Shown: positions 1-38,464 of the stretch, one piece after another | Position numbering within the stretch: the first letter of the stretch is position 1 | Layout: every line of letters begins with the position of its first letter | Notes under the pieces: generated by a model | Databases searched by the model: none | What the model was told of the DNA's origin: nothing | The model's input: only the letters and a program-made list of their open reading frames with translations | Virus record (IMG/VR): IMGVR_UViG_2698536454_000007 | DNA from: a virus | Lineage: Duplodnaviria > Heunggongvirae > Uroviricota > Caudoviricetes | Length of the DNA stretch: 38,464 nt | Reading direction: 5' to 3' (one strand) | Program-made: the position numbers and the translations under genes

Positions 1-487
1 TGGCGTTAACTTCTGGCATTTTCATCAACGCTTCAACGATATGTCCGTCGAATGTTGCCATGTCTTCCTGCAACAATTCCTGTGCGCTAATCACCATATC
101 AACGGTGATGTTTTCACATGTGTCGAACTTAACCATGACAGCGTTCTGTACTTCAGGGGCCAGCTTGTCAAAAGTGACGTTCATCGGATCGGATTCAGTC
201 TCAACCGGGACAAAGGAAGCAGACTCCTCATCCCAGCGGTTTTCCTGCATATATTCAGCATCCCAGGAATCGAGGGCAGGGCGGGGTATGCCGGGTTTAT
301 CCTCACAGACAATAAATTTATAAGCGCAGTCCTGAGCTGCAGGGAATTGCTCCAGAAATTGCCAATGAAATTTTGCGCGTGCGCGACGCTCATCACCAGC
401 TTCAATGGCAGTGGCCACCGCAACAGCGCTATCTTCTTTTATGGCCTGTTCATCAGGAATAGCAGCGCAAATAAAGACTTTACTCAT
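1..487 (-). CDS. YdfE-like prophage protein, N-terminal part; the gene runs off the left edge of the window
   Basis: Minus-strand ATG at 487..485 preceded by GAGGTAA Shine-Dalgarno; frame stays open to position 1 (MSKVFICAAIPDEQAIKEDSAVAVATAIEAGDERRARAKFHWQFLEQ...). It is the last gene of the dicB-type operon by position. Product assignment is by synteny and recollection only. Confidence 0.5.
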   Translation of the reverse strand, partial: MSKVFICAAIPDEQAIKEDSAVAVATAIEAGDERRARAKFHWQFLEQFPAAQDCAYKFIVCEDKPGIPRPALDSWDAEYMQENRWDEESASFVPVETESDPMNVTFDKLAPEVQNAVMVKFDTCENITVDMVISAQELLQEDMATFDGHIVEALMKMPEVNA

Positions 488-579
488 TTTGTTTTACCTC
501 ATTACAGATTTAAGGGTGAACAAATCCCTGCCATTGCTGGCATATAAGAATGAAACCGGATGTTTATTACGGAACTGTT

Positions 580-771
580 TTAAAGACCTGCCGGGATTTC
601 GTTATTATCCTGGTGAATAACTTTATCGACCGGGTAACAGTTACCGGGAATTTTCCGTTCGGTTGCTGCAGTCACACACTCCTGCATTGTCCTGTGAACA
701 CTGACTGCAATATCAACTGGCTCTCCGGAAACAAGAAAAACTGTCAGAACAAGTGCAAATGCTGTATTCAT
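580..771 (-). CDS. ydfD: YdfD-like small protein (63 aa) with hydrophobic N-terminus; the Qin homologue is reported to cause lysis
   Basis: ATG at 771..769 overlaps the dicB stop in an ATGA arrangement (translational coupling). Product MNTAFALVLTVFLVSGEPVD..., 63 aa, same length and position as ydfD downstream of dicB in Qin. Confidence 0.6.
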   Translation of the reverse strand: MNTAFALVLTVFLVSGEPVDIAVSVHRTMQECVTAATERKIPGNCYPVDKVIHQDNNEIPAGL

Positions 772-956
772 TGCCAGCATCCTTTTTGTATCGGACGTAA
801 ACGGGCCAGCATTGAAAGAATGCATATTTTATTTAATAGCTCCCGTTCGTGTTTTCTCTTGTTAATGGCATCTTCAGTAAATACAGGGTTACTGATAGTG
901 ACACCAATTTCAAAACAACCTTCAGACGTATTAACGTTTGGTAATAACGTTTCCAT
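768..956 (-). CDS. dicB: Cell division inhibitor DicB (62 aa)
   Basis: ATG at 956 with GAGGA Shine-Dalgarno 7 nt upstream. Product METLLPNVNTSEGCFEIGVTISNPVFTEDAINKRKHERELLNKICILSMLARLRPIQKGCWQ matches my recollection of E. coli DicB, and it sits immediately downstream of DicF. Confidence 0.8.
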   Translation of the reverse strand: METLLPNVNTSEGCFEIGVTISNPVFTEDAINKRKHERELLNKICILSMLARLRPIQKGCWQ

Positions 957-1130
957 TATCGCGTCCTCAACAATGAATTTTGTGATGTGGTGCCTGGTGC
1001 CTCCAGGTGACGTTAACCAGTTAACAATTAACGCCGGATACAGAGAATCCACCCATAACACTGTTTTTGGTTTTAACTGTTCCGCGTGCGCTCAGCCGCA
1101 TTCACCGCATCACAAAATTCACTTTAAAAA

Positions 1131-1183
1131 CGGCGGCAGAGCAGTCACGGAGTAAAACTGATACCGCCAAACGTCACCAGAAA
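1131..1183 (-). ncRNA. dicF: DicF small regulatory RNA (about 53 nt, processed from the dicB operon transcript)
   Basis: Reverse complement of 1131-1183 reads TTTCTGGTGACGTTTGGCGGTATCAGTTTTACTCCGTGACTGCTCTGCCGCCG followed by TTTTT, matching the DicF sequence as I recall it at 52 of 53 positions. It lies between ydfC-like and dicB as in Qin. Ends are approximate. Confidence 0.7.
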
Positions 1184-1523
1184 ATTGATAACAGAGGGCG
1201 TTGCAGCGGGGTTGTCGCTTAAGCGTATGGTCAACCTGACAACCCGGTGTCCTCAACGGGGAAGGAATAACCCCGCCATACTTACCGCCGCGCCATTTCG
1301 CGGAGTGCCACAACCGGAAGCGCACGGTCGACGAAAATTTAACGACAGGCTATCTATGAACCAGCTACCTCGCCGTGCGCTTTCGCGTTATGGTCTGACT
1401 TTTCATGGAAATATCCTTTCAGTAAACTGTCAGTGCCGGATGCTCACCCATGTCCGGCGCACGCACTCCACCTCACCCGTGGAGAACTCCTTAATTACCA
1501 ACCTTAGCTTCGTTGGTTAGCTA

Positions 1524-1742
1524 TTAACGCGGGTATGTAATCATTCTGGCAATGCTTAATGCCGCTGCTTTTTCCAGCCTGGTGATATCCTGCTCCAGAG
1601 CGGACAGATTTTCAGCCTGCTTAGCCCTGGCTTCATTGGCCCATTTCAGATCCTGCGCTGCATTAATTTTCTGGCGCATCCACTCATAAAGTTCATCATC
1701 GGTATAGTCTGGCGAGATGATGACGGGTTCTCGTTTCTGCAT
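1524..1742 (-). CDS. YdfC-like small prophage protein (72 aa)
   Basis: ATG at 1742 with AGGA Shine-Dalgarno 6 nt upstream; third gene of a tightly packed leftward operon; size and order match Qin ydfC. Confidence 0.6.
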   Translation of the reverse strand: MQKREPVIISPDYTDDELYEWMRQKINAAQDLKWANEARAKQAENLSALEQDITRLEKAAALSIARMITYPR

Positions 1743-1771
1743 ACTGATTCCTCGCGGTGCTGCTTCGCTTA

Positions 1772-1900
1772 TCAGCCGTTAGATTTTGCCGAGCTGGAAA
1801 GCGCCTGTTTAAACTCACTGAAGCTGAGAGCTTCTTCGCCTTCGGCAAGGCCTTCGAAGTATTCTTCGTAAGCCTTTTCCATGATTGTGTCGAAATCCAT
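1772..1900 (-). CDS. YdfB-like small acidic protein (42 aa)
   Basis: ATG at 1900, one base after the upstream gene's TGA stop (TGAtATG). Product MDFDTIMEKAYEEYFEGLAEGEEALSFSEFKQALSSSAKSNG. Below the 60-aa cutoff of the ORF track; found by manual translation. Confidence 0.55.
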   Translation of the reverse strand: MDFDTIMEKAYEEYFEGLAEGEEALSFSEFKQALSSSAKSNG

Positions 1901-1901
1901 A

Positions 1902-2057
1902 TCACTCACCTGAGTTTCTTTCCAGCCAGCGACGGGCACCATTTTCGGTTTTAAACGTTTTGCTTCTGGTATACGTCATCGCGGTAAACGTGCCGTCCTG
2001 GTTGGGAAACACGCCGCATACCAGAGATTCGTTGTTGCCAAGATCGATAGTATTCAT
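1902..2057 (-). CDS. YdfA-like small prophage protein (51 aa; the DUF1391 family name is recalled, not verified)
   Basis: ATG at 2057 with GAGG Shine-Dalgarno 5-6 nt upstream. Product MNTIDLGNNESLVCGVFPNQDGTFTAMTYTRSKTFKTENGARRWLERNSGE. First gene downstream of the operator palindrome. Confidence 0.6.
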   Translation of the reverse strand: MNTIDLGNNESLVCGVFPNQDGTFTAMTYTRSKTFKTENGARRWLERNSGE

Positions 2058-2145
2058 GCTGACCTCATTTCCCCTTAACGCCGGGGTAGCGGAACTGTTT
2101 GCTGAGAACACCGTGCGGTGTCTTGGTGGAGATTAATTTAGAATA

Positions 2146-2192
2146 ACCTAACAAATGTGGCAAGTATTTTTGTTAGATTGATCTAACAAAAA
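2146..2192. promoter_or_regulatory. Operator/promoter region of the leftward dicB-type operon: perfect palindrome TTGTTAGAT-TG-ATCTAACAA plus a CCTAACAAA half-site
   Basis: The 9-bp inverted repeat at 2171-2190 is seen directly; a related half-site lies at 2147-2155. It sits between the repressor gene's stop and the first operon gene. Confidence 0.55.
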
Positions 2193-2224
2193 GAGTGAGG
2201 GAATCTAAGTATCTGAAAGGAGTG

Positions 2225-2632
2225 TTATTTTATTGATTTGTTTTTACGTGCTTTAAGCATTTCTTCGAAGAGTTTATTGAAATTCTCTACTCTTGCGCGC
2301 ATTTCAGACAGTAAGGCTTCCTGCTCGGAGGAGGGAAGAGCATCGAATAATTCGATCAATTCTTTGTGGCTGGGAGTTAACTCGGTTTCCACATGAAGTT
2401 CTTGTGCTGGCACTGGTGCCTTGTCTTCGTCACCAAACATTAGCCATGTAGGCGAGCACTTCAGCGCATCAGCTAAAGCAAATAACCGCTTCCCGACCGG
2501 TTGGGTTTCGTCTCTTTCCCATTGTGAAATTGTGACGTGAGCTACCCCAGCGAGGCGTGCAGCTTCTCGTTGTGTTAGGCGTAATTCTTTTCGTCGTGCC
2601 AGAACTCGCTGGCCTAGGGTTCTTGTATCCAT
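2225..2632 (-). CDS. dicA: DicA-like prophage repressor, XRE-family HTH, 135 aa, no LexA-like cleavage domain
   Basis: N-terminal HTH (LTQREAARLAGVAHVTISQWERDETQP) and a C-terminal region ...LFALADALKCSPTWLMFGDEDK...ELIELFDALPSSEQEALLSEMRARVENFNKLFEEMLKAR that closely matches recalled DicA. Divergent from a Cro-like gene. No obvious Shine-Dalgarno upstream. Confidence 0.85.
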   Translation of the reverse strand: MDTRTLGQRVLARRKELRLTQREAARLAGVAHVTISQWERDETQPVGKRLFALADALKCSPTWLMFGDEDKAPVPAQELHVETELTPSHKELIELFDALPSSEQEALLSEMRARVENFNKLFEEMLKARKNKSIK

Positions 2633-2681
2633 AGTTAGGTAATTCTAATTTTTCTTGACTTAGGTATCCCGCGCACATTGC

Positions 2682-2699
2682 TGTTAGGAATATCTAACA
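2682..2699. promoter_or_regulatory. Operator in the divergent dicA/dicC intergenic region (TGTTAGG-AAT-ATCTAACA)
   Basis: Imperfect palindrome sharing the TGTTAG/CTAACA half-sites with the 2171-2190 operator; located between the divergent start codons at 2632 and 2713. Confidence 0.5.
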
Positions 2700-2712
2700 A
2701 GAGGGGGCTTTG

Positions 2713-2940
2713 ATGCTTAAAGTTGACGCAATTACTTTTTTTGGCAGCAAAACAAAACTTGCCAATGCCGCAGGAGTGAAACTGGCAAGTGTTGCTGCAT
2801 GGGGGGAACTGGTTCCTGAAGGTCGCGCGATGCGCCTGCAAGAGGCATCCGGCGGGGAACTTCAGTACGACCCCAAAGTTTATGACGAATATCGTAAGGC
2901 AAAGCGGGCGGGGCGGTTGAACAATGAAAATCACCCCTGA
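2713..2940 (+). CDS. dicC: DicC-like Cro-type regulator (75 aa)
   Basis: ATG at 2713 with GAGGGGG Shine-Dalgarno 5 nt upstream. Product MLKVDAITFFGSKTKLANAAGVKLASVAAWGELVPEGRAMRLQEASGGELQYDPKVYDEYRKAKRAGRLNNENHP resembles recalled DicC. The ORF-track entry at 2710 is a TTG-extended version. Confidence 0.75.
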   Translation: MLKVDAITFFGSKTKLANAAGVKLASVAAWGELVPEGRAMRLQEASGGELQYDPKVYDEYRKAKRAGRLNNENHP

Positions 2941-3445
2941 ACAGGTTTGTGAGGCTCTGGATGCCTGGGTATGCCGACCAGGAATGACACAGGAGCAGGC
3001 GACGATATTAATCACGGAAGCATTCTGGGCTCTGAAAGAACGCCCGAACATCGATGTTCAACGCGTCACGTTTAATGATGGCGAGGTTGATCAACGGGCG
3101 TTGGGCGTTAACCGGGTGAAGATATTCGAACGCTGGAAAGCTATCGACACCAGGGATAAGCGGGAAAAATTCACGGCGCTGATTCCGGCAATTATGGAGG
3201 CTATCCGGATCAGCGATTTCAGGTTGTATTGTGAAATTACTGACGGAAAAAGCATTACGTACATGATCGCCGGGTTAAACAAAGAATATGGTGATGTGGT
3301 GGAGTCCGGGCTGCTTTTTGCGGATCCATCTGTTGTGGAACGTGAGACTGACGAGCTTATAGAAAAAGCTATTGCTTTCAAGCATGCGTATCGTCAGCAA
3401 TACCAACAAAAAGCTGGATGGAATTATGAGCCTTCTTTTTGCTGA
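2924..3445 (+). CDS. YdaT-like early regulatory protein (173 aa); function tentative
   Basis: Second gene of the rightward operon, overlapping the Cro-like stop; position corresponds to ydaT after ydaS in Rac-type prophages. Weak Shine-Dalgarno. Confidence 0.45.
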   Translation: MKITPEQVCEALDAWVCRPGMTQEQATILITEAFWALKERPNIDVQRVTFNDGEVDQRALGVNRVKIFERWKAIDTRDKREKFTALIPAIMEAIRISDFRLYCEITDGKSITYMIAGLNKEYGDVVESGLLFADPSVVERETDELIEKAIAFKHAYRQQYQQKAGWNYEPSFC

Positions 3446-4391
3446 ACGCCCACTGGTTATAAACACACAGCTTGCGATGAAGATTGGCTTAAATGAAGCC
3501 ATTGTGTTGCAGCAGTTGCATTACTGGTTGAGAGATACCAGTTCCGGTATGGAATGTGACGGGGTTCGCTGGATTTATAACACAACAGAACAATGGCTGG
3601 AACAGTTCCCGTTCTGGTCAGAGTCAACGTTAAAACGCGCATTTGCAAGTCTGAAAACGCTGGGGCTTTTGCGTTGCGAAAAGCTCAACAAATCAAAGCG
3701 TGATATGACTAATTTTTACACGATTAATTACGAGAGTGAGCTTTTAGATGGTGGCAAAGTGAGCGAATCCATCAGGTCAAAATGCGCCGCTCCATCGGGT
3801 CAAAATGACACGATGGAAGAGGTCAAAATGGCACGCTCCATTGGTTCAAAACGACCCAATGTCATCGGGTCAAAATGGCCTGATGATCTTACAGAGAATA
3901 CAACAGAGATTACTACAGAGAATAAAAACACTTCTCGTCCGGAAGCTTCGCAACCGGACCCGCAGACGGCTGAACAGGATTTTTTAACCCGACACCCTGA
4001 CGCGGTTGTGTTCAGTGCGAAAAAACGCCAGTGGGGAAGTCAGGAAGATTTGGCGTGCGCACAGTGGATCTGGGGACGAATCGTGAGTCTTTACGAGCAG
4101 GCTGCCAGCGATGATGGCGAGATCACGCGACCGAAAGAACCAAACTGGACCGCATGGGCCAATGACGTGCGCACAATGCGGATGCTGGATGGCAGAAGCC
4201 ACAGACAAATTTGCGAAATGTTTGGTCGGGTACAGCGAGATCCATTCTGGGTAAAAAACATCATGAGCCCGTCAAAGCTTCGCGAAAAATGGGACGACCT
4301 GGTCATCCGCCTGGGGCGTTCACCTGTACAGTGTTGTGTGAATCATATTTCTGAACCGGATACCGAAATTCCGCCTGGTTTCAGGGGATAA
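3426..4391 (+). CDS. Replication initiator (replisome-organizer / O-like protein) with the origin iterons inside the gene
   Basis: N-terminal winged-helix-like region (LVINTQLAMKIGLNEAIVLQQLHYWL...) typical of phage replisome organizers; five direct repeats lie within its linker-coding region. The start is ambiguous (ATG 3426 versus ATG 3384 or TTG 3372). Confidence 0.75.
   Translation: MSLLFAERPLVINTQLAMKIGLNEAIVLQQLHYWLRDTSSGMECDGVRWIYNTTEQWLEQFPFWSESTLKRAFASLKTLGLLRCEKLNKSKRDMTNFYTINYESELLDGGKVSESIRSKCAAPSGQNDTMEEVKMARSIGSKRPNVIGSKWPDDLTENTTEITTENKNTSRPEASQPDPQTAEQDFLTRHPDAVVFSAKKRQWGSQEDLACAQWIWGRIVSLYEQAASDDGEITRPKEPNWTAWANDVRTMRMLDGRSHRQICEMFGRVQRDPFWVKNIMSPSKLREKWDDLVIRLGRSPVQCCVNHISEPDTEIPPGFRG
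3768..3877. repeat. Putative replication origin: five ~23-bp iterons (core GGTCAAAATG) followed by an A-rich repeated segment
   Basis: Direct repeats TCCATCAGGTCAAAATG (3768), TCCATCGGGTCAAAATG (3791), AGAGGTCAAAATG (3818), TCCATTGGTTCAAAACG (3837), GTCATCGGGTCAAAATG (3861), then ACAGAGAATA repeats at 3891-3925. Lambda likewise has its ori iterons inside O. Confidence 0.7.
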
Positions 4392-4431
4392 GTGGTGATT
4401 TTAGGGCATAAAGTAATGTTCAGGAGGACTT

Positions 4432-4839
4432 ATGGCAAAAGTATTTACACAGGAAGAGCGGGAAAAAATTAAAGGACAGGTGGTGGAACTCGTGCGCCAG
4501 AGCGGTCGTGAGACGTTACGGCAACTGGAAGCTAAAACAGGTGCGACAAGATATCTGATGAGCGTTCTTGCCAGAGAGCTGGTTGCCAGTGGTGATGTAT
4601 ATCACTCTGGCTATGGGGTGTTCCCGTCAGAACGGGCTCGTAAGGACTGGCAAAACGCCCGCAAAAAACTCTCGAGGGCAAAGGTGAAGAAACCTGTTGT
4701 GGTTGATCCGGGCCTTATCTGGACATTACCCGACGGAGAAATACGCCGCTACGACAGGCGTATGAACATAATCTGTCGCGAGTGCCGGAAGAGCGAAGTT
4801 ATGCAGCGTGTATTGGCGTTCTATCAGGGATATGCCTAG
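4432..4839 (+). CDS. Hypothetical protein (135 aa), basic, possibly DNA-binding
   Basis: Strong AGGAGG Shine-Dalgarno 6 nt before ATG 4432; base composition like the phage backbone; no family recognised. Confidence 0.6.
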   Translation: MAKVFTQEEREKIKGQVVELVRQSGRETLRQLEAKTGATRYLMSVLARELVASGDVYHSGYGVFPSERARKDWQNARKKLSRAKVKKPVVVDPGLIWTLPDGEIRRYDRRMNIICRECRKSEVMQRVLAFYQGYA

Positions 4840-5207
4840 AATTGTCACAGGTAATGAAATTAAAGAGTATTGGTTCGGATATGAATTGACATTTTCGCGG
4901 CACAGAGCTAAAAATAGCCTACTTGTTGGTTTTGTGTGAAAAGCAGACATTTTGAGGCTCAGGATTTGTTATCAAATAAGACCAATACTTATCTATATTA
5001 ATACACATTAAATACTGTGCAATACATTATTACATTTTATTAGATAAGCGATATTTAGGGAAAAGAAAAGTCATAGAAAACAGGCCGCTATTTGTTGTTG
5101 GATTTTATAGGCTATATCTAGATTATCTTGCCACTGCGGTCTCTGTTTACCTAACAGCTTGGGCTTCTTTGCATGCAAGTTTGTAATAACAAGAGTAATC
5201 AAACGGA

Positions 5208-6239
5208 ATGTCTATTAATCCTAAACTTAAGCGTATCGCGCGACGCTATCCAGCGTTATTCCAATATGAGTCCCCCTATATGGCAAGAAAATTAATAATA
5301 TTCGGCAACGGTCTCGGTATGGCTTTAGATCCTGCTCACTTCTCCTTAGACAGAGCGTTGGAAGAAATTTGGCATCGCCCCAATTTTTTAAAAGATATCC
5401 ACAAGCAACTTATCGAGCGTTGTCTTCAGCGGCAAGGTCCACCAGAAGGAGAACATGAGTTGGATACCCTTCACCAGGCTGTCACATATTGTAAAGCTCT
5501 TGCTCAAATTGGAGAGGGGAACGTGCATTGGCTTACTGAAGATGGACTAAACTTCCCCAAAATTACCGCCACTTATATTCACAAAGTTGCAACCAGGTTG
5601 CATAATTACGATAAAGGTTTGCCACAAAGATTCGAAAATGCGCTTGTGGAGTTTGTAAAGAACACACACTCACATATCGCGACATTAAACTATGACAAAT
5701 TATTATACAATTCATTCATAGATAATGATATATTCAACGGGTATGATGGGGTTTTAGTTGATGGGATGCTAAGCCACGGATTTTCCTCTGCAGCGCTCGA
5801 ACGGAAATACAATCGTAGGTTTGGTTATTATTTGCACTTGCATGGTTCACCACTATTTATTAATCAGCATGAAAATGTTTTAAAACTTTCACGCTCACAA
5901 CTTACTCTTGACATAGATGAACCTAGTGAGCATATAGTGTTAACTCATATAAAAAGAAAACCGTCAGTTATAGCAGCATCTAATGTTCTTTCTACGTACT
6001 GGGATTATTTGCAGTTTGCATTATTTGAATCAGAAGAAATAATATTGTTTGGTTACTCTGGTCTCGATATTCACCTTAACCTGCTTATTCGACCTTACCT
6101 AACCTCTAAGCCTTTAAGAGTAATTGAGTGGAGCGGTGCTGGTGAACAAAACGCTCGTGAGATATATTGGAAAAACCAGTTGAGACGGGAAGTTACTGTA
6201 ATTAGGTTGGATAACATCACTGATTTTATTGATTGGTAG
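5208..6239 (+). CDS. Standalone SIR2-like (sirtuin-fold, predicted NAD-binding) protein, 343 aa; candidate anti-phage effector
   Basis: Motifs in sirtuin order: Gly-rich IIFGNGLGMA (res ~31-40), TLNYDKLL (compare sirtuin TQNIDxL), HLHGS (catalytic-His HG motif), ILFGYSGLD (GYS/GTS motif). The gene and its flanks are visibly AT-rich relative to neighbours. Weak Shine-Dalgarno (ACGGA). Confidence 0.65.
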   Translation: MSINPKLKRIARRYPALFQYESPYMARKLIIFGNGLGMALDPAHFSLDRALEEIWHRPNFLKDIHKQLIERCLQRQGPPEGEHELDTLHQAVTYCKALAQIGEGNVHWLTEDGLNFPKITATYIHKVATRLHNYDKGLPQRFENALVEFVKNTHSHIATLNYDKLLYNSFIDNDIFNGYDGVLVDGMLSHGFSSAALERKYNRRFGYYLHLHGSPLFINQHENVLKLSRSQLTLDIDEPSEHIVLTHIKRKPSVIAASNVLSTYWDYLQFALFESEEIILFGYSGLDIHLNLLIRPYLTSKPLRVIEWSGAGEQNAREIYWKNQLRREVTVIRLDNITDFIDW

Positions 6240-6553
6240 CGCAATGCGAAGTTAAAGAGGCAGCCTCATATTTATCAGAGCTGGTGTACGTCCAATACAG
6301 GAGGTTATCGTGCTGGTTCTCAAATGCGCGCTGGCTATTGCGGCTGTAGTGGCAATTTATTGTCTTGCTATTGTTCTTATGGATCGCCTTTCTGATTGAT
6401 TTTATATTGGCGAGGTGACGGGAGTTAAGTAGAATTGCTGCGGGTGCTTGAGGCTGTCTGCCTCGGGCATGCCACCGTAAGGCAGACAGAGAAAAGCCCC
6501 AGTTAACATTACGCGTCCTGCAAGACGCTTAACATTAATCTGAGGCCCAATCT

Positions 6554-6766
6554 ATGCTTCACAAACGTAGGTTAGCCTCTTACGCGCCGAAAGGCAAGGA
6601 GAAGCAGGCTATGAAGCAGCAAAAGGCGATGTTAATCGCCCTGATCGTCATCTGTTTAACCGTCATAGTGACGGCACTGGTAACGAGGAAAGACCTCTGC
6701 GAGGTACGAATCCGAACCGGCCAGACGGAGGTCGCTGTCTTCACAGCTTACGAACCTGAGGAGTAA
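6554..6766 (+). CDS. mok: Mok-like reading frame, an in-frame N-terminal extension of hok (70 aa)
   Basis: ATG at 6554 with GAGG upstream; same frame and stop as hok, as in chromosomal mok/hok loci. Confidence 0.5.
   Translation: MLHKRRLASYAPKGKEKQAMKQQKAMLIALIVICLTVIVTALVTRKDLCEVRIRTGQTEVAVFTAYEPEE
6611..6766 (+). CDS. hok: Hok/Gef-family type I toxin (51 aa), HokD/RelF-like
   Basis: Product MKQQKAMLIALIVICLTVIVTALVTRKDLCEVRIRTGQTEVAVFTAYEPEE: a single transmembrane helix plus the conserved Hok C-terminal region; AGGAG upstream; fold-back stem (CTGTCTGCC...GGCAGACAG) in the 5' leader at 6457-6490. Confidence 0.85.
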   Translation: MKQQKAMLIALIVICLTVIVTALVTRKDLCEVRIRTGQTEVAVFTAYEPEE

Positions 6767-6834
6767 GAGACCAGGCGGGGGAGAAATCCCTCGCCACCGC
6801 TGATGTGTCAGGCATCCTCAACGCACCCGCACTT

Positions 6835-6866
6835 AACCCGCTTCGGCGGGTTTTTGTTTTTATTTT
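6835..6866 (+). terminator. Rho-independent terminator downstream of hok
   Basis: CCCGC-TTCG-GCGGG hairpin followed by TTTTTGTTTTTATTTT. Confidence 0.7.
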
Positions 6867-6982
6867 CAACGCATTTGAAGTTCTGGACGGTGTCGGAATA
6901 GAATCAAAAATACTTAAGTAGCGCGCAGGGATAAGAGGGATGGTCCCTTAAAGGGGAGAGCTAATTATCCGGAAGGATTCTG

Positions 6983-7234
6983 ATGATGAACATCGAAGAA
7001 CTGCGTAAAATTTTTTGTGAAGATGGCCTCTATGCTGTGTGCGTTGAAAATGGAAATATTGTTAGTCATTACCGCATTGTGTGTTTGCGAAAGAATGGGG
7101 CTGCGTTAATTAATTTTGTGGATGGTCGAGTGACAGACGGATTTATCTTGCGCGAAGGTGAGTTTGTCACTTCATTACAGGCACTGAAAGAGATCGGAAT
7201 AAAAGCTGGCTTTTCTGCTTTTTCAGAAGAATAA
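6983..7234 (+). CDS. Rem-like small prophage protein (83 aa), function unknown
   Basis: GGAAGGA Shine-Dalgarno before ATG 6983; size and position (between hok and the DUF968 gene) match rem of Qin. Confidence 0.55.
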   Translation: MMNIEELRKIFCEDGLYAVCVENGNIVSHYRIVCLRKNGAALINFVDGRVTDGFILREGEFVTSLQALKEIGIKAGFSAFSEE

Positions 7235-7300
7235 ACTCATCTACAATCTTGCGCGGGGCTGAACTCCCGCTGAGTAACACCGTGCCGCCGGAGGAAACCG

Positions 7301-7579
7301 ATGGCACGCAACGCAAAATATTACAATCATGATAATTCGACCGTTCTTGCCCACACGCACGAGCGGTATTCTCACGCATTTAAGTCAGACTGGTACCAGC
7401 ATCCCCCATGCACTGAAGAACAGGCCGAATGGCTCATTCAGTGTTACCGCAGGCGCGGATGCGAGGTTAAAAAAGCCCTTAGCCTCGACTACCGTCACTG
7501 GATAATCTCCGTCGGGCTTCCTTACTCCGAACGCCCACCGCGTCTGTCCCGCACATTCCAGCAACGCATCTGGAGGTAA
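7301..7579 (+). CDS. Hypothetical protein (92 aa)
   Basis: GGAGGAAA Shine-Dalgarno 5 nt before ATG 7301; stop abuts the GTG start of the next gene. Confidence 0.55.
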   Translation: MARNAKYYNHDNSTVLAHTHERYSHAFKSDWYQHPPCTEEQAEWLIQCYRRRGCEVKKALSLDYRHWIISVGLPYSERPPRLSRTFQQRIWR

Positions 7580-7580
7580 C

Positions 7581-8630
7581 GTGCGGGTATTACTTCGACC
7601 TGTTCTGGTACCGGAACTCGGGCTGGTGGTCCTTAAGCCCGGTCGCGAATCACTGCCGGTTTTTCATTGCGGCAGGGTGCTGGTGGAGCCGGAACCGAAA
7701 AGCATGCGCGGTCTGCCGTCCGGAGTCGTCCCTGCCGTTCGCCAGCCGCTGGCGGAGGATAAATCATTACTGCCATTTTTCAGCGATGAGCGTGTGATTC
7801 GTGCTGCTGGCGGCGCTGGCGCACTGTCTGACTGGCTCCTGCGTCATGTCAAATCCTGCCAGTGGCCTCATGGTGACTACCATCACAGTGAAACCGTCAT
7901 ACATCGTTATGGTACCGGCGCAATGGTGTTGTGCTGGCACTGCGACAACCAGCTGCGCGACCAGACCTCCGAATCACTCGGGCAACTTGCTCACCAAAAC
8001 CTGTCTGCATGGATGATTGACGTCATACGCCATGCAATGAATGGCTCGCAGGAACGGGAATTATCGCTGGCTGAATTATCCTGGTGGGCGATCCGCAATC
8101 AGGTGGCGGACGCGCTACCGGAAGCGGTATTACGTCGTTCGCTGGGGTTGCGTGCGGAAAAAATCCGCTCAATGTACCGTGAAAGCGACATCGTACCGGG
8201 AGAGCAGACCGCCACCAGCATACTGAAACAGCGCACAAAAAATCTTGCGCCGCTGCCTCACGCCCACCAGCAACAGAACCCGCCACAGGAAAAGACGGTG
8301 GTCAGCATTGCTGTTGATCCGGAGTCTCCGGAATCTTTAATGAAGCGACCTAAACGTCGCCGTTGGGTAAATGAGAAATATACGCGCTGGGTAAAGACAC
8401 AGCCGTGTGCGTGTTGTGGTAAGCCAGCCGACGATCCCCATCACCTGATTGGTCATGGTCAGGGCGGAATAGGGACAAAAGCCCACGATATTTTCACGCT
8501 ACCGTTGTGCCGGGAGCATCACAACGAACTTCATGCTGATCCGCTGGCATTTGAAGAAAAGCATGGTTCCCAGATTGATTTAATTTTTCGTTTTCTTGAT
8601 CGCGCCTTTGCAACCGGCGTGCTCGGGTAA
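7581..8630 (+). CDS. DUF968-family protein (YdfU-like, 349 aa) with a C-terminal Cys/His-rich HNH-like motif
   Basis: GTG start with GGAGG 5 nt upstream; C-terminal CACCGKPADDPHHLIGHGQGG...LCREHHNELH; size and synteny match ydfU. Confidence 0.75.
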   Translation: MRVLLRPVLVPELGLVVLKPGRESLPVFHCGRVLVEPEPKSMRGLPSGVVPAVRQPLAEDKSLLPFFSDERVIRAAGGAGALSDWLLRHVKSCQWPHGDYHHSETVIHRYGTGAMVLCWHCDNQLRDQTSESLGQLAHQNLSAWMIDVIRHAMNGSQERELSLAELSWWAIRNQVADALPEAVLRRSLGLRAEKIRSMYRESDIVPGEQTATSILKQRTKNLAPLPHAHQQQNPPQEKTVVSIAVDPESPESLMKRPKRRRWVNEKYTRWVKTQPCACCGKPADDPHHLIGHGQGGIGTKAHDIFTLPLCREHHNELHADPLAFEEKHGSQIDLIFRFLDRAFATGVLG

Positions 8631-8642
8631 AAGAGGTTACTG

Positions 8643-9002
8643 ATGCGTATAGAGTTTGTTTTGCCTTACCCGCCGACGGTGAACACCTACTGGCGACGTC
8701 GTGGCAGCACATATTTTGTGTCAAAAGCCGGTGAGCGTTATCGCCGGGATGTGGCACTTATTGTTCGCCAGCAGCGGCTGAAATTAAACCTGTCCGGAAG
8801 GCTGGCGATAAAGATTATTGCAGAGCCACCGGATAAGCGCCGCCGCGACCTGGACAATATCCTGAAGGCACCACTGGATGCGCTTACGCATGCCGGACTA
8901 CTTATAGACGACGAGCAGTTTGATGAAATCAATATTGTGCGCGGTCAGCTCGTTTCTGGTGGGCGGCTGGGCGTGAAGATTTACAAAATTGAAAGTGAGT
9001 GA
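8643..9002 (+). CDS. rusA: Holliday junction resolvase RusA
   Basis: 119 aa; motifs PPTVNTYW and RRRDLDNILKAPLDALT are characteristic of RusA; AAGAGG Shine-Dalgarno. Confidence 0.85.
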   Translation: MRIEFVLPYPPTVNTYWRRRGSTYFVSKAGERYRRDVALIVRQQRLKLNLSGRLAIKIIAEPPDKRRRDLDNILKAPLDALTHAGLLIDDEQFDEINIVRGQLVSGGRLGVKIYKIESE

Positions 9003-9010
9003 GCATAAAT

Positions 9011-9565
9011 ATGATATACCCGGAAATTACAGGCAAAAGCGGTGAGCATTTACGCCTGAAAACGCTGGAAAGTGTCTGGATCCAGGGGAAACTGCGTATG
9101 TGGGGGCGTTGGTCGTATATTGGCGACGGTAAGACGGGAAATATGTTCAACCAATTACTGATCTCTAAAAAGCTGACAAAAACGGCAATTAACGAGGCGC
9201 TCCGGAGGATGAAAAAAGCGGGTCTGGACAAACCTGAACTTGAGGCTTTTTTGCGGGATATGATCAACGGCAATCAAAAAAGCTGGCTGGCACATTGTAC
9301 CGATTCAGAGGCGTTAATAATCGACAGGGTTATTGGTGAAGTACTGGCAGGTTATCCCGGGCTGCTCAATGTTCTGAGTCAGCGTTATGTGGGGCGGGGG
9401 ATGACTAAGCGCAAAATGGCTGAACTGCTGAATGATGCACATCCGGAATGGAGTTTAAGAACCTGTGAAAGACGCATTGAGCATTGGCTAAAGGTGGCAG
9501 AATTTATTTTGTACAAACCAATGGTTATGGCTTTTGGTATAGAGAAAAAAGTTATTGCTTTTTGA
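9011..9565 (+). CDS. Late-gene antiterminator Q-like protein
   Basis: Position (after rusA, immediately before an intrinsic terminator and the late-operon cargo and lysis genes) is the canonical Q slot; family assignment is by synteny. Alternative GTG start at 8999. Confidence 0.55.
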   Translation: MIYPEITGKSGEHLRLKTLESVWIQGKLRMWGRWSYIGDGKTGNMFNQLLISKKLTKTAINEALRRMKKAGLDKPELEAFLRDMINGNQKSWLAHCTDSEALIIDRVIGEVLAGYPGLLNVLSQRYVGRGMTKRKMAELLNDAHPEWSLRTCERRIEHWLKVAEFILYKPMVMAFGIEKKVIAF

Positions 9566-9642
9566 CGTAAAAACTGCTTCAATTCCGGTAAGCTTCGCAA
9601 AGCTGTACCGCGAGGCGAATAGCAGACATGGACATTTGAAAG

Positions 9643-9667
9643 AGCCCGCTTTTTGCGGGTTTTTTTA
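9643..9667 (+). terminator. Intrinsic terminator downstream of Q (tR'-like); the late promoter presumably lies in 9566-9640
   Basis: GCCCGC-TTTTT-GCGGG hairpin followed by a run of 7 T. The promoter itself is not resolved. Confidence 0.65.
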
Positions 9668-9987
9668 TGACTGAAAAACGGCACGGGGCGTTAAACGCGC
9701 TGGTGGTTGCTAATACCGGTCTTTCAACTTGCTGGCTTTTTCGACAAGAGTTATTGGTATGTCACGTTAACCGGAAAATGGAAAAAGGCATGCTAAAACA
9801 GCAGGATATGACCGAAACCGCCAGAGTGGTGTTTAATGAATTAAGCGTCACCGAACCGGCGACCGCCGGGGAAATTGCGCAGAACACTTATCTTTCACGC
9901 GAACGCTGCCAGTTAATACTGACCCAGCTTGTTATGGCGGGTCTGGCAGATTATCAGTTCGGTTGTTACAGACGCCTTCCTCAGTGA
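9667..9987 (+). CDS. Small putative winged-helix DNA-binding protein; start codon uncertain (9667, 9778 or 9790)
   Basis: C-terminal part ATAGEIAQNTYLSRERCQLILTQLVMAGLA looks like an HTH; none of the candidate starts has a good Shine-Dalgarno. Confidence 0.35.
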   Translation: MTEKRHGALNALVVANTGLSTCWLFRQELLVCHVNRKMEKGMLKQQDMTETARVVFNELSVTEPATAGEIAQNTYLSRERCQLILTQLVMAGLADYQFGCYRRLPQ

Positions 9988-10137
9988 AGGCTTTTTTATT
10001 TGTGGTAATGGGCGGCTGGTGGGTGTTAGCGGCACCTGCCAGCCATCTGCTCATGCGTTGGGGTCACAAGCAAACCTCAGGCCCATCTGCTTTGCGCAAA
10101 AGCGGTATGAGCCTATCAGAGAAGTGCTTATTGATCT

Positions 10138-11196
10138 ATGGCTAATACTGTAAAAATATCCAGTTGTGAGTTAATCAACGCTGATTGCCTGGAATTTATC
10201 CAGACCTTACCGGAAAACTCTGTCGATCTGATAGTCACAGACCCGCCATACTTTAAAGTGAAGCCCGAGGGCTGGGATAACCAGTGGAAGGGCGACGATG
10301 ATTACCTGAAGTGGCTGGACCAGTGTCTGGCGCAGTTCTGGCGGGTGCTGAAACCTGCCGGAAGTCTTTACCTGTTCTGTGGTCATCGCCTGGCATCTGA
10401 TATCGAAATCATGATGCGTGAACGCTTCAGTGTGCTGAACCATATTATCTGGGCGAAGCCGTCCGGACGCTGGAACGGATGCAACAAGGAAAGCCTGCGG
10501 GCGTATTTCCCCGCCACAGAGCGCATTCTGTTCGCGGAACATTATCAGGGGCCGTATCGTCCGAAAGATGCCGGGTATGCGGCGAAGGGCAGTGCACTGA
10601 AACAGCATGTGATGGCCCCGCTGATTTCTTACTTTCGTGATGCGCGCGCGGCCCTGGGGATAACGGCAAAACAGATTGCAGATGCCACAGGAAAGAAAAA
10701 CATGGTGTCGCACTGGTTCAGTGCCAGTCAGTGGCAGCTACCGAACGAAAGCGATTATCTGAAATTACAGTCGCTGTTTGCCCGGGTGGCAGAAGAGAAA
10801 CATCAGCGGGGAGAACTGGAAAAGTCCCATTACCAACTGGTCAGCACATACAGTGAGCTGAACCGGCAGTATATGGAACTGCTGAGTGAATATAAGCATC
10901 TGCGGCGGTATTTTGGCGTGACGGTGCAGGTGCCGTATACCGATGTGTGGACGCATAAACCGGTGCAGTTCTATCCCGGGAAACATCCGTGCGAAAAACC
11001 GGCAGAAATGCTGCAGCAGATAATCAGCGCTAGCAGTCGTCCGGGTGACCTGATTGCAGATTTTTTCATGGGGTCGGGTTCGACAGTGAAAGCGGCACTG
11101 GCGCTCGGGCGTCGTGCAATTGGCGTTGAGCTGGAGACTGAACGTTTTGAGCAGACGGTTCGGGAAGTACAGGATTTAGTCAGCCAGAACGGATGA
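10138..11196 (+). CDS. Orphan DNA N6-adenine methyltransferase, beta class (DPPY before FxGxG)
   Basis: Motif IV VTDPPY near the N-terminus and motif I FFMGSGST near the C-terminus; no endonuclease gene adjacent. Confidence 0.85.
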   Translation: MANTVKISSCELINADCLEFIQTLPENSVDLIVTDPPYFKVKPEGWDNQWKGDDDYLKWLDQCLAQFWRVLKPAGSLYLFCGHRLASDIEIMMRERFSVLNHIIWAKPSGRWNGCNKESLRAYFPATERILFAEHYQGPYRPKDAGYAAKGSALKQHVMAPLISYFRDARAALGITAKQIADATGKKNMVSHWFSASQWQLPNESDYLKLQSLFARVAEEKHQRGELEKSHYQLVSTYSELNRQYMELLSEYKHLRRYFGVTVQVPYTDVWTHKPVQFYPGKHPCEKPAEMLQQIISASSRPGDLIADFFMGSGSTVKAALALGRRAIGVELETERFEQTVREVQDLVSQNG

Positions 11197-11236
11197 TATT
11201 GAAGAATTAATTACGCGTCGTTATTATGCGGCTCCC

Positions 11237-11312
11237 GGCCCTTTAGCTCAGTGGTGAGAGCGAGCGACTCATAATCGCCAGGTCGCTGGTTCAAATCCAG
11301 CAAGGGCCACCA
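11237..11312 (+). tRNA. ileZ: tRNA with CAU anticodon (Met or lysidine-modified Ile2; ileZ-like)
   Basis: Cloverleaf: acceptor GGCCCTT/AAGGGCC, D-arm AGCTCAGTGGTGAGAGC, anticodon loop CTCATAA, T-arm GGTTCAAATCC, 3' CCA. Confidence 0.85.
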
Positions 11313-11319
11313 TCACATA

Positions 11320-11396
11320 CCGCTATTAGCTCATCAGGAAAGAGCGCCAGCCTTCGAAGCTGGCTGCGCGGGGTTCAAGTCCCCGATGGCGGTCCA
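11320..11396 (+). tRNA. argN: tRNA-Arg (anticodon UCG)
   Basis: Acceptor CCGCTAT/ATGGCGG, anticodon stem-loop GCCAG-CCTTCGAA-CTGGC, T-arm GGTTCAAGTCC, CCA end. Confidence 0.85.
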
Positions 11397-11409
11397 TTAT
11401 CTGCATCAT

Positions 11410-11486
11410 GCGTTGTTAGCTCAGCCGGACAGAGCAATTGCCTTCTAAGCAATCGGTCACTGGTTCGAATCCAGTACAACGCGCCA
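11410..11486 (+). tRNA. argO: tRNA-Arg (anticodon UCU, reads AGA)
   Basis: Acceptor GCGTTGT/ACAACGC, anticodon loop CCTTCTAAG, T-arm GGTTCGAATCC, CCA end. Confidence 0.85.
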
Positions 11487-11502
11487 CACTTATTTTCCCT
11501 GG

Positions 11503-11529
11503 CTCGCTTTTGCGGGCTTTTTTTTAAAT
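11503..11529 (+). terminator. Terminator after the tRNA cluster
   Basis: CTCGC-TTTT-GCGGG hairpin followed by CTTTTTTTTT. Confidence 0.6.
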
Positions 11530-11974
11530 GTCTCACAATTCAGACGGTTGACAGTTGTCTGTTTTGCGGGGAGTTTGTTAAAAGAAACTGGCATGGTGAA
11601 TCCCCCTGTGCGGAGGGGCAATCAGCGAGTAGGTATATGGGATAATCGCGGATTCAGGTGCTGGTACTGAATTCACCGGGAGGCACCCGGCACCATGCAA
11701 TGGCACATAGCGCCACTCTCCAGCCCCTCTCCGGAGGGGCTTTCTTATGGACAAAAAAAGCCCGCGCTGGGAGACGCGGGCGGCAAGGAATAAACAACAA
11801 AACGTGAAGTAATATTTCAGCTGGCGAATAATATCCGACAGTAATCACTCTGCGCAATAGCGCGGCCTTTTTCGTATTGCGGGCTGTTGTCTCTCTTCTG
11901 CCATTGTCCTGTAACTTCCGGACTTCAGCCCGCTCCTCATTTTACTCACAATATTATCCCGGCCGGGAGGATTC

Positions 11975-13837
11975 ATGGCATTTAAACACTATGATGTTGT
12001 CAGGGCGGTATCGCCGTCAGACCTTGCTGATGCACTTGCTCAAAAAATTCGTGAAGGATGGCAACCATACGGCGGGCCGTTTTCTTCGTATACGGATGAT
12101 GGCGCAGCACTTATTCAGGCGATTGTCGCAGAAGGTGATGTGGTCGTCAGTGGTGCAACTGAGCCGGAGTGGTACTACGTCATCGTACTGGCCGGGCAGT
12201 CTAATGCCATGGCTTACGGTGAAGGGCTTCCGCTTCCGGATTCATACGATGCGCCCCATCCGCGCATTAAGCAACTGGCCCGTCGTAACACAGTGACTCC
12301 CGGTGGTGAAGTATGCGTATTTAACGACATCATTCCTGCTGACCATTGTCTGCATGATGTTCAGGATATGAGTACGATTAATCATCCCCGGGCTGACCTG
12401 AGCAAAGGGCAGTACGGCTGTGTCGGACAGGGCTTACATATTGCCAAAAAACTGCTTCCGTATATCCCTAATAATGCGGGGATCCTGCTGGTACCATGCT
12501 GTCGTGGTGGTTCGGCATTCACCCAGGGCACGGAGGGGACATTCAGCGAGTCCACGGGGGCCAGTCAGGATTCGGCTCGCTGGGGAGTGGGTAAGCCGTT
12601 ATATCAGGATCTGCTTTTCCGCACGAAGGCAGCATTGCAGAAAAACCCGAAAAACGTTTTGCTGGCGATATGCTGGATGCAGGGGGAATTCGATATGACG
12701 AATGCCAGTTACGCCCAGCAGCCAGCAGCATTTCTTGCAATGGTACAGCAGTTCCGTGCTGACCTTGCCGGGCTGGCGGCGCAGTGTCACGGTGGAAGTC
12801 CGGCATCAGTCCCCTGGATTTGTGGCGACACGACATACGCGTGGAAACAAGAACACGGTACGCAATATGAAGTGGTATATGGTGCATATAAAGGTAAAGA
12901 ATCCCAGCAGATTTATTTTGTTCCCTTTATGACCGATGGTAGCGGAGTTAATACACCGACAAACAACCCGTCAGAAGATCCTGATATTGTCGGGTCTGGT
13001 TATTACGGTTCGGCATCCCGAACGAACAAAAACTGGGTATCATCAAATCGCCCGACGCATTTCAGCTCATGGGCGCGTCGTGGCATTATTCCCGATCGTA
13101 TGGCAACCGCTATTCTGAACGCAGCCGGGCGCACCTCAGCCTTCATTAGTGGTAAGGCACCGGAAATCAAACCCTCGCCCGGCGGCGACACGCCATCGGG
13201 GCCGTCTGAAGATGCATCCATACGCACAATCTCCCTGTTGCCGACAGCCGGAGACGCTGCTGCGCAGGGCTGGAGCATTAAGAATGGCGGAATTCAGTTG
13301 TCAGATGGTGTATTTAAGATCACCAAGCAGAGCAATAAAGCCTGGTCCCTGACGCGCCCGGTGGATGACGCAGTCTCCCTGCTGACACGGGGTGGCAGAC
13401 TGAGCTGTAAGTTTCGCCTGTCAGGCGCACTGACCAACAACCAGTTCGGTCTGGGAATTTATCTGTATACCGATGTAGCGTTACCTGACGTCGTGGCGAT
13501 GACCGGGACTGGTAACCCGTTCCTGATGTCGTTCTTCACCCAGACCACAGACGGCAAACTGAATCTGATGCATCACAAGAAAGCAGGAAACACAAAGTTG
13601 GGCGAGTTCGGGAATTACAGTAACGACTGGCAGACGCTGGAGCTGGTGTTCACCGCCGGCAGTGCCACGGTTGCTCCGAAACTGAATGGAGTGGCTGGCC
13701 CGGCATTCCAGGTCATAAAAGACAGTCTGACAGTGGGACTAAATGCACTGACGCTGACGGATATTACCAAAAATGCAACGTATGGCGTTGAGATAGAAAG
13801 TCTGGTGCTGGAGATAAATGCACCGGCATCATCATAA
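11975..13837 (+). CDS. nanS: Prophage NanS-p-type sialate O-acetylesterase (YjhS family), 620 aa
   Basis: SGNH/SASA signature [14 protein letters not shown] after an N-terminal DUF1737-like region; GGGAGG Shine-Dalgarno; occupies the slot just downstream of stxAB in Stx phages. Confidence 0.85.
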
Positions 13838-13986
13838 AAAGTGAGCCAGTCAAATGGAAAGTATCGTTAAACTCACCGGTAGTGTCAGTGGGTCGTCTGA
13901 GACGCCTGCATGAGTTATCAGAGCCATCAGTACTTAACTGGTGGCTTTTTTATTGTTGTCAGCTTCCGGATAACGGGAGACGGGGT

Positions 13987-14202
13987 ATGTACCAGATGGA
14001 AAAAATCACAACAGGTGTGTCATACACCACGTCAGCGGTGGGAACGGGCTACTGGTTCCTGCAGTTGCTGGACAGGGTTTCCCCGTCTCAGTGGGCGGCA
14101 ATAGGCGTGCTGGGGAGTCTGCTGTTTGGGCTGCTGACATATCTGACTAACCTGTATTTCAAAATCAGAGAGGACCGTCGTAAGGCGGCACGGGGAGAGT
14201 AA
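13987..14202 (+). CDS. S: Class II pinholin, S21-type, with dual-start motif (Met1 and Met4)
   Basis: [71 protein letters not shown], 71 aa; GGGAGACGGGG Shine-Dalgarno. Confidence 0.85.
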
Positions 14203-14206
14203 TTCA

Positions 14207-14551
14207 ATGACTCAAAACTATGAACTGATTGTGAAAGGGATCCGCAATTTTGAGAATAAAGTTACGGTAACTTTAGCGTTACGGGACAAAAAACGCTTTG
14301 ACGGTGAAATTTTTGACCTGGACATCTCGCTGGACCGTGTTGAAGGTGCCGCGCTGGAGTTTTATGAGGCAGCAGCCAGAAGGAGCATCAGACAGGTCTT
14401 CCTGGATGTTGCTGCCGGGTTATGTGAAGGGGATGAGCAGTCACCGGAAAAGCGCCCCATAATTTTAGAGGCGCAGGGTGTGTGGATAACCTACAAAGGA
14501 AAACTGCCGGGAAGAATTACTGGTTCACTGAAGACTCCGCCGAAATGGTAA
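14207..14551 (+). CDS. YdfR-like protein (114 aa) inserted between holin and endolysin
   Basis: GGGGAGAG Shine-Dalgarno 7 nt before ATG, 4 nt after the holin stop; position matches ydfR between essQ and rrrQ in Qin. Confidence 0.6.
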   Translation: MTQNYELIVKGIRNFENKVTVTLALRDKKRFDGEIFDLDISLDRVEGAALEFYEAAARRSIRQVFLDVAAGLCEGDEQSPEKRPIILEAQGVWITYKGKLPGRITGSLKTPPKW

Positions 14552-14789
14552 TTTCACCAGCATATTTTTCTTCCAGTAATGCCGCCAGCCACTTGAAAGA
14601 ATTTTGTTGTTCCTGGGACCATTTGGGGTTGCGTGACTCAAGCAGAAGCGATGCCAGTGTTGGTTGCATTTGTTCTCTGGGAATTGAGAAGGCCAGATAT
14701 GAAAATGCAACAGTGAGAGCATTTACATCATCCCGAAGCCTGGAAATGCAGTCGAGCAACTCCTGTAGAGAAATGGTGTTATTGTCCAT
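14517..14789 (-). CDS. Hypothetical protein (90 aa) encoded antisense within the lysis cassette
   Basis: Minus-strand ATG at 14789 with GAGGA 6 nt upstream and a TACAAT -10-like hexamer just upstream; 3' end overlaps the YdfR-like gene by 35 nt. Confidence 0.5.
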   Translation of the reverse strand: MDNNTISLQELLDCISRLRDDVNALTVAFSYLAFSIPREQMQPTLASLLLESRNPKWSQEQQNSFKWLAALLEEKYAGEITISAESSVNQ

Positions 14790-14894
14790 AAATAATCCTC
14801 ATGATTGTATTGACCTGTTAGCAGCCTGAGGCAACAGGCTGGAACTGATAAACATATCCAGGGGTCCGGAACCGATAAATCCTGATAAATATCC

Positions 14895-15428
14895 ATGAAC
14901 GCAAAAATCAGATACGGCCTGTCGGCTGCCGTTCTGGCGCTGATTGGTGCAGGGACGTCTGCGCCTGAAATCCTCGACCAGTTTCTTGACGAAAAAGAAG
15001 GTAACCACACCACGGCATACCGTGATGGTGCGGGGATCTGGACCATCTGCCGCGGTGCCACCCGAGTGGATGGTAAGCCTGTCGTCCCGGGTATGAAGTT
15101 ATCGAAGGAAAAGTGCGACCAGGTTAACGCCATTGAACGTGATAAGGCGCTGGAGTGGGTGGAGCGCAATATTAAAGTACCGCTGACCGAACCCCAGAAG
15201 GCGGGTATCGCGTCATTTTGTCCTTATAACATTGGCCCCGGTAAGTGTTTCCCGTCTACGTTTTACAGACGGATTAATGCAGGTGATCGAAAAGGTGCCT
15301 GCGAAGCGATTCGCTGGTGGATTAAGGACGGTGGCAGAGACTGCCGTATCCGCTCAAATAATTGCTACGGTCAGGTATCCCGGCGAGACCAGGAAAGTGC
15401 ACTGGCGTGCTGGGGAATTGACAGATAA
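14895..15428 (+). CDS. R: SAR endolysin (T4-lysozyme-like, GH24), RrrD/RrrQ-type
   Basis: N-terminal signal-anchor-release segment YGLSAAVLALIGAGTSA followed by the catalytic region EGNHTTAYRDGAGIWTICRG; the sequence matches recalled DLP12 RrrD almost throughout. Confidence 0.9.
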   Translation: MNAKIRYGLSAAVLALIGAGTSAPEILDQFLDEKEGNHTTAYRDGAGIWTICRGATRVDGKPVVPGMKLSKEKCDQVNAIERDKALEWVERNIKVPLTEPQKAGIASFCPYNIGPGKCFPSTFYRRINAGDRKGACEAIRWWIKDGGRDCRIRSNNCYGQVSRRDQESALACWGIDR

Positions 15429-15520
15429 GCAGAATATTTTGCTGAAAAATGACGTTGGCCAACGCGGGCGGATAACACGAAATCCTGCGAACTGGCAAAA
15501 ACTAAGTGAATAAAAGTAAA

Positions 15521-15560
15521 ACCCCGTTTGTTGGCCGCAAACGGGGTTTTGTGTTTCTGA
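15521..15560 (+). terminator. Strong intrinsic terminator downstream of the endolysin gene
   Basis: 11-12 bp perfect stem AAACCCCGTTTG...CAAACGGGGTTT followed by TGTGTTTCT. Confidence 0.7.
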
Positions 15561-15583
15561 CCTTGAGTAAGGCAAGGGAGAAC

Positions 15584-15766
15584 ATGGGAAAGTATAAACG
15601 AATTCTGTTGAGATTGACTATGAAAAACGGCCTTGAACTGAAAGCGCCTGTAACTGATGACGTCAGCAGAGCGCTGGCTTTTGCTATTAAGTGGGTGGCG
15701 GTCGGTATTGCTGTGTCTCCGATGCTGTATGGGCTGGCAAAACTGGTCATTGCGTTGAAATCGTGA
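15584..15766 (+). CDS. Small hypothetical protein (60 aa) with a C-terminal hydrophobic segment
   Basis: AAGGGAG Shine-Dalgarno 4 nt before ATG 15584; the ORF-track entry at 15506 is a longer version that runs through the terminator hairpin. Confidence 0.4.
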   Translation: MGKYKRILLRLTMKNGLELKAPVTDDVSRALAFAIKWVAVGIAVSPMLYGLAKLVIALKS

Positions 15767-15778
15767 AGAGGATTAAGC

Positions 15779-15910
15779 ATGTCAGACAAGCTCATAACGC
15801 TGGCGAAGATCCTCTGTGTAATCGTCGGCATTTCATTTTCACTAATGCTGGTTGCTATTTGCTTTGCCACTGCCTGGCGCGTCTTAACTTTGTCATGGCT
15901 GGTGGGGTGA
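15779..15910 (+). CDS. Small hydrophobic membrane peptide (43 aa)
   Basis: GAGGA Shine-Dalgarno before ATG 15779; single predicted transmembrane helix ([26 protein letters not shown]); its stop overlaps the Rz Shine-Dalgarno. Confidence 0.35.
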
Positions 15911-15917
15911 GGGGGAT

Positions 15918-16385
15918 ATGAACCGTGTTCTGTGTGTGGTGATTATTGTCCTGCTGGTAGCCTGTGGTGTGCTTAGTCTGGGGCTGAATCATTACCGCGA
16001 TAACGCCATTACCTACAAAGCGCAACGCGATAAAAAAGCCAGTGAGCTGAAGCTGGCGAACGTGACAATTACTGATATGCAGGTACGCCAGCGTGATGTC
16101 GCTGCACTTGATGCCAGATACTCGAGGGAATTAGCCGATGCGAGAGCTGAAAATGAAACTCTGCGTGCTGATGTTGCCGCTGGTCGTAAGCGCCTGCGCA
16201 TCAACGCCAACTGTCCAGGCTCCTTGCGTAAAGCCCCCATCACCTCCGGCGTGGATAATGCAACCGGTCCCCGACTGGCAGAAGCCGCTGAACGGGATTA
16301 TTTCATCCTCAGAGAACGGCTGATGGCAATGCAGAAGCAACTGGAAGGAGCACAGGAATATATCCGTACCCAGTGTATACCGTGA
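15918..16385 (+). CDS. Rz: Inner-membrane spanin Rz
   Basis: N-terminal transmembrane segment followed by coiled-coil-like sequence; GGGGGA Shine-Dalgarno; contains an embedded +1-frame Rz1. Confidence 0.85.
16138..16323 (+). CDS. Rz1: Outer-membrane lipoprotein spanin Rz1, embedded in Rz
   Basis: Lipobox LVVSAC followed by a proline-rich region [19 protein letters not shown]; resembles recalled RzoD. Confidence 0.75.
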
Positions 16386-16851
16386 TGTTTTGTTATGAAG
16401 GTGTTACTGGTAACGTTAAGGTAATTTAACAAAGAGTCAGTTCCGGACTTTATAGTGTGCTCAGTTCATGGACAAAAACGATTTCTGTGATAAATATTTT
16501 GAATATTATTTACAGGTAAATGGAGTGGGGCGCATGGATAGAAATATTACAATAGAGTATGAAGTATATGCCCGTATTGTATGGGCAGAGAAGGCAAAAA
16601 CACGGTAATTCCGTGTGTTGCCATGATACCTGATTGGCAGAATAGTTGTTTGGTTTTGAGTATATAGTCAGCGTTTTTTGTTCAGTAATTGCCCCCTCAA
16701 AAAATAATAAAATAAGGTGATTATTTTTGTTTATTATTTAGTTTTTTTTTGTGTGTTATTTTATTGTTTTTGCGTGGTTTGTTTTTTATTGTTATTTCAT
16801 TAAGGGAAGGTAAATTCAGGATGGCAGTCTGTAGATAATCGGAGGTCACTT

Positions 16852-17166
16852 ATGCTACATGATCACGTGGCAGAATGTCTGGAGAAAAAAGGACTGTACC
16901 GGAGAGCAGCTGAACGATGGGCAAAAGTGATGGTACAGCTAAGTGATGACCAGAAAAGAAAAGTGGCGGCACAGAAACGAGCAGAGTGTTTGCGTAAGGC
17001 GCGCCGGACTCCGGTTTCACCGGTGAACCTGACCGAAATAAAACAAGCGGTCAACAGACTACATTCTGAGTTGGGAATGGGATTTGAAGAGCGGCGGGTA
17101 TTCCGACGATATAAAGGGACAGGAGAACAGAATACGTCCGGAAACGCGCGGTCAAAAAAATGCTAA
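16852..17166 (+). CDS. PerC-family (Pch-like) transcriptional activator, 104 aa
   Basis: GGAGG Shine-Dalgarno 6 nt before ATG; N-terminal motif ECLEKKGLYRRAAERWAKVM fits the PerC family signature as recalled; preceded by a long AT/GT-rich tract. Confidence 0.55.
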   Translation: MLHDHVAECLEKKGLYRRAAERWAKVMVQLSDDQKRKVAAQKRAECLRKARRTPVSPVNLTEIKQAVNRLHSELGMGFEERRVFRRYKGTGEQNTSGNARSKKC

Positions 17167-17202
17167 AAAATATCTGAGAGCGTTATTGCCTGTTACCATA
17201 AG

Positions 17203-17232
17203 AAAAAGCGACTTTAGTGGTCGCTTTTTGTG
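17203..17232. terminator. Bidirectional terminator between the convergent PerC-like and RHH-like genes
   Basis: GCGAC-TTTAGTG-GTCGC hairpin with A-run upstream and T-run downstream. Confidence 0.6.
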
Positions 17233-17247
17233 TCATATATAAGTCGT

Positions 17248-17472
17248 TTAAGTAAACCTGTCTGAACAGGTGCTCTGGTCGTGTTTGTCTTTGTTGGGTA
17301 CAAATTGAGCATGTTTTTCATTAATTAATCTTCTTCTGCAGGCTTCAATAACCCACGCTGAAAAATTACCTGAACCTTTCTGATCAAGAGCGATGTTAAT
17401 TTGTTCAATCATTTGGTTAGGAAAGCGGATGTTGCGGGTTGTTTTTCTGCGGGTTCTGTTCTTCGTTGACAT
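17248..17472 (-). CDS. Small basic protein, possibly ribbon-helix-helix (YlcI-like position before cos/Nu1)
   Basis: Minus-strand 74-aa ORF (MSTKNRTRRKTTRNIRFPNQMIEQINIALDQKG...); weak Shine-Dalgarno; assignment by synteny with DLP12 ylcI. Confidence 0.45.
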   Translation of the reverse strand: MSTKNRTRRKTTRNIRFPNQMIEQINIALDQKGSGNFSAWVIEACRRRLINEKHAQFVPNKDKHDQSTCSDRFT

Positions 17473-17659
17473 GAGGTTGCCCCGTATTCAGTGTCGCTGA
17501 TTTGTATTGTCTGAAGTTGTTTTTACGTTAAGTTGATGCAGATCAATTAATACGATACCTGCGTCATAATTGATTATTTGACGTGGTTTGATGGCGTAGA
17601 TGCACGTTGTGACATATAGATGATAATTATTATCATTTTGCGGGTCCTTTCCGGCGATC

Positions 17660-17830
17660 CGACAGGTTACGGGGCGGCGACCTCGCGGGTTTTCGCTATT
17701 TATGAAAATTTTCCGGGATCCATGTCCGGTTTCTCTTCAAGTTAACTATATGAAAAATATAAAAACAGGTCTTCTGTGAACCGGACATGAACAAAAAACA
17801 GACATGTAAACCGGACATGACCGGTTTTGT
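17660..17830. other. cos: cos site: cosN with the 12-nt cohesive end GGGCGGCGACCT (17672-17683) and a cosB-like array of terminase-binding repeats
   Basis: ...GACAGGTTACG|GGGCGGCGACCT|CGCGGGTTTTCGCTATTTATGAAAATTTTCCGG matches recalled lambda cos termini. Downstream lie CATGTCCGGT (inverted, 17721), an A/T-rich segment, then AACCGGACATGA twice (17779 and 17809). Confidence 0.8.
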
Positions 17831-17866
17831 TGTGATTGTGAGGTGAGAGTTTTTGCGAGGTGAGGA

Positions 17867-18376
17867 GTGGCTACGCAGACTGAAGTTGCCAGGCATTTAA
17901 GTCTGACCGATCGCCAGCTTCGCAGATTGCAGAAATTGCCGGGTGCCCCGATATCGAATAAGCGAGGGCAACTGGATCTGGATGCCTGGCGCGATTTTTA
18001 CATATCGTATCTGAGGAGAAGTAAAAACGATGTGCCTGATGGCGATAGCGAAGACGACTATGAGGAGAAATTGCTTATTGCCAGATGGGAACTGACAGCA
18101 GAACAGGCTGTTACACAGCAGTTAAAAAATGAGGTGTCAAAAGGAAAACTTATTGACACCGGGTTCTGTATTTTTGCCCTCAGTAAGCTGGCAATGGCGT
18201 TATCCAGTACGCTTGATTCCATCCCTTTATCCATGCAGCGACAGTTTCCTGATTTAACACCGCGCCATCTTGACCATCTGAAAACCCTTATTGCTAAGGG
18301 GGCAAATCAGTGTGCGCGGGCAGGGGATAAATTACCGGATTTACTCGATGAATATATCAGAGCAACAACTGAATAA
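17867..18376 (+). CDS. nu1: Terminase small subunit (Nu1-like)
   Basis: GTG start with GAGG 6 nt upstream; the C-terminal half (...FCIFALSKLAMALSSTLDSIPLSMQRQFPDL...LLDEYI) resembles lambda Nu1, while the N-terminal HTH region differs. Confidence 0.8.
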   Translation: MATQTEVARHLSLTDRQLRRLQKLPGAPISNKRGQLDLDAWRDFYISYLRRSKNDVPDGDSEDDYEEKLLIARWELTAEQAVTQQLKNEVSKGKLIDTGFCIFALSKLAMALSSTLDSIPLSMQRQFPDLTPRHLDHLKTLIAKGANQCARAGDKLPDLLDEYIRATTE

Positions 18377-20276
18377 TATGATGGCTGCCGTTTCGGTTGC
18401 GCTGCAGCCTCTGGTCAGGGTTGTACCAATGACGGCAGTTGAATGGGCTGATCAAAATTATTATCTGCCTAAAGAATCTTCATATGGTGAGGGAGAATGG
18501 AAAACGCTGCCATTCCAGATCGCCATTATGAACTGTATGGGTAACGACCAGGTTCGCACGGTTAACCTGATTAAATCTGCCCGTGTTGGCTATACAAAGA
18601 TGTTGCTGGGGGTGGTCGGGTATTTTATTGAGCATAAATCCCGAAACAGTCTGCTTTTTCAGCCCACGGATTCTGCCGCTGAAGATTTTATGAAGTCTCA
18701 CGTGGAGGCGACGATTCGGAACGTGCCATGCCTGAAAGACCTTTCCCCATGGCTGGGTCGTAAACATCGTGACAATACTCTCACGCTGAAACGCTTTTCA
18801 TCGGGCGTCGGTTTCTGGTGCCTGGGCGGTGCAGCCGCCAAAAACTACCGTGAAAAATCCGTGGACGTGGTCTGCTATGACGAGCTTTCCTCGTTCGAGC
18901 CGGATGTCGAAAAAGAGGGCTCGCCAACCCTGCTGGGGGATAAGCGTATTGAGGGCTCTGTATGGCCAAAATCCATTCGCGGCTCGACGCCTAAAATCAA
19001 AGGTACCTGCCAGATCGAAAAAGCGGCCAACGAGTCGGCGCATTTCATGCGTTTCTATGTGCCCTGCCCGCACTGTGGGGAGGCGCAGTATCTGAAATTT
19101 GGCGATGAATCCACGCCTTTTGGCCTTAAATGGGAGAAGGACAGCCCCGAAAGCGTTTTCTACCTCTGTGAACATCATGGCTGCGTGATCCATCAGTCTG
19201 AGCTTGACCAGAGTAACGGGCGCTGGATCTGTGAAAACACGGGTATGTGGACCCGTGACGGCCTGATGTTTTTCAGCGCCCGGGGGGATGAAATTCCGCC
19301 GCCGCGCTCCATCACGTTCCATATCTGGACGGCGTACAGTCCGTTCACCACCTGGATACAGATAGTCTATGACTGGCTGGATGCACTGAAAGATCCCAAC
19401 GGCCTGAAAACCTTTGTGAACACCACGCTGGGCGAGACCTGGGAAGAGGCCGTGGGCGAAAAACTCGATCACCAGGTACTGATGGATAAGGTGGTGCGTT
19501 ACACGGCGGCGGTGCCTGCCCGGGTGGTTTATCTGACGGCGGGCATTGACTCGCAGCGAAACCGTTTTGAGATGTATGTCTGGGGATGGGCACAGGGAGA
19601 GGAAGCCTTTCTGGTGGATAAAATCATCATTATGGGCCGTCCCGATGAGGAAGAGACGCTGTTACGTGTGGATGCGGCGATCAACAAAAAATACTGCCAT
19701 GCAGACGGAACCGAAATGACCATTTCCCGTGTCTGCTGGGACACCGGGGGGATCGATGGTGAAATTGTCTATCAGAGGTCAAAAAAACACGGTGTTTTCC
19801 GGGTGCTGCCGGTAAAAGGCGCATCTGTCTATGGCAAGCCGGTGATCACCATGCCGAAAACCCGCAATCAGCGGGGCGTGTATCTGTGTGAAGTGGGGAC
19901 GGACACCGCAAAAGAAATTCTCTATGCCCGTATGAAAGCCGATCCCACTCCTGCGGATGAAGCCACGTCGTATGCCATCCGTTTTCCTGATGATCCGGAG
20001 ATTTTTTCGCAGACAGAGGCGCAGCAACTGGTCGCGGAAGAGCTTGTGGAGAAGTGGGAAAAAGGAAAGATGCGTCTGCTGTGGGATAACAAAAAGCGGC
20101 GTAACGAAGCGCTGGACTGCCTGGTGTATGCCTACGCGGCATTACGTGTGTCCGTGCAACGCTGGCAGCTTGATCTGGCTGTACTGGCAAAATCCCGGGA
20201 AGAAGAGACGACCCGGCCAACCCTGAAAGAACTGGCAGCGAAGCTGTCCGGAGGAGTGAATGGTTACAGTCGCTGA
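18348..20276 (+). CDS. A: Terminase large subunit (gpA-like)
   Basis: MNISEQQ... start overlapping the Nu1 3' end as in lambda; long collinear similarity to recalled lambda A (e.g. YYLPKESSYGEGEWKTLPFQ, WPKSIRGSTPK, TAYSPFTTW). Confidence 0.9.
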   Translation: MNISEQQLNNMMAAVSVALQPLVRVVPMTAVEWADQNYYLPKESSYGEGEWKTLPFQIAIMNCMGNDQVRTVNLIKSARVGYTKMLLGVVGYFIEHKSRNSLLFQPTDSAAEDFMKSHVEATIRNVPCLKDLSPWLGRKHRDNTLTLKRFSSGVGFWCLGGAAAKNYREKSVDVVCYDELSSFEPDVEKEGSPTLLGDKRIEGSVWPKSIRGSTPKIKGTCQIEKAANESAHFMRFYVPCPHCGEAQYLKFGDESTPFGLKWEKDSPESVFYLCEHHGCVIHQSELDQSNGRWICENTGMWTRDGLMFFSARGDEIPPPRSITFHIWTAYSPFTTWIQIVYDWLDALKDPNGLKTFVNTTLGETWEEAVGEKLDHQVLMDKVVRYTAAVPARVVYLTAGIDSQRNRFEMYVWGWAQGEEAFLVDKIIIMGRPDEEETLLRVDAAINKKYCHADGTEMTISRVCWDTGGIDGEIVYQRSKKHGVFRVLPVKGASVYGKPVITMPKTRNQRGVYLCEVGTDTAKEILYARMKADPTPADEATSYAIRFPDDPEIFSQTEAQQLVAEELVEKWEKGKMRLLWDNKKRRNEALDCLVYAYAALRVSVQRWQLDLAVLAKSREEETTRPTLKELAAKLSGGVNGYSR

Positions 20277-20466
20277 ACTACAGGCGCTACGTCAGGCGCG
20301 CCTTGATTTATTAACCGGTAAACGGGTGGTGTCTGTCCAGAAAGATGGTCGCAGAATTGAATATACGGCGGCTTCTCTGGATGAGCTTAACCGGGCGATC
20401 AATGATGCGGAGTCGGTACTGGGGACAACCCGACGTCGCCGTCGTCCGCTGGGAGTGAGGTTATGA
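20260..20466 (+). CDS. W: Head-tail joining protein W
   Basis: 68 aa; LLTGKRVVSVQKDGRRIEYTAASL resembles lambda W; GGAGGAG Shine-Dalgarno. Confidence 0.85.
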   Translation: MVTVAELQALRQARLDLLTGKRVVSVQKDGRRIEYTAASLDELNRAINDAESVLGTTRRRRRPLGVRL

Positions 20467-22055
20467 AACGAACGCCTGTCCTGATTGATGTGAACGGCGT
20501 TCCGCTTCGTGAGAGTCTCAGCTACAACGGGGGCGGCGCAGGATTTGGCGGGCAAATGGCGGAGTGGTTGCCACCGGCGCAGAGTGCCGATGCAGCCCTG
20601 CTGCCTGCGTTGCGTCTGGGGAATGCCCGGGCAGATGATCTGGTGCGCAATAACGGGATAGCGGCCAATGCGGTGGCCCTGCATAAGGATCATATTGTCG
20701 GGCATATGTTTCTGATCAGCTACCGTCCGAACTGGCGCTGGCTGGGGATGCGGGAGACTGCGGCAAAAAGTTTTGTCGATGAGGTGGAGGCGGCCTGGTC
20801 GGAATACGCCGAAGGGATGTCTGGCGAGATCGACGTGGAAGAGAAACGCACGTTTACGGAATTTATTCGTGAAGGTGTGGGCGTTCATGCGTTTAACGGC
20901 GAAATCTTTGTGCAGCCGGTCTGGGATACGGAGAGCACGCAACTGTTTCGTACGCGTTTTAAAGCCGTGAGTCCGAAACGGGTGGACACGCCAGGACACG
21001 GTATGGGGAACCGTTTTCTGCGGGCCGGGGTGGAGGTCGATCGATATGGCCGTGCCGTTGCGTACCATATCTGTGAGGATGATTTTCCGTTCTCTGGTAG
21101 TGGACGATGGGAACGGATCCCGCGTGAACTACCCACCGGGCGTCCGGCCATGCTGCATATTTTCGAGCCGGTGGAGGACGGGCAGACCCGTGGGGCTAAT
21201 CAGTTTTACAGCGTCATGGAACGGCTGAAGATGCTGGATTCCCTGCAGGCAACACAGCTTCAGTCGGCCATTGTGAAAGCCATGTATGCAGCGACGATTG
21301 AAAGTGAACTTGATACCGAAAAGGCCTTTGAATATATCGCCGGTGCGCCGCAGGGGCAGAAGGATAATCCGCTTATTAATATTCTGGATAAGTTCTCCAC
21401 CTGGTATGACACGAATAACGTGACGCTGGGCGGTGTCAAAATTCCGCACCTTTTCCCCGGTGATGATCTGAAACTGCAGACTGCGCAGGATTCAGACAAT
21501 GGATTTTCGGCGCTTGAACAGGCGCTGCTGCGGTATATCGCCGCCGGTCTTGGCGTTTCCTACGAACAGTTGTCCCGGGATTACTCGAAGGTCAGTTATT
21601 CAAGTGCCCGCGCCTCCGCCAATGAGTCGTGGCGCTATTTTATGGGACGACGAAAATTTATTGCGTCCCGGCTGGCCACGCAGATGTTTTCCTGCTGGCT
21701 GGAAGAGGCACTTCTTCGGGGGATTATTCGTCCGCCACGGGCGCGTTTTGATTTTTATCAGGCGCGATCAGCCTGGTCACGGGCTGAGTGGATTGGAGCC
21801 GGAAGAATGGCCATTGACGGGCTCAAGGAAGTCCAGGAATCAGTGATGCGCATTGAGGCCGGACTGAGCACGTATGAGAAAGAGCTGGCGCTGATGGGCG
21901 AGGATTATCAGGACATTTTCCGCCAGCAGGTCAGGGAATCTGCTGAGCGACAAAAAGCCGGACTCTCACGTCCGGTGTGGATAGCGCAGGCGTATGAGCA
22001 GCAGATAGCGGAGAGTCGCAGGCCGGAAGAGGAGACAACACCACGTGAGACGTAA
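20463..22055 (+). CDS. B: Portal protein (gpB-like)
   Basis: 530 aa, position and size as lambda B; ATGA overlap with W stop. Confidence 0.9.
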   Translation: MKRTPVLIDVNGVPLRESLSYNGGGAGFGGQMAEWLPPAQSADAALLPALRLGNARADDLVRNNGIAANAVALHKDHIVGHMFLISYRPNWRWLGMRETAAKSFVDEVEAAWSEYAEGMSGEIDVEEKRTFTEFIREGVGVHAFNGEIFVQPVWDTESTQLFRTRFKAVSPKRVDTPGHGMGNRFLRAGVEVDRYGRAVAYHICEDDFPFSGSGRWERIPRELPTGRPAMLHIFEPVEDGQTRGANQFYSVMERLKMLDSLQATQLQSAIVKAMYAATIESELDTEKAFEYIAGAPQGQKDNPLINILDKFSTWYDTNNVTLGGVKIPHLFPGDDLKLQTAQDSDNGFSALEQALLRYIAAGLGVSYEQLSRDYSKVSYSSARASANESWRYFMGRRKFIASRLATQMFSCWLEEALLRGIIRPPRARFDFYQARSAWSRAEWIGAGRMAIDGLKEVQESVMRIEAGLSTYEKELALMGEDYQDIFRQQVRESAERQKAGLSRPVWIAQAYEQQIAESRRPEEETTPRET

Positions 22056-23550
22056 TCTTTCACACATTATTGCCGCAGCATTCAATGAACCGCTGCTTCT
22101 GGAGCCCGCCTATGCGCGGGTTTTCTTTTGCGCGCTCGGGCGCGAGATGGGGGCATCAAGTCTTTCGGTACCACAACAGCAGGTACAGTTTGATGCTCCC
22201 GGAATGCTGGCTGAAACGGACGAGTACATGGCCGGAGGTAAACGACCGGCCCGTGTTTACCGGGTGGTGAACGGTATTGCTGTACTGCCGGTGACCGGCA
22301 CGCTGGTGCACCGGCTGGGGGGTATGCGGCCATTTTCCGGAATGACAGGCTATGACGGCATTGTCGCCTGTCTTCAGCAGGCAATGGCGGATAGCCAGGT
22401 GCGGGGCGTACTGCTGGACATTGACAGTCCGGGCGGGCAGGCCGCCGGCGCGTTTGACTGCGCTGACATGATTTACCGCCTCCGTCAGCAGAAGCCGGTC
22501 TGGGCACTGTGCAATGACACGGCCTGCTCTGCAGCCATGCTGCTGGCGTCGGCCTGCTCCCGACGGCTGGTTACCCAGACATCCCGTATCGGCTCCATTG
22601 GCGTGATGATGAGCCATGTCAGCTATGCCGGTCATCTGGCGCAGGCCGGTGTTGATATCACGCTGATTTACTCAGGGGCGCACAAGGTGGATGGCAATCA
22701 GTTTGAAGCGTTGCCGGCAGAGGTTCGCCAGGACATGCAACAGCGCATTGATGCGGCGCGCCGGATGTTTGCTGAAAAAGTAGCGATGTATACCGGTCTG
22801 TCTGTTGATGCTGTCACGGGAACAGAGGCCGCCGTTTTTGAAGGTCAGTCCGGCATTGAGGCCGGGCTGGCGGATGAATTAATCAATGCGTCGGATGCCA
22901 TCAGTGTGATGGCCACGGCGCTGAACAGTAATGTCAGAGGAGGCACTATGCCGCAATTAACTGCAACGGAAGCCGCCGCGCAGGAGAACCAGCGAGTGAT
23001 GGGGATCCTGACATGCCAGGAAGCGAAAGGACGTGAACAGCTTGCCACGATGCTGGCAGGACAACAGGGCATGAGCGTTGAACAGGCCCGGGCGATTCTG
23101 GCCGCGGCGGCACCACAGCAGCCGGTGGCATCCGCGCAGAGTGAAGCCGATCGCATTATGGCGTGTGAAGAAGCGAAAGGTCGTGAACAACTGGCGGCAA
23201 CGCTGGCGGCGATGCCGGAGATGACGGTGGAAAAAGCCCGCCCGATCCTGGCTGCTTCACCGCAGGCGGATGCCGGACCCTCACTCCGTGATCAGATCAT
23301 GGCACTGGATGAGGCAAAAGGGGCTGAGGCGCAGGCTGAACAGCTGGCTGCCTGCCCGGGAATGACTGTGGAGAGCGCCCGGGCTGTGCTGGCTGCGGGA
23401 TCAGGTAAGGCAGAACCGGTCTCTGCATCCACAACCGCCATGTTTGAACGCATCATGGCGAACCATTCACCGGCAGCGGTACAGGGTGGCGTGCCACAGA
23501 CGTCAGCAGACGGTGATGCGGACGTGAAAATGCTCATGGCCATGCCATGA
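22045..23550 (+). CDS. C: Prohead protease / minor capsid protein C (S49 ClpP-like) with a C-terminal scaffold region
   Basis: N-terminal FNEPLLLEPAYARVFFCAL and protease core GIAVLPVTGTLV...SPGG...VWALCND...IGSIGVMM resemble lambda C; GTG start 22045. Confidence 0.85.
   Translation: MRRNLSHIIAAAFNEPLLLEPAYARVFFCALGREMGASSLSVPQQQVQFDAPGMLAETDEYMAGGKRPARVYRVVNGIAVLPVTGTLVHRLGGMRPFSGMTGYDGIVACLQQAMADSQVRGVLLDIDSPGGQAAGAFDCADMIYRLRQQKPVWALCNDTACSAAMLLASACSRRLVTQTSRIGSIGVMMSHVSYAGHLAQAGVDITLIYSGAHKVDGNQFEALPAEVRQDMQQRIDAARRMFAEKVAMYTGLSVDAVTGTEAAVFEGQSGIEAGLADELINASDAISVMATALNSNVRGGTMPQLTATEAAAQENQRVMGILTCQEAKGREQLATMLAGQQGMSVEQARAILAAAAPQQPVASAQSEADRIMACEEAKGREQLAATLAAMPEMTVEKARPILAASPQADAGPSLRDQIMALDEAKGAEAQAEQLAACPGMTVESARAVLAAGSGKAEPVSASTTAMFERIMANHSPAAVQGGVPQTSADGDADVKMLMAMP
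22948..23550 (+). CDS. nu3: Scaffolding protein Nu3-like, in-frame internal start within C
   Basis: ATG 22948 is in frame with C and preceded by GGAGG 5 nt upstream; same nested arrangement as lambda Nu3. Confidence 0.6.
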   Translation: MPQLTATEAAAQENQRVMGILTCQEAKGREQLATMLAGQQGMSVEQARAILAAAAPQQPVASAQSEADRIMACEEAKGREQLAATLAAMPEMTVEKARPILAASPQADAGPSLRDQIMALDEAKGAEAQAEQLAACPGMTVESARAVLAAGSGKAEPVSASTTAMFERIMANHSPAAVQGGVPQTSADGDADVKMLMAMP

Positions 23551-23586
23551 AGCCAGTGCTGACCATCAACAGGAGGTTTTTACAAT

Positions 23587-23934
23587 ATGGTGACGAAAAC
23601 TATCACTGAACAGCGTGCGGAAGTACGTATTTTTGCCGGTAATGATCCGGCTCATACCGCCACAGGCAGCAGCGGGATTTCCTCGGCAACACCGGCACTG
23701 ACGCCCCTGATGCTGGATGAGGCCACCGGGAAACTGGTGGTCTGGGACGGACAAAAAGCCGGTAGTGCGGTTGGCATACTGGTACTGCCGCTTGAAGGCA
23801 CAGAGACGGCGCTGACCTATTACAAGTCGGGGACCTTTGCGACGGAGGCAATCCGCTGGCCTGAAAGTGTGGATGAACACAAAAAGGCCAACGCCTTTGC
23901 CGGCAGTGCCCTGAGTCACGCGGCGCTGCCGTAA
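23587..23934 (+). CDS. D: Head decoration protein D
   Basis: 115 aa; DPAHTAT...TPLMLD...KSGTF...AFAG motifs as in lambda gpD; AGGAGG Shine-Dalgarno. Confidence 0.9.
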   Translation: MVTKTITEQRAEVRIFAGNDPAHTATGSSGISSATPALTPLMLDEATGKLVVWDGQKAGSAVGILVLPLEGTETALTYYKSGTFATEAIRWPESVDEHKKANAFAGSALSHAALP

Positions 23935-23991
23935 CACGTTATCAGGCCACCGCGGTGGCCTGACTGATTTCTGAATGAAAGGAACTGATTT

Positions 23992-25020
23992 ATGGGATTG
24001 TTTACGACCCGCCAGTTACTCGGTTATACCGAACAAAAAGTGAAATTTCGTGCGCTGTTTCTGGAGCTGTTTTTCCGCCGTACGGTGAATTTCCATACCG
24101 AAGAGGTGATGCTGGACAAAATTACCGGAAAAACGCCGGTGGCGGCCTATGTTTCCCCGGTTGTTGAAGGAAAAGTGCTGCGTCATCGTGGTGGTGAAAC
24201 CCGCGTGTTACGTCCGGGCTACGTCAAGCCGAAACACGAATTTAATTACCAGCAGGCGGTTGAGCGTCTTCCCGGTGAAGATCCGGCTCAGCTGAACGAC
24301 CCGGCCTACCGTCGTCTGCGTATCATCACTGATAACCTCAAACAGGAAGAGCACGCCATTGTCCAGGTGGAAGAAATGCAGGCGGTGAATGCCGTGCTGT
24401 ATGGCAAATACACGATGGAAGGAGACCAGTTCGAGAAAATTGAGGTCGATTTTGGCAGGTCGACGAAGAATAACATCACTCAGGGTAGTGGTAAGGAGTG
24501 GTCAAAACAGGATCGTGACACGTTCGATCCTACACATGATCTTGACCTCTACTGCGACCAGGCCAGCGGTCTTGTGAATATTGCCATTATGGACGGTACC
24601 GTCTGGCGTCTGCTGAATGGCTTTAAATTGTTCCGCGAAAAACTGGATACCCGTCGCGGTTCAAATTCTCAACTCGAAACAGCGGTGAAAGACCTGGGCG
24701 CGGTGGTGTCCTTCAAAGGGTATTACGGCGATCTGGCCATTGTGGTGGCAAAAACGTCTTATGTGGCAGAGGACGGTACCGAAAAACGTTATCTGCCTGA
24801 GGGCTCGCTGGTCCTGGGGAATACGGCAGCAGAGGGCATTCGTTGCTATGGTGCCATTCAGGATGCGCAGGCGTTGTCCGAAGGTGTGGTGGCCTCTTCC
24901 CGTTATCCGAAACACTGGCTGACGGTGGGGGATCCCGCCCGTGAATTTACCATGACGCAGTCCGCGCCGCTGATGGTGTTGCCGGACCCGGATGAGTTTG
25001 TGGTGGTACAGGTGAAATAA
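23992..25020 (+). CDS. E: Major capsid protein E
   Basis: 342 aa; extensive similarity to lambda gpE (PGYVKPKHE, IVQVEEMQAVNAVLYGKYTM, LDTRRGSNS, GDPAREFTMTQSAPLM). Confidence 0.9.
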   Translation: MGLFTTRQLLGYTEQKVKFRALFLELFFRRTVNFHTEEVMLDKITGKTPVAAYVSPVVEGKVLRHRGGETRVLRPGYVKPKHEFNYQQAVERLPGEDPAQLNDPAYRRLRIITDNLKQEEHAIVQVEEMQAVNAVLYGKYTMEGDQFEKIEVDFGRSTKNNITQGSGKEWSKQDRDTFDPTHDLDLYCDQASGLVNIAIMDGTVWRLLNGFKLFREKLDTRRGSNSQLETAVKDLGAVVSFKGYYGDLAIVVAKTSYVAEDGTEKRYLPEGSLVLGNTAAEGIRCYGAIQDAQALSEGVVASSRYPKHWLTVGDPAREFTMTQSAPLMVLPDPDEFVVVQVK

Positions 25021-25027
25021 TCCGTGA

Positions 25028-25057
25028 GCGGGGGCGAAATGCCCCCGTGTCTTTTTT
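25028..25057 (+). terminator. Hairpin plus T-tract immediately after E (likely partial terminator/attenuator)
   Basis: GGGGGC-GAAAT-GCCCCC followed by GTGTCTTTTTT. Confidence 0.5.
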
Positions 25058-25071
25058 CACAGGGGGATGAT

Positions 25072-25446
25072 ATGGCAACGAAAGAGCAAAATCTGAAACG
25101 GCTTGATGAACTGGCCCTGATTCTGGGGCGTGAGCCGGATATATCCGGGAGTGCCGCAGAGATAGCGCAGCGGGTGGCAGAATGGGAAGAGGAAATGCAG
25201 TCATCCGGCGATGATGTACAGGTTATGAATATGGATATCCGGGAGAGGGAAAACGCGGCTCATGATGTTCGTGAGGAAACATCCGGCGCGTTAACGCGCA
25301 TCAGAGTTCTGACCTGCCTCCATCTCTGTGGCGTTGATGGTGAAACGGGGGAATCCGTTGAGCTTGCGGATGTTGGTCGGGTGATTCTGATTATGTCCTC
25401 AGATGCAAAAACACACGTTGATGGTGGAATGGCTGTTTATGCGTGA
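25072..25446 (+). CDS. FI: DNA packaging protein FI-like
   Basis: Position between E and FII; GGGGGA Shine-Dalgarno before ATG 25072; acidic protein of ~124 aa. Confidence 0.7.
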   Translation: MATKEQNLKRLDELALILGREPDISGSAAEIAQRVAEWEEEMQSSGDDVQVMNMDIRERENAAHDVREETSGALTRIRVLTCLHLCGVDGETGESVELADVGRVILIMSSDAKTHVDGGMAVYA

Positions 25447-25792
25447 TTTTCAGAATGCCTTTGATGCCGCCCTTGCCGGGGTGGACAGTACGATTGTTGA
25501 AGTGATGGGCATCAGTGCGCAGTTCACCTCCGGTGCACAGCGTGGCGGCGAAGTTCAGGGGGTTTTTGACGATCCGGAGTCGCTGGGGTTTGCCAGTAGT
25601 GGGATCCGTATTGAAGGAAGCAGCCCGTCATTATTTGTGCGGACGGATACGGTTCGTGCCGTGCGGCGTGGTGACACGTTGACCATTAATGGTGAGACGT
25701 TCTGGGTGGATCGTGTTTCTCCGGATGACGGGGGCAGTTGTTATCTCTGGCTGAACCGTGGGCAACCACCCGCAGTTAACCGGCGACGATAA
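25439..25792 (+). CDS. FII: Head completion protein FII
   Basis: 117 aa; VFDDPE...EGSSPSLFVRTD...RRGDTLTI...FWVDRVSPDDGGSCYLWL resembles lambda FII; start overlaps FI stop. Confidence 0.85.
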   Translation: MRDFQNAFDAALAGVDSTIVEVMGISAQFTSGAQRGGEVQGVFDDPESLGFASSGIRIEGSSPSLFVRTDTVRAVRRGDTLTINGETFWVDRVSPDDGGSCYLWLNRGQPPAVNRRR

Positions 25793-25806
25793 ACGCAGGG
25801 TGAATT

Positions 25807-26382
25807 ATGGCGATAAAAGGGCTTGATCAGGCGATTGAAAATCTGAGCCGGGTTCGTAAAAACGCCATTCCGTCGGCTTCAGCAATGGCTATTAACCGCG
25901 TGGCTACAACGGCGATTAATCAGTCTTCATCACAGGTTGCCCGGGAGACCAGGGTGAGCCGGAAACTGGTAAAGGAACGGTCCAGACTGAAACGGGCGAC
26001 GGTCAGAAATCCGAATGCCAGAATTATCGTTAACCGCGGTGATCTCCCTGCTATTAAGCTGGGGATCAGGATGCTTGGTCATCGTCCGAACAGCATACTT
26101 AAAGCCGGTCAGCATCGTTATCAGCGGGCATTCATCCAGCGATTAAATAATGGGCGCTGGCATGTTATGCAACGTTTGCCAGAAGCCCGGTATGCGAAGG
26201 GCAATGACGATAAAGGAAGGAAAAAGCGTAATCGTCTTCCCATTCAGGTGGTTAAAATTCCGATGGCGGCCCCACTGAAGCAGGCTTTTGATGAGAACGT
26301 TAACCGTATCCGGCGAGAACGTCTGCCAAAAGAACTGGGCTATGCGTTGAAACAACAACTAAGGATTGTGATAAAGCGATGA
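25807..26382 (+). CDS. Z: Tail completion protein Z
   Basis: 191 aa, position and size as lambda Z. Confidence 0.8.
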   Translation: MAIKGLDQAIENLSRVRKNAIPSASAMAINRVATTAINQSSSQVARETRVSRKLVKERSRLKRATVRNPNARIIVNRGDLPAIKLGIRMLGHRPNSILKAGQHRYQRAFIQRLNNGRWHVMQRLPEARYAKGNDDKGRKKRNRLPIQVVKIPMAAPLKQAFDENVNRIRRERLPKELGYALKQQLRIVIKR

Positions 26383-26774
26383 AACATACTGATATCCGTG
26401 CTGCAGTGCTGGATGCACTCGAGCAGCATGAACACGGGGCGACGCTGTTTGATGGTCGCCCCGCTGTTTTTGATGAGGCGGATTTTCCGGCAATTGCTGT
26501 TTATCTCACCGGCGCTGAATACACGGGCGAAGCGCTGGACAGCGATACCTGGCAGGCGGAGCTGCATATTGAAGTTTTCCTGCCTGCTCAGGTGCCGGAT
26601 TCAGAGCTGGATTCGTGGATGGAAAGCCGGATTTATCCGGCGATGAGTGCGATCCCGGCACTGTCAGGCCTGATTACCACGATGGTTACGCAGGGCTATG
26701 AGTATCGTCGTGATGACGATATGGCGTTATGGAGTTCTGCTGATTTGACTTATTCCATTACATACGAGATGTGA
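26379..26774 (+). CDS. U: Tail terminator protein U
   Basis: 131 aa, same length as lambda U; ATGA overlap with Z. Confidence 0.8.
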
Positions 26775-26781
26775 GGACGAT

Positions 26782-27534
26782 ATGCCAACACCAAATCCTC
26801 TGGCACCGGTAAAAGGTGCCGGTACCACCCTGTGGGTTTATAACGGTCAGGGTGATGCCTATGCAAACCCGTTGTCAGACGATAACTGGCAGCGACTGGC
26901 ACAGGTAAAGGATCTGACGCCGGGCGAGATGACGGCAGAACCCTACGATGATAACTACCTGGATGATGAAGACGCGGACTGGACTGCGACCGGGCAGGGG
27001 CAGAAGTCTGCAGGAGATACCAGTTTTACGCTGGCCTGGAAACCGGGAGAAGAAGGTCAGAAAGGGCTTATAGGCTGGTTTGAAAGCGGGGATGTGCGGG
27101 CCTATAAAATCCGTTTCCCGAACGGCACGGTGGATGTGTTCCGTGGCTGGGTCAGCAGTATCGGTAAGGCCGTAACGGCGAAGGAAGTGATCACCCGTAC
27201 GGTGAAAGTGACCAACGTGGGCAAACCTTCTGTGGCGGAAGAACGCAGCGAAATTACGCCGGTCACTGCGATTAAGGTGACGCCGACATCTGGTACGGTG
27301 GCAAAAGGGAAAACAACAACCCTGACGGTTTCTTTTGAGCCGGAAAGTGCAACCGACAAAACGTTCAGAGCGGTTTCCGCCGATCCGTCAACGGGAACCA
27401 TTGCTGTGAAAGATATGGCGATCACTGTGACGGGGGTTAAGGCTGGAAAAGTGAGTATCCCCGTGATTTCCGGTAATGGTCAGTTTGCCACGGTAGCTGA
27501 AGTCACCGTTACTGAAGCGGGCGCTGCAGGGTAA
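26782..27534 (+). CDS. V: Major tail protein V with C-terminal Ig-like domain
   Basis: 250 aa; C-terminal region ([35 protein letters not shown]...) resembles the Big_2 domain of lambda V. Confidence 0.9.
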
Positions 27535-27547
27535 ACGGAGGTCATAC

Positions 27548-27979
27548 ATGTTTCTGAAAACCGAACAATTTGAATATAACGGTGTGTCCGTCACGCTTTC
27601 CGAGCTGTCTGCGCTGCAGCGTATCGAGCATCTTGCCCTGCTGAAACGACGGGCAGAACAGGCTGAAGCCAGCGGTAACCTGCAGGTGAGCGTGGAAGAC
27701 CTTGTCAGAACCGGCGCGTTTCTGGTGGCGATGTCCCTGTGGCATAACCATCCACAGAAAACGGAGTCACCATCAATGAATGAGGCTGTGATGCAGATCG
27801 AACAGGAGGTGCTCACCACCTGGCCTGCTGATGCCATTGCCCGGGCGGAAGACGTGGTGTTGCGTCTGTCCGGGATGAGCGGGGCTGTTCATGCGGATAC
27901 TGACAGCACCGAAGTGGCGAAAAATAACGCGCTGACTGATGATGATTTTTCTGCGGGAAAGTCTTCGACGGCGAGCTGA
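27548..27979 (+). CDS. G: Tail assembly chaperone G
   Basis: 143 aa; GGAGG Shine-Dalgarno; slippery heptamer GGGAAAG near the 3' end. Confidence 0.85.
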   Translation: MFLKTEQFEYNGVSVTLSELSALQRIEHLALLKRRAEQAEASGNLQVSVEDLVRTGAFLVAMSLWHNHPQKTESPSMNEAVMQIEQEVLTTWPADAIARAEDVVLRLSGMSGAVHADTDSTEVAKNNALTDDDFSAGKSSTAS

Positions 27980-28419
27980 ATTTTGCCCTCAGACTGGCGC
28001 GTGAGATGGGGAGGCCTGACTGGCGCGCCATGCTTGCCGGGATGACATCCACCGAATATGCCGACTGGCGACATTTTTACCGTACGCATTATTTTCTCGA
28101 TACCCAACTGGATATGCATTTTTCCGGGCTGACGTACGCCGTACTCAGCCTGTTTTTTTGCGATCCGGATATGCATCCCTCTGATTTCAGTCTGCTTGCC
28201 CCCCGGCGTGAGGAAGCGCAGACGGAGATGCCGGATGAGGAAAAAATGCTGATGCAGAAAGCGGCAGGACTTGCCGGAGGCGTCCGGTTTGGTGGGGACG
28301 GAGGGCGTGAGATTTTATCGTCTGCGGATGTGGCGGATGTCAGCGAGGATGATGTCGCATTAATGATGGCTTCAGCGGGGATTTCCGGAGGTGTGAGATA
28401 TGTCCCAGCCGGTTGGTGA
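27548..28419 (+). CDS. G-T: Tail assembly chaperone G-T fusion, produced by a -1 programmed frameshift at GGGAAAG (27955-27961)
   Basis: The downstream ORF (first ATG 28006) is in the -1 frame relative to G and has no independent Shine-Dalgarno; the slippery site is identical to the lambda G/T site. Continuity of the -1 frame from 27961 to 28006 was not verified. Confidence 0.7.
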
Positions 28420-30979
28420 TCTTGTTATTGACCTGAGTCTGGATGCGGTCCGTTTCGATGAGCAGATGAGCCGGGTAAGGCGTCATTTTTCCGGACTGGA
28501 GACTGACGCCAGAAAAACCGCCGGTGTTGTTGAGCAGAACCTGAGTCGTCAGGCGCTGGCTGCACAAAAAGCCGGGATTTCCGTCGGGCAGTATAAAGCG
28601 GCCATGCGAACCCTGCCCGCACAGTTTACGGATATCGCCACGCAGCTTGCCGGTGGCCAGAATCCCTGGCTGATCCTGCTGCAACAGGGCGGTCAGGTGA
28701 AGGACTCCTTCGGCGGGATGATCCCCATGTTCAGGGGACTTGCCGGTGCGATCACCCTGCCGATGGTCGGGGTCACCTCGCTGGCGGTGGCGACAGGTGC
28801 GCTGGCGTACGCCTGGTACCAGGGGGATTCCACGCTTTCAGCGTTTAATAAAACCCTGGTTCTTTCCGGTAATCAGTCCGGACTGACTGCCGATCGCATG
28901 CTGACGCTCTCCAGAGCCGGACAGGCCGCAGGGCTGACGTTTAACCAGGCGAGTGAGTCACTGGCAGCCCTGGTGAATGCCGGTGTGCGTGGTGGTGAAC
29001 AGTTTGATGCCATCAACCAGAGTGTCGCGCGTTTTGCTTCTGCATCCGGTGTGGAGGTGGACAAGGTTGCAGAGGCTTTTGGAAAACTGACCACCGACCC
29101 GACGTCGGGACTGATGGCGATGGCGCGCCAGTTCCGTAACGTGACGGCAGAGCAGATTGCGTATGTTGCACAGCTGCAGCGTTCCGGAGACGAGGCCGGG
29201 GCATTGCAGGCGGCGAACGATATCGCCACGAAAGGCTTTGATGAGCAGACCCGTCGCCTGAAAGAAAACATGGGAACACTGGAGACCTGGGCGGATAAAA
29301 CAGGGAAGGCATTCAAATCGATGTGGGATGCCATTCTGGATATCGGTCGTCCTGAGTCCTCAGCGGATATGCTCGCCAGTGCACAGAAGGCATTTGATGA
29401 GGCGGATAAAAAATGGCAGTGGTACCAGAGCCGGAGCCAGCGCCGGGGAAAAACCGCCTCTTTCCGGGCCAACCTTCAGGGCGCATGGAATGACCGGGAA
29501 AATGCCCGTCTGGGGCTGGCAGCGGCCACGCTGCAGTCGGATATGGAAAAAGCCGGTGAACTGGCCGCCAGGGACCGGGCCGAACGGGACGCATCACAGC
29601 TGAAGTATACCGGAGAGGCGCAGAAGGCGTATGAGCGTCTGCTGACGCCGCTGGAGAAATATACCGCCCGTCAGGAAGAACTGAATAAGGCCCTGAAAGA
29701 CGGGAAAATCCTGCAGGCGGATTACAACACGCTGATGGCGGCGGCGAAAAAGGATTATGAATCGACGCTGAAAAAGCCGAAGTCGTCAGGAGTCAAAGTG
29801 TCAGCCGGTGAGCGTCAGGAAGACCAGGCGCATGCGGCGCTGCTGGCGCTTGAAACCGAGCTCCGGACGCTGGAAAAACACAGCGGTGCGAATGAGAAAA
29901 TCAGCCAGCAGCGTCGCGATTTATGGAAAGCGGAAAATCAGTATGCGGTCCTGAAAGAGGCAGCCACGAAACGGCAGTTATCTGAGCAGGAAAAATCCCT
30001 GCTGACCCATGAGAAAGAGACGCTGGAGTACAAACGCCAGCTGGCTGAGCTGGGAGACAAAGTTGAACACCAGAAACGGCTGAATGAGCTGGCACAGCAG
30101 GCTGCGCGGTTTGAACAGCAGCAGAGTGCGAAGCAGGCGGCAATCAGCGCAAAAGCCCGCGGACTCACCGACCGTCAGGCGCAGCGGGAGTCGGAAGAGC
30201 AGCGCCTTCGTGACGTGTACGGTGATAATCCGGATGCGCTGGCGAAGGCCACATCTGCACTGAAGAACACCTGGTCTGCGGAGGAGCAGCTTCGTGGAAG
30301 CTGGATGGCCGGTCTGAAGTCCGGCTGGGGCGAGTGGGCAGAAAGTGCGACGGACAGTTTTTCGCAGGTTAAAAGCGTGGCCACGCAGACCTTTGACGGT
30401 ATTGCACAGAATATGGCAGCGATGCTGACCGGCAGCGAACAGAGCTGGCGTGGTTTCACCCGTTCTGTGCTCTCCATGCTGACAGAGATTTTTCTGAAGC
30501 AGGCCATGGTGGGGATTGTCGGGAGTATTGGCAGCGCCATGGGTGGTGCTTTCGGTGGTGGGGCGTCTGCCTCCACGGGGACGGCCATTCAGGCTGCGGC
30601 GGCGAACTTCCATTTCGCGACCGGAGGATTTACGGGAACCGGTGGCAAATACGAACCTGCCGGTATTGTCCACCGCGGGGAGTTTGTCTTCACGAAGGAG
30701 GCAACCAGCCGGATTGGCGTCGGCAACCTGTATCGTCTGATGCGCGGGTATGCGGAAGGTGGTTATGTGGGCGGTGCCGGAAGTCCGGCGCAGATGCGGC
30801 GGGCGGAAGGCATTAGTTTTAATCAGAACAATCACGTGGTGATTCAGAACGACGGCACCAACGGACAGGCGGGGCCGCAGCTGATGAAGGCGGTGTATGA
30901 CATGGCCCGCAAGGGGGCGCAGGATGAGATTCAGGCGCAGATGCGTGATGGCGGCGTCTTTTCCGGAGGCAGGCGATGA
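28400..30979 (+). CDS. H: Tail tape measure protein H
   Basis: 859 aa, coiled-coil-rich, with Gly-rich C-terminus; GGAGG Shine-Dalgarno; position as lambda H. Confidence 0.9.
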   Translation: MSQPVGDLVIDLSLDAVRFDEQMSRVRRHFSGLETDARKTAGVVEQNLSRQALAAQKAGISVGQYKAAMRTLPAQFTDIATQLAGGQNPWLILLQQGGQVKDSFGGMIPMFRGLAGAITLPMVGVTSLAVATGALAYAWYQGDSTLSAFNKTLVLSGNQSGLTADRMLTLSRAGQAAGLTFNQASESLAALVNAGVRGGEQFDAINQSVARFASASGVEVDKVAEAFGKLTTDPTSGLMAMARQFRNVTAEQIAYVAQLQRSGDEAGALQAANDIATKGFDEQTRRLKENMGTLETWADKTGKAFKSMWDAILDIGRPESSADMLASAQKAFDEADKKWQWYQSRSQRRGKTASFRANLQGAWNDRENARLGLAAATLQSDMEKAGELAARDRAERDASQLKYTGEAQKAYERLLTPLEKYTARQEELNKALKDGKILQADYNTLMAAAKKDYESTLKKPKSSGVKVSAGERQEDQAHAALLALETELRTLEKHSGANEKISQQRRDLWKAENQYAVLKEAATKRQLSEQEKSLLTHEKETLEYKRQLAELGDKVEHQKRLNELAQQAARFEQQQSAKQAAISAKARGLTDRQAQRESEEQRLRDVYGDNPDALAKATSALKNTWSAEEQLRGSWMAGLKSGWGEWAESATDSFSQVKSVATQTFDGIAQNMAAMLTGSEQSWRGFTRSVLSMLTEIFLKQAMVGIVGSIGSAMGGAFGGGASASTGTAIQAAAANFHFATGGFTGTGGKYEPAGIVHRGEFVFTKEATSRIGVGNLYRLMRGYAEGGYVGGAGSPAQMRRAEGISFNQNNHVVIQNDGTNGQAGPQLMKAVYDMARKGAQDEIQAQMRDGGVFSGGRR

Positions 30980-31305
30980 AAACATTTCGCTGGAAAGTGA
31001 AGCCGGATATGGAGGTGAACTCGCAGCCATCGGTGCGTGAAGTGCGTTTTGGTGACGGGTATTCGCAGCGTATGGCGGCGGGGCTGAATGCTGACCTGAA
31101 AACATACCGTGTGACGCTTTCCGTGACCCGGGAGGAGGCCCGACATCTGGAGGCATTCCTGGCAGAGCACGGTGGCTGGAAGGCGTTTCTGTGGACACCG
31201 CCTTATGCCTGGCGGCAGATAAAGGTGACCTGTGCCGCCTGGTCATCACGGGTTCGCATGCTGCGGGTTGAATTCAGCGCGGAGTTTAAGCAGGTGGTGA
31301 ACTGA
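30976..31305 (+). CDS. M: Minor tail protein M
   Basis: 109 aa, as lambda M; ATGA overlap with H. Confidence 0.9.
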   Translation: MKTFRWKVKPDMEVNSQPSVREVRFGDGYSQRMAAGLNADLKTYRVTLSVTREEARHLEAFLAEHGGWKAFLWTPPYAWRQIKVTCAAWSSRVRMLRVEFSAEFKQVVN

Positions 31306-32003
31306 TGCAGGATATTCACGAAGAAAGTCTGAACGAGTCGGTTAAATCAGAGCAGTCACCGCGGGTGGTGCTCTGGGAAATCGACCTGACGGTGCAGGGC
31401 GGTGAGCGGTATTTTTTCTGCAATGAGCTGAATGAAAAAAGGGAGCCGGTGACCTGGCAGGGGCGGCAATATCAGGCGTACCCGATTGAGGGCAGTGGCT
31501 TTGAGATGAACGGAAAGGGCTGCAGTGCCCGCCCGTCGCTGACGGTGTCCAATCTGTTCGGTCTTGTCACCGGGATGGCGGAGGATTTGCAGAGCCTGGT
31601 GGGTGCCACGGTGGTCCGCCGCCGGGTGTATGCGCGTTTTCTGGATGCGGTGAATTTTGTGGCGGGCAATCCGGAAGCGGACCCGGAGCAGGAGCTGAGC
31701 GACCGCTGGGTGGTGGAGCAGATGTCAGAGCTGACGGCCATGACAGCCTCGTTTGTGCTGGCAACACCGACGGAGACGGACGGAGCGCTGTTTCCCGGTC
31801 GCATCATGCTGGCGAACACCTGTATGTGGGATTACCGGGGAGATGAATGCGGGTATAACGGTCCTGCGGTGGCGGATGAGTTCGATAAACCCACCACCGA
31901 TATCCGTAAGGACAGATGCAGCAAGTGCATGCGCGGGTGTGAGATGCGCGGCATGGTGGCTAATTTTGGCGGTTTCCTTTCCATTAACAAACTTTCGCAG
32001 TAA
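31305..32003 (+). CDS. L: Minor tail protein L
   Basis: 232 aa, as lambda L; C-terminal Cys cluster (CMWDYRGDECGYNGP...CSKCMRGCE). Confidence 0.9.
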   Translation: MQDIHEESLNESVKSEQSPRVVLWEIDLTVQGGERYFFCNELNEKREPVTWQGRQYQAYPIEGSGFEMNGKGCSARPSLTVSNLFGLVTGMAEDLQSLVGATVVRRRVYARFLDAVNFVAGNPEADPEQELSDRWVVEQMSELTAMTASFVLATPTETDGALFPGRIMLANTCMWDYRGDECGYNGPAVADEFDKPTTDIRKDRCSKCMRGCEMRGMVANFGGFLSINKLSQ

Positions 32004-32008
32004 ATCCA

Positions 32009-32752
32009 ATGACACAGACAGAATCAGCGATTCTGGCGCATGCCCGGCGGTGTGTGCCTGCGGAGTCGTGCGGCTTCGTGGTGAGAACGCCGGAGGGGGA
32101 GCGGTATATCCCTTGTGTGAATATCTCTGCAGAGCCGGAGGCGTATTTTCGTATTGCACCGGAAGACTGGCTGCGGGCAGAGATGCAGGGGGAGATTGTG
32201 GCACTGGTCCACAGTCATCCCGGTGGTCTGCCCTGGCTGAGCGAGGCCGACCGGCGGCTGCAGATAAAAAGTGCACTGTCCTGGTGGCTGGTCTGCCGGG
32301 GGGAAATTCATAAATTCCGCTGTGTGCCACATCTGACAGGACGGCGCTTTGAGCACGGGGTGACGGACTGTTACACGCTGTTCCGGGATGCCTACCATCT
32401 GGCGGGAATTGATATGCCGGATTTTGAGCGTGAGGATGACTGGTGGCGCAACGGTCAGAACCTGTACCTGGACAATATGGAGGCGACTGGTTTTTACAGG
32501 ATTTCCCTGCCTTCCGCACAGCCTGGCGATATCCTGCTGTGCTGCTTTGGCGCATCGGTGGCCAATCATGCCGCCATATACTGCGGCAACGGTGAGCTGC
32601 TTCACCATCTGCCTGAACAACTGAGTAAACGGGAGAGGTATTCCGAAAAATGGCAACGACGAACGCATTCAGCCTGGCGTCACCGCCACTGGCACGTATC
32701 TGCCTTCACGGGGATTTACAACGATTTGGCCGCCGCCTCAGCCTGTATGTGA
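32009..32752 (+). CDS. K: Tail assembly protein K (JAB/MPN plus NlpC/P60-like)
   Basis: HSHP motif (VALVHSHPGG) of the JAB/MPN fold and C-terminal Cys/His region; the 3' end overlaps I by about 100 nt in another frame. Confidence 0.8.
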   Translation: MTQTESAILAHARRCVPAESCGFVVRTPEGERYIPCVNISAEPEAYFRIAPEDWLRAEMQGEIVALVHSHPGGLPWLSEADRRLQIKSALSWWLVCRGEIHKFRCVPHLTGRRFEHGVTDCYTLFRDAYHLAGIDMPDFEREDDWWRNGQNLYLDNMEATGFYRISLPSAQPGDILLCCFGASVANHAAIYCGNGELLHHLPEQLSKRERYSEKWQRRTHSAWRHRHWHVSAFTGIYNDLAAASACM

Positions 32753-33330
32753 ACACGGCAGCGGAAGCCATCCGTGCCCTGTCGATGCAGATGCCGGGAT
32801 TCCGCCGTCAGATGAACGAAGGCTGGTACCAGATACGTATTCGCGGTGAGGACACGGCACCGGAGGCGGTGTACGCCCGTCTTCACGAACAACTGGGTGA
32901 GGGAACGGTCATCCACATTGTGCCGCGACTGGCCGGGGCCGGAAAGGGTGGACTGCAGATTGTGCTGGGGGCGGCAGCCATCGTGGGCTCTTTCTTCACT
33001 GCCGGGGCATCAATGGCGTTATGGGGTTCAGCCCTGGCAGCCGGTGGTTTTTCTGCCACCACGATGCTGTTTTCACTGGGGGCCAGCATGATACTGGGTG
33101 GTGTGGCTCAGATGCTTGCCCCGAAGGCAAAAACACCGGATTACCGCGCAACGGATAACGGCAGACAGAACACGTATTTTTCCTCACTGGACAACATGAT
33201 TGCCCAGGGTAACCCGATGCCGGTGCCTTACGGGGAAATGCTGGTTGGCTCCCGCCGTATATCCCAGGACATCAGTACCCGTGATGAAGGCGGGGGCGGA
33301 AAGGTCGTGGTTATCGGGCGGCAGGCATAA
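32650..33330 (+). CDS. I: Tail assembly protein I
   Basis: 226 aa; ubiquitin-like N-terminal region and Gly/Ala-rich hydrophobic C-terminus; GGAGAGG Shine-Dalgarno. Confidence 0.85.
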   Translation: MATTNAFSLASPPLARICLHGDLQRFGRRLSLYVNTAAEAIRALSMQMPGFRRQMNEGWYQIRIRGEDTAPEAVYARLHEQLGEGTVIHIVPRLAGAGKGGLQIVLGAAAIVGSFFTAGASMALWGSALAAGGFSATTMLFSLGASMILGGVAQMLAPKAKTPDYRATDNGRQNTYFSSLDNMIAQGNPMPVPYGEMLVGSRRISQDISTRDEGGGGKVVVIGRQA

Positions 33331-33487
33331 AAGCGAAAAAATCCCGCAGTGCTCACGGACAGGAACTGCGGGAGCGTTACGAAGATTGAGTGTAAGGAAT
33401 TATTCTTATGTCACGACAAAAACATTAACTCAGAGAGGGAGGATGTGCCGTTCTTTTCAGGGAGAAAGGATTTATCGTCCTGAGGAA

Positions 33488-33515
33488 TAAAGGTAAGGGG
33501 CCCGCCCCTTACCTG
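33488..33515. terminator. Bidirectional terminator between convergent I and sodC
   Basis: GGTAAGGGGC-CCGCCCCTTACC hairpin flanked by A/T-rich sequence. Confidence 0.6.
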
Positions 33516-33520
33516 ACTGA

Positions 33521-34048
33521 TTATTGAATGATGCCGCAGGCCATTCTCGCACCACCACCGCCCAGGGGCTCCGGATGGTCATGATGGTTATCACCGCCAG
33601 CATGAAGCATGAGAGAACGCCCTTTAATCTCTTTTAATGAGTTCAGTCTCGGGGCCAGGACCGGGTAGTTCGCTTTTCCGTCATGCGTCACGAACAGCGC
33701 AGGGAGGTCGCCCAGGTGTCCATCCGGAGACCAGGGGCCAAGATGTTTGCCGGTGTTTTTCGGGTCAAAGTGACCGCCAGCCGATAATGCTGCGACCGGT
33801 TTTCCGTCTTTCAGTGCCGGGGCGCAATTTCCTTTTTCGTGCACATGAAAACCATGAATGCCTTCAGACAGAGAGTGAAGGGCTGGTGTGAACAGCAGAC
33901 CGTAGGGGGTCTCCTGAATGGTTATTTTTCCAATGCTGACTTCTTTTCCGTCAGCACTGACAAGGTTCATTGGGACTTCCTGTTCTGCTGCGTATCCGCA
34001 TGATGCTGCTGTCAGCATGGCAATGGCAGCAATGATTTTACATTTCAT
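33521..34048 (-). CDS. sodC: Periplasmic Cu,Zn superoxide dismutase (SodC), prophage moron
   Basis: Signal peptide [20 protein letters not shown]; copper/zinc ligand motifs [36 protein letters not shown]; GAGGG Shine-Dalgarno before ATG 34048. The ORF-track entry is a long artefactual N-terminal extension. Confidence 0.85.
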
Positions 34049-34181
34049 AAAACCCTCATTAATTCCGTTAACAGACTGAGCTTGCTGGTTACAGGGTAAC
34101 AAACAGCGTTCTGATGATATCGCGCAATAGCTGTGCAATATCCTATCACTGCGATTAATAATACCAATTGAGAGGAACATT

Positions 34182-37100
34182 ATGGGCAAAGGTGGCGGCA
34201 GGGCGCACACGCCTCGAGAGGCGAAGGATAATCTCAAATCCACGCAGATGATGAGTGTGATTGATGCGATTGGTGAGGGACCGATAGAAGGCCCGGTGAA
34301 GGGGCTGCAGAGTATCCTGGTGAACAAACCCCCGCTGACGGACACGGACGGCAATCCTGTGATACACGGTGTGACCGCGGTCTGGCGCGCCGGGGAGCAG
34401 GAGCAGACACCACCGGAAGGCTTTGAGTCCTCCGGAGCTGAAACCGGACTGGGCGTGGAAGTGACGAAGGCAAAGCCGGTAACGCGCACCATTACATCCG
34501 CGAACATTGACCGCCTGCGGGTCACCTTCGGGGTGCAGTCACTGTTGGAGACCACCTCAAAGGGCGACCGTAATCCCTCTTCTGTCCGACTGCTGATTCA
34601 GTTGCAGCGTAACGGTAACTGGGTGACGGAAAAGGATGTCACCATTAACGGCAAGACCACCTCACAGTACCTGGCGTCGGTGATTCTGGAGAATCTGCCT
34701 GAGCGGCCCTTTAACATCCGGATGGTCCGGGAGACAGCGGACAGCACCTCGGACCAGCTGCAGAATAAGACGCTCTGGTCGTCATACACCGAAATCATCG
34801 ATGTGAAACAGTGCTACCCGAACACGGCGATTGTGGGGCTGCAGGTGGATGCGGAGCAGTTTGGCGGTCAGCAGATGACGGTGAACTACCATATCCGAGG
34901 TCGCATCATCCAGGTGCCGTCAAACTATGACCCGGAAAAACGCACGTACAGCGGCATCTGGGACGGCAGCCTGAAACCGGCATACAGCAACAACCCGGCC
35001 TGGTGCCTGTGGGACATGCTGACTCACCCGCGCTACGGCATGGGAAAACGTCTGGTGGCGGCGGATGTTGACAAGTGGGCGCTGTATGCCATCGGGCAGT
35101 ACTGCGACCAGACGGTCCCGGATGGTTTCGGGGGCACAGAGCCGCGGATGACCTTTAATGCGTACCTGTCACAACAGCGTAAGGCATGGGATGTGCTCAG
35201 TGATTTCTGCTCGGCGATGCGCTGTATGCCGGTATGGAACGGCCAGACGCTGACGTTCGTTCAGGACCGCCCGTCGGATGTGGTGTGGCCGTACACCAAC
35301 TGCGATGTGGTGGTGGATGATAACGGCGTGGGGTTTCGCTACAGCTTCAGCGCCCTGAAGGACCGCCACACGGCGGTGGAGGTGAATTACACCGACCCGC
35401 AGAACGGCTGGCAGACCTCCACGGAACTGGTGGAAGACCCGGAAGCCATACTGCGCTACGGGCGCAACCTGCTGAAGATGGATGCGTTCGGTTGCACCAG
35501 TCGCGGTCAGGCCCACCGTGCCGGGCTGTGGGTGATAAAGACCGGACTGCTGGAAACGCAGACGGTGGATTTCACGCTCGGGTCACAGGGGCTGCGTCAC
35601 ACACCCGGTGACATTATTGAAATCTGTGATAACGACTATGCCGGGACCATGACCGGCGGACGTATCCTGTCCATCGATGCCGCCAGCCGCACCCTGACAC
35701 TGGACCGTGAGGTGACCCTGCCGGAGACAGGTGCCGCCACGGTGAACCTGATTAACGGCAGCGGTAAGCCGGTGAGCGTGGCCATCACTGCACACCCCGC
35801 GCCGGACCGGATACAGGTCAGCACCCTGCCTGATGGTGTGGAGACATACGGTGTATGGGGACTCTCCCTGCCGTCACTGCGTCGTCGCCTGTTCCGCTGT
35901 GTCTCCATCCGGGAAAACACGGACGGCACCTTTGCCATCACGGCGGTGCAGCACGTACCGGAAAAAGAAGCCATTGTGGATAACGGGGCCAGCTTTGAGC
36001 CACTGTCCGGTTCGCTGAACAGCGTCATCCCGCCGGCTGTGCAGCACCTGACGGTGGAGGTGAGCGCGGCTGACGGTCAGTATCTGGCACAGGCGAAATG
36101 GGACACGCCGCGGGTGGTGAAGGGTGTGCGCTTCAGTCTGCGCCTGACCAACGGAAGCGGAGAAGACAGCCGTCTGGTGACCACCGCCATCACTGCGGAT
36201 ACAGAGCATCGTTTCAGTGGTCTGCCGCTCGGGGAATACACCCTGACAGTCAGGGCAATTAACAGGTATGGCCAGCAGGGCGAACCGGCCACCACCACCT
36301 TCCGGATTAACGCGCCAGCAAAACCCGCCACCATTGAACTGACGCCGGGGTATTTTCAGATAACGGCGGTCCCGCGTCTTGCGGTGTATGACCCGACGGT
36401 ACAGTTTGAGTTCTGGTTTTCGGAGGCAAAAATCGCAGACACATCTCAGGTGGAAACCTCTGCCCGTTATCTGGGGACCGGCAGTCAGTGGAGTGTATCC
36501 GGCCCGCACATTAAGCCCGGGAAGGATTTCTGGTTTTACGTGCGCAGCGTCAACCTGGTGGGGAAATCTGCGTTTGTGGAAGTCAGCGGGCAGCCCAGCA
36601 ATGATGGTGAAGGGTATCTGGAATTTTTCCGGGAAAAAATAGGAAAACTGCATCTGGCTCAGGGGCTATGGGAGCTGATAGACAACAGCCAGCTTGCGGA
36701 TGAGATGGCGGAGATGAAGACCACCATCACCGAAACCCGCAATGAAATCACACAGACGGTCAGTAAAACGCTGGAAGACCAGAGCGCCACCATTCAGCAG
36801 ATACAGCGCGTGCAGAAGGACACAAATGATGACCTGGCTGCGCTGTACATGCTGAAGGTTCAAAAAACGAAAGACGGCATTCCCTATGTGGCCGGGATTG
36901 GTGCAGGGATTGAGGATACTGATGGCCAGCCACTGAGCAACATACTGCTGCTGGCTGACCGTATCGCGATGATAAATCCGGAGAGCGGCAACAGCACTCC
37001 GTTATTTGTGGCGCAGGGGAATCAGCTGTTCATGAACGACGTGTTCCTGAAGCGTCTGTTTGCGGCGAGTATCACGTCATCCGGCAACCCCCCGACGTTT

Positions 37101-37658
37101 TCCCTGACGCCGGAAGGGAAGCTGACAGCCAGGAACGCGGATATCAGCGGAGCAATTACCGCGAATACCGGCACGCTCAATAATGTCACCATTAACGAGA
37201 ACTGTGTCATCAGAGGGAAACTGTCTGCAAACCAGATTGAAGGCGACCTGGTGAAGACGGTGGGGAAAGCCTTTCCCCGGAATAACAGTTATGCCAGCGG
37301 GACGGTAACCGTCACAGTTTACGATGACCAGGGCTTCGACCGGCAGATTATCATTCCCCCGGTGCTGTTTCGCGGGACGAAACACCAGAATTTCAACAGC
37401 CCGAATCAGCAGTCGTACTGGTATTCCACCTGTAAGCTGCAGGTGCTGAAGAACGGGGTTGAGATTTTCCATGAACCGGCAACGGATGTCAGCCGGGTGT
37501 TCTCATCGGTGATAGATATGCCGGCAGGGCGGGGTCATGTCACCCTGACGTTTAATGTGTCGTCGGCCGGTGCGAACAACTGGACGCCGACAACGTACAT
37601 CAGTGATTTACTGGTTGTGGTCATGAAAAAATCCACGGCAGGGATCAGTATCAGCTGA
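34182..37658 (+). CDS. J: Tail tip / host-specificity protein J
   Basis: 1158 aa; position and size as lambda J; GAGAGGAA Shine-Dalgarno. Confidence 0.9.
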
Positions 37659-37670
37659 CGGTTTATTAAC

Positions 37671-37703
37671 CCGGACGGGCACCTCAGGAGGTGCCTTTTT
37701 TAT
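37671..37703 (+). terminator. Terminator after J
   Basis: GGCACCTC-AG-GAGGTGCC hairpin followed by TTTTTTATT. Confidence 0.6.
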
Positions 37704-37726
37704 TGACTGAAAACAAAGAGGTAATC

Positions 37727-38350
37727 ATGCGGCATTTATACGCAACGATATTATTGTTTACTACCCTGCTGGCAGGAATTGCCTTTCCTGCACAGGCTGA
37801 AAGCGGACACGGTGCATTTTCCGTGGGATATGCTCAGGTTCACCCGGGCGGCGTACCGGCATTGTCCGGTACCGGTGCGCGTGCAGGTGATTTAAAAGGG
37901 ATTAATGTGAAATACCGTTATGAGTTCACGGATCACCTGGGCGGCATTGTCGCGCTGAGTTATGCATCGGTGAAGAAAAGTGACACGATGAAGACGGGTG
38001 AAAATACCTTCCATTATGAAAGCCTGCGCGGTCGTTATGTCAGTCTGATGGCCGGCCCTGTCTGGCAGCTCAGTGAGCGGGTCAGTCTCTATGGCATGGC
38101 CGGGATGGCGTACACCCGCTGGTCTGACAGTGTTCAGGATTACCGGCGTGATGAAGTGAAACCGGGGTATGTGAAGGAGACCACCACCGCCAGTGATGGT
38201 CATACTGCGCGTCATCTGTCGCCGGCCTGGAATGCCGGGATTCAGTTCAGTCCCGTAGAGACGGTGGTTATTGACCTTGCTTATGAAGGTTCCGGCAGTG
38301 GCGACTGGCGCACTGACGGTTTCATCGTGGGTGTCGGCTATAAATTCTGA
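37727..38350 (+). CDS. lom: Lom-like outer membrane protein (Ail/Lom/OmpX beta-barrel family)
   Basis: Signal peptide MRHLYATILLFTTLLAGIAFPAQA; beta-strand-rich body ending ...GVGYKF (C-terminal aromatic); AAGAGG Shine-Dalgarno. Confidence 0.8.
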   Translation: MRHLYATILLFTTLLAGIAFPAQAESGHGAFSVGYAQVHPGGVPALSGTGARAGDLKGINVKYRYEFTDHLGGIVALSYASVKKSDTMKTGENTFHYESLRGRYVSLMAGPVWQLSERVSLYGMAGMAYTRWSDSVQDYRRDEVKPGYVKETTTASDGHTARHLSPAWNAGIQFSPVETVVIDLAYEGSGSGDWRTDGFIVGVGYKF

Positions 38351-38377
38351 TTAGCCAGGTAACACAGTGTTATGACA

Positions 38378-38404
38378 GCCCGCCGGTTCAGGCGGGCTTT
38401 TTTG
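38378..38404 (+). terminator. Terminator after lom
   Basis: AGCCCGCC-GGTTCA-GGCGGGCT hairpin followed by TTTTT. Confidence 0.7.
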
Positions 38405-38414
38405 TGGGGTGAAT

Positions 38415-38464
38415 ATGGCAGTAAAGATTTCAGGTGTACTGAAAGACGGCACAGGAAAACCGGT
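38415..38464 (+). CDS. stf: Side tail fibre protein (Stf-like), first 16 codons only; continues beyond the window
   Basis: MAVKISGVLKDGTGKP matches the recalled N-terminus of lambda Stf; GGGGTGA Shine-Dalgarno. Confidence 0.6.
   Translation, partial: MAVKISGVLKDGTGKP

Follow-up and report, generated by a model that had tools for sequence, protein, structure and literature searches.

M.EcoGII, an enzyme encoded by E. coli prophages, has been characterised as an N6-adenine methyltransferase without sequence specificity (PMC5778455). It comes, like M.EcoGI, from E. coli O104:H4 C227-11 (GenBank EGT69837.1; Murray et al. 2018, PMC5778455); the two are identical at 333 of 349 residues, and the original paper handles them as close homologues (PMC5778455). 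The enzyme is prophage-borne and silent in its native lysogen, and its constitutive expression leads to slow, unstable growth (PMC5778455; PMC12707154). The role proposed by its authors is self-methylation during lytic growth to escape restriction (PMC5778455; review PMC12707154), and we found no demonstration in the literature of an anti-restriction benefit in any phage bearing an enzyme of this type. Prophage enzymes about 93% similar to M.EcoGI and M.EcoGII showed no activity in culture and already bear the label 'nonspecific' (PMC6602927). Published rates place the activity of M.EcoGII on RNA about 90-fold below its activity on DNA (Suppl. Table S3, PMC11551740), and a parallel between M.EcoGII and Mom of phage Mu has been drawn (PMC12707154). 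The published M.EcoGII work makes no mention of an upstream winged-helix gene, of terminators or of a leader.

Short terminated RNAs are also known from the region that follows Q genes in lambdoid phages. IsrK of Gifsy-1 lies directly downstream of the Q-like gene antQ (PMC4825925), and StxS is the RNA that runs from pR' to tR' in phages whose stx expression relies on Q and the late promoter (PMC7547250).

The window analysed here is a stretch of 38,464 nucleotides (IMG/VR record IMGVR_UViG_2698536454_000007). The host element is a stx-less, Stx-phage-like lambdoid prophage, and the region of interest contains the following features.

9011..9565, + strand: Q-like late-gene antiterminator, DUF1133 type (Pfam and PHROG; start as in PGAP)
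9571..9619, + strand: conserved block after Q, which may hold the late promoter or a pause region, or form the 5' hairpin of a short RNA that ends at the terminator
9637..9667, + strand: intrinsic terminator, candidate tR' of the Q module (GC-rich stem, 5-nt loop, U7 tail)
9790..9987, + strand: gene for a stand-alone winged-helix protein, 65 aa (conserved ATG, homologues, dN/dS, predicted fold)
9974..9997, + strand: second intrinsic terminator, spanning the small gene's stop codon (picked up by the terminator scan; stem of 6 bp, GCCTTC/GAAGGC, then T6)
9998..10137, + strand: conserved non-coding leader of the methyltransferase, 140 nt, candidate cis-regulatory RNA (conservation, consensus structure, covariance model)
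10138..11196, + strand: M.EcoGII-type N6-adenine DNA/RNA methyltransferase, beta class, orphan (94% identity to M.EcoGII, PF01555, intact motifs)
11237..11486, + strand: tRNA cluster, Ile-CAU (read as Met by ARAGORN), Arg-UCG and Arg-UCU (ARAGORN, Rfam tRNA matches)

An orphan methyltransferase of the M.EcoGII type

The methyltransferase gene is an uninterrupted ORF of 352 aa that matches Pfam N6_N4_Mtase (PF01555) with an E-value of 1.3e-43 and 150 bits (cut-off 26.7), over profile positions 1–219 of 221. Motif IV, DPPY (D35–Y38), is N-terminal and motif I, FxGxG (F310-M-G-S-G314), is C-terminal, about 200 residues apart, which gives the order of the beta class: DPPY, central recognition domain, FxGxG. 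Both motifs are invariant in an alignment covering five genera. The gene encodes a real, intact, orphan amino-methyltransferase of the beta class, as the original prediction, made from the sequence, had proposed; a catalytically dead motif IV, the weakness it had envisaged, does not appear in the alignment.

The protein shares with M.EcoGII the motif order, the prophage location and the orphan state, and 328 of 349 residues are identical (94%). It differs by about 20 substitutions and by a C-terminus that is three residues longer than that of the 349-aa M.EcoGII. Within the recognition domain, whose limits have been placed at residues 160–237 (PMC11551740), only four substitutions separate the two proteins, and Q179 is the same in both. 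The reference for this comparison was Suppl. Table S1 of PMC11551740, machine-read from the PDF, and its text contains evident reading errors (NHHIW for NHIIW, GRRRAIG for GRRAIG), so that the true identity is probably slightly above 94%. Phage 1720a-02, named in the M.EcoGII paper as the bearer of a very similar enzyme (PMC5778455), has the same type of locus and matches that of the window at 92% nucleotide identity. The 90%-identity cluster of the protein has 4,845 members. The methyltransferase is therefore ordinary, a near-identical copy of an already known prophage enzyme.

Given the 94% identity to M.EcoGII, no target motif is expected, and this allele is predicted to methylate adenine in any context. 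The original prediction had treated the gene as a typical orphan whose motif awaited discovery, a view that the comparison with M.EcoGII does not favour, and its refutation test, the absence of a new methylated motif on induction, was mis-specified, since a context-independent rise in m6A is to be expected.

Locus layout and the Q module

The methyltransferase is flanked by a Q-like antiterminator gene on one side and by lysis and structural genes on the other, all on one strand. Read from 5' to 3', the Q-like antiterminator and a strong terminator come first, and the small gene with a second terminator, the methyltransferase, three tRNAs and the lysis genes follow in turn. On the 5' side, the neighbours are the small ORF, the Q-like gene, RusA and DUF968, and on the 3' side the three tRNAs are followed by an esterase. 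No endonuclease gene adjoins the methyltransferase, in agreement with the original prediction, and the locus is thus not a Type II restriction-modification system. It has instead the layout of a lambdoid Q-dependent late operon, with Q immediately 5' on the same strand and lysis and morphogenesis genes 3'. The predicted late-region placement behind a terminator likewise stands, the strong terminator at 9637–9667 following the Q-like gene.

The Q-like protein matches Pfam DUF1133 (E 5e-105), Phage_antitermQ (33.2 bits, cut-off 26) and PHROG phrog_753, 'anti-termination protein Q-like' (E 3.5e-81). Two intrinsic terminators lie between Q and the methyltransferase. The first, located about 75–100 nt 3' of the Q-like stop codon, folds at −18.2 kcal/mol (z −5.6), and none of 200 shuffles was as stable. 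Homology to phages with the same Q type ends at this terminator (window 9302–9666) and homology to methyltransferase-carrying Stx phages begins there (9655); an apparent module boundary, as judged from these alignments, coincides with it. Phages phiP27 and Stx2_14040 have structurally equivalent terminators with different stems at the matching place.

The block at 9571–9619, just after Q, is about 96% identical to phage vB_EcoS-666R9, while identity drops to about 71% in the neighbouring Q coding sequence, and the block is co-inherited with Q. We infer that it is a candidate promoter. The promoter scan found no sigma-70 consensus promoter between Q and the first terminator, nor further on to the methyltransferase. 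Candidates read by hand (TTGCTT-18-TCAATT, or TAAGCT as a −10 or pause element) were set aside as not constituting evidence.

A strong intrinsic terminator shortly 3' of a Q gene, and the architecture of a 5' hairpin plus terminator at 9592–9667, are features that the locus shares with lambda 6S RNA, StxS and IsrK of Gifsy-1. The isrK model matches the putative RNA at 9592–9667 over its full length but weakly (19.8 bits, far under the gathering score of 50), and this match is carried mainly by the terminator. Matches to isrK, STnc370 and leader peptides at 9592–9668 (Rfam scans of 8900–12100 and 9540–10140) were accordingly rejected as sub-threshold and terminator-driven. The candidate RNA may correspond to HnrS/EcOnc10-12, of 66 nt, from the late region of Sakai prophages.

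A small gene under purifying selection

The original prediction placed a small ORF at 9667–9987 that lacked a convincing start and was regarded as possibly spurious or a controller-like remnant. Conservation places the start at the ATG of position 9790, which is kept in all relatives, is chosen by both PGAP and RefSeq, and gives a protein of 65 aa. The 106-aa form starting at 9667 was rejected: its ATG overlaps the T-run of the terminator, and its N-terminal 41 codons are not conserved. In this stretch phiP27 lacks the ATG, Stx2_14040 has a stop codon in frame, and indels of 1 nt occur. We detected 361 homologues, mostly of 63–65 aa, across Enterobacterales, with a median dN/dS of 0.10 (0.08 for the methyltransferase). 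The small gene is real and under purifying selection, and neither spurious nor a remnant.

The protein belongs to phrog_331, a family of unknown function. Its AlphaFold2 model (pLDDT 68.5) consists of a helix, a short strand, two helices and a poorly predicted C-terminal region, which in this model is taken as the wing of a putative winged helix. Foldseek against the PDB returned only generic winged-helix matches, with a best E-value of 0.2, and matches to Z-alpha domains were not deemed meaningful at a pLDDT of 68 and E-values of 0.2 or worse. There were no matches in NCBIfam or PADLOC. A profile search of 1.84 billion representatives yielded small stand-alone relatives only, with no informative fusion, and none of the 86 remote-homologue clusters contained a fusion or other link to a methyltransferase. 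The RefSeq name TrmB was not adopted: PF01978 scored 17.4 bits against a gathering score of 25.6 with the translation of the 106-aa ORF (9667–9984), and the match (residues 55–96, inside the 65-aa gene; profile positions 13–54 of 68) takes in the helix-turn-helix core only. The name reflects generic winged-helix similarity.

Restriction-modification controller (C) proteins have an Xre-type helix-turn-helix, are about 80 aa long, and are co-transcribed with the endonuclease gene that they control. The small protein was not accepted as one, its predicted fold being winged-helix rather than Xre-type, with no endonuclease nearby to control. In about 32 of 47 related loci, associated with different Q modules, the spacing between the end of the small gene and the ATG of the methyltransferase is fixed at about 150 nt; in the other loci, about 15, the leader and the methyltransferase are present and the small gene is absent. 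The 65-aa protein is a real partner of the methyltransferase, often linked to it but dispensable.

The second terminator and the conserved leader

Neither the second terminator (9974–9997) nor the structured leader (9998–10137) was noticed in the original prediction. Of 47 related loci, 40 have a hairpin at the position of the second terminator, its stem showing compensatory changes, and in 20 of these 40 it is followed by at least five T in the next 8 nt. Folded in isolation, it is weak (−9.2 kcal/mol, z −1.75).

The motifs of the leader were found in 46 of 48 Enterobacterales loci, with or without the small gene. Mean pairwise identity is 83% in the leader, compared with 51% at codon position 3 and 87% at positions 1 and 2 of the methyltransferase, and 1-nt indels exclude coding. 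A consensus structure of two domains, whose helices include GGUCA/UGAUC and AUGGGC/GCUCAU, leaves 94.7% of cells paired, against 28–41% in slid controls. Seven pairs are changed on both sides, a number that none of 500 shuffles reached; the strong conservation of the sequence keeps covariation support modest. The fold pairs the region from −11 to −5 before the AUG of the methyltransferase, which lacks a Shine-Dalgarno sequence: no Shine-Dalgarno-like 4-mer occurs at −16 to −4 in the window or in any of the 47 relatives. A covariance model of the leader finds a single copy in the window (142 bits), and the Rfam scan of 9540–10140 gave no family overlapping it at E-values up to 10.

Other readings of the leader were considered and discarded. 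No convincing hexamers support a promoter or operator, and the GCTTTAGCGCTAAAGC palindrome was rejected as an operator because its spacing is not conserved (centre of 5 nt or of 6 nt). A plus-strand RNA is favoured by the G-U pairs that occupy conserved positions. An upstream ORF beginning at the invariant AATGGGCGG comprises 7, 16 or 45 codons depending on the locus (45 in the window), as judged by eye on the alignment, with 7 and 16 counted in individual sequences, and this variation in length means that it is not conserved as coding sequence.

Proposed role and alternatives

Taken together, the locus is quite probably the M.EcoGII cassette of Enterobacterales lambdoid prophages, silent in the lysogen, dependent on Q upon induction and serving blanket anti-restriction methylation. 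Late-promoter transcription in the lysogen would halt at the first terminator (9667) and leak-through at the second (9997), with the leader holding translation of the methyltransferase low. The two terminators and the leader would thus keep the toxic enzyme silent, in line with the silence reported for M.EcoGII in the strain it comes from. After induction, RNA polymerase modified by Q would pass both terminators, the methyltransferase would be produced alongside the late proteins and would methylate adenines throughout the replicating phage DNA, and progeny DNA would become resistant to many m6A-blocked Type I, II and III restriction enzymes, whatever their specificity. The published view of an enzyme that is silent in the lysogen, toxic, expressed on induction and broadly anti-restrictive fits the layout of the window. 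Self-methylation against restriction, also suggested in the original prediction, matches the proposal of the M.EcoGII authors (PMC5778455; PMC12707154). PGAP calls a frameshift in the portal gene of this prophage, and in this strain a productive lytic cycle may never give the cassette occasion to act.

Sequence specificity prevails among PF01555 enzymes, the NCBIfam models that come nearest are of the YhdJ and CcrM types, and the window allele departs from M.EcoGII at about 20 positions, all of which would suit an orphan methyltransferase with a motif of its own that guards against one restriction system. We regard this as highly improbable in view of the full-length identity and the near absence of substitutions in the recognition domain, the grouping of M.EcoGI with M.EcoGII, the listing of the ~93%-similar homologues as nonspecific (PMC6602927), and NCBIfam YhdJ/CcrM-type matches that fall far under their cut-offs (113.8 versus 292 bits). 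It is also quite unlikely that the main role lies in manipulation of host or phage during lytic growth through global methylation of DNA or RNA, for example by altering transcription, replication, repair or packaging. M.EcoGII does act on RNA and single-stranded DNA, its expression harms the host, no experiment ties an enzyme of this type to restriction evasion in a phage, and the cassette sits among accessory genes; however, wholesale methylation of adenines is in itself enough to evade restriction directly and is what the M.EcoGII authors proposed (PMC5778455), late expression in a cell soon to lyse leaves little time for regulatory effects, and the activity on RNA is low (PMC11551740).

A dedicated switch, in which the winged-helix protein binds the leader as RNA or DNA in the manner of a C protein or of Mu Com, would account for the fixed spacing of a small gene kept by purifying selection next to different Q modules, and for a leader that pairs the region before a start codon devoid of a Shine-Dalgarno sequence. 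Mom of Mu, a toxic modification enzyme silent in lysogens, is under similar control: mom expression is Com-dependent and involves leader structure at the start region. Mom is no methyltransferase, and Com belongs to the zinc-finger proteins. We nevertheless consider such a switch unlikely, as the loci that lack the small gene retain the leader and the methyltransferase with leaders that look like those of the other loci, the remote homologues are not linked to methyltransferases, and the small protein, modelled with only moderate confidence, resembles neither Xre-type controllers nor the Com zinc finger. The Mu com-mom system has in common with the cassette a toxic DNA-modifying enzyme silent in the lysogen (PMC12707154), a small gene directly 5' and leader structure that involves the start region. 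In contrast, the two systems are unrelated in sequence and fold, the small gene is set apart from the methyltransferase by a terminator and 150 nt, and it is missing from a third of loci; the likeness is a functional analogy only. Returning to the M.EcoGII cassette, we tentatively suggest, while holding it rather doubtful, that the leader represents an undescribed class of cis-regulatory RNA of M.EcoGII-type genes that sequesters the bases before the AUG and is opened or closed by the 65-aa protein or by the methyltransferase, following a logic like that of Mu com-mom.

Significance and distribution

The finding of the enzyme is already known, and the leader is a modestly interesting lead. In practical terms, this methyltransferase is not worth screening for a motif, methylome comparisons need to allow for context-free m6A, and whoever clones or expresses it should expect blanket methylation and a sick host. 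The terminators explain only partly how a cell silently carries several copies of a lethal non-specific methylase; the leader, together with the small winged-helix protein, gives a concrete way to approach this silencing and could aid the design of regulated constructs of M.EcoGII, which is widely used for chromatin footprinting.

Few accessory modules of lambdoid prophages in E. coli and Salmonella are as widespread as this cassette. In Klebsiella, Salmonella and Buttiauxella it follows Q genes of three different families; in related loci it is surrounded by other accessory genes and has variable 3' neighbours (HicAB, stx, holin or tRNAs). The closest arrangement is that of Stx2-converting phages (phiP27 L23–L24, Stx2a_WGPS2 gp28–gp29 and Stx2_14040), in which the small ORF and the methyltransferase are followed by ileZ-argN-argO and the cassettes are 89–93% identical in nucleotide sequence to that of the window. 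The tRNA cluster of the window marks a Stx-phage-type late region, the same tRNAs being annotated in the equivalent place, immediately 5' of stx, in Stx2 phages. Unlike in those phages, the Q gene and first terminator of the window come from a different module, and its tRNAs are followed not by stx but by about 490 bp with a strong match to the STnc100 sRNA. In the Stx2 phages, the cassette lies upstream of stx and shares a Q-dependent transcript with the toxin genes.

Genomic context of the methyltransferase

The window represents a lambdoid prophage of E. coli, and the 3-kb stretch searched (8999–12000) matched the strain 602687 chromosome at 100% identity and two others almost perfectly. 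Genes annotated with PGAP, together with the terminators, are arranged as follows.

Features around the methyltransferase gene
7581–8630, + strand: DUF968 gene
8643–9002, + strand: RusA
9011–9565, + strand: Q-like antiterminator
between Q and the methyltransferase, + strand: hairpin terminator, then small ORF, then second terminator
9974–9997, + strand: second terminator (terminator scan; GCCTTC/GAAGGC followed by T6), overlapping the stop of the small ORF
10138–11196, + strand: methyltransferase, 352 aa
11237–11486, + strand: three tRNAs
11975–13837, + strand: sialate-esterase-like gene
3' of the esterase-like gene, + strand: holin, lysozyme, Rz, terminase, head and tail genes

Many Stx2-converting phages have a matching Q-to-lysis layout (89–93% nucleotide identity), with stx2 inserted after the tRNAs. 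The stx genes present at that position in related Stx2 phages are absent from 11487–11975 of the window, and the prophage carries the Stx-phage late region without toxin genes. This interval of ~490 bp holds a strong match to the Rfam sRNA STnc100 (11562–11752, 139 bits; gathering score 47), several terminator-like hairpins and, on the minus strand, a partial pseudogene annotated by PGAP. A promoter-like site, TTGAAG-17-TATTAT (11199–11227), separates the methyltransferase stop from the first tRNA and may give the tRNA cluster its own Q-independent promoter. In the early region, a SIR2-family protein gene (5280–6239) is located between a DUF977 gene and hokD. PADLOC matched it weakly to defence proteins of the SIR2 type (best E 3e-6), and it may serve as a defence gene carried by the prophage.

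The portal (~19522–21016) and Ail/Lom (~35279–35877) genes were annotated as frameshifted by PGAP; this prophage may therefore be defective and its methyltransferase cassette idle in this strain. An ISEc22 element is located just beyond the tail fibre genes.

A methyltransferase of the M.EcoGII family

The methyltransferase ORF is intact and matches Pfam N6_N4_Mtase (E 1.3e-43), with DPPY at residues 35–38 preceding FxGxG at 310–314, the beta-class order that had been assigned in the original prediction. The catalytic motifs, motif IV among them, are intact. The nearest solved structures and NCBIfam models cover only two halves of the catalytic core, which are separated by a central insert of ~150–200 residues. 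The enzyme was also correctly described as an orphan, given that no gene resembling a restriction enzyme was found next to it among the neighbouring ORFs or by Pfam, PGAP or PADLOC; the downstream neighbour varies freely in relatives, being tRNAs, stx, HicAB or a holin.

The window protein was identical at 328 of 349 positions (94%) to M.EcoGII, a characterised non-specific N6-adenine methyltransferase of E. coli prophages, using as the reference the machine-read text of Supplementary Table S1 of PMC11551740. In this text, NHHIW and GRRRAIG stand in place of the NHIIW and GRRAIG shared by all relatives, and TKVPQ, where THKPVQ is expected, is probably a further reading error. Because of these errors, the true identity is probably a little above 94%. 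Four of the substitutions fall within the recognition domain, residues 160–237, as delimited for M.EcoGII (PMC11551740).

M.EcoGII methylates adenines whatever their sequence context, in DNA and with lower efficiency in RNA; it is unexpressed in its native lysogen, and constitutive clones are slow-growing and unstable (PMC5778455). The same study described a very large beta-class enzyme family on E. coli prophages and named phage 1720a-02 as the bearer of a very similar enzyme (PMC5778455). We recovered this phage among the nucleotide matches to the locus (92% identity), and the 90%-identity cluster holding the exact window protein has 4,845 members. [quoted passage not shown] By sequence, then, the methyltransferase is an already known M.EcoGII-family non-specific adenine enzyme in its usual prophage setting, and methylome sequencing, proposed as the way to obtain its target motif, would probably have no motif to find, considering the 94% identity to an enzyme that methylates in any context.

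The Q gene, its terminator and a module joint

The product of 9011–9565 is a Q-like antiterminator, matching Pfam Phage_antitermQ above threshold and phrog_753 with E 3.5e-81. A strong intrinsic terminator (−18.2 kcal/mol, z −5.6) follows ~75 nt past the Q stop, with its stem at ~9637–9661 and the end of its U-run at 9667; the automatic terminator scan missed it because the stem can extend into the U-run. The position of the cassette directly behind a terminator is thus well supported by the anatomy of the region, the Q-dependence attributed to that terminator being itself presumed. Sequence-different, structurally equivalent terminators occupy the matching spot in phiP27 and Stx2_14040.

Phages with an equal Q type that lack the methyltransferase share homology from within Q exactly to 9666, and in methyltransferase-bearing Stx phages with other Q genes, homology begins at 9655. 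These limits link the first terminator with the Q module and make it the point at which recombination has joined that module, Q plus terminator, to the cassette downstream. Some relatives carry extra genes between Q and the cassette, namely a GIY-YIG nuclease-family gene in phiP27 (L001 1189–2418) and two minus-strand genes in Stx2a_WGPS2 (L002 244–1807) and Buttiauxella (L012 2053–3662), which makes the joint look like a hotspot for insertions.

Upstream of the first terminator, the block 9571–9619 is ~96% identical to phage 666R9, compared with ~71% for the adjacent Q coding sequence, which would fit a promoter, a pause region or a short-RNA element. A consensus promoter scan from Q to the first terminator detected none. 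Together, block and terminator (9571–9667) resemble a short promoter-proximal terminated RNA of ~65–75 nt with a 5' hairpin, which might be the 66-nt prophage sRNA HnrS (EcOnc10-12); a match to the isrK model in this region (19.8 bits) was sub-threshold. Comparable published RNAs are StxS, which runs from pR' to tR' in Stx phages (PMC7547250), and IsrK of Gifsy-1, encoded immediately after the Q-like AntQ (PMC4825925).

A small winged-helix gene linked to the methyltransferase

The small ORF preceding the methyltransferase had been considered a controller-like remnant or spurious, with no convincing start. Opening it at 9667 gives a 106-aa form that some gene callers also report; this form was rejected given an in-frame stop in Stx2_14040, the lack of an ATG in phiP27 and 1-nt indels. 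The ATG at 9790, in contrast, is invariant and yields the 65-aa protein used by PGAP and RefSeq. With 361 homologues, mostly of 63–65 aa, in Escherichia, Shigella, Salmonella, Klebsiella, Citrobacter, Buttiauxella and other genera, and a median pairwise dN/dS of 0.10 (0.08 for the methyltransferase), the ORF is a real gene, neither remnant nor spurious.

Its product is no classical controller protein. The AlphaFold2 model (pLDDT 68.5) consists of a helix, a short strand and two helices, followed by a poorly predicted C-terminal region that we take as the wing. Structure searches with it returned generic winged-helix domains, the best at E 0.2. A Pfam TrmB match was below threshold, PADLOC and NCBIfam searches gave no matches, and PHROGs places the protein under function unknown. 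A profile search of 1.84 billion representatives recovered 86 clusters, whose members are all small and stand-alone, without any informative fusion.

The small gene lies ~150 nt before the methyltransferase, and the spacing is equal in Klebsiella, Salmonella and Buttiauxella prophages, whose cassettes follow Q genes of three different families. Of 47 Enterobacterales loci encoding a close relative of the methyltransferase, ~32 carry the small gene and ~15 have an unrelated gene there instead. The small gene is therefore a genuine partner of the methyltransferase, often linked to it but dispensable.

A conserved, probably structured leader

In the window, the methyltransferase is shielded twice, by the first and second terminators. 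A hairpin stands directly 5' of the leader in 40 of the 47 loci and is terminator-like in 20, including all E. coli copies. The leader, the 140 nt from the second terminator to the methyltransferase ATG (9998–10137), is conserved far more strongly than a spacer would be expected to be. Of 48 loci, 46 contain seven sequence blocks, each at a constant distance from the ATG, whether the small gene is present or not. Mean pairwise identity across Enterobacterales was 83% for the leader, versus 51% at codon position 3 and 87% at positions 1+2 of the methyltransferase, whose synonymous sites are saturated between genera. Single-base indels rule out a coding leader.

In the consensus fold, the 5' part forms a long hairpin, AUGGGCGGCUGG.UGGGUG ... 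CACCC.CCAGCC .... GCUCAU, and in the 3' domain GGUCA pairs with UGAUC immediately before AUG, enclosing the helices AAGC/GCUU, AGGC.CAC/GUG.GCCU and GCUUU/AAAGC. Across the 48 sequences, 94.7% of cells were paired, compared with 28–41% when the partners were slid, and seven pairs had changed on both sides, with 0 of 500 shuffles reaching the observed values. Covariation is limited because the leader is so conserved, so the two-domain structure is treated as probable but short of proof. Conserved positions include G-U pairs, which favour an RNA of the plus strand.

A Shine-Dalgarno-like 4-mer is missing from positions −16 to −4 in all 47 methyltransferase genes. The pre-start sequence UGAUC(U/C)AUG, which contains a GATC site, is invariant (window 10122–10137 and 47 loci). 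A covariance model of the leader hit the window once (142 bits) and found no copy upstream of distant methyltransferase relatives (35–57% identical) or of two closer ones (~75%; L032 and L048). The leader had no Rfam match, and we found no mention of it in the M.EcoGII literature consulted. Of everything at this locus, only the leader RNA and a possible connection between it and the winged-helix protein may be new.

Proposed mechanism

In the lysogen, late-promoter transcripts would end at 9667 and leak-through at 9997, and any residual methyltransferase mRNA would be poorly translated. Upon induction, Q-modified polymerase would read through, and the enzyme would appear with the late proteins and blanket-methylate replicating phage DNA, making progeny DNA resistant to m6A-sensitive restriction whatever its specificity. 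The literature supplies three elements of this scheme, namely methylation of adenine irrespective of sequence, toxicity, and silence in lysogens; the enzyme family, intact motifs, orphan status, Q-to-lysis placement, two intrinsic terminators, conserved and probably structured leader and absent Shine-Dalgarno come from the present analysis.

In phage Mu, the small protein Com acts on a hairpin in the leader and so unlocks translation of Mom, a DNA-modifying enzyme that is toxic and silent in the lysogen. This precedent suggests, and does not show, that the winged-helix protein, or the methyltransferase itself, may act similarly on the leader.

Follow-up and report, generated by a model that had tools for sequence, protein, structure and literature searches.

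What occupies the 488 bp that separate a tRNA cluster from a nanS-p gene (11487-11974) in a phage whose gene order is that of a Stx phage with the toxin operon absent? A sequence-only reading of the window (the whole stretch of viral DNA that was analysed, 38,464 nucleotides) had taken this interval for the slot in which Stx phages carry stxAB, and had proposed that it is an empty cargo site, a deletion scar, or the seat of a small RNA. Our analysis indicates that the interval is very probably an "sRNA dyad": two convergent and independently promoted sRNA genes framed by terminators, at the moron site of the lambdoid late region. In the following we examine the stx junction, the RNA encoded on each strand, and the alternatives that the evidence on each of them brings up.

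The interval and the stx junction

The interval lies among the following features:

8999-9565: Q-like gene (DUF1133/Phage_antitermQ)
10138-11196: DNA methylase gene
11199-11227: promoter-like site ahead of the tRNAs
11237-11486: three tRNA genes, Met-CAT, Arg-TCG and Arg-TCT
11501-11518 (stem), T run to 11525, plus strand: intrinsic terminator of the tRNA (ileZ/argN/argO-type) operon, GGCTCGC-TTTT-GCGGGCT, from the terminator scan
11525/11529, no strand: stx2AB junction of Stx2 phages, with only AAA (11526-11528) in the window, from blastn and direct reading
11965-11977, plus strand: ribosome-binding site GGGAGG and ATG of nanS-p, read from the sequence
11975-13837: ORF of the nanS-p type, 620 aa, with DUF1737, SASA (sialate O-acetylesterase) and DUF6645 (Pfam)

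The Stx-phage gene order without stx was borne out, with the small correction that the Q-like gene and the tRNAs are separated by a DNA methylase gene and a short ORF. The methylase-containing arrangement is also found in the Stx2a phage Stx2_14040 (hereafter L001), in the order methylase, three tRNAs, stx2A, stx2B and yjhS/nanS-p. In the RefSeq annotation of an identical sequence the first tRNA (Met-CAT) is a tRNA-Ile of the ileZ type, and the promoter that drives the tRNAs has been mapped in Sakai Sp5 by dRNA-seq (PMC7547250). As for coding capacity, the ORF list contains nothing longer than 67 aa inside 11487-11974, in agreement with the earlier claim that the interval has no convincing ORF. 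A protein-coding reading was dismissed, since only short overlapping ORFs of at most 67 aa are present. The sole RefSeq feature in the slot, a partial pseudo-ORF on the minus strand that runs antisense to the STnc100 region described below, is spurious.

The interval had also been described as dense in hairpins, and this proved correct. A consensus scan of 3 kb returned seven terminator-like sites, compared to 3.4 +/- 1.7 in shuffled sequences, and five of the seven (two of the five overlapping) are located inside the 488-bp slot. Both hairpins that the sequence-only reading had singled out are real. The plus-strand stem occupies 11722-11741 with a tail to 11748 (it had been placed at about 11729-11755), and the minus-strand hairpin with its T run occupies 11781-11753 (placed at 11756-11790). 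With ends at 11748 and 11753, respectively, these two terminators are convergent and abutting. Two plus-strand sites were absent from the earlier list, namely the terminator of the tRNA operon, which is kept upstream of stx2A in the Stx2 phages L001, L003 and L006, and a hairpin at 11850-11872.

Alignment to Stx prophages, which had been suggested as a check, located the stx2AB boundary in the window. According to blastn, window positions 9655-11524 equal positions 796-2665 of L001, and window positions 11529-13118 equal positions 4001-5656; the extra DNA in L001 (2666-4000, 1335 bp) consists of stx2A and stx2B, and both flanks of the cassette are contiguous in the window. Direct reading showed that the cassette follows immediately on the T tract that closes the tRNA-operon terminator and that its far end abuts TGT(G/C)TCACAATTCAG, and the junction sequences of the window contain no stx remnant. 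Stx1 and Stx2 phages have the remaining ~445 bp of the interval as well, on the downstream side of stxB, and this part is therefore conserved with or without stx. A full-length STnc100 copy was found between stxB and nanS-p in every Stx phage examined, with scores of 159 bits in L001, 177 in the Stx1 phage, 186 in L003 and 208 in Sakai Sp5. Hence the interval as a whole is not the stx slot, and that claim holds for a single point at its left edge.

The view that the locus is an empty cargo site or a scar of stxAB loss, i.e. a non-functional spacer with incidental hairpins, can point to the gene order shared with Stx phages and to the stx2AB flanks that meet in the window with only three nucleotides between them. 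However, the junction is confined to that one point, the other ~445 bp are kept downstream of stxB, and no stx-derived sequence is left. Moreover, the interval scores high for an RNA family that shows covariation, and it matches probes that detect RNAs from both strands. We regard the empty-site or scar view as highly improbable. Among the three options put forward initially, it is the small RNA that stands, on the strength of the STnc100 match and the probe matches presented in the next sections. The empty site does not, and neither does the scar, no stx remnant being present.

A stx-less layout like that of the window (tRNAs, a 489-bp slot, a nanS-p homologue) exists in the Sakai prophage Sp4, and the two slots are identical at 484 of 489 positions. 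The whole slot was detected, at a coverage of at least 80%, in 977 genomes. The sequence-only reading had stated that it would have to be abandoned if the interval were ordinary spacer, conserved in stx-negative and stx-positive phages alike and giving no transcript. The interval is indeed conserved in both kinds of phage, but it is not ordinary spacer, because both strands are transcribed in the 99%-identical locus, as documented by published northerns and Hfq crosslinking. In Sp5, "convergent sRNA genes", namely EcOnc27 and EcOnc02 (AsxR), were described on the 3' side of PR' at the moron site; for Sp3, Sp4, Sp9, Sp10, Sp11, Sp15 and Sp17 the authors noted "a similar gene organization", so that the dyad is on record for at least eight lambdoid prophages of Sakai (Tree et al., 2014, PMC4104026). 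A review names them dyads of Hfq-binding sRNAs and calls the reason for the arrangement unclear (PMC7873438). In the window, too, the sRNA genes are convergent, their terminators abut, and they are situated between PR' and the lysis genes, in the layout of Sp5 and Sp4. The instance is already known: dyads of this kind have been on record since 2014, STnc100 is in Rfam, and there is nothing new in the window's copy. Annotation of the slot should read two sRNA genes with terminators, not an empty stx site.

The plus-strand RNA and the STnc100 family

The covariance-model scan that had been proposed for the interval was performed with all Rfam families. It returned STnc100 (RF02076) over its full length (model positions 1-206) with 139.2 bits and an E-value of 1e-31, the gathering cut-off of the family being 47 bits. 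The parts of this RNA are:

11562-11752, plus strand: STnc100-family sRNA of the EcOnc05 type (relatives EcOnc27/sRNA103, EcOnc06 and PasD), Rfam RF02076
11576-11584, plus strand: predicted extended -10, TG-t-TAAAAG, inferred from the family consensus
11591-11598/11691-11698, plus strand: P1
11603-11607/11614-11618, plus strand: P2
11621-11626 with 11660-11665, plus strand: loop-to-junction pairing
11625-11649, plus strand: variable arm
11650-11657/11667-11674, plus strand: helix b
11676-11680/11686-11690, plus strand: P5
11699-11721, plus strand: linker
11722-11741 (stem AGCCCCTC-TCCG-GAGGGGCT), tail TTCTTAT 11742-11748, plus strand: intrinsic terminator of the STnc100-type RNA, from the terminator scan

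The terminator at 11722-11748 corresponds to the 3' end of the Rfam match, and when 11590-11750 is folded for minimum energy the architecture of the family emerges, with P1, P2, the variable arm, helix b, P5, a linker hairpin and the terminator. Fold energy alone is unconvincing, because the z-score of this stretch against shuffled sequences is only -1.9. The published probes provide a direct connection to detected RNAs: the EcOnc05 northern probe is the exact reverse complement of 11620-11654, within the STnc100 match, and the probe for EcOnc06 fits 11633-11667 with a single mismatch. EcOnc05 is encoded on the plus strand of Sp4 and was detected as a northern band of ~222 nt and as an Hfq CRAC peak (Tree et al., 2014, PMC4104026). 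This peak maps to 11623-11731 on the plus strand, provided that Sakai coordinates are not shifted at Sp4, a premise with which the probe positions agree. Another copy, STnc100_4, is northern-positive in EDL933. The copies published as EcOnc05, EcOnc06 and EcOnc27 resemble the window in helices, terminator and site (after the tRNAs or stx, and before the sialate esterase gene). EcOnc05 is identical to the window's copy in the probe region, the central arm and the 3' linker, whereas EcOnc27, which is the same as sRNA103 and follows stx2B in Sp5, differs in the central arm and the 3' linker. EcOnc06 is the STnc100 copy of Sp17, and PasD1 and PasD2 of EPEC E2348/69 are related to the E. coli copies of STnc100. 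Judged by its sequence, the predicted plus-strand RNA agrees with STnc100 in every respect that can be tested, and is essentially the published EcOnc05.

To place the 5' end, we relied on the family consensus. In 106 unique upstream regions a -10-like TAAAAT stands at -15 to -10 from the GGTG anchor, and this fixed distance places the start at the base of P1. RpoD ChIP-exo data from Salmonella LT2, which show peaks at the STnc100 copies, agree with this placement (PMC10794520). In the window the predicted start would fall at ~11590-11592 and give a plus-strand RNA of ~158 nt, a size that disagrees with the ~222 nt of the EcOnc05 northern. The TTGACA at 11548-11553 was considered as the -35 of this promoter and rejected: it stands ~25 nt away from the conserved -10, and the sequence 16-18 nt downstream of it offers no usable -10.

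The family extends far beyond phages of E. coli. Exact copies of its 22-nt core, CACCGGGAGGCACCCGGCACCA, were found in 110 stretches of species-representative genomes from many Enterobacterales genera, including Kosakonia, Enterobacter, Klebsiella, Raoultella, Citrobacter, Buttiauxella, Trabulsiella, Pantoea and Erwinia, and 13 of the 18 core loci that were scanned score above the Rfam STnc100 cut-off. An RNAalifold consensus of 16 diverse members contains 27 pairs, and compensatory changes occur in 11 of these. When the structure includes the loop-to-junction pairing, 93.3% of the cells of these 16 members are paired, compared to 80.9% in shuffled data (none of 500 shuffles reached the observed value); the covariation score is 0.377 compared to 0.144, in helix b six of the eight pairs are changed on both sides, and with the partners slid only 41-47% of the cells are paired. 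The pairing forms a pseudoknot between the segment just after P2 and the loop of helix b, and is represented by 46 distinct sequence pairs among 52 sequences. In an alignment-free test with these 52 sequences, cognate partners had on average 6.5 contiguous pairs versus 4.5 for non-cognate partners, and the observed mean was reached in 0 of 2000 permutations. On a MAFFT alignment, which is not structure-aware, the pseudoknot was 70% paired and four of its five pairs showed compensatory changes. It is missing from the consensus-structure line printed with the Rfam model (covariance models cannot represent pseudoknots), and we found no mention of it in eight papers citing STnc100. The covariation supports a loop-to-junction pseudoknot in the 5' domain of STnc100, conserved across Enterobacterales.

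The genomic context of 118 non-redundant copies is mixed: 48 have a terminator and no nearby ORF, 15 a terminator and then an ORF, 24 an ORF at <=200 nt without a terminator, and 31 neither. The commonest downstream ORF, at 17 loci, encodes a KdgM-family porin (PF06178, 242 bits), and some of the porin loci carry a weak terminator ~30 nt before the ribosome-binding site. A convergent terminator accompanies only seven of the 118 copies, nearly all of the E. coli phage type. For this reason, the dyad was rejected as a general property of STnc100 and is a trait of the E. coli phage copies, not of the family. Because a KdgM/NanC-family porin is the most frequent ORF after STnc100 in other genera, and the window has nanS-p, a link between STnc100 and sialic-acid genes was considered. 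This was dropped: the porin shares no more than 22% identity with K-12 NanC, and no STnc100 match was found in the K-12 nanC upstream region at E<=1.

Copies at the head of an mRNA bring up the chief alternative, namely that the plus-strand element acts mainly in cis. The pseudoknotted 5' domain would then be a sensor or protein-binding part of a riboswitch-like attenuating leader, which, in the lysogen, sets the passage of transcription from its own promoter into nanS-p, past the hairpins at 11722-11748 and 11850-11872, and the "sRNA" would be a terminated by-product. Near-invariant loops, covarying helices and a pseudoknot maintained across many genera, next to a 3' linker that is free to vary, are what such a leader might be expected to show, and the domain is found at the very 5' end of the transcript. 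The context counts can be read both ways: 24 of the 118 copies precede an ORF without a terminator and 15 precede one after a terminator, including the 17 KdgM-family porins, but 48 have a terminator and no ORF nearby. The same is true of nanS-p, whose basal expression in lysogens would suit a leader, while its rise with mitomycin C is that of the Q-dependent late genes. Relatives of the RNA accumulate as discrete, Hfq-bound species with trans partners, there is no known ligand or binding protein, and no conserved antiterminator pairing was found. An alternative pairing of P2 with the terminator, as in a riboswitch, was rejected, as the resemblance of P2 to the terminator stem, the shared GGAGGGGC, is not conserved beyond the E. 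coli copies. The cis-leader reading appears improbable to us, and we favor an autonomous sRNA gene as the plus-strand member of the dyad.

The convergent minus-strand RNA

On the right-hand side of the slot, three features are relevant:

11753-11946, 5' end uncertain, minus strand: Hfq-binding RNA of the EcOnc08/EcOnc21/EcOnc42 type, from the probe match and the terminator
11781-11760 (stem GCCCGCG-TCTCCCAG-CGCGGGC), T7 (U7) at 11759-11753, minus strand: intrinsic terminator of the convergent minus-strand sRNA, from the terminator scan
11850-11872 (stem 11850-11865), plus strand: second plus-strand terminator-like hairpin, CTGCGC-AATA-GCGCGG, CC and T5, from the terminator scan

The 35-nt probe used for EcOnc08, EcOnc21 and EcOnc42, AATAATATCCGACAGTAATCACTCTGCGCAATAGC, equals the plus strand of the window at 11827-11861 without a mismatch, and therefore its target is a minus-strand RNA. 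EcOnc08 and EcOnc21 are encoded on the minus strand of Sp4 and each gave a northern band of ~271 nt, and EcOnc42 is the EcOnc21 homologue of the Stx1 phage Sp15 (Tree et al., 2014, PMC4104026). Compared to these, the window has the same terminator in the same orientation to STnc100 and nanS-p, and no difference was seen. By this sequence match, the minus-strand hairpin is the predicted 3' end of a published Hfq-bound antisense RNA. The sequence-only reading had considered the hairpin odd, with no minus-strand gene nearby; it is no longer odd, because a minus-strand sRNA gene of the EcOnc08/21/42 type is present and ends there. In position and orientation the terminator at 11753-11781 is equal to the AsxR terminator in Sakai Sp5, and it is kept in Sp4, one Stx1 phage and two Stx2 phages. 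Of 5426 complete E. coli genomes, 992 carry the minus-strand element (11753-11872), a single genome having as many as six copies, and elements of the window type have no RefSeq annotation or Rfam family.

Predicted minus-strand starts at ~11821, ~11804, ~11946 and ~11984 would give RNAs of 69, 52, 194 and 232 nt, respectively, and none of these fits the published ~271-nt band. The start at ~11821 belongs to an AsxR-homologous promoter, with the -35 TTGCGC at 11857-11852 and the -10 TATTAT at 11833-11828. The stem of the 11850-11872 hairpin, which is nearly invariant across six aligned phages, also holds the -35 of this minus-strand promoter. Under the same premise of unshifted Sakai coordinates at Sp4, again consistent with the probe positions, the EcOnc08 Hfq peak maps to 11755-11827 and the EcOnc21 peak to 11833-11918, both on the minus strand. 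The predicted 69-nt RNA (11821 to 11753) coincides with the mapped EcOnc08 peak.

The coincidence raises the question of whether the minus-strand element could be an anti-sRNA of the AsxR/AgvB kind, i.e. a 51-60-nt sponge for a core-genome sRNA. In Sp5 (L006), Rfam models place AsxR at 4182-4130 on the minus strand, where it abuts and converges on STnc100 at 3923-4128 on the plus strand, which is the position and orientation of the window's element. In that prophage the distance from TTGCGC to the downstream -10, beyond which Rfam places the AsxR 5' end, is 18 nt. The conserved hairpin with the -35 TTGCGC is common to both loci, the -10 being TAAAAT in Sp5 and a good TATTAT, 18 nt downstream, in the window. 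It is this promoter that predicts the 69-nt RNA, and one Sp4 Hfq peak maps to exactly that stretch. However, the hallmark of AsxR and AgvB is a conserved ~42-nt 3' region, which EcOnc03 shares, preceded by a variable 14-18-nt 5' seed, with a length of 51-60 nt (Tree et al., 2014). The 3' module (AGTATCTCATGC..TTGCCCGAACCCA.TCGGGC) is absent from the window, and the window's own 3' region, TTATTCCTTGCCGCCCGCGTCTCCCAGCGCGGGCTTTTTTT, does not align to it. Covariance models of AsxR (RF02703) and AgvB (RF02702) gave no match at E<=10 in a 281-nt search of 11700-11980, and none at E<=1 in 9000-14500, whereas the positive control, Sakai Sp5, gave 88.1 bits for AsxR. At ~271 nt, the northern band published for this type also exceeds the 51-60 nt of the class. 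With no covariance-model match and the 3' module missing, membership in the AsxR/AgvB class was rejected, and we consider it distinctly improbable that the element is such a sponge. The likeness that remains is one of setting: AsxR, AgvB and EcOnc03 share with the window's RNA the position convergent to STnc100, the -35 hexamer, Hfq binding (for the window's RNA, via the published locus) and a GC-rich terminator with a C-rich loop. AsxR and AgvB differ from it by their short length and a different RNA body, compared to the ~271 nt reported for the window type.

One may also combine the cis and the short-RNA ideas. In such a proposal the STnc100 5' domain (P1, P2, the pseudoknot, and P5 with the invariant GGGAGGCACCC) would be a ligand- or protein-binding attenuator acting in cis, on nanS-p here and on KdgM porins and other ORFs elsewhere, and/or the minus strand would also yield an RNA of ~52-69 nt from the AsxR-homologous promoter. 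This seems improbable to us. If true, the short minus-strand RNA would add to the anti-sRNA class a third type of RNA body, so far uncharacterised.

Proposed working of the dyad and comparison with known systems

The dyad is organized as follows. Read along the plus strand, the tRNA-operon terminator is followed by the stx2AB point and then by the STnc100-family RNA, which has a predicted sigma-70 promoter of its own and in which a compact, pseudoknotted 5' domain precedes a linker of variable sequence and the intrinsic terminator. Four bases past that terminator comes the terminator of the EcOnc08/21/42-type RNA, predicted to be transcribed from the nanS-p side, and then the second plus-strand terminator and the nanS-p leader. 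In a lysogen of the window's strain both RNAs would be made and would bind Hfq, to judge from their relatives, and most likely both would act in trans on host or prophage mRNAs. Among these relatives, overexpression of EcOnc27/sRNA103 raises the fimZ and espA transcripts and PasD has RIL-seq targets; STnc100 has been found in vesicles. For EcOnc05 and EcOnc08/21/42 themselves, the literature contains no published target or phenotype. The anatomy of the locus suggests that a longer minus-strand form would be antisense to the nanS-p leader. It also suggests that the three terminators may keep transcription that is not Q-modified out of nanS-p and the lysis genes, while in lytic growth Q-modified polymerase would read through all of them. 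Expression of nanS-p is known to be induced by mitomycin C, like that of stx, and to have a basal level in lysogens.

In Stx phages the dyad adjoins stx, and a 2025 study that applied machine learning to O157 ranked sequence variants of the plus-strand RNA among the best predictors of haemolytic uraemic syndrome. STnc100 is one of the most frequently annotated sRNA families. The covariation of the pseudoknot and the frequent position of the RNA at the head of mRNAs offer new handles on its function.

Small RNAs made by lysogens from the late region are not without precedent. StxS and the lambda 6S RNA, the PR'-tR' transcripts, are likewise produced there and end at an intrinsic terminator that is overridden by Q-modified polymerase. 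They differ in that they start at PR', directly after Q, whereas the RNAs of the slot have predicted promoters of their own; in the window, the PR'-tR' unit would sit at ~9570-9991, 1.5 kb upstream of the slot RNAs. A closer parallel is provided by the morons of lambdoid phages, units of promoter, gene and terminator inserted between late genes (Juhala et al., 2000). The slot, between PR' and the lysis genes, is a classical site for them, the sRNA genes are likewise autonomous units running from promoter to terminator, and stx2AB adjoins them in relatives. The difference resides in the cargo, which is a protein gene in the lambdoid morons and a non-coding RNA in the slot.

A proposed pseudoknot in the STnc100 5' domain and other features of the plus-strand RNA

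Comparison of the STnc100 loci family-wide (L008-L117) revealed covariation that supports a pseudoknot of the loop-to-junction type within the 5' domain of the RNA, which in the window pairs 11621-11626 with 11660-11665. The partners are the segment directly 3' of hairpin P2 and the loop of the helix immediately preceding the conserved core. Across the family these segments occur as 46 distinct complementary sequence pairs, and the observed complementarity was reached in none of 2000 permutations. The pairing is absent from the structure line of the Rfam STnc100 model, and no mention of it was found in the papers examined that cite STnc100.

A further likeness concerns P2 (11603-11618) and the hairpin that terminates the plus-strand RNA (11722-11741). 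In both stems the 5' strand is C-rich and the 3' strand reads GGAGGGGC, so cross-pairing is possible in the window copy. The resemblance is not kept in Sp5, the stx2-carrying prophage of E. coli O157 Sakai, nor in copies beyond E. coli; it was therefore taken as coincidental and rejected as a meaningful pairing.

The published northern sizes of the plus-strand RNA are ~222 nt in Sp4, the Sakai prophage with a slot near-identical to that of the window, and 235/247 nt in Sp5. In both prophages alike, these sizes exceed the prediction from the family promoter by ~65 nt. The longer RNA would have its 5' end at the extreme start of the block common to stx-positive and stx-negative phages (within window 11527-11592), where the conserved CACAAT (11534-11539) might serve as another -10. 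Alternatively, the same excess in length could stem from processing of read-through transcripts.

Annotation and genomic settings of STnc100 loci

RefSeq/PGAP annotates neither sRNA in the L005 genome, which has a slot matching that of the window at 100% identity. The sole feature is a partial pseudo "hypothetical protein" on the minus strand at L005 3595-3720 (window ~11581-11706), which runs antisense to the STnc100 region. A comparable spurious ORF (b70) is present in the Morioka Stx1 phage record.

In 17 species-representative genomes, from genera that include Kosakonia, Klebsiella, Enterobacter, Citrobacter and Raoultella, an STnc100 copy precedes a KdgM-family porin gene of the same orientation at a distance of 65-220 nt (L023, L025-L027, L033, L035, L040, L049, L054, L061, L069, L074-L076, L080, L082, L102). 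Several of these loci have a weak terminator-like hairpin ~30 nt 5' of the ribosome-binding site, and the arrangement of STnc100 and hairpin ahead of the porin gene looks like a leader or attenuator. A link of STnc100 to nanC was considered and found unsupported, the KdgM-family porin being only 22% identical to NanC; STnc100 was looked for upstream of K-12 nanC and gave no match there at E up to 1.

At two loci outside E. coli, L085 (Raoultella, ~6515-6560) and L062 (a Klebsiella plasmid), an A-run and GCCCGC hairpin are convergent to the STnc100 copy. The hairpins resemble the minus-strand terminator of the window, with changes in both stem strands that preserve pairing. These two loci suggest that the convergent sRNA dyad may extend beyond Escherichia, at low frequency.

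Neighbouring candidate non-coding sites in the window

Four further sites lie outside the slot:

13920-13948, plus strand: strong terminator-like hairpin of 12 pairs with a T run, within the nanS-p to holin spacer (13838-13990)
9592-9665: downstream of the Q-like gene, weak isrK-like Rfam match that scores under the cut-off at 19.8 bits
9974-9991, plus strand: terminator-like site, downstream of the Q-like gene
11199-11227: promoter-like site (TTGAAG, 17 nt, TATTAT), immediately 5' of the first tRNA

The nanS-p/holin spacer matched no Rfam family at E up to 1. It is the same site as that of the PasA/PasC sRNA genes in EPEC/EHEC prophages, where the order is esterase, PasA, holin, lysozyme. The interval 9570-9991 has the position expected of a PR'-tR' short transcript of the StxS or lambda 6S type; at an identical locus, RefSeq annotates a 65-aa hypothetical protein. 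Finally, the promoter-like site at 11199-11227 agrees with dRNA-seq of Sakai Sp5, which mapped a separate promoter for the tRNAs (PMC7547250).

What the first reader, a model, noticed from the sequence alone, without database searches (positions are those of the whole stretch)
14207..14789. Convergent, 3'-overlapping gene pair inserted between holin and endolysin, including an antisense gene with its own Shine-Dalgarno
Between S and R lie a plus-strand YdfR-like gene and a minus-strand 90-aa ORF, each with a strong ribosome-binding site, overlapping by 35 nt at their 3' ends. The minus-strand gene would be transcribed against late-operon transcription and has a TACAAT -10-like element just upstream of its start. 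Such an antisense gene inside a lysis cassette could be expressed in the lysogen (superinfection exclusion or lysis timing) and shut off by late transcription. I could not assign it to any family.
Basis: seen in the sequence. Interest (0 to 1): 0.6.

Follow-up and report, generated by a model that had tools for sequence, protein, structure and literature searches.

The report
Backward accessory gene inside prophage lysis cassette
The backward-facing 90-codon reading frame between the holin and endolysin genes of this E. coli prophage is a real but uncharacterised accessory gene, already catalogued as a hypothetical protein, whose relatives are an ordinary chromosomal gene next to dinI and bssS in Serratia and related bacteria.

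Summary
ydfR (14207-14551, +) and a 90-aa ORF (14517-14789, -) converge and overlap by 35 nt. Both lie between an S21-type holin and a SAR endolysin, and both have good Shine-Dalgarno sequences.

The minus-strand ORF is a real gene:
- dN/dS is about 0.3.
- It is intact in nearly all homologs, while its mirror ORF on the + strand is broken by scattered stops.
- It has 35-40% identical homologs in other genera.
- It gives a confident three-helix model.

It is not new to databases. It is PHROG 2411 (unknown function), PGAP calls it 'hypothetical protein', and the segment occurs in about 19% of complete E. coli genomes.

It fills a ~300-bp, low-GC variable slot. That slot is empty in K-12 Qin and phage 640R1, and it holds unrelated minus-strand ORFs in other phages.

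New here: the family is a syntenic chromosomal gene (pyrC-dinI-X-bssS-solA) in 40 of 42 species genomes of Serratia, Sodalis, Hafnia and relatives. E. coli carries it only on prophages.

The proposed TACAAT -10 is variable. It lies 3 nt from the SD, so the two cannot both be used. No terminator was found.

Best reading: a moron-like accessory gene for a small acidic cytoplasmic binding protein. Expression in the lysogen is inferred, not shown. Function unknown; interest modest.

The parts
13920..13948 (+). Intrinsic-terminator-like hairpin upstream of the holin gene (context)
   Evidence: 12-bp stem followed by a T run
13987..14202 (+). Phage-21-type class II holin (S); the second possible start is at 13996
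   Evidence: PF04971, 9e-33; phrog_20/9876, holin. dN/dS 0.11.
14207..14551 (+). ydfR (DUF1327). It starts 4 nt after the S stop, is part of the late lysis operon backbone, and is not part of the variable insert.
   Evidence: PF07041, 1.8e-42. Homology with cassettes that lack the 90-aa gene runs to about 14543-14546. dN/dS 0.44. The K-12 homolog binds the RNase E N-terminal domain (PMC13232886).
14547..14840 (.). Variable cargo slot (moron-like insert): about 294 bp at 44.6% GC against 53-54% in S and R. It is absent from phage 640R1 and K-12 Qin, and is replaced by unrelated minus-strand ORFs in PhiR5_1/HS and Stx2-86.
14517..14789 (-). orf90: gene for an acidic (pI 4.5) soluble 90-aa protein. 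It has a three-helix core (residues 8-77) and a disordered tail (81-90). PHROG 2411.
14517..14551 (.). 35-nt 3'-3' overlap. It encodes the unconserved, disordered C-terminal tail of orf90 and the constrained C-terminus of YdfR.
   Evidence: In the overlap, dN/dS is 0.27 in the ydfR frame and 0.91 in the orf90 frame; with 39 sequences the orf90 tail gives 0.68. pLDDT is below 50 for residues 81-90. The tail is not conserved in the family.
14796..14800 (-). Shine-Dalgarno GAGGA of orf90, 6 nt before the ATG
   Evidence: Invariant in 39 distinct homologs
14804..14839 (-). Candidate weak promoter TTGCCT-N19-TACAAT, overlapping a small conserved hairpin (AGCCTG-TTGCCT-CAGGCT). Doubtful.
   Evidence: It scores 9/12 with a non-optimal spacer, the -10 is GACAAT in 13 of 39 alleles, and it was not reported by the scan.
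14895..15428 (+). SAR-type endolysin R
   Evidence: PF00959; phrog_7, endolysin.

Best explanation
The minus-strand ORF at 14517-14789 is a genuine protein-coding accessory gene of the moron type. It sits in a hypervariable cargo slot between ydfR and the endolysin gene of S21-type lysis cassettes in E. coli lambdoid prophages.

Shown here:
- It is under purifying selection as a protein.
- It has an invariant ribosome-binding site.
- It is absent from otherwise homologous cassettes.
- Its GC content is lower than that of its neighbours.
- It encodes a small acidic soluble protein with a three-helix core and a disordered tail. The tail arises only because the reading frame runs on into the antisense of the end of ydfR.
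- It belongs to a family whose main population is a vertically inherited, stand-alone chromosomal gene between dinI and bssS in Serratia, Chimaeribacter, Hafnia, Sodalis and relatives. E. coli lacks that chromosomal copy and has the gene only on prophages.

Inferred, not shown:
- Like other genes placed antisense to late operons (lambda bor is the classic case), it is probably transcribed on its own in the lysogen.
- Its product probably acts in the cytoplasm by binding a host protein, as a small stress- or regulator-type factor, rather than taking part in lysis.
- On induction, Q-antiterminated late transcription running head-on through it would oppose its expression.

ydfR is a separate backbone gene, co-transcribed with S and R. 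The convergent overlap is a by-product of where the insert landed.
For: - Real gene: dN/dS 0.30 (10 sequences) and 0.31 (39 distinct sequences), with a third-position excess (p=0.015). The ORF is at full length in 36 of 39 distinct homologs. The wobble-aligned mirror ORF on the + strand (14482-14829) carries stops at six different positions across lineages.
- Family: PHROG 2411; 68 E. coli/Shigella/E. albertii clusters. A profile search finds 35-60% identical homologs in Citrobacter, Serratia, Sodalis, Chania, Gibbsiella and others. A direct tblastn of Serratia X against the window gives 40% identity, E=3e-10.
- Fold: three helices at 8-35, 38-52 and 59-77, with pLDDT 80-82.
- Insert: homology with phage 640R1 stops near 14546 and resumes near 14841. 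In K-12 Qin the ydfR stop overlaps the rrrQ start. GC is 44.6% against 53-54%.
- Three unrelated minus-strand ORFs (PHROGs 2411, 2572, 1853) occupy the same slot in different phages.
- In two other prophage contexts the family member also lies antisense to late genes: Citrobacter, upstream of the holin, and P0070, upstream of the terminase.
- Chromosomal orthologs: the order pyrC-dinI-X-bssS-solA is found in 40 of 42 species genomes. In S. marcescens (L097) a dinI terminator lies upstream of X; promoter-like -10/-35 motifs recur upstream of X in many of the chromosomal loci (read by eye).
- K-12 has the syntenic locus without X and with no detectable remnant.
- Soluble and acidic: pI 4.5, no transmembrane-like window.
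- Prevalence: the segment is present in 1053 of 5426 complete E. coli genomes and is annotated 'hypothetical protein'.
- Moron criteria and the antisense position as a hallmark of accessory loci: PMC3594210 and PMC7067206.
Against: - No convincing promoter. The scan finds none. The best candidate has a 19-nt spacer and would start transcription inside the SD.
- No terminator-like site on the minus strand downstream of the stop.
- No expression data of any kind were found.
- Frameshifted or truncated versions (94, 56 and 50 aa) are not rare among protein clusters, so constraint is relaxed in some prophages.
Confidence: 0.55

Rival explanations
1. The functional output is RNA, not protein. Convergent minus-strand transcription between S/ydfR and R acts as an antisense or transcriptional-interference brake. 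It would damp leaky late read-through into the endolysin gene in the lysogen, or tune lysis timing. The ORF would be secondary.
For: - The gene lies head-on to the late operon and overlaps the ydfR 3' end.
- No minus-strand terminator was found, so a transcript would extend antisense into ydfR and S.
- Three unrelated ORFs occupy the same slot in the same orientation, so orientation could be what is selected.
- There is precedent for functional prophage antisense RNAs (STnc6030, PMC7067206).
Against: - There is protein-level purifying selection and an invariant SD.
- The same protein is conserved at 35-40% identity as a stand-alone chromosomal gene that is antisense to nothing.
- No Rfam family matches the region.
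Confidence: 0.1
2. The protein is a lysis-cassette component proper. It would be a regulator of holin, YdfR or endolysin action, or of lysis timing, made during lytic growth.
For: - In E. coli it always lies inside S21-type cassettes next to ydfR (80 of 80 IMG/VR loci).
- It travels with S-ydfR even when R is replaced by a different endolysin set.
- The Citrobacter homolog sits next to a holin.
Against: - Its orientation opposes late transcription.
- Many functional cassettes lack it.
- Most family members are chromosomal genes with no lysis genes nearby.
- The protein is soluble and acidic with no membrane segment.
- The linkage to ydfR is explained by the physical overlap.
Confidence: 0.1
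3. It is a decaying passenger with no current function in E. coli. The ORF would persist only because the prophage segment is young and spreads by recombination.
For: - Frameshifted (94 aa) and truncated (50-56 aa) forms occur in several clusters and many contigs.
- There is no clear promoter or terminator.
- dN/dS of 0.3 is only moderate.
Against: - The ORF is intact across up to about 25% amino-acid divergence in Escherichia.
- Its constraint is stronger than that on ydfR (0.30 against 0.44).
- The SD is invariant.
- The mirror frame decays while this frame does not.
Confidence: 0.1

Closest known systems
Phage morons / lysogenic-conversion genes placed antisense to late operons (for example lambda bor, just downstream of Rz)
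   Same: - Extra DNA relative to sibling phages.
- Deviant (lower) GC.
- Located in or next to the lysis cassette on the strand opposite to late transcription.
- A single small gene with its own RBS.
   Different: - No recognisable promoter or terminator.
- Expression in the lysogen has not been shown.
- The product is a cytoplasmic helical protein, not a lipoprotein.
- No sequence or fold relation to Bor.
PHROG 2411 (phage protein family of unknown function) / RefSeq 'hypothetical protein' WP_024234348.1 and relatives
   Same: Full-length match (1-90 of 90, 8.9e-58). The DNA of window 14500-14900 is identical in E. coli SLK172, where this ORF is annotated as WP_024234348.1. The ORF is present in about 19% of complete E. 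coli genomes.
   Different: Nothing differs; this is the family. It has no assigned function. Its link to a conserved chromosomal gene in Yersiniaceae, Hafniaceae and Sodalis is not recorded in the annotations seen here.
Unnamed chromosomal gene between dinI and bssS in Serratia, Chimaeribacter, Hafnia, Biostraticola, Acerihabitans and Sodalis
   Same: - Same length class (89-97 aa).
- Same conserved core (ELL..I...R.L.VL..AFSYLAFS ... ES.N ... Q..F..LA).
- 35-40% identity.
- Variable tail.
   Different: - Vertically inherited at a fixed syntenic locus.
- Same strand as its neighbours, with its own intergenic regions and an upstream terminator.
- Not phage-borne and not overlapping any gene.
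Other occupants of the same ydfR-R slot: PHROG 2572 (86 aa; PhiR5_1, strain HS) and PHROG 1853 (104 aa; Stx2-converting phage 86 gp06)
   Same: Same slot, same minus-strand orientation, similar size, and all of unknown function.
   Different: No detectable sequence similarity (BLASTP finds no alignment). In those phages YdfR also carries long C-terminal extensions.
AroQ-type chorismate mutase / PchB three-helix fold
   Different: No sequence relation, and the conserved residues of this family do not include the AroQ catalytic Arg/Lys/Glu set. Scores are in the range of generic helical matches. This is not a member.

Membership tests
Moron (independent accessory transcription unit in a prophage; criteria from PMC3594210) | Extra DNA that is absent from closely related phages at the same position | tested here: met
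   Phage 640R1 and K-12 Qin have S-ydfR-R without it. The junctions lie at about 14546 and 14841.
Moron (independent accessory transcription unit in a prophage; criteria from PMC3594210) | GC content that differs from the surrounding genes | tested here: met
   The slot is 44.6% GC, against S 53.7%, R 53.7% and the whole window 52.3%.
Moron (independent accessory transcription unit in a prophage; criteria from PMC3594210) | Own promoter | tested here: inconclusive
   The consensus scan gives no hit. The best candidate is TTGCCT-N19-TACAAT at 9/12, the -10 is variable, and it abuts the SD.
Moron (independent accessory transcription unit in a prophage; criteria from PMC3594210) | Own terminator | tested here: not met
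   No terminator-like site lies on the minus strand between 14517 and 14030. The Citrobacter homolog does have one.
Moron (independent accessory transcription unit in a prophage; criteria from PMC3594210) | Expressed from the repressed prophage | not testable with these tools
   No transcriptome, Ribo-seq or proteome data are accessible. Literature searches found nothing on this gene.
PHROG 2411 | Full-length significant match to the family profile | tested here: met
   E=8.9e-58, residues 1-90 of 90. The Citrobacter (1.9e-33) and Serratia (4.5e-10) homologs also match.
DUF1327 / YdfR family (the plus-strand partner) | Match above the Pfam gathering score | tested here: met
   PF07041: 143.9 bits against a cut-off of 25.
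Known anti-phage defence or superinfection-exclusion proteins (PADLOC) | Match to any defence-system profile | tested here: not met
   No family at E<=1 for orf90, YdfR or the two alternative slot ORFs.
AroQ chorismate mutase fold | Significant structural match plus catalytic residues | tested here: not met

The most novel reading that the evidence does not exclude
The dinI-X-bssS gene family encodes a previously unrecognised small stress or SOS-linked regulator of Enterobacterales. E. coli lambdoid phages would have captured it and parked it antisense inside the lysis cassette. Expressed from the prophage, it would rewire a host stress or biofilm/SOS pathway, or the RNase E-linked function of its neighbour YdfR. 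Head-on late transcription would switch it off at induction.
Probability: 0.12. Interest if true: 0.6.

Novelty: new member of a known kind. Interest (0 to 1): 0.3.

Why it matters
About one complete E. coli genome in five, including the B/BL21 laboratory lineage, carries this gene, and nobody knows what it does. This work shows three things. It is a real, constrained gene. It sits in a recurrent cargo slot of lysis cassettes. Its relatives are a conserved chromosomal gene wedged between two small stress regulators (dinI and bssS) in Serratia-like bacteria. Together these make a concrete, cheap target: BL21 or Serratia knock-outs and pull-downs. It is an example of phage capture of a host small-protein gene. 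It is not a new kind of system.

Tried and rejected
- **Family searches.** Pfam, NCBIfam and PADLOC scans of orf90 gave nothing. Pfam on all 54 family members gave only sub-threshold noise.
- **PDB sequence profile.** The best hit was YibL at E=0.13, rejected as noise.
- **AroQ-like fold.** Considered and rejected for lack of catalytic residues.
- **The 'DUF1823' label** on the PhiR5_1 slot ORF. It scores 15.3 bits against a cut-off of 25, so it is not supported. It also shows no similarity to orf90.
- **The plus-strand 115-aa ORF (14482-14829) as the true gene.** Its dN/dS is as low (0.20), but only because its wobble positions coincide with those of orf90. It is interrupted at different sites in most homologs, so it was rejected.
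- **LexA box upstream of orf90.** Reading the sequence shown by eye, the CTGT...ACAG pair is 15 nt apart rather than 8, and the second half is absent from most alleles. Rejected.
- **Sigma-54 promoter upstream of the chromosomal orthologs.** Reading the alignment by eye, no TTGC -12 element is present. Rejected.
- **Rfam.** No RNA family matches 13800-15700.
- **Remnant of X in the K-12 dinI-bssS spacer.** None was found.
- **DinI or BssS homologs in the window.** None were found.
- **Literature.** Searches for YdfR with lysis terms, for DUF1327, and for the WP accessions or the PHROG id found nothing on this gene. Only the YdfR-RNase E paper was useful.

Full report
**1. What is at the coordinates**

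The window is an E. coli lambdoid prophage. The 401 bases around the finding are 100% identical to strain SLK172.

The local gene order is:
- a SASA/NanS-type esterase (11975-13837);
- a terminator-like hairpin (13920-13948);
- a phage-21-type holin (13987-14202; PF04971, 9e-33);
- ydfR (14207-14551; DUF1327, 1.8e-42);
- a minus-strand 90-aa ORF (14517-14789);
- a lysozyme-family endolysin with a hydrophobic N-terminus (14895-15428; PF00959);
- a terminator-like hairpin and two small ORFs;
- Rz (15918-16385).

The two genes of the finding converge and share 14517-14551, which is 35 nt. ydfR starts 4 nt after the holin stop and has GGAGAG 7 nt upstream. The minus-strand ORF has GAGGA 6 nt upstream of its ATG. 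TACAAT lies at 14809-14804 on the minus strand. The description is therefore accurate.

**2. Is the minus-strand ORF a gene?**

I collected homologous DNA from complete E. coli genomes chosen by DNA similarity, so the choice was blind to ORF status. I added phage records and 80 IMG/VR contigs.

- In the part that does not overlap ydfR, the minus frame has dN/dS 0.30 with 10 sequences and 0.31 with 39 distinct sequences.
- Variable sites per codon position are 20/15/34 (p=0.015).
- One plus-strand frame scores as low (0.20). It belongs to a 115-aa ORF (14482-14829) whose third codon positions coincide with those of the minus ORF, so dN/dS cannot separate the two.
- Stop codons do separate them. 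The plus ORF is interrupted at six different positions in different lineages. The minus ORF is at full length in 36 of 39 distinct sequences; one has a premature stop and two end one codon early.
- The decisive evidence is that the minus-strand protein has homologs at 35-60% identity in other genera, where DNA similarity is gone.
- AlphaFold2 gives a three-helix protein (helices 8-35, 38-52 and 59-77) with pLDDT 80-82 and a disordered tail at 81-90.
- The protein is acidic (pI 4.5) and has no membrane-like segment.

Frameshifted and truncated versions exist in a minority of clusters, as expected for prophage cargo.

**3. It is already catalogued**

The ORF matches PHROG 2411 end to end (8.9e-58, 'unknown function'). 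PGAP annotates it as 'hypothetical protein' in every genome I opened. The segment is present at 80% coverage or more in 1053 of 5426 complete E. coli genomes. These include the E. coli B lineage, where it sits in a Rac remnant. Only three records of the INPHARED phage set carry it.

**4. Anatomy of the insertion**

- Cassettes without the gene align with the window up to about 14543-14546, and again from about 14841-14851.
- ydfR therefore belongs to the backbone. The variable segment is about 294 bp. Its GC is 44.6%, against 53-54% for S and R.
- In K-12 Qin the ydfR stop overlaps the rrrQ start, so the slot is empty. Phage 640R1 has a 63-nt spacer there.
- Other phages carry different minus-strand ORFs in the same slot. 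One is an 86-aa ORF (PHROG 2572; PhiR5_1 and strain HS). Another is a 104-aa ORF (PHROG 1853; Stx2 phage 86). Neither shows similarity to orf90.
- The last ten codons of orf90 lie in backbone DNA, antisense to the end of ydfR. There the ydfR frame is constrained (0.27) and the orf90 frame is not (0.91; 0.68 with more sequences).
- That tail is predicted to be disordered and is not conserved in the family.

The 3' overlap is thus a by-product of where the insert landed, not a designed coupling. In E. coli the gene is always next to ydfR (80 of 80 IMG/VR loci). It stays with S-ydfR even when R is replaced by another endolysin module or by an IS element.

**5. Transcription signals**

- The SD is invariant.
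- The TACAAT reads GACAAT in 13 of 39 alleles. It ends 3 nt before the SD, so a transcript initiated from it would begin inside the SD.
- The best -35 (TTGCCT or TTGAAT) is 19 nt away.
- The consensus scan reports no promoter here and no minus-strand terminator downstream.
- No Rfam family matches the region.

How the gene is transcribed is therefore unresolved.

**6. The wider family**

A profile search of 1.8 billion representatives and a second profile search extend the family to Citrobacter, Serratia, Chania, Chimaeribacter, Gibbsiella, Sodalis and Acerihabitans.

Prophage members:
- In Citrobacter it is again prophage-borne. It lies just upstream of a holin-lysozyme pair on the opposite strand, and again overlaps the 3' end of a late-strand ORF.
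- In another prophage it lies opposite the terminase genes.

Chromosomal members:
- In Serratia and Chimaeribacter it is a chromosomal gene between dinI and bssS.
- A scan of one genome per species found 42 loci. Forty of them have the order dinI-X-bssS on one strand, nearly all flanked by pyrC and solA. They come from about 25 Serratia species plus Chimaeribacter, Hafnia, Biostraticola, Acerihabitans and Sodalis.
- In S. marcescens (L097) a dinI terminator lies upstream of X. Upstream of X, many of the chromosomal loci share promoter-like -10/-35 motifs, as read by eye from the alignment.
- E. coli K-12 has the same locus without X and without a remnant.

So the family's home is a vertically inherited host locus, and Escherichia and Citrobacter hold it only as phage cargo. 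The direction of transfer is not proven.

**7. Function**

No library or fold search gives a lead:
- Pfam, NCBIfam, PADLOC and the PDB sequence profile gave nothing.
- Foldseek against PDB and BFVD gave nothing credible.

What can be said is limited. It is a small acidic cytoplasmic helical protein. Its chromosomal relatives sit between two small stress-linked regulators. Its phage copies lie antisense to late genes. That position is described as characteristic of accessory (moron) loci (PMC7067206). The gene meets two of the sequence criteria for morons (extra DNA, deviant GC; PMC3594210) but not the promoter and terminator criteria.

My best reading is a moron-type accessory gene whose product binds a host protein, probably made in the lysogen and opposed by late transcription after induction. 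The second half of that sentence is inference. A dedicated lysis role is unlikely because most family members have nothing to do with lysis. An RNA-only role is unlikely because the protein is conserved where nothing lies antisense.

**8. The partner gene**

K-12 YdfR was recently reported to bind the catalytic N-terminal half of RNase E in two-hybrid and pull-down assays, and to co-purify RNA (PMC13232886). I found no evidence that links this to orf90 beyond adjacency.

**9. Verdict**

This is an ordinary kind of thing: an uncharacterised accessory gene in a variable slot of a lysis cassette. It is already annotated as hypothetical. The modest new element is its conserved chromosomal counterpart between dinI and bssS. 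Interest is 0.3.

Noticed in passing
window 15429-15917: A second insertion in the lysis cassette, between R and Rz. It holds a bidirectional terminator-like hairpin (15518-15550) and two small plus-strand hydrophobic ORFs (15585-15766, PHROG 1115; 15779-15910, PHROG 4906), both of unknown function. Many related cassettes have R directly followed by Rz.
   Followed up: partly
window 14482-14829 (+): A 115-aa GTG-initiated mirror ORF lies antisense to orf90, in the frame whose wobble positions coincide with those of orf90. It mimics purifying selection (dN/dS 0.20) but is broken by stops at six different sites in homologs. It is an artefact and a caution for dN/dS-based gene calling.
   Followed up: yes
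L004 1288-1923; L015 959-1765 (compare window 14207-14551): YdfR proteins of other phages carry long, unrelated C-terminal extensions (211 and 268 aa) after the DUF1327 domain. The recombination junction therefore lies at the end of that domain, and the variable slot can include part of ydfR itself.
   Followed up: partly
L097 4631-5737; L113-L152; L153 2202-2988: A conserved unnamed gene lies between dinI and bssS in Serratia, Sodalis, Hafnia and relatives (40 of 42 species genomes). It is absent from the syntenic E. coli K-12 locus, which has a 286-bp spacer with no remnant.
   Followed up: yes
window 14810-14840 (-); L004, L015, L016 and L098 upstream of their slot ORFs: Each allele of the slot has a short GC-rich hairpin about 40-60 nt upstream of the minus-strand ORF, at the border next to R. 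Here it is AGCCTG-TTGCCT-CAGGCT; in the other alleles and in the Citrobacter prophage it is CGCCAGTG...CACTGGCG. Its role is unknown.
   Followed up: no
window 1131-1182 (-), 6442-6616 (+), 11237-11483 (+), 11562-11752 (+): Rfam gathering-level hits elsewhere in the prophage: DicF antisense RNA, sok antitoxin RNA (a hok/sok module), three tRNA genes (Ile, Arg and Arg in the SLK172 annotation) and sRNA STnc100 upstream of the esterase gene.
   Followed up: no
L003 (phiSTEC1575-Stx2k) and L012 (strain M11957): The S-ydfR-orf90 module is followed not by R but by a second, different lysis set (two holin-family genes and an M15 peptidase). An iraM-like anti-adaptor gene lies on the opposite strand just upstream of S. 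In M11957 the S gene is frameshifted.
   Followed up: no
window about 16850-18860 (from the SLK172 annotation, L005 11352-13356): A PerC-family regulator gene, a YlcI/YnfO-family gene and an IS3-family transposase lie between Rz and the terminase genes.
   Followed up: no

Follow-up and report, generated by a model that had tools for sequence, protein, structure and literature searches.

Lambdoid lysis cassettes are usually described as a holin, an endolysin and the spanins, and in the simplest of them, as the first-pass annotation pointed out, the endolysin gene R is directly followed by Rz; this is true of the homologous cassette of the K-12 Qin prophage, in which rrrQ and rzpQ overlap. In the window (the whole 38,464-nt stretch of DNA analysed here, IMG/VR record IMGVR_UViG_2698536454_000007), R and Rz are instead separated by a gap of 489 nt, the content of which is a hairpin and two short open reading frames, referred to here as ORF-A and ORF-B. 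The locus raises the question of whether these frames are genes, to which neighbour the hairpin belongs and what such an insert could contribute between an endolysin and its spanins.

The window covers the late region of a lambdoid E. coli prophage that resembles Stx phages, and the features required for the argument are the following:

8999-9565, + strand: Q antiterminator
11975-13837, + strand: SASA-type esterase gene
13987-14202, + strand: S21-type holin (PF04971)
14895-15428, + strand: R21-type endolysin (lysozyme) with a SAR-like N-terminus (PF00959 Phage_lysozyme, E 1.9e-25; lysozyme in RefSeq)
15429-15517, + strand: R 3' untranslated stretch, conserved with R21-type cassettes
15518-15550, both strands: GC-rich hairpin between an A-run and a T-run, terminator-like, at the left end of the ORF-A module
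15551-15583, + strand: T-rich tail and 33-nt leader that carries the Shine-Dalgarno of ORF-A, kept in every context of ORF-A
15584-15766, + strand: ORF-A, 60 aa, from ATG 15584 to TGA 15766 (RefSeq WP_001303555.1)
15779-15910, + strand: ORF-B, 43 aa, from ATG 15779 to TGA 15910 (RefSeq WP_053901576.1)
15918-16385, + strand: Rz, the i-spanin (PF03245, E 2e-46)
16138-16323, + strand: Rz1, embedded in Rz (PF06085, E 4.1e-19)

Downstream of Rz/Rz1 come a PerC-family gene and then the Nu1/gpA terminase, and these genes share the + strand with Q, the SASA esterase, the S21-type holin, YdfR, R and Rz/Rz1. Between Q and the esterase gene lie a DNA methylase and three tRNAs, and between the S21-type holin and R a YdfR/DUF1327 gene and a 90-aa gene on the opposite strand. 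The 177-aa homologue of R in H-19B is annotated "similar to phage 21 R", and the first 133 nt past the R stop match H-19B and many Stx2c phages at 94%. The two small membrane-peptide ORFs, each with a Shine-Dalgarno, are present between endolysin and Rz just as they had been described. Spacing is tight, with 12 nt from ORF-A to ORF-B and 7 nt from the ORF-B stop to Rz, and a scan of positions 15300-15600 predicted no sigma-70-like promoter on the + strand.

In order to establish the coding status of both frames, 143 related loci were gathered from IMG/VR and public records and their distinct alleles were examined. Among 34 distinct alleles of ORF-A, the variable sites are distributed 14/2/30 over the three codon positions, no stops occur and dN/dS is 0.24 (a value biased downward, as the loci were fetched by protein similarity), and the variation at third positions is even along the gene, codons 1-12 included. 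The other five frames of ORF-A give dN/dS values of 0.49 to 5.8, mostly with stops. For ORF-B, which in one locus set was not used as bait, 28 distinct alleles likewise contain no stops and give a dN/dS of 0.27, with a codon-position pattern (22/12/26) that is weaker than that of ORF-A. The antisense frame of ORF-B that coincides with it in wobble positions is also open (dN/dS 0.32); this is an expected artefact of the shared third codon positions and the frame is not maintained elsewhere. Start codons, Shine-Dalgarno sequences, lengths and stops are conserved in both ORFs, and substitutions in the database clusters (118 and 94) are conservative. The first-pass annotation had held that its reading would fail if the ORFs proved not to be conserved as coding sequence in related phages; with dN/dS at 0.24 and 0.27 and frames free of stops, such a failure has not occurred. 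Judged by this pattern of allelic variation, ORF-A and ORF-B are genuine, conserved protein-coding genes. Two further candidate frames were rejected. A 122-aa antisense ORF (15502-15870) shares its third codon positions with A and B, has a higher dN/dS, carries stops in 3 of the 34 ORF-A alleles and is broken where A and B differ in frame. A fusion of A and B by stop-codon read-through, for which the two are in frame here, was discarded on the frame relation, which is not conserved (in one locus, L086, the starts lie 200 nt apart).

Both products are already in RefSeq as hypothetical proteins, and the prediction for each is a peptide that crosses the membrane once. The ORF-A peptide, the Shine-Dalgarno of which lies within AAGGGAGAAC, corresponds to phrog_1115 over residues 1-60 (E 6.6e-42), a family with no assigned function. 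Hydropathy places its transmembrane segment at residues 38-56 (KD 1.90), its net charge is +7 with eight Lys/Arg ahead of the C-terminal hydrophobic stretch, and the AlphaFold (AF2) model has one helix at 3-14 and a longer one at 23-59, with KNGLELKA as the loop between them (mean pLDDT 76). The conserved part of the peptide is formed by the C-terminal 38 residues (VTDDISRAxAFAIKWVAVGIAVSPxLYGLAKLIIALKS), and the N-termini are exchanged, giving variants of 47, 48, 60, 66 and 71 aa; in certain alleles the first ATG has been lost and the gene call shortens to 48 aa. When 1.8 billion representative proteins were searched with a profile, only 22 relatives came back and the family is therefore narrow, and a scan of species-representative genomes with the ORF-A alignment profile yielded no confirmed relative. 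The 22 relatives combine MKNGLE-x-DAP, an amphipathic stretch and a transmembrane helix, an architecture shared down to about 30-40% identity, and end either in ...ALKS or in ...AIRWW; on these alignments the family comprises two C-terminal types, which is a new point.

The ORF-B peptide is the simpler of the two. It is preceded by the Shine-Dalgarno AAGAGGA, corresponds to phrog_4906 over residues 1-43 (E 4.3e-23), likewise of unassigned function, and has a hydropathy-defined transmembrane segment at residues 11-29 (KD 2.86) within what AlphaFold (AF2) models as a single helix spanning residues 2-42 (pLDDT 90). The Shine-Dalgarno of Rz sits in the last codons of ORF-B, and the 7-nt spacing to Rz is the same here and in Sakai Sp9; ORF-B is probably translationally linked to Rz. 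Neither peptide matches a family in Pfam and NCBIfam scans or an anti-phage defence profile of PADLOC (E up to 1), and no publication on them emerged when the literature was queried by phrase, accession, peptide sequence and PHROG id. A holin or antiholin identity was rejected, as there is no holin Pfam match, ORF-A carries its transmembrane helix at the C-terminal end and ORF-B lacks a charged tail. A spanin identity was likewise rejected, there being at most ~4 (ORF-A) to 14 (ORF-B) residues C-terminal to the helix and no lipobox. Rz and Rz1 are present separately from both ORFs.

The hairpin requires closer attention. A perfect hairpin with a T-tract after the endolysin gene had been noticed in the initial reading, and this description stands except for the stem, which has 13 perfect pairs and not 12 (AAAACCCCGTTTG-TTGGCCG-CAAACGGGGTTTT, with an A-rich run before it and GTGTTTCTG after it). 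The predicted RNA fold has a free energy of -21.3 kcal/mol on the + strand (z -4.28, with 0 of 200 shuffles as good) and of -18.7 kcal/mol on the - strand (z about -4). A stem-loop of stability above chance, followed 3' by a U-rich tract, is what characterises an intrinsic terminator, and both elements are found here. The terminator consensus scan reports the hairpin as terminator-like for just the - strand, since the stem extension of the scan takes in the T-run of the + strand; with the 9-bp GC core taken as the stem, the + strand tail reads UUUUGUGU, and counting from the stem base the tails are UUUUGUGUUUCU on the + strand and UUUUACUUUUAUUC on the - strand. The nine outer pairs are invariant, and a formal covariation count on a MAFFT alignment finds compensatory changes at pair 23-37, a count that is too low for the inner stem since a bulged variant is displaced by one column in that alignment. 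The inner stem varies by group (GTTTG/CAAAC, GGCTG/CAGTCC, GATTG/CAGTC) with pairing retained, and almost all variants fold. The T-tract is kept in most variants and is lost in the L132-type loci with retention of the stem, so termination is not indispensable.

The leader between the hairpin and the ATG of ORF-A is only 33 nt long, and in most variants RNAfold predicts that it folds onto the ribosome-binding site, GUGUU.CU and CCUUG pairing with CAAGG and AGAACAU. These pairs are nearly invariant across variants, for which reason the covariation analysis does not bear on the fold. With Rfam, no family in the R-Rz region reached its gathering threshold, and a search relaxed to E 10 brought up only sub-threshold terminator-like matches, the best being ohsC with 22.7 bits, where the gathering score is 50.

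The association of hairpin and peptide gene becomes clear when the module is followed into other genomes. The hairpin precedes ORF-A behind 41 distinct upstream sequences, belonging to at least four unrelated contexts, and across all 41 the homology starts at the A-run and stem of the hairpin; in other cassette types, the R 3' stretch found upstream of the hairpin is swapped for unrelated sequence. Hairpin and ORF-A occur after lysis cassettes of R21 type, GH108 type and lambda-R type. In about 40 loci, ORF-A and ORF-B stand behind an entirely different cassette composed of Phage_holin_8, Phage_holin_3_7 and a GH108/PG_binding_3 endolysin, where a 60-aa lipoprotein follows in place of Rz, and other ORF-A/ORF-B loci lie after a lambda-R-type endolysin region. 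Distant relatives with the hairpin are also found, two of them among tail genes: in locus L146, an A-like peptide and a 32-aa peptide ending in ...ALRWW stand upstream of the tape-measure gene, behind AGCCCCGAACTG...CAGTCGGGGCTTTT, and in L143 a hairpin-peptide unit follows a tail-fibre assembly gene. Locus L147 has two peptides ending in ...AIRWW, each with its own hairpin. In the ORF-A contexts as well as in L146 and L147, there is no predicted promoter, or room for one, between the hairpin and the start codon. As far as these alignments go, the hairpin should not be read as just an endolysin terminator; it is part of a mobile peptide module and moves with ORF-A into unrelated contexts, which is a further new point. 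The hairpin could alternatively serve as an RNA-stability element or a recombination linker.

The site that receives the module is itself variable. Comparison with homologous cassettes, which had been proposed as a check on the insert, finds it absent from Qin and finds the slot filled differently in H-19B, Sakai Sp9 and the L132-type loci:

K-12 Qin (essQ-ydfR-rrrQ-rzpQ): no R-Rz gap, rrrQ overlapping rzpQ
H-19B and Stx2c phages: R 3' stretch and hairpin as here, followed by another 45-aa peptide, with the ending IRWW (phrog_6632)
Sakai Sp9: R, an antirepressor gene, the ORF-B homologue ECs_5722, then Rz
L132-type loci: four peptides (50, 47, 49 and 57 aa), with the junction immediately after the hairpin stem
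L076: A and B plus a second A-core

The Stx phages (H-19B, Sakai Sp9, 933W-like) have the same R21-type endolysin, 3' stretch and Rz as the present prophage. H-19B shares the hairpin and has the phrog_6632 peptide instead of A and B, whereas Sp9 shares ORF-B directly before Rz and has the antirepressor gene in place of hairpin and ORF-A. The endolysin-spanin junction is hence a slot of variable content, occupied by one to four tiny membrane-peptide genes; this variability, with the arrays of peptides, is a new point as well.

Both genes are common in E. coli prophages. Of 5426 complete E. coli genomes, 1788 match the ORF-A/ORF-B segment and 1038 contain the greater part of it, at up to 11 places per genome and with O157:H7 strains among the carriers, and homologues of ORF-A are also filed under the names Salmonella enterica and E. 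marmotae. In a set of 50,697 phage records, ORF-A occurs in 14 and ORF-B in 276, and ORF-B is of full length, directly ahead of Rz, in 276 of these 276. Carriers of ORF-B include phi24B, Min27, P27, PA2 and P13374, where it is usually unannotated; of the ORF-A loci sampled, 121 have an adjacent ORF-B and 23 do not. ORF-B is common in Shiga-toxin phages and emerges, as another new point, as a near-constant and mostly unannotated companion of Rz in them.

The reading that we favour, and to which we would give about an even chance, is that ORF-A and ORF-B form an optional, mobile cassette of inner-membrane-peptide genes, promoterless and terminator-guarded, which would be made from the Q-antiterminated late transcript and would tune lysis or envelope breakdown. 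The two genes would be accessory to a lambdoid late operon, lodged between its endolysin and its spanin genes. Given a Q-dependent operon, no promoter of their own and their packing against Rz, they are most simply regarded as late genes; with a terminator-like hairpin at the left end of a promoterless module, expression would come only via read-through by Q-modified polymerase. In lambdoid late operons, Q-modified polymerase ignores intrinsic terminators, and hence the hairpin would not block late expression. Peptides and Rz/Rz1 would then be made only in lytic growth, by Q-modified RNA polymerase coming through from the late promoter, and stray transcription by unmodified polymerase in the lysogen would be halted at the hairpin. 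The ORF-A product would keep its cationic N-terminal part on the cytoplasmic side and be anchored in the membrane by the C-terminal helix, and ORF-B would be a bare transmembrane helix; entering the inner membrane as the holin accumulates, the two may tune the timing of lysis or the breakdown of the envelope. We infer the Q read-through and the termination at the hairpin from established lambdoid biology, and we infer the role of the peptides as well. A part in lysis or envelope breakdown is plausible from position, and it is weakened by the association with three unrelated holin/endolysin sets and by relatives in tail regions, which together weaken in particular a function specific to the pinholin and SAR endolysin.

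Several other explanations have to be weighed against this accessory late cassette. Chance open frames in a non-coding spacer would be short and devoid of a Pfam or NCBIfam family, as these are, and would hardly have a dN/dS of 0.24 and 0.27 where other frames range from 0.5 to 5.8 (the ORF-B antisense frame at 0.32 excepted), conserved starts, Shine-Dalgarno sequences, lengths and stops, PHROG matches, and homologues under Salmonella and E. marmotae names; this explanation is extremely improbable. The hairpin might, on the other hand, be the main feature, acting as a recombination linker or as a 3'-end or processing stabiliser of the S-R message, with the peptides as passengers of little or no function. 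Homology between unrelated contexts does start exactly at the A-run and stem, the nine outer pairs do not vary, the L132 junction falls right after the stem and the contents of the slot are freely shuffled; nevertheless, purifying selection on both ORFs, the intactness of ORF-B in 276 of 276 phage records and an ORF-A family architecture common to ~30-40% identity render passenger status unlikely. Lysogenic conversion is a comparably unlikely role, in which the peptides would be expressed from the prophage as a moron and would benefit the host or block superinfecting phages. HK97 gp15 is an inner-membrane exclusion protein, and lambdoid morons such as HK97 gp15 and lambda bor and lom are extra late-region genes that are absent from close relatives, several of them encoding small envelope proteins. 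ORF-A and ORF-B resemble them in being present or absent at the same position in otherwise homologous cassettes, in having relatives in the classic slots before the tape-measure gene or after a tail-fibre assembly gene, and in belonging to a segment that is very common in E. coli genomes, at up to 11 places in each. Classic morons, as defined by Juhala et al. 2000 (cited in PMC4104026), are preceded by a promoter of their own, end in a terminator and are expressed from the prophage. Here, in contrast, no promoter is predicted between hairpin and genes, the terminator-like hairpin lies upstream and not downstream, the genes are packed tightly against Rz in the late operon, and PADLOC gives no matches.

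A last alternative is a guarded arrangement similar to type I toxin-antitoxin systems, which we regard as distinctly doubtful: a toxic ORF-A peptide would be silenced in lysogens by an antisense RNA of ~65-75 nt from the - strand, covering the ribosome-binding site and start and ending at the bidirectional hairpin, and late transcription would swamp this RNA. The candidate for its promoter is the following speculative match:

15591-15620, - strand: weak promoter-like match TAGTCA-18-TATACT (9/12), from which a candidate antisense RNA of ~74 nt would extend to the hairpin

Known type I pairs (hok/sok, shoB/ohsC, zorO/orzO) and the present locus have in common a hydrophobic peptide of no more than 60 aa and a structured leader that possibly hides the ribosome-binding site; a short antisense RNA ending at a hairpin is a possible further parallel. 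As in these pairs, both products are small hydrophobic membrane peptides (60 and 43 aa, one predicted helix each), that of ORF-A being cationic as well; the leader is predicted to occlude the ORF-A ribosome-binding site, the hairpin is terminator-like on the - strand (tail TTTTACTTTTATTC), and the unit of hairpin and small hydrophobic ORF recurs, sometimes in tandem. A true sok RNA is encoded elsewhere in the same window, at 6442-6616. Equivalent - strand matches exist in L146 (TAGTCA-18-TATAAT, 10/12) and for the second peptide of L147 (9/12), so that matches of 9-10/12 occur in three of five modules, counts that are confounded by codons and no commoner than in shuffles. The hexamers are built of conserved codons, (K/N)YK and LTM, which makes the promoter match inseparable from protein constraint; synonymous sites inside them vary like others, with no extra constraint, and the number of promoter-like matches in the region is not above that of shuffles. 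H-19B and the first L147 peptide have no match at the equivalent place. Furthermore, no promoter-like site for a toxin gene is predicted on the + strand, and none could be conserved upstream of the hairpin, because the sequences there are unrelated between contexts. The locus differs from type I systems in the putative nature of its antisense promoter, in the lack of a conserved toxin promoter and in the lack of any toxin or antitoxin RNA family at the Rfam threshold or Pfam match. Among the placeable published Hfq-bound RNA peaks of Sakai (Sp4, Sp6, Sp9), none lies in an R-Rz gap. Named small RNAs were excluded as candidates at the hairpin: HnrS (EcOnc10-12) lies in Sp9 just after Rz on the opposite strand, in a region not homologous to this window, PasA/PasC and the anti-sRNAs are encoded in the interval from the esterase gene to the holin, and EcOnc33 and EcOnc35 have other map positions. 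In its fullest form, that of a mobile late-operon unit made of a bidirectional terminator, a leader hiding the ribosome-binding site and a toxic tail-anchored peptide checked by antisense RNA, the proposal is very unlikely. If it were true, it would represent a new phage-borne type I-like family, hopping between the endolysin-spanin gap and tail-gene junctions, stacking into arrays, and influencing lysis and the toxin release of Stx phages.

The favoured reading, an accessory cassette of the late operon, has counterparts among known phages. P2 LysA, P1 LydB and the T4 antiholin RI are accessory membrane proteins of lysis cassettes. The Mu gp25 releasin (PMC9239132) and BSPM4 ORF52 (PMC11657625) are accessory membrane proteins of the same kind. 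All of these (LysA, LydB, RI, gp25, ORF52) are small, encoded with holin, endolysin and spanin genes and late; dispensable for lysis itself, they adjust its timing or manner. ORF-A and ORF-B differ from them in showing no sequence similarity and no holin-family Pfam match, in accompanying three unrelated holin/endolysin sets and in having relatives outside lysis cassettes.

The design of a gene unit that begins with a terminator is an unusual arrangement. Should the peptides be neutral passengers, the finding would be an ordinary one; if they alter the timing of lysis or the integrity of the membrane, burst size and the lysis-dependent release of Shiga toxin would be affected.

Since the frame relation of ORF-A and ORF-B, the two small membrane-peptide genes lying between endolysin and Rz, varies among other loci, a read-through fusion of the two is unlikely, even though they share a reading frame in the window (15584-15910), with one TGA and four sense codons between them. 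In the four-peptide loci (L132:2745-2815), the stem of the hairpin preceding ORF-A is retained, while its T-run is replaced by GGGGGTGCATTTGACAAATC. This stretch includes a perfect TTGACA hexamer, but the closest -10-like hexamer lies at a shorter distance from it than a standard promoter requires.

Further features lie in the esterase-holin interval and, inside the lysis cassette, in the holin-endolysin interval:

13920-13948, terminator-like hairpin of 12 pairs, between the SASA esterase and holin genes
14207-14551, + strand, YdfR/DUF1327 gene, insert between holin and endolysin
14517-14789, - strand, 90-aa gene (phrog_2411), insert in the same interval

The two inserted genes, on opposite strands, overlap by 35 nt at their ends. 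The esterase-holin interval is also the literature position of the PasA/PasC small RNAs and the AsxR/AgvB anti-sRNAs; no Rfam match was obtained at 13920-13948. Elsewhere in the window, Rfam matches (all above gathering scores) were as follows:

1131-1182, - strand, DicF (72.5 bits)
6442-6616, sok antitoxin RNA (116 bits), from which the presence of a hok/sok locus follows
11237-11483, three tRNAs
11562-11752, STnc100 (139 bits)

Shortly 3' of Rz lies a regulator gene, the counterpart of which in Sakai Sp4 is pchA:

16852-17166, PerC-family regulator gene (PF06069, E 3.8e-44)

It is directly preceded by a very AT-rich stretch with many T-runs (~16640-16850). In Sakai Sp9, the published small RNA HnrS (EcOnc12; Sakai 1779522-1779569, - strand) is located directly 3' of Rz (L148:5440-5820); this stretch is without homology to the post-Rz region of the window (16386-16850).

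In those GH108-type cassettes that carry ORF-A and ORF-B with an unrelated holin/endolysin set, the Rz/Rz1 slot is occupied by a different gene:

L086:3340-3522 (likewise in L088, L089, L128, L129 and L142), gene for a 60-aa lipoprotein (phrog_7528) with the sequence MKRKHWTHRTPRTAAKWALVAILVPFFLVGC...

No Rz-like gene was detected in these six loci, and the DNA 3' of the lipoprotein gene is similar to the post-Rz region of Stx2c phages. Conceivably, the phrog_7528 lipoprotein is a lysis factor of the outer membrane that has so far gone unrecognised.

What the first reader, a model, noticed from the sequence alone, without database searches (positions are those of the whole stretch)
16386..17166. 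PerC-family (Pch-like) regulator moron next to cos, preceded by an unusual AT/GT-rich low-complexity tract
The 104-aa protein has the N-terminal LE-KG-YRRAA-RW-VM pattern I associate with PerC/Pch activators, which in pathogenic E. coli switch on the LEE through ler. It follows about 460 bp of AT-rich DNA that includes a T/G-rich low-complexity run (about 16670-16800), typical of H-NS-silenced horizontally acquired regulatory regions. A prophage-borne regulator of host virulence genes would be a host-phage crosstalk element.
Basis: partly seen in the sequence, partly recalled or inferred. Interest (0 to 1): 0.55.

Follow-up and report, generated by a model that had tools for sequence, protein, structure and literature searches.

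The report
Known prophage virulence regulator gene pchA
This is an ordinary copy of pchA, a well-studied prophage-borne PerC-family regulator that switches on the LEE virulence island of pathogenic E. coli, together with its usual T-rich upstream control region.

Summary

- **Identity.** The 104-aa ORF (16852-17166, +) matches Pfam PerC over its full length (E 3.8e-44). It is 100% identical to PchA (ECs_1091) of E. coli O157:H7 Sakai. The whole locus, upstream tract included, is 99% identical to the Sakai pchA locus.
- **Frequency.** It occurs in 673 of 5426 complete E. coli genomes, with a median of 3 copies.
- **Position.** It sits between the lysis gene Rz and cos, as a self-contained unit: AT-rich upstream DNA, the ORF, then a bidirectional terminator. 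cosN lies about 0.5 kb further on, with one small gene between.
- **The T-rich tract.** The stretch at about 16699-16798 has 17% GC and 60% T. It is the most extreme composition in the 38-kb window. It is the normal pchA upstream region. It also marks the one segment where pchA-type and pchB-type loci diverge, by about 33%.
- **Untested.** H-NS silencing of this tract is plausible but could not be tested here.
- **Published mechanism.** Pch remodels H-NS complexes at the LEE1 promoter. The window also reproduces in silico the published translational control of pchA by the sRNA DicF, and it carries its own dicF copy.

Novelty: none. Interest: low.

The parts
15918..16385 (+). Rz spanin gene, with Rz1 embedded at 16138-16323. 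It is the last lysis gene and the left boundary of the pch unit.
   Evidence: Pfam Phage_lysis PF03245, E 2e-46. ORF list. RefSeq annotates it as 'lysis protein' in a 99-100% identical prophage.
16386..16851 (+). 466-bp AT-rich intergenic region upstream of pch (33% G+C). It presumably holds the pch promoter and regulatory sites.
   Evidence: Composition. 99% identical to the Sakai pchA upstream region. No CDS annotated here by RefSeq.
16468..16608 (+). 46-aa ORF of doubtful coding status inside the intergenic region. A hairpin at 16600-16616 overlaps its stop codon.
   Evidence: ORF list. No Pfam or NCBIfam hit. Matches phrog_2157, function unknown. Not annotated in RefSeq. At the three positions where it varies among the compared copies, the changes are amino-acid changing by my reading of the codons. 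Hairpin.
16699..16798 (+). T-rich, G-containing low-complexity tract directly upstream of pch. It is the compositional extreme of the window and the segment that differs between pchA-type and pchB-type loci.
   Evidence: 17% G+C and 60% T, the lowest and highest in the window. Lowest-entropy stretch. Weak 22-nt repeat. About 33% divergence from Sakai pchB is confined to 16693-16810, with under 1% in the flanks. A diverged T-rich version is kept upstream of a 79%-identical plasmid paralogue.
16742..16750 (+). Poly-T run, T9 in this window and length-polymorphic between copies.
   Evidence: T8 in Sakai pchA and in 9 other loci, T7 in L011.
16841..16845 (+). Shine-Dalgarno sequence GGAGG of pch.
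   Evidence: Read directly from the sequence. Predicted to be base-paired within the mRNA.
16852..17166 (+). pch gene (pchA allele): 104-aa PerC-family transcriptional activator.
   Evidence: Pfam PerC, E 3.8e-44. 100% identical to Sakai PchA ECs_1091 and one residue (V6L) from PchB. RefSeq WP_001303878.1, 'PerC family transcriptional regulator'. A source name for the exact sequence is 'PchABC family transcriptional regulator'.
16930..16957 (+). Predicted DicF pairing site inside the pch coding region. It overlaps the predicted anti-Shine-Dalgarno element at 16940-16951.
   Evidence: Partition-function folding pairs 16841-16852 with 16940-16951 at p about 0.5-0.6. DicF nt 1-26 against 16930-16957 gives -25.6 kcal/mol; 0 of 100 dinucleotide shuffles do as well. 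There is a perfect 8-mer, UUUCUGGU against ACCAGAAA. This agrees with the mechanism as described in a review of Melson and Kendall 2019 (PMC7769764).
17203..17229 (.). Bidirectional intrinsic terminator (AAAAAGCGAC-N7-GTCGCTTTTT) shared by pch and the convergent ylcI/ynfO-like gene.
   Evidence: Perfect 10-nt inverted repeat I10. The hairpin is present in both the MFE and centroid folds.
17248..17472 (-). 74-aa YlcI/YnfO-family (DUF3950) gene between pch and cos.
   Evidence: Pfam DUF3950, E 7.6e-20. NCBIfam YlcI_YnfO_N.
17672..17683 (+). cosN, the 12-nt lambda-type cohesive-end sequence GGGCGGCGACCT.
   Evidence: Single exact match to the first 12 bases of lambda. Window 17325-17716 is 93.9% identical to the lambda right-end/left-end junction. 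Nu1 lies at 17867-18376.
1131..1182 (-). dicF sRNA gene on the same prophage. DicF is the published translational activator of pchA.
   Evidence: Rfam RF00039, 72.5 bits, full length. Same arrangement in Sakai Sp4.

Best explanation
The locus is a standard copy of pchA, a group-1 pch gene of the PerC family. It is carried as a self-contained moron in the late region of a non-Stx lambdoid prophage, between the lysis gene Rz and cos. The unit consists of an AT-rich upstream region ending in a T-rich tract, a strong Shine-Dalgarno sequence, the 104-aa ORF, and a bidirectional intrinsic terminator.

Shown experimentally by others for the identical protein: Pch binds the LEE1 (ler) promoter region, reduces H-NS/StpA occupancy there, and so raises Ler and the whole LEE type III secretion regulon.

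Published for pchA and reproduced here only in silico: the mRNA hides its ribosome-binding site by pairing it with an anti-SD element inside the coding region. The prophage sRNA DicF, a copy of which lies 15.7 kb upstream in this window, pairs with that element and releases translation.

Inferred, not shown: the T-rich tract is the promoter-proximal regulatory DNA of pch. It probably acts as an AT-rich UP-like and nucleoid-protein or regulator binding region. Because it is the one segment that differs sharply between pchA-type and pchB-type loci, it probably carries the paralogue-specific transcriptional control.
For: - Family: Pfam PerC full-length hit, E 3.8e-44.
- Identity: 100% to Sakai PchA. 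The 961-bp locus is 99% identical to the Sakai pchA locus. RefSeq and source names are PerC/PchABC family.
- Frequency: 673 of 5426 complete genomes, median 3 copies.
- Conserved placement: the order Rz, about 465 bp, pch, ylcI-like gene holds in most of the ten other loci examined (in some an IS element lies directly downstream of pch). One of them has a different terminase type, so the unit travels with the lysis end rather than with cos.
- Terminator and cos.
- Function and mechanism from the literature: PMC4764244, PMC6265319, PMC13012123 for LrhA-Pch-Ler.
- DicF and anti-SD: reviews PMC7769764, PMC7873438 and PMC9438474, with matching predictions in this window.
- Tract: compositional extreme; allelic divergence confined to it; retained in diverged form in a 79%-identical paralogue that lacks Rz upstream.
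Against: - Nothing contradicts the identification.
- No transcription start site could be retrieved. Whether the tract lies upstream of the promoter or is partly transcribed is therefore unknown.
- The consensus promoter scan found no strong sigma-70 match immediately upstream of pch. The best '+' candidates, at 16469-16498 and 16618-16646, score 9 of 12, and hits are no more frequent than in shuffles.
- H-NS binding to the tract is not documented in the papers I could read.
- T-runs are not clearly phased.
- Whether the host of this window carries LEE is unknown, so the in-vivo target cannot be confirmed for this particular copy.
- The single-sequence structure model was too poor to use (pLDDT 51).
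Confidence: 0.95

Rival explanations
1. The T-rich tract is mainly an H-NS nucleation site that keeps pch silent until counter-silencing signals arrive. It complements the identification of the gene rather than competing with it.
For: - 17% G+C against a 52% background, the lowest in the window.
Against: - No locus-specific H-NS data for pch promoters were found.
- There is no clear 10-11-nt phasing of T-tracts that would indicate strong intrinsic curvature.
- The tract is short, about 100-130 bp.
Confidence: 0.4
2. The tract is conventional promoter architecture: an UP-like AT-rich element plus binding sites for specific activators such as LrhA. It would have no special silencing role. Its divergence between pchA and pchB would set paralogue-specific responses.
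For: - Divergence between the pchA-type and pchB-type loci is confined to 16693-16810, while the flanks are over 99% identical.
- The literature reports LrhA-dependent, differential regulation of PchA and PchB (title of Honda et al. 2009, cited in PMC13012123).
- T-richness is retained while the sequence drifts in a 79%-identical paralogue.
Against: - No binding-site data or transcription start site were available to me.
- Promoter-like matches are weak.
Confidence: 0.35
3. The tract is transcribed as a long U-rich 5' leader from a promoter further upstream, for example the TTGCCA-17-AATAGT match at 16618-16646. It would then act post-transcriptionally, through Hfq or S1 binding or through effects on mRNA stability.
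For: - A promoter-like site at 16618-16646.
- pchA is known to be under Hfq/DicF post-transcriptional control.
Against: - The promoter match is only 9 of 12, and such matches are no more frequent here than in shuffles.
- The published control element is in the coding region, not in a long leader.
Confidence: 0.15
4. In the host of this particular window the gene has no LEE target. It is then either silent cargo or acts on other promoters, as reported for PerC in EPEC (per its title, metabolism and surface antigens) and for PchE (curli, flagella).
For: - The window does not show whether LEE is present.
- Identical copies occur in isolates from chicken, dog and other sources.
- PerC and PchE have non-LEE targets (PMC5293775 and PMC7369912; PMC6265319).
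Against: - The top hits include known LEE-positive serogroups, O103:H2 and O157.
- Group-1 pch genes are the ones required for ler expression.
Confidence: 0.1

Closest known systems
PchA (ECs_1091, prophage Sp4) of E. coli O157:H7 Sakai
   Same: - Protein 100% identical.
- Upstream region, ORF and terminator 99% identical over 961 bp.
- Follows Rz, as in this window.
- dicF lies on the same prophage.
   Different: - A handful of SNPs, and T9 instead of T8 in the poly-T run.
- In Sakai Sp4 the lysis-pch block is inverted by IS629/ISEc8-associated rearrangement. In this window the prophage late region is collinear and intact.
PchB (ECs_2182, prophage Sp11) of O157 Sakai
   Same: - 103 of 104 residues identical (V6L).
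- Same position between Rz and the terminase genes.
- Flanking DNA over 99% identical.
   Different: The T-rich tract at 16693-16810 is about 33% diverged, although still T-rich. This window carries the pchA-type tract.
PerC of EPEC E2348/69 (pEAF/pMAR2 perABC operon)
   Same: - Same Pfam family.
- 47% identity over residues 2-88.
- Both activate LEE1/ler (PMC4764244 discussion; PMC6265319).
   Different: - PerC is plasmid-borne.
- By name it belongs to the perABC operon (my knowledge, not checked here), rather than standing as a separate prophage moron with its own T-rich upstream tract.
- PerC is shorter; the tblastn match ends at residue 88 of 104.
Lambda bor region (morons between Rz and cos)
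   Same: Same insertion site in the lambdoid late region. In lambda, bor and two small ORFs lie between Rz and cos. The cos-proximal DNA is homologous from window 17325 onward.
   Different: - The cargo is unrelated: bor encodes an outer-membrane lipoprotein and lies on the opposite strand.
- pch is on the late-transcript strand, so it could also be read through from pR' on induction. That is an inference.

Membership tests
PerC family (Pfam PF06069) | Significant full-length match to the family profile, above the curated cut-off | tested here: met
   149.3 bits against a cut-off of 22.6, E 3.8e-44, residues 1-89 on model positions 1-89 of 90. PHROG 'transcriptional activator' families also hit.
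PerC family (Pfam PF06069) | Detectable homology to the prototype PerC of EPEC pEAF | tested here: met
   tblastn against NC_011603.1 (E2348/69 plasmid): 47.1% identity over residues 2-88, E 1e-17.
PerC family (Pfam PF06069) | Activates the LEE1/ler promoter | not testable with these tools
   Shown in the literature for the identical PchA protein (PMC4764244; PMC6265319 citing Iyoda and Watanabe 2004 and Porter 2005). Not assayed for this copy.
Group-1 Pch (PchA/B/C) of EHEC/EPEC prophages | 104-aa protein nearly identical to PchA/B/C | tested here: met
   100% identical to PchA and 99% to PchB.
Group-1 Pch (PchA/B/C) of EHEC/EPEC prophages | Located in a lambdoid prophage late region, downstream of Rz/Rz1 and upstream of the packaging genes | tested here: met
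   Window gene order. Same order at Sakai pchB and downstream of Rz at pchA, and Rz upstream of pch in 10 other loci.
Group-1 Pch (PchA/B/C) of EHEC/EPEC prophages | Self-inhibitory SD:anti-SD structure relieved by DicF | tested here: inconclusive
   - Predicted pairing of 16841-16852 with 16940-16951, p about 0.5-0.6.
- DicF 5' end pairs with 16930-16957 better than with all 100 shuffles.
- This is consistent with review descriptions.
- The primary paper could not be read, so the exact published sites were not compared.
Phage moron (autonomous gene cassette in a late operon) | Own terminator, and own promoter region of deviant composition, inserted between genes that are neighbours or differently filled in related phages | tested here: met
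   - Terminator at 17203-17229.
- Upstream DNA at 33% G+C against 52%.
- Lambda has other cargo (bor) at the same site.
- The cassette keeps its T-rich upstream region in a plasmid paralogue without Rz.
- Promoter activity itself is taken from the literature, not shown here.
H-NS-silenced xenogeneic promoter | G+C far below the genome average | tested here: met
   17% G+C over 100 bp, the lowest in the window.
H-NS-silenced xenogeneic promoter | H-NS occupancy and derepression in hns mutants | not testable with these tools
   No locus-specific data in the text or supplements of PMC4764244.
H-NS-silenced xenogeneic promoter | Phased A/T tracts (intrinsic curvature) | tested here: inconclusive
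   T-runs of at least 4 lie at irregular spacings of about 20, 14.5, 8.5 and 15.5 nt. There is only a weak autocorrelation peak at 22 nt (0.21).

The most novel reading that the evidence does not exclude
The T-rich tract is an exchangeable regulatory cassette. Its allelic form (pchA-type or pchB-type, about 33% diverged within otherwise identical DNA) and its slippage-prone poly-T run (T7, T8 or T9 between copies) would tune or phase-vary how much each pch copy contributes. A lysogen with several such prophages, each also bringing its own dicF, would then carry a graded, prophage-autonomous sRNA-activator circuit for LEE.
Probability: 0.07. Interest if true: 0.35.

Novelty: already known. Interest (0 to 1): 0.08.

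Why it matters
Pch proteins are master upstream activators of the LEE type III secretion island in EHEC and EPEC. They are a textbook case of prophage-to-host regulatory crosstalk and of counter-silencing of H-NS.

Finding pchA in this window says that the prophage is of the Sp4/Sp11/Sp14-like kind that contributes to virulence regulation. It adds no new biology. The gene, its protein sequence, its position, its upstream region and its DicF-dependent translational control are all already described.

The only mildly useful extras are two. First, pchA/pchB divergence is mapped precisely onto the T-rich tract. Second, dicF and pch travel on the same prophage.

Tried and rejected
- **Primary DicF paper.** Reading Melson and Kendall 2019 failed; it is not held. 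I relied on reviews instead.
- **Transcription start site.** Searches for a mapped pchA start site or promoter led nowhere. The phrase 'pchA promoter' returned one irrelevant paper. Combined-term searches returned nothing usable. The Sakai dRNA-seq paper has no supplement held.
- **H-NS data.** ChIP tables for pch loci are not in the held supplements.
- **Structure.** Single-sequence AlphaFold gave pLDDT 51, so no fold search was run. There is no PDB relative by sequence. I chose not to spend a large homologue search on a better model, because it could not change the verdict.
- **Whole-sRNA duplex prediction.** Allowing long loops gave meaningless 'hits'. I replaced it with a 5'-region scan with shuffles.
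- **Tandem repeat or curved-DNA reading.** Only weakly supported and not adopted.
- **The 46-aa ORF at 16468-16608.** Considered as a real gene but judged doubtful: no curated family, not annotated, and amino-acid changes (my reading of the codons) at all three variable positions. It does have a PHROG cluster.
- **HnrS.** I considered whether the prophage sRNA HnrS (PMC13502914) could lie in the intergenic region. It is reported from other prophages (Sp9, Sp10, Sp12), so this was dropped.
- **Rfam.** No family was found inside 16386-17166 at gathering thresholds.

Full report
**What is at the coordinates.**
- The interval 16386-17166 consists of a 466-bp non-coding gap followed by a 315-bp ORF (16852-17166, + strand, 104 aa).
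- A GGAGG Shine-Dalgarno lies at 16841-16845, 6 nt before the ATG.
- The gap has 33% G+C against 52.3% for the whole window.
- Its last part is extreme. 16699-16798 has 17% G+C and 60% T, both the lowest G+C and the highest T of any 100-bp stretch in the 38,464 bases.
- The core 16720-16800 is 70% T and 15% G.
- The lowest-entropy 131-bp stretch of the window is 16673-16803.
- Internally the tract shows only a weak repeat of about 22 nt and no convincing helical phasing of T-runs.

**Surroundings.**
- Upstream is the lysis cassette: lysozyme at 14895-15428, and Rz at 15918-16385 with Rz1 embedded.
- Downstream of the ORF is a perfect 10-nt inverted repeat flanked by A5 and T5 (17203-17229). 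It folds as a hairpin and can terminate transcription in both directions.
- Next comes a convergent 74-aa DUF3950 / YlcI-YnfO gene (17248-17472, minus strand).
- Then cos. The 12-nt lambda cohesive end GGGCGGCGACCT occurs once, at 17672-17683. Window 17325-17716 is 93.9% identical to the joined ends of lambda.
- Nu1 (17867-18376) and the large terminase subunit follow.
- 'Next to cos' thus means about 0.5 kb upstream with one small gene between.
- In lambda itself the same slot, between Rz and cos, is filled by bor and two small ORFs.
- The late region of the window (12159-38464) is 99.1% identical to a prophage of E. coli strain 602687. The early region is mosaic at 90-93%.

**Identity of the gene.**
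- The protein matches Pfam PerC (PF06069) end to end: E 3.8e-44, 149 bits against a cut-off of 22.6.
- It also matches PHROG families labelled transcriptional activator.
- It is 100% identical to PchA (ECs_1091) of E. coli O157:H7 Sakai and differs from Sakai PchB by one residue, V6L.
- The 961-bp locus, including the whole upstream region and the terminator, is 99% identical to the Sakai pchA locus.
- RefSeq calls the exact protein WP_001303878.1, 'PerC family transcriptional regulator'. Another source name is 'PchABC family transcriptional regulator'.
- The 915-bp locus is present in 673 of 5426 complete E. coli genomes, usually in about three copies. The exact protein is indexed in 15,398 blocks of the assembly collection.
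- The prototype PerC of EPEC E2348/69 is 47% identical over residues 2-88.
The gene is not merely Pch-like; it is pchA.

**How it works, and what is shown against inferred.**

Shown by others for this exact protein:
- Group-1 pch genes (pchA/B/C) are required for full ler, espA and adherence phenotypes (PMC6265319 summarising Iyoda and Watanabe 2004).
- PchA binds the LEE1 promoter region, lowers H-NS/StpA occupancy there in vivo and in vitro, and is needed alongside Ler for full LEE expression. It is described as an anti-silencing regulator (PMC4764244).
- Upstream control through LrhA, NtrC and others is documented (PMC13012123).

Published for pchA and reproduced here only by prediction:
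- The mRNA sequesters its ribosome-binding site with an anti-SD element in the coding region. The sRNA DicF pairs with that element to permit translation at low oxygen (reviews).
- In this window, partition-function folding pairs 16841-16852 (SD to start codon) with 16940-16951, at p about 0.5-0.6 in three transcript models.
- The 5' 26 nt of DicF pair with 16930-16957 at -25.6 kcal/mol, better than all 100 dinucleotide shuffles (mean -19.7, sd 2.1). The pairing includes a perfect 8-mer, UUUCUGGU against ACCAGAAA.
- The window carries its own full-length dicF at 1131-1182 on the minus strand. Sakai Sp4 has the same arrangement next to pchA.
- I could not read the primary paper, so agreement with the published nucleotides is unverified.

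**The T-rich tract.**
- It is the normal pchA upstream sequence, not a peculiarity of this window. It is 99% conserved in Sakai and in ten further loci that encode the identical protein.
- One of those loci (L011) sits in a phage with a different terminase type. The unit therefore travels with the lysis end of the late region.
- Comparing pchA-type and pchB-type loci is informative. The flanks 16386-16690 and 16810-17166 differ by under 1%, but 16693-16810 differs at about 38 positions, roughly 33%, while remaining T-rich.
- A plasmid-borne paralogue that is 79% identical in protein and has no Rz upstream still carries a diverged, T-rich stretch of about 130 bp plus a similar SD region.
- So the tract belongs to the pch cassette. 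Its composition is conserved more than its sequence. It is also the segment in which the paralogues differ, which fits the published differential regulation of PchA and PchB (title of Honda et al. 2009, cited).
- No start site was retrievable. Consensus promoter matches are weak and no more frequent than in shuffles. No locus-specific H-NS data were found.
- I rate H-NS involvement at about 0.4.
- One small polymorphism: the poly-T run at 16742-16750 is T9 here, T8 in nine other loci and Sakai pchA, and T7 in one locus.

**Comparison with the known, and verdict.**
- Every testable defining feature of the PerC family and of group-1 Pch is met.
- The functional features, LEE1 activation and H-NS displacement, are established in the literature for the identical protein but were not testable for this copy.
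- The window does not reveal whether its host has LEE.
- The moron description is apt: own terminator, own upstream region of deviant composition, and a slot that other lambdoid phages fill with other cargo.
- Nothing here departs from what is known. I rate it 'already known', with interest about 0.08.
- The most novel reading not excluded is that tract allele and poly-T length tune or phase-vary each copy's output within a prophage-autonomous dicF-pch circuit. I give that about 7% probability, with moderate interest if true.

Noticed in passing
window 1131-1182 (-): A full-length DicF sRNA gene (Rfam RF00039, 72.5 bits) lies on the same prophage as pch. Sakai Sp4 also carries dicF together with pchA. 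DicF is the published translational activator of pchA, so regulator and target travel together.
   Followed up: yes
window 16693-16810, compared with L019 (Sakai pchB) and L002 (Sakai pchA): Divergence between pchA-type and pchB-type loci is confined to the T-rich tract: about 33% there against under 1% in the flanking DNA. This is a sharp mosaic boundary that coincides with the low-complexity DNA.
   Followed up: partly
window 16742-16750: The poly-T run varies in length between otherwise near-identical copies: T9 here, T8 in most, T7 in one. This may be simple slippage. Any effect on expression is unknown.
   Followed up: partly
window 16468-16608 (+) and hairpin 16600-16616: A 46-aa ORF in the Rz-pch gap matches phrog_2157 (function unknown) and is called as a gene in one assembly. 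RefSeq does not annotate it, and the changes at the three positions where it varies among copies are amino-acid changing by my reading of the codons. A 6-bp hairpin overlaps its stop codon. On the minus strand the hairpin looks terminator-like, downstream of a weak minus-strand promoter match at 16733-16704.
   Followed up: partly
window 6442-6616 (+), 11237-11483 (+), 11562-11752 (+): Other RNA genes in the prophage: sok antitoxin (with hokD), three tRNA genes (annotated as Ile, Arg, Arg in a related prophage, where they follow the Q antiterminator gene), and the sRNA STnc100.
   Followed up: no
window 33521-34048 (-): An intact sodC (Cu/Zn superoxide dismutase family) gene sits among the tail genes on the opposite strand. 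It is another classic moron of these prophages.
   Followed up: no
window 16852-17166, protein residues 7-47: A weak, sub-threshold NCBIfam hit to the ANR (AraC negative regulator) family: E 0.046, 13.6 bits against a cut-off of 32. The PerC family has no solved structure by sequence search, and the single-sequence AlphaFold model was poor (pLDDT 51, four predicted helices).
   Followed up: partly
window 243-8971 compared with L016: The early/immunity region is only 90-93% identical to the prophage of strain 602687, and in patches. In that related prophage this region is annotated with dicA/dicC, hokD and Q. The late region (12159-38464) is 99.1% identical. This is typical lambdoid mosaicism.
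   Followed up: no

What the first reader, a model, noticed from the sequence alone, without database searches (positions are those of the whole stretch)
17660..17830. cos site with a lambda-identical cohesive end but non-lambda cosB repeats
The 12-nt cohesive-end sequence and flanks match lambda cosN as I recall it, but the downstream terminase-binding repeats are AACCGGACATGA-type (one inverted, two direct, separated by an A/T-rich bend-like segment), and the Nu1 N-terminal DNA-binding region differs from lambda while the C-terminal half is lambda-like. This is the pattern expected of a distinct packaging specificity (phage 21-like) on a lambda-type cleavage site.
Basis: partly seen in the sequence, partly recalled or inferred. 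Interest (0 to 1): 0.45.

Follow-up and report, generated by a model that had tools for sequence, protein, structure and literature searches.

The report
Lambda-type cos with its own terminase-binding repeats
This is the DNA-packaging start site (cos) of an E. coli lambda-like prophage: it has lambda's cutting site, but different binding repeats matched to a different small terminase protein. That makes it a common, little-described packaging type, related to but not the same as phage 21.

Summary
The 12-nt cohesive end GGGCGGCGACCT lies at 17672-17683. cosQ (17642-17648) and the lambda right-end sequence lie upstream. The next 45 bp are 100% identical to lambda, and similarity then stops. Downstream lie CATGTCCGGTT repeats: R3 (17721-17731, +), R2 (17779-17790, -) and R1 (17809-17820, -). 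A 72% A+T spacer between R3 and R2 carries an IHF-like site exactly where lambda has I1.

This is a distinct cosB/TerS pair on a lambda-type cosN, but it is not phage 21 specificity. TerS is only 32-34% identical to 21 gp1 and lambda Nu1. Its DNA-binding domain is not alignable by sequence, although it is predicted to have the same winged-helix fold. The two known specificity residues are R/K here (lambda Q/E, 21 E/S). The repeat differs from 21's CATGTCGG by an inserted C. Only TerL is 21-like (93%).

Relatives from enterics to Aeromonas, Pseudomonas and Azospirillum pair this "MATQ" TerS with a TCCGGTT core at the R3 position. The module occurs in 1,154 of 5,426 complete E. coli genomes. It is the cos/Nu1 of O157 Sakai prophages Sp4/Sp14, published in 2009. 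I rate it a new member of a known kind, of modest interest.

The parts
17642..17648 (+). cosQ heptamer GGGTCCT (packaging termination signal)
   Evidence: Identical heptamer at the same 30-bp distance from the first base of the cohesive end as in lambda, 21 and 9 related loci. Invariant in 32 distinct E. coli variants.
17672..17683 (+). cosN cohesive-end sequence GGGCGGCGACCT (predicted 12-nt 5' overhang)
   Evidence: Identical to lambda and 21 bp 1-12. Cleavage itself was not tested.
17684..17719 (+). I2-like spacer between cosN and R3, lambda-identical up to 17716; contains TATGAAAATTTTC (17701-17713)
   Evidence: 100% identity to lambda bp 1-45 ends at 17716. An IHF-like match lies at 17701-17713. 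I2 is described as conserved and essential in PMC4856287.
17720..17732 (+). R3-type TerS-binding repeat CCATGTCCGGTTT (core at cos position 50-60)
   Evidence: Invariant in 32 variants. The TCCGGTT core lies at position 53-55 in all 10 enteric relatives examined.
17743..17755 (-). I1-type IHF site (TTTCATATAGTTA on the minus strand) inside the 72% A+T spacer 17733-17778
   Evidence: Two mismatches to WATCAANNNNTTR at cos position 72-84. Relatives carry 0-1 mismatch sites at position 71-73 in the same orientation.
17779..17790 (-). R2-type repeat (AACCGGACATGA, inverted relative to R3)
   Evidence: The R3-to-R2 spacing is 54 bp in 9 of 10 relatives (55 bp in the tenth) although the spacer sequences differ.
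17796..17807 (-). Degenerate repeat copy AAACAGACATGT, probably non-functional
   Evidence: Three mismatches. This is the most variable stretch among the 32 variants.
17809..17826 (-). R1-type repeat AACCGGACATGA (17809-17820, same orientation as R2), overlapped by an imperfect plus-strand copy ACATGACCGGTT (17815-17826)
   Evidence: R1 is present in only some relatives (L009, L108) and absent from six others. One natural variant has R2 and R1 fused by a deletion.
17867..18376 (+). TerS (Nu1-family small terminase, 169 aa, GTG start) with a divergent 'MATQ' winged-helix DNA-binding domain
18348..20276 (+). TerL (gpA-family large terminase). The first ~25 codons belong to the non-lambda, non-21 cassette; the rest is phage 21 type.
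   Evidence: Pfam GpA_ATPase and GpA_nuclease. 93% amino-acid identity to 21 gp2 and 66% to lambda gpA. Nucleotide similarity to phage 21 begins at 18422.

Best explanation
This is the cos site of a lambda-like prophage. It belongs to a packaging-specificity class of its own.

Proposed mechanism:
- A dimer of the N-terminal winged-helix domains of the phage's own TerS binds the inverted repeats R3 and R2 (CATGTCCGGTT).
- IHF bends the A/T-rich I1 site between them, bringing R3 and R2 together. R1 acts as an optional extra site.
- The bound TerS positions the 21-type TerL on the lambda-identical cosN to make nicks staggered by 12 nt.
- cosQ plus cosN at the next cos end the packaging round.

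The specificity unit is a ~705-bp cassette (17717-18421): cosB, the TerS gene, and the first ~25 codons of TerL, which pair with the TerS C-terminus. It sits between lambda-like and 21-like DNA.

What is shown: the sequences, their positions, their conservation, their co-occurrence with the TerS type, and the predicted fold. What is inferred: binding, bending, nicking, and exclusion of lambda and 21 terminases.
For: 1. Layout matches lambda and 21 site by site. cosQ lies at -30. The R3 core lies at 50-56 (53-59 in lambda and 21). I1 lies at 72-84 (74-86). The R2 core ends at 118 (120 in lambda, 119 in 21). The TerS start is at 196 (191 in lambda, 189 in 21).

2. The repeats are not chance matches: three exact 10-mers lie within 100 bp and nowhere else in the window.

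3. Selection on the repeats. In 32 distinct E. coli variants R3 is invariant and R2 and R1 nearly so, while the spacers and the degenerate copy vary.

4. Co-occurrence of protein and site. Every locus examined with a 'MATQxEVAxHL' TerS has a TCCGGTT core downstream of cosQ/cosN at the R3 position. These loci come from E. coli, Enterobacter, Citrobacter, Salmonella, Klebsiella, Aeromonas phiARM81ld, Pseudomonas LPPA33, other gammaproteobacteria and Azospirillum-like genomes. Enteric members keep R3-IHF-R2 at a constant 54 bp, and several have perfect IHF consensus sites.

5. Fine covariation. The base 5' of TCCGGTT is G in 5 of 5 loci whose TerS reads LRRLQK. It is T in all 11 loci checked that have N, D or T at that residue.

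7. Evidence that the system works. Plaque-forming phages PhiR12_1 to PhiR12_5 carry the same cosB and TerS (96.5% nt, 99.4% aa). O157 Sakai prophages Sp4 and Sp14 carry this same cos and Nu1 (same cos sequence and Nu1 N-terminus in the machine-read figure), and Sp4 DNA is packaged although its nu1 is disrupted (PMC2669165, Fig. S8).

8. Difference from lambda and 21. The specificity positions are R19/K23, against Q20/E24 in lambda and E20/S24 in 21. The site has 21's G at the bp-56 equivalent and lambda's C at the bp-59 equivalent, plus one extra base pair.
Against: No binding, nicking or packaging experiment exists for these repeats.

The IHF match in this copy has two mismatches. Matches of that quality occur about 0.7 times per 100 bp in the window, so on its own it is weak.

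R1 has the opposite orientation to R1 of lambda and 21, so the higher-order complex may differ.

The R3 core lies 3 bp closer to cosN than in lambda and 21.

The covariation counts ignore shared ancestry of the loci.

The repeat shares CATGTC..GG with 21's sites, so some cross-recognition by 21 terminase is not excluded. N15 terminase packages lambda DNA despite different R sites (PMC4669245).
Confidence: 0.85

Rival explanations
1. The site has true phage 21 packaging specificity: 21 gp1 and this TerS recognise each other's cosB, and the repeats are simply 21-type R sites.
For: The repeat core CATGTC(C)GG resembles 21's R2 and R1, CATGTCGG. TerL is 93% identical to 21 gp2. cosQ and cosN are shared.
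Against: TerS is 32% identical to gp1 overall, and the DNA-binding end does not align by BLAST or HMM. The specificity residues differ (R19/K23 against E20/S24). There is a 1-bp insertion inside the core, the 3' half differs (GGTT against GGAC/GGGC), and the bp-59 equivalent is C, not G. No nucleotide similarity to 21 exists between 17717 and 18421.
Confidence: 0.06
2. The repeats are not terminase sites. They would instead be operators for another DNA-binding protein or a promoter element, for example for a regulator encoded next to cos such as the PerC-like or YnfO-like gene.
For: Inverted and direct repeats flanking an A/T-rich segment are also typical of operators. Two small regulator-like genes lie just upstream.
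Against: The repeats sit at the R3 and R2 coordinates of lambda and 21, measured from the cohesive end. They track the TerS N-terminal type across genera even where the upstream genes differ (peptidase C10, KilA-N and lysis genes). Simple forms abut the TerS start in phage genomes whose records begin at the cohesive end.
Confidence: 0.04
3. In this particular prophage the cos is an inert relic: the element is cryptic and the site is never used.
For: Many E. coli lambdoid prophages are defective. The immunity region resembles the cryptic Qin prophage (dicA, dicB, dicC). No induction data exist for this strain.
Against: TerS, TerL, portal, protease, decoration, capsid and tail genes are all annotated as intact in a genome that matches window 14000-24000 at 100% identity. 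The cos sequence equals the commonest variant among 80 viral contigs. Even defective Sakai prophages with this cos are packaged. Being defective would not change what the site is.
Confidence: 0.1

Closest known systems
Phage lambda cos (cosQ-cosN-I2-R3-I1-R2-R1) with gpNu1/gpA terminase
   Same: cosQ, the 12-nt cohesive end and bp 1-45 are identical. The order and spacing of R3, the IHF site and the inverted R2 are the same. The TerS gene follows directly and overlaps TerL. The TerS C-terminal two-thirds is homologous (46% identity). The DNA-binding domain has the same predicted winged-helix fold.
   Different: The repeat is CATGTCCGGTT, not CGTTTCC(G/T)TT. The R3 core lies 3 bp closer to cosN. 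R1 points the other way. The TerS DNA-binding domain cannot be aligned by sequence and has a shorter wing. TerL is only 66% identical.
Phage 21 cos with gp1/gp2 terminase (the classic second specificity)
   Same: The concept is the same: lambda's cosQ and cosN joined to a private cosB and TerS recognition helix. TerL is 93% identical from residue ~25. The repeat shares CATGTC..GG with 21's R1 and R2.
   Different: TerS is 32% identical. The specificity residues are R/K, not E/S. The repeat has an extra C and a different 3' half. R1 orientation differs. There is no nucleotide similarity across cosB, TerS or the first 25 codons of TerL.
O157:H7 Sakai prophages Sp4 and Sp14 (Asadulghani et al. 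2009, PMC2669165, Fig. S8)
   Same: The same cos sequence and Nu1 N-terminus in the machine-read figure. That paper marks cosQ, cosN and an IHF site, and it reports packaging of Sp4 DNA, presumably by Sp14 terminase.
   Different: The published alignment stops at ...CCATGT. It does not describe the cosB repeats, the I1 site or a specificity class.
N15 and phiARM81ld-type 'simple' cosB (a single R3 next to the TerS start)
   Same: Distant members of the same TerS type (Aeromonas phiARM81ld, Pseudomonas LPPA33) have a simple cosB: tandem TCCGGTTCCGGTT at position ~52-68, directly before the TerS gene. This is the N15 layout.
   Different: The window has the complex tripartite form. N15's own R3 (GAGGTTGTTGTT) and TerS are unrelated in sequence.
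PICI cos with Rpp (EcCICFT073)
   Different: Here the reader protein is a complete TerS with a TerL-binding end. It is followed by TerL and a full head-and-tail module. No rpp gene is present.

Membership tests
lambda-like cos site | 12-nt cohesive-end sequence with strong identity to lambda's | tested here: met
   GGGCGGCGACCT at 17672-17683, 12 of 12 identical to lambda. Actual cleavage cannot be tested with these tools.
lambda-like cos site | cosQ heptamer about 30 bp upstream of the nick | tested here: met
   GGGTCCT at 17642-17648, with the same offset as in lambda and 21.
lambda-like cos site | TerS-binding R3 at about bp 48-65, plus an inverted R2 beyond an IHF site (complex cosB) | tested here: met
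   R3 at 50-60, an IHF-like site at 72-84, inverted R2 at 108-119. The 54-bp spacing is conserved in relatives.
lambda-like cos site | R1 in the same orientation as R3 | tested here: not met
   R1 (17809-17820) is a direct repeat of R2. Only an imperfect overlapping copy (2 mismatches) has the R3 orientation. R1 is absent from six relatives.
lambda-like cos site | TerS and IHF actually bind, and TerL nicks at cosN | not testable with these tools
   This needs footprinting, EMSA and cos-cleavage assays.
Nu1-type small terminase (Pfam PF07471) | Profile match above the curated cut-off | tested here: met
   67.9 bits against a cut-off of 30. The match covers only residues 49-150, which are profile positions 62-163.
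Nu1-type small terminase (Pfam PF07471) | N-terminal winged helix-turn-helix DNA-binding domain like gpNu1 residues 1-68 | tested here: met
Phage 21 packaging specificity | gp1 recognition helix with Glu20 and Ser24 | tested here: not met
   The aligned residues are Arg19 and Lys23. Overall identity is 32% (residue roles from PMC4669245).
Phage 21 packaging specificity | R sites of the type C(A/G)TGTCGG | tested here: not met
   The window has CATGTCCGGTT, with one extra base pair and different 3' bases.
Phage 21 packaging specificity | gp2-type large terminase | tested here: met
   93% identity over residues 19-643.
Lambda packaging specificity | R sites CGTTTCC and a Nu1 recognition helix with Gln20 and Glu24 | tested here: not met
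   Similarity to lambda ends at bp 45.
PICI (Rpp-dependent) cos | cos followed by an rpp gene, with no terminase or capsid genes | tested here: not met
   cos is followed by TerS, TerL, portal, protease, capsid and tail genes.

The most novel reading that the evidence does not exclude
The 'MATQ' TerS with its TCCGGTT core may be an old recognition system that spans the Proteobacteria. It may have sub-specificities set by one contact: Arg20 with the G in CATGTCCGGTT, against Asn/Asp20 with T. The enteric tripartite cosB would then have been built from a simple tandem site. In E. coli strains that carry several lambdoid prophages, all sharing cosN and cosQ, this class would form a private cross-packaging group, as with Sp4 rescued by Sp14. 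That group would decide which defective prophages and virulence cargo get mobilised.
Probability: 0.45. Interest if true: 0.5.

Novelty: new member of a known kind. Interest (0 to 1): 0.3.

Why it matters
Lambda and 21 are the textbook pair for how a terminase chooses its own DNA. Experimental work covers only lambda, 21, N15/Monarch and the PICI Rpp system.

The class found here is about twice as common in complete E. coli genomes as the 21 class: 1,154 genomes against 583. It is present in O157:H7 prophages, and its repeats carry no annotation.

It offers a natural specificity cassette with clear borders (cosB, TerS, and the first 25 codons of TerL). It also offers a simple testable contact (Arg20 with G).

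It could explain which co-resident prophages can package each other's DNA. That bears on how defective prophages carrying virulence genes are mobilised.

Tried and rejected
- A PDB sequence search with TerS gave only chance-level hits, and NCBIfam gave none. The DNA-binding domain cannot be placed by sequence.
- I tested whether K-12 Qin NohA is this type, because sources name relatives 'Qin Nu1-like'. It is not: the Qin cos and NohA are lambda type.
- The IMG/VR scan returned only near-identical loci (99%). That was useful for conservation but not for diversity. Diversity came from the GTDB scan and from contig look-ups.
- The two Virology 2015 papers on lambda/21 contacts and on N15 recognition (PMC5006951, PMC4461450) are not held. 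I took residue and base-pair roles from PMC4669245 instead.
- No paper describing the PhiR12 phages was found.
- I considered and rejected a PICI or satellite origin, because full terminase and structural genes are present.
- I considered and rejected chance as the source of the repeats.

Full report
**What is in the sequence**

Window 17400-17671 is 96% identical to the right end of lambda DNA. Window 17672-17716 is 100% identical to lambda bp 1-45 (alignments).

- The 12-nt cohesive-end sequence GGGCGGCGACCT lies at 17672-17683.
- The cosQ heptamer GGGTCCT lies at 17642-17648, 30 bp upstream, as in lambda and phage 21.
- Similarity to lambda stops abruptly after bp 45.
- From 17717 to 18421 there is no nucleotide similarity to lambda or to phage 21.
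- From 18422 onward the window is 92.8% identical to phage 21.

The non-matching stretch holds the repeats, the small terminase gene (17867-18376, GTG start) and the first ~25 codons of the large terminase gene (18348-20276).

**The repeats**

- The exact 10-mer ATGTCCGGTT occurs three times in the 38.5-kb window, all within 100 bp: 17722 (+), 17779 (-) and 17809 (-).
- About 0.001 exact 9-mer matches are expected by chance in 120 bp.
- Numbered from the first base of the cohesive end, the plus-strand copy lies at 50-60, where lambda and 21 have R3.
- The first inverted copy lies at 108-119, where they have R2.
- The 46-bp spacer is 72% A+T. It carries TTTCATATAGTTA on the minus strand at position 72-84, two mismatches from the IHF consensus. 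Lambda I1 is at 74-86.
- The third copy (17809-17820) is a direct repeat of R2. An imperfect copy in the R3 orientation overlaps it.
- A fourth, degenerate copy lies at 17796-17807.

The observation therefore holds in every point.

**The proteins**

- TerS (169 aa) matches Pfam Phage_Nu1 only over residues 49-150.
- tblastn aligns lambda Nu1 only from residue 73 (46% identity) and 21 gp1 only from residue 64 (40%).
- Full-length identity is 34% to Nu1 and 32% to gp1. In the four-sequence alignment, Nu1 and gp1 look much closer to each other than either is to this TerS.
- The N-terminal 60 residues match nothing by sequence in the PDB or NCBIfam.
- The fold is therefore that of gpNu1, but the reading surface is different.
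- The residues aligned with lambda/21 specificity residues 20 and 24 (Q/E in lambda, E/S in 21; PMC4669245) are Arg19 and Lys23.
- TerL is 93% identical to 21 gp2 from residue 19 and 66% identical to lambda gpA.

**Is the repeat the TerS site? Comparative evidence**

Close relatives. Among 80 viral-contig loci with 99%-identical TerS there are 32 distinct cos sequences. R3 is invariant and R2 and R1 are nearly so. The cosQ-cosN interval, the spacers and the degenerate copy vary.

Diverged enteric relatives. I examined TerS proteins 60-88% identical, from Enterobacter, Citrobacter, Salmonella, Klebsiella and E. coli.
- All of them have cosQ and a cohesive-end-like sequence whose right half varies.
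- The TCCGGTT core lies at position 53-55.
- An IHF site with 0-2 mismatches lies at position 71-82, in the same orientation.
- An inverted copy lies exactly 54 bp after R3 (55 bp in one locus).
- The spacer sequences differ throughout.

Distant relatives. TerS proteins 33-45% identical come from Aeromonas phage phiARM81ld, Pseudomonas phage LPPA33, other gammaproteobacteria and Azospirillum-like genomes. They keep the N-terminal MATQxEVAxHL motif. They carry TCCGGTT, or tandem TCCGGTTCCGGTT, next to the TerS start and downstream of cosQ where that is visible. In phiARM81ld, whose record starts at the cohesive end, the core is at 52-68.

Fine covariation. The base just 5' of TCCGGTT is G in all five loci whose TerS reads LRRLQK. 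It is T in all 11 loci checked that have N, D or T at that residue. This fits a direct Arg-G contact. The loci are not independent, so it is a lead and not a proof.

**Relation to lambda and 21 sites**

The three cores, side by side:
- lambda R3: CGTTTCCGTT
- 21 R3: CGTGTCGGTA (21 R2 and R1: CATGTCGG)
- window: CATGTCCGGTT

The window site has 21's G at the bp-56 equivalent and lambda's C at the bp-59 equivalent. It also has one more base pair, and the core begins 3 bp closer to cosN.

PMC4669245 reports that bp 56 and 59 and residues 20 and 24 set lambda/21 discrimination, and that lambda Glu24 clashes with G at bp 56. By inference both heterologous terminases should discriminate against this site. 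Cross-packaging has not been tested.

**Function and prior knowledge**

- The window is an E. coli chromosomal lambdoid prophage with intact-looking lysis, terminase, head and tail genes.
- Plaque-forming phages PhiR12_1 to PhiR12_5 carry the same cosB and TerS.
- The machine-read supplement Fig. S8 of Asadulghani et al. 2009 (PMC2669165) shows the same cos sequence and Nu1 N-terminus for O157 Sakai prophages Sp4 and Sp14. It aligns them with lambda and marks cosQ, cosN and an IHF site.
- That paper reports that Sp4 DNA is packaged although its nu1 is disrupted, presumably by Sp14 terminase.
- The published alignment ends at ...CCATGT, so the repeats are not described there.
- The Feiss-laboratory papers I could read list the lambda, 21, N15/Monarch, gifsy-1 and PICI systems only.

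**Prevalence in 5,426 complete E. coli genomes**

| cosB class | genomes with a match |
|---|---|
| lambda | 3,997 |
| this class | 1,154 (1,815 places) |
| phage 21 | 583 |

No feature is annotated under the matches listed for this class.

**Verdict**

The finding is real. It is best read as the cos site of a separate cosB/TerS specificity class of the lambda-like packaging systems. The class is carried on a small cassette between lambda-like and 21-like DNA.

The 'phage 21-like' label is right as an analogy, and right for TerL. It is wrong for the specificity determinants.

The locus is already in the literature and in annotation as a cos plus Nu1 homologue. The new elements are the repeat-level description, the link between TerS type and site across the family, and the possible Arg-G contact. 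They extend a well-understood mechanism, so interest is modest.

Noticed in passing
window 17717-18421: The mosaic junctions frame a ~705-bp cassette: cosB, TerS and the first ~25 codons of TerL. Lambda-identical DNA lies on the left and 93%-identical phage 21 DNA on the right. The TerL N-terminus appears to travel with the TerS it must bind.
   Followed up: partly
one of the IMG/VR loci L027-L106 (variant listed): One natural variant has R2 and R1 fused into a single copy (GTGAACCGGACATGACCGGTTTT). This is a 30-bp deletion of the kind expected from unequal crossing-over between the direct repeats. Another variant has lost one copy of the TTG(T/C)GAGGTGAG repeat upstream of the TerS start.
   Followed up: no
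window 17836-17864: A direct repeat, TTGTGAGGTGAG / TTGCGAGGTGAG, lies just before the GTG start of TerS. The second copy supplies the ribosome-binding site. The purpose of the duplication is unknown.
   Followed up: no
L002 (lambda) bp 41-47: Lambda's own left end contains TCCGGTT at bp 41-47, just upstream of its R3. This is the core motif of the MATQ-type sites but 13 bp out of register. It could be coincidence or a relic.
   Followed up: no
window 16852-17166 (+) and 17248-17472 (-): A PerC-family regulator gene and a YlcI/YnfO-family gene lie between the Rz lysis gene and cos. PerC homologues on EHEC prophages and PICIs are known activators of the LEE island.
   Followed up: no
window ~33521-34048 (-): A sodC (Cu,Zn superoxide dismutase) cargo gene is inserted on the opposite strand between the tail assembly genes and the J tail-tip gene, as annotated in a genome that matches the window at 100% over 14000-24000 (coordinates carried over with that offset).
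   Followed up: no
window 11237-11486 and 11975-13837: Three tRNA genes (anticodons CAT, TCG, TCT) follow the Q antiterminator region. After them comes a 620-aa DUF6645 ORF, at the place where Stx phages carry stx genes.
   Followed up: no
L009, L110, L112, L011, L109, L113: Within this TerS family the right half of the 12-nt cohesive end varies freely (for example GGGCGGAAACCA, GGGCGACGCGCT, GGACGACAGCCT). cosQ and the TATGAAAATTTT segment of I2 stay conserved.
   Followed up: partly
L015-L018, L020-L021: Some Shigella, E. coli, E. albertii and Trabulsiella loci match only TerS residues 26/57/68-169. This suggests that the same TerS C-terminal body is joined to other N-terminal DNA-binding domains, that is, domain swapping inside the gene.
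   Followed up: no

Follow-up and report, generated by a model that had tools for sequence, protein, structure and literature searches.

Bacterial SodC proteins, the Cu,Zn superoxide dismutases, are extracytoplasmic enzymes. The described members closest to the gene treated here are the chromosomally encoded SodC of Escherichia coli (b1646), the Salmonella enzymes SodCI and SodCIII (STM0924) from prophages Gifsy-2 and Fels-1, respectively, and, above all, the prophage-encoded SodC-F1 and SodC-F2 of E. coli O157:H7. SodC-F1 was purified by D'Orazio et al. (2008; PMC2569942) and exhibited a specific activity of 19,380 U/mg in the pyrogallol method vs. 6,290 U/mg for chromosomal SodC. The protein behaved as a dimer of ~30.6 kDa in gel filtration, proved resistant to proteinase K and EDTA and had a Tm of 78–87 C (PMC2569942). 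Upon experimental fractionation it was recovered in soluble periplasmic as well as membrane fractions and in both soluble and detergent phases, i.e., it is partly lipid-anchored, and LipoP recognized two alternative processing sites in the leader, one for signal peptidase I between residues 20 and 21 and the other, the lipobox AASC, for signal peptidase II (PMC2569942).

With regard to expression, SodC-F1 is formed in the logarithmic phase and under anaerobiosis, and a lacZ fusion to a 299-bp promoter fragment established that sodC-F1 is RpoS-independent, while epitope-tagged SodC-F was detected in uninduced cultures of O157:H7 with a peak in the stationary phase (PMC2569942). Deletion mutants lacking sodC suffered increased killing by H2O2, the sensitivity of a triple sodC mutant being no greater than that of the single mutants (PMC2569942). 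[quoted passage not shown] C at nucleotide 335, resulting in a leucine in F1 and a proline in F2 (PMC2569942).

The DNA analyzed here, referred to as the window, is a stretch of 38,464 nucleotides assigned to a virus of the Caudoviricetes (IMG/VR record IMGVR_UViG_2698536454_000007). From the letters of the sequence and a list of open reading frames, it had been proposed (the original prediction) that the tail gene cluster harbors, on the opposite strand, a complete gene for a periplasmic Cu,Zn superoxide dismutase.

Identity and Properties of the sodC Gene

The sodC coding sequence extends over positions 33521–34048 of the window on the minus strand. According to the open reading frame listing and the raw sequence, it runs from an ATG at 34048 to a TAA at 33521–33523 and specifies 175 amino acids, so that the coordinates of the original prediction are matched exactly. 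A Shine-Dalgarno sequence, GAGGG, is located on the same strand 4 bases 5' of the start codon (34053–34057). A longer frame starting from a GTG at 34555 (344 amino acids), which resulted from mechanical open reading frame calling, was rejected because all homologues begin at the methionine encoded at 34048, where GAGGG and the start of the signal peptide are found as well; the extension is antisense to gene J. The product of 236 amino acids annotated in some O157:H7 records was rejected along with this longer frame.

Residues 1–20 (33989–34048, minus strand) have the features of a signal peptide, namely lysines at positions 2 and 4, a hydrophobic core from I5 to A15 (11 residues, mean Kyte-Doolittle value of 2.5) and the sequence G18-Y19-A20|A21 with small residues at positions −3 and −1 of the putative cleavage site. 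Cleavage by signal peptidase I between A20 and A21 is predicted to yield a mature protein of 155 residues with the N-terminus AEQ. Residues 14–17, AASC, constitute a possible lipobox with Cys17. As far as such features can indicate, the N-terminal export signal of bacterial SodC is present, in line with the published LipoP and fractionation results (PMC2569942).

Assignment to the protein family is supported by matches to Pfam PF00080 (Sod_Cu; E = 3.9e-32, 111.9 bits with a curated cut-off of 28.9 bits, profile positions 3–133 of 133) and to the NCBIfam SodC equivalog NF007628 (218.4 bits with a curated cut-off of 165 bits, profile positions 2–172 of 172 and thus full length), the former being the check that had been suggested along with the original prediction. 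In addition, 24 chains of solved bacterial SodC structures match with E-values from 8.8e-63 to 2.3e-48. In an alignment that included chromosomal SodC of strain K-12, SodCI from Gifsy-2 and SodCIII from Fels-1, residues H68, H70, H93, H102, H111, D114, H149, C75, C171 and R168 are invariant. As is established for this protein family, H68, H70, H93 and H149 are the copper ligands and H93, H102, H111 and D114 the zinc ligands, with H93 bridging the two metals, C75 and C171 forming the intrasubunit disulfide and R168 serving as the active-site arginine. The metal-binding histidines, the loss of which would have spoken against the prediction, are therefore all retained, and profiles, alignment and leader features concur in the presence of a complete sodC with signal peptide and metal-ligand motifs.

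The encoded protein is identical to RefSeq entry WP_000649829.1 and to BCI49756.1. It is one residue apart from the copy in strain EDL933 (WP_000649830.1), with Leu112 in the window and Pro112 in EDL933, and other O157:H7 entries likewise differ from it only by a proline at residue 112. On the nucleotide level, position 335 of the gene is T (codon CTG) in the window and C in the EDL933 copy of the Pro-allele, which is the sole difference between these two sequences from window position 33200 to 34328. On the basis of T at nucleotide 335, and hence Leu112, the window therefore encodes SodC-F1. The exact protein occurs on at least 1000 contigs in a large protein collection, where it is labelled SodC by the sources. 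Judged by its sequence, the gene represents the characterized prophage allele SodC-F1 of O157:H7 in intact form. Accordingly, gene, protein, prophage location and biochemistry have been known since 2008, down to the exact allele, and activity, dimeric state, localization, regulation and H2O2 phenotype are those published for the identical protein (PMC2569942). A search for later work on sodC-F1 in a limited set of literature returned nothing beyond this study (D'Orazio et al., 2008; PMC2569942).

Anatomy of the Cassette Between Genes I and J

Upstream in the direction of the plus strand, sodC is flanked by the tail assembly gene I (Lambda_tail_I; 32650–33330, plus strand), for which PGAP gives a shorter version of 582 bp in related genomes, and downstream by gene J for the tail tip and host specificity protein (GpJ domains; 34182–37658, plus strand). 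Residing on the minus strand between these two plus-strand genes, sodC is convergent with I and divergent from J. Insertion between I and J in convergent orientation with I, as originally proposed, is thus confirmed by the domains of the flanking genes, by orientation and by comparison with phage JLK-2012, which possesses I and J and lacks sodC. Homology to JLK-2012 reaches through I up to window position 33436 with 95% identity and resumes at the ATG of J at position 34182 with 94% identity. In the phage, 132 unrelated bp take the place of the intervening 745 bp, which we term the sodC cassette (33437–34181, no strand assigned). The cassette also stands out by a GC content of 0.50 (minimum 0.45), genes I and J having values of 0.60 and 0.58, respectively.

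Six bases after the sodC stop codon, terminator scan and folding revealed a hairpin resembling an intrinsic terminator (33491–33514, minus strand), with a 10-bp stem containing six G-C pairs, a 4-nt loop and a folding energy of −19 kcal/mol (z = −3.2 on the minus strand and z = −2.6 on the plus strand). On the minus strand the stem is followed by the tail TTATTCCTCA (TTATTCC), and it is on this strand only that the scan called a terminator. On the plus strand the stem forms as well, but it is followed by GACTGATTATTG, which does not contain a T-run, and the element is not called. The original prediction of a bidirectional terminator flanking sodC is therefore not upheld. A second terminator-like hairpin on the minus strand, with the tail ATTTTTTCGCTTTTAT, is situated at 33333–33359, directly past the stop codon of I and thus outside the cassette, and is retained in the sodC-less phage JLK-2012.

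This minus-strand hairpin at the I stop codon has a long T-run, and its counterpart in JLK-2012 is found at approximately 1535–1560 of the phage segment compared. The spacer between I and J of this phage also contains a plus-strand hairpin with a T-run (GCAGGCACCCGGTGAGGTGCCTG TTGTTTTTG). In phages of this type, terminator-like elements are conserved at the I-J junction even where no cassette is present.

A consensus sigma-70 promoter was found on neither strand between 33200 and 34300 at the standard threshold. A relaxed scan returned a weak candidate, TTGGTA-16 nt-TGaTAGGAT (34140–34167, minus strand), with 8 of 12 matches and a TG extension, which does not reach the cut-off of the consensus scan and is put forward as putative. 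The evidence for a sodC promoter comes from the literature. The 299 bp upstream of the sodC start codon differ from those of the EDL933 copy by a single base, at position 34329, and the published 299-bp upstream fragment, which has one mismatch to the window, drove expression of lacZ (PMC2569942). No RNA family was detected in or beside the cassette with Rfam at gathering thresholds. Taken together, the comparison with an empty site, the lower GC content and the minus-strand terminator fit a phage moron.

Distribution of the Cassette

Among 5,426 complete E. coli genomes, 547 contain the cassette, in up to five copies per genome. Of 549 records, 542 show an identity of at least 99%, among them O157:H7, O55:H7, O111, O103 and O145, and wherever the annotation of matches was examined, the cassette had a tail assembly protein gene on one side and gpJ on the other. 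I/J flanks matching those of the window are present in 1,739 E. coli genomes, about 1,200 of which have the flanks only and no cassette. In the phage collection the same holds true for 118 of 120 matching records; the remaining two, both Stx2a-converting phages, carry the cassette, with the annotation "sodC: copper/zinc-superoxide dismutase" for a gene that has the tail assembly and host specificity genes as its neighbors. A divergent allele is present in E. coli strain cM8a, again between I and J, with 80% nucleotide identity, 34 amino acid differences and intact ligands.

Genes for related proteins also occur on conjugative IncF-type plasmids of E. coli, with 85–87% protein identity to the prophage allele. 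On these plasmids, e.g., CP099096.1 (positions 5001–5528 of the segment compared), sodC has IS66-family genes on both sides and no phage context. The plasmid variant has a tyrosine instead of Cys17 and is thus devoid of the lipobox cysteine.

Prophage Context

The further genes that had been listed as host-fitness cargo, lom, nanS-p and a PerC-like gene, are all backed by domain matches in the window: Ail/Lom at 37691–38350, PerC at 16852–17166 and a nanS-p-like esterase with DUF1737, SASA and DUF6645 domains at 11975–13837. Tail gene K was identified in addition to I, J and lom. Further features comprise the antiterminator gene Q (DUF1133/antitermQ domain match, 8999–9565), a type II-like DNA methylase (PADLOC MTase_II, E = 2.8e-165; 10138–11196), three tRNAs, Met(CAT), Arg(TCG) and Arg(TCT), at 11237–11486, and the small RNA STnc100 (Rfam; 11562–11752). 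The tRNA with the anticodon CAT is annotated as tRNA-Ile in a related genome. From 8999 to 13837, the window has the layout known from Stx phages downstream of Q, without stx. The distance from the tRNAs to the esterase gene is only ~490 bp, leaving no room for stx.

A prophage of strain 602687, integrated beside a tRNA-Ser gene and mtfA, shares 99.9% identity with the late region of the window (13500–38464). Past the tail fiber genes, the prophage of strain 602687 carries nleB2, nleC (truncated), nleH (frameshifted) and nleF, which correspond to positions 1–4500 of the retrieved segment; the window ends before that region.

In the early region, an open reading frame for 343 amino acids (5208–6239, plus strand) is located between a DUF977 gene (4432–4839) and hok/sok. 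Its product matches the SIR2_2 domain of Pfam (E = 1e-5) and, weakly, the PADLOC entries Aga_SIR2, PDC-S21 and SIR2 (E ~4e-6 to 4e-4). In the same position, the prophage of strain 602687 encodes a SMEK-domain protein and a SAM methyltransferase instead. This looks like a variable cargo position, possibly for anti-phage defence. Rfam matches at gathering score to the sok antitoxin RNA of the hok/sok module (6442–6616, plus strand, 116 bits) and to the DicF antisense RNA (1131–1182, minus strand, 72.5 bits) identify the left end of the window as an early region of the Qin/dicB type.

Discussion

We consider it very probable that the open reading frame at 33521–34048 is a prophage sodC, namely sodC-F1, that forms a moron-type cassette at the I-J junction of a lambdoid prophage without stx, and that it functions along the following lines. 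Transcription would start from a promoter of its own, the position of which we infer to be in the ~130 bp between the sodC start codon and the start of J or just inside J, would proceed opposite to the late operon and would stop at the hairpin six bases past the stop codon. The precursor would be exported by the Sec pathway and its leader cut by signal peptidase I after Ala20, giving rise to a soluble periplasmic enzyme of 155 residues; alternatively, cleavage by signal peptidase II at Cys17 would generate a lipid-anchored fraction. The mature protein would bind copper via H68, H70, H93 and H149 and zinc via H93, H102, H111 and D114, would be stabilized by the disulfide between C75 and C171 and, as a stable dimer, would dismutate periplasmic superoxide. 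In this way, and without a need for RpoS, the lysogen would be protected from reactive oxygen of exogenous or periplasmic origin, a benefit in vivo that we infer. The original prediction had gone further and attached a contribution to oxidative-burst resistance in pathogenic enterobacteria. Resistance to H2O2 does apply to the E. coli allele, for which the evidence consists of in-vitro killing by H2O2 and relative accumulation in Caco-2 cells (PMC2569942). A virulence role in animals, on the other hand, has been established for Salmonella SodCI and not for the E. coli allele, according to the literature cited in PMC2569942.

Other functions have to be weighed against the one just outlined. Inactive SOD-like proteins do exist among the weaker PDB matches of the open reading frame, i.e., YojM of B. 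subtilis (E ~1e-12) and domain II of CCS, and the product could in principle be a copper-binding or chaperone-like protein of this kind without dismutase activity, or the gene a silent remnant. We regard this as extremely improbable, given that the copper and zinc ligands, the arginine and the disulfide are all kept, that the score lies above the cut-off of the SodC equivalog and that the cassette is conserved with at least 99% identity in 542 records; as the purified identical protein had three times the activity of chromosomal SodC (PMC2569942), this alternative is effectively refuted by published activity. The placement of sodC on the opposite strand inside the late operon, which implies that late transcription must cross the gene, and the conservation of the slot across phages of E. 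coli and Salmonella could be taken to mean that sodC serves the phage rather than the lysogen, for instance through protection of the envelope in the lytic cycle or through antisense modulation of J. Such a role appears very unlikely in view of the expression in uninduced lysogens with its stationary-phase peak (PMC2569942) and of the occurrence of an 85% identical sodC on IncF plasmids between IS66 copies, where a phage context is lacking.

A further alternative bears on the origin of the cassette alone and leaves the function of sodC as outlined: the gene could have been passed on vertically in the I-J position for a long time, and phages lacking sodC would then have arisen by its loss or replacement. 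Fels-1 sodCIII in the same slot and orientation would agree with this, as would the divergent cM8a allele between I and J and the fact that SodC differs from its Fels-1 counterpart about as much as the tail proteins do (60% amino acid identity for SodC, 62% for J, 69% for I, 70% for L and 75% for K). However, the cassette has a GC content of 0.50 vs. 0.58–0.60 in the tail genes and a terminator of its own, Gifsy-2 sodCI occupies another slot, and the majority of genomes with the flanks, ~1,200 of 1,739, are devoid of the cassette. When the DNA of the cassette and its flanks was compared with Fels-1 and Gifsy-2, coding regions alone aligned (65–76%) and the intergenic parts did not, such that a common origin of the cassettes is not demonstrable that way. 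Moreover, SodC-F is equally far (59–60%) from chromosomal SodC, SodCI and SodCIII, and no special kinship with Fels-1 is visible; for the same reason, the co-divergence of SodC with the tail proteins is suggestive but not discriminating. The similar divergence of SodC and tail proteins, which is a matter of sequence comparison, allows long residence between I and J but does not prove it, and all in all we judge vertical descent in this position unlikely. Somewhat less likely still is a more far-reaching proposal, which builds on the shared orientation of sodC at the I-J junction in E. coli (two alleles with 80% nucleotide identity) and in Salmonella Fels-1. By this, the junction would have served since ancient times as a conserved cargo site in the lambdoid tail modules of enterobacteria, with sodC co-diverging and its antisense placement being functional. 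Q-antiterminated late transcription across the cassette would then switch sodC off in lytic growth, and the tandem minus-strand terminators at 33491–33514 and 33333–33359 would keep sodC transcripts of the lysogen out of I.

With sodC-F1 as a moron-type gene for the lysogen, which is the reading we prefer, the annotation characterizes the window as an EHEC/EPEC-type lambdoid prophage whose host-fitness cargo comprises sodC, lom, a homologue of PerC and a nanS-p-like esterase. It also implies that the allele present specifies the more active, more stable and partly membrane-anchored enzyme and not the housekeeping SodC. The discovery value is small, as sodC has already been annotated automatically by pipelines in hundreds of genomes.

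Comparison With Known Systems

Chromosomal SodC of E. coli (b1646) belongs to the same family, has the same ligands and is likewise periplasmic. The two proteins share 59% amino acid identity, with a gap of one residue in the loop after H102, and the chromosomal enzyme differs in being monomeric, RpoS-dependent, fully soluble, less active and less stable (PMC2569942). Gifsy-2 SodCI resembles the protein from the window in being encoded by a prophage gene that lies among tail genes but runs opposite to them and in the presence of a cysteine in the c-region of its signal peptide, and it is also dimeric and protease-resistant with a similar expression pattern (PMC2569942). Here, amino acid identity amounts to 59%, and the slot is bordered by a Lom homologue and L instead of by I and J. 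In the case of Fels-1 SodCIII (STM0924), the prophage gene is found in the same I-J slot on the strand opposite to the tail genes and encodes a protein with conserved ligands, the identity being 60% for amino acids and ~70% for nucleotides in the coding region. Differences lie in the unrelated intergenic DNA, in a gap between I and sodC that is shorter in Fels-1 and in a signal peptide without cysteine.

By far the closest match is provided by SodC-F1/SodC-F2 of O157:H7 from prophages CP-933R and CP-933V (PMC2569942), the F1 allele with Leu112 having the very amino acid sequence encoded in the window. Several O157:H7 genomes contain the 745-bp cassette with 100% identity, and its position between I and J as well as its orientation are alike. 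The difference from the SodC-F prophages of O157:H7 lies in the carrier only, which here is a lambdoid prophage without stx, the J gene of which deviates from an EDL933 copy at ~3% of positions.
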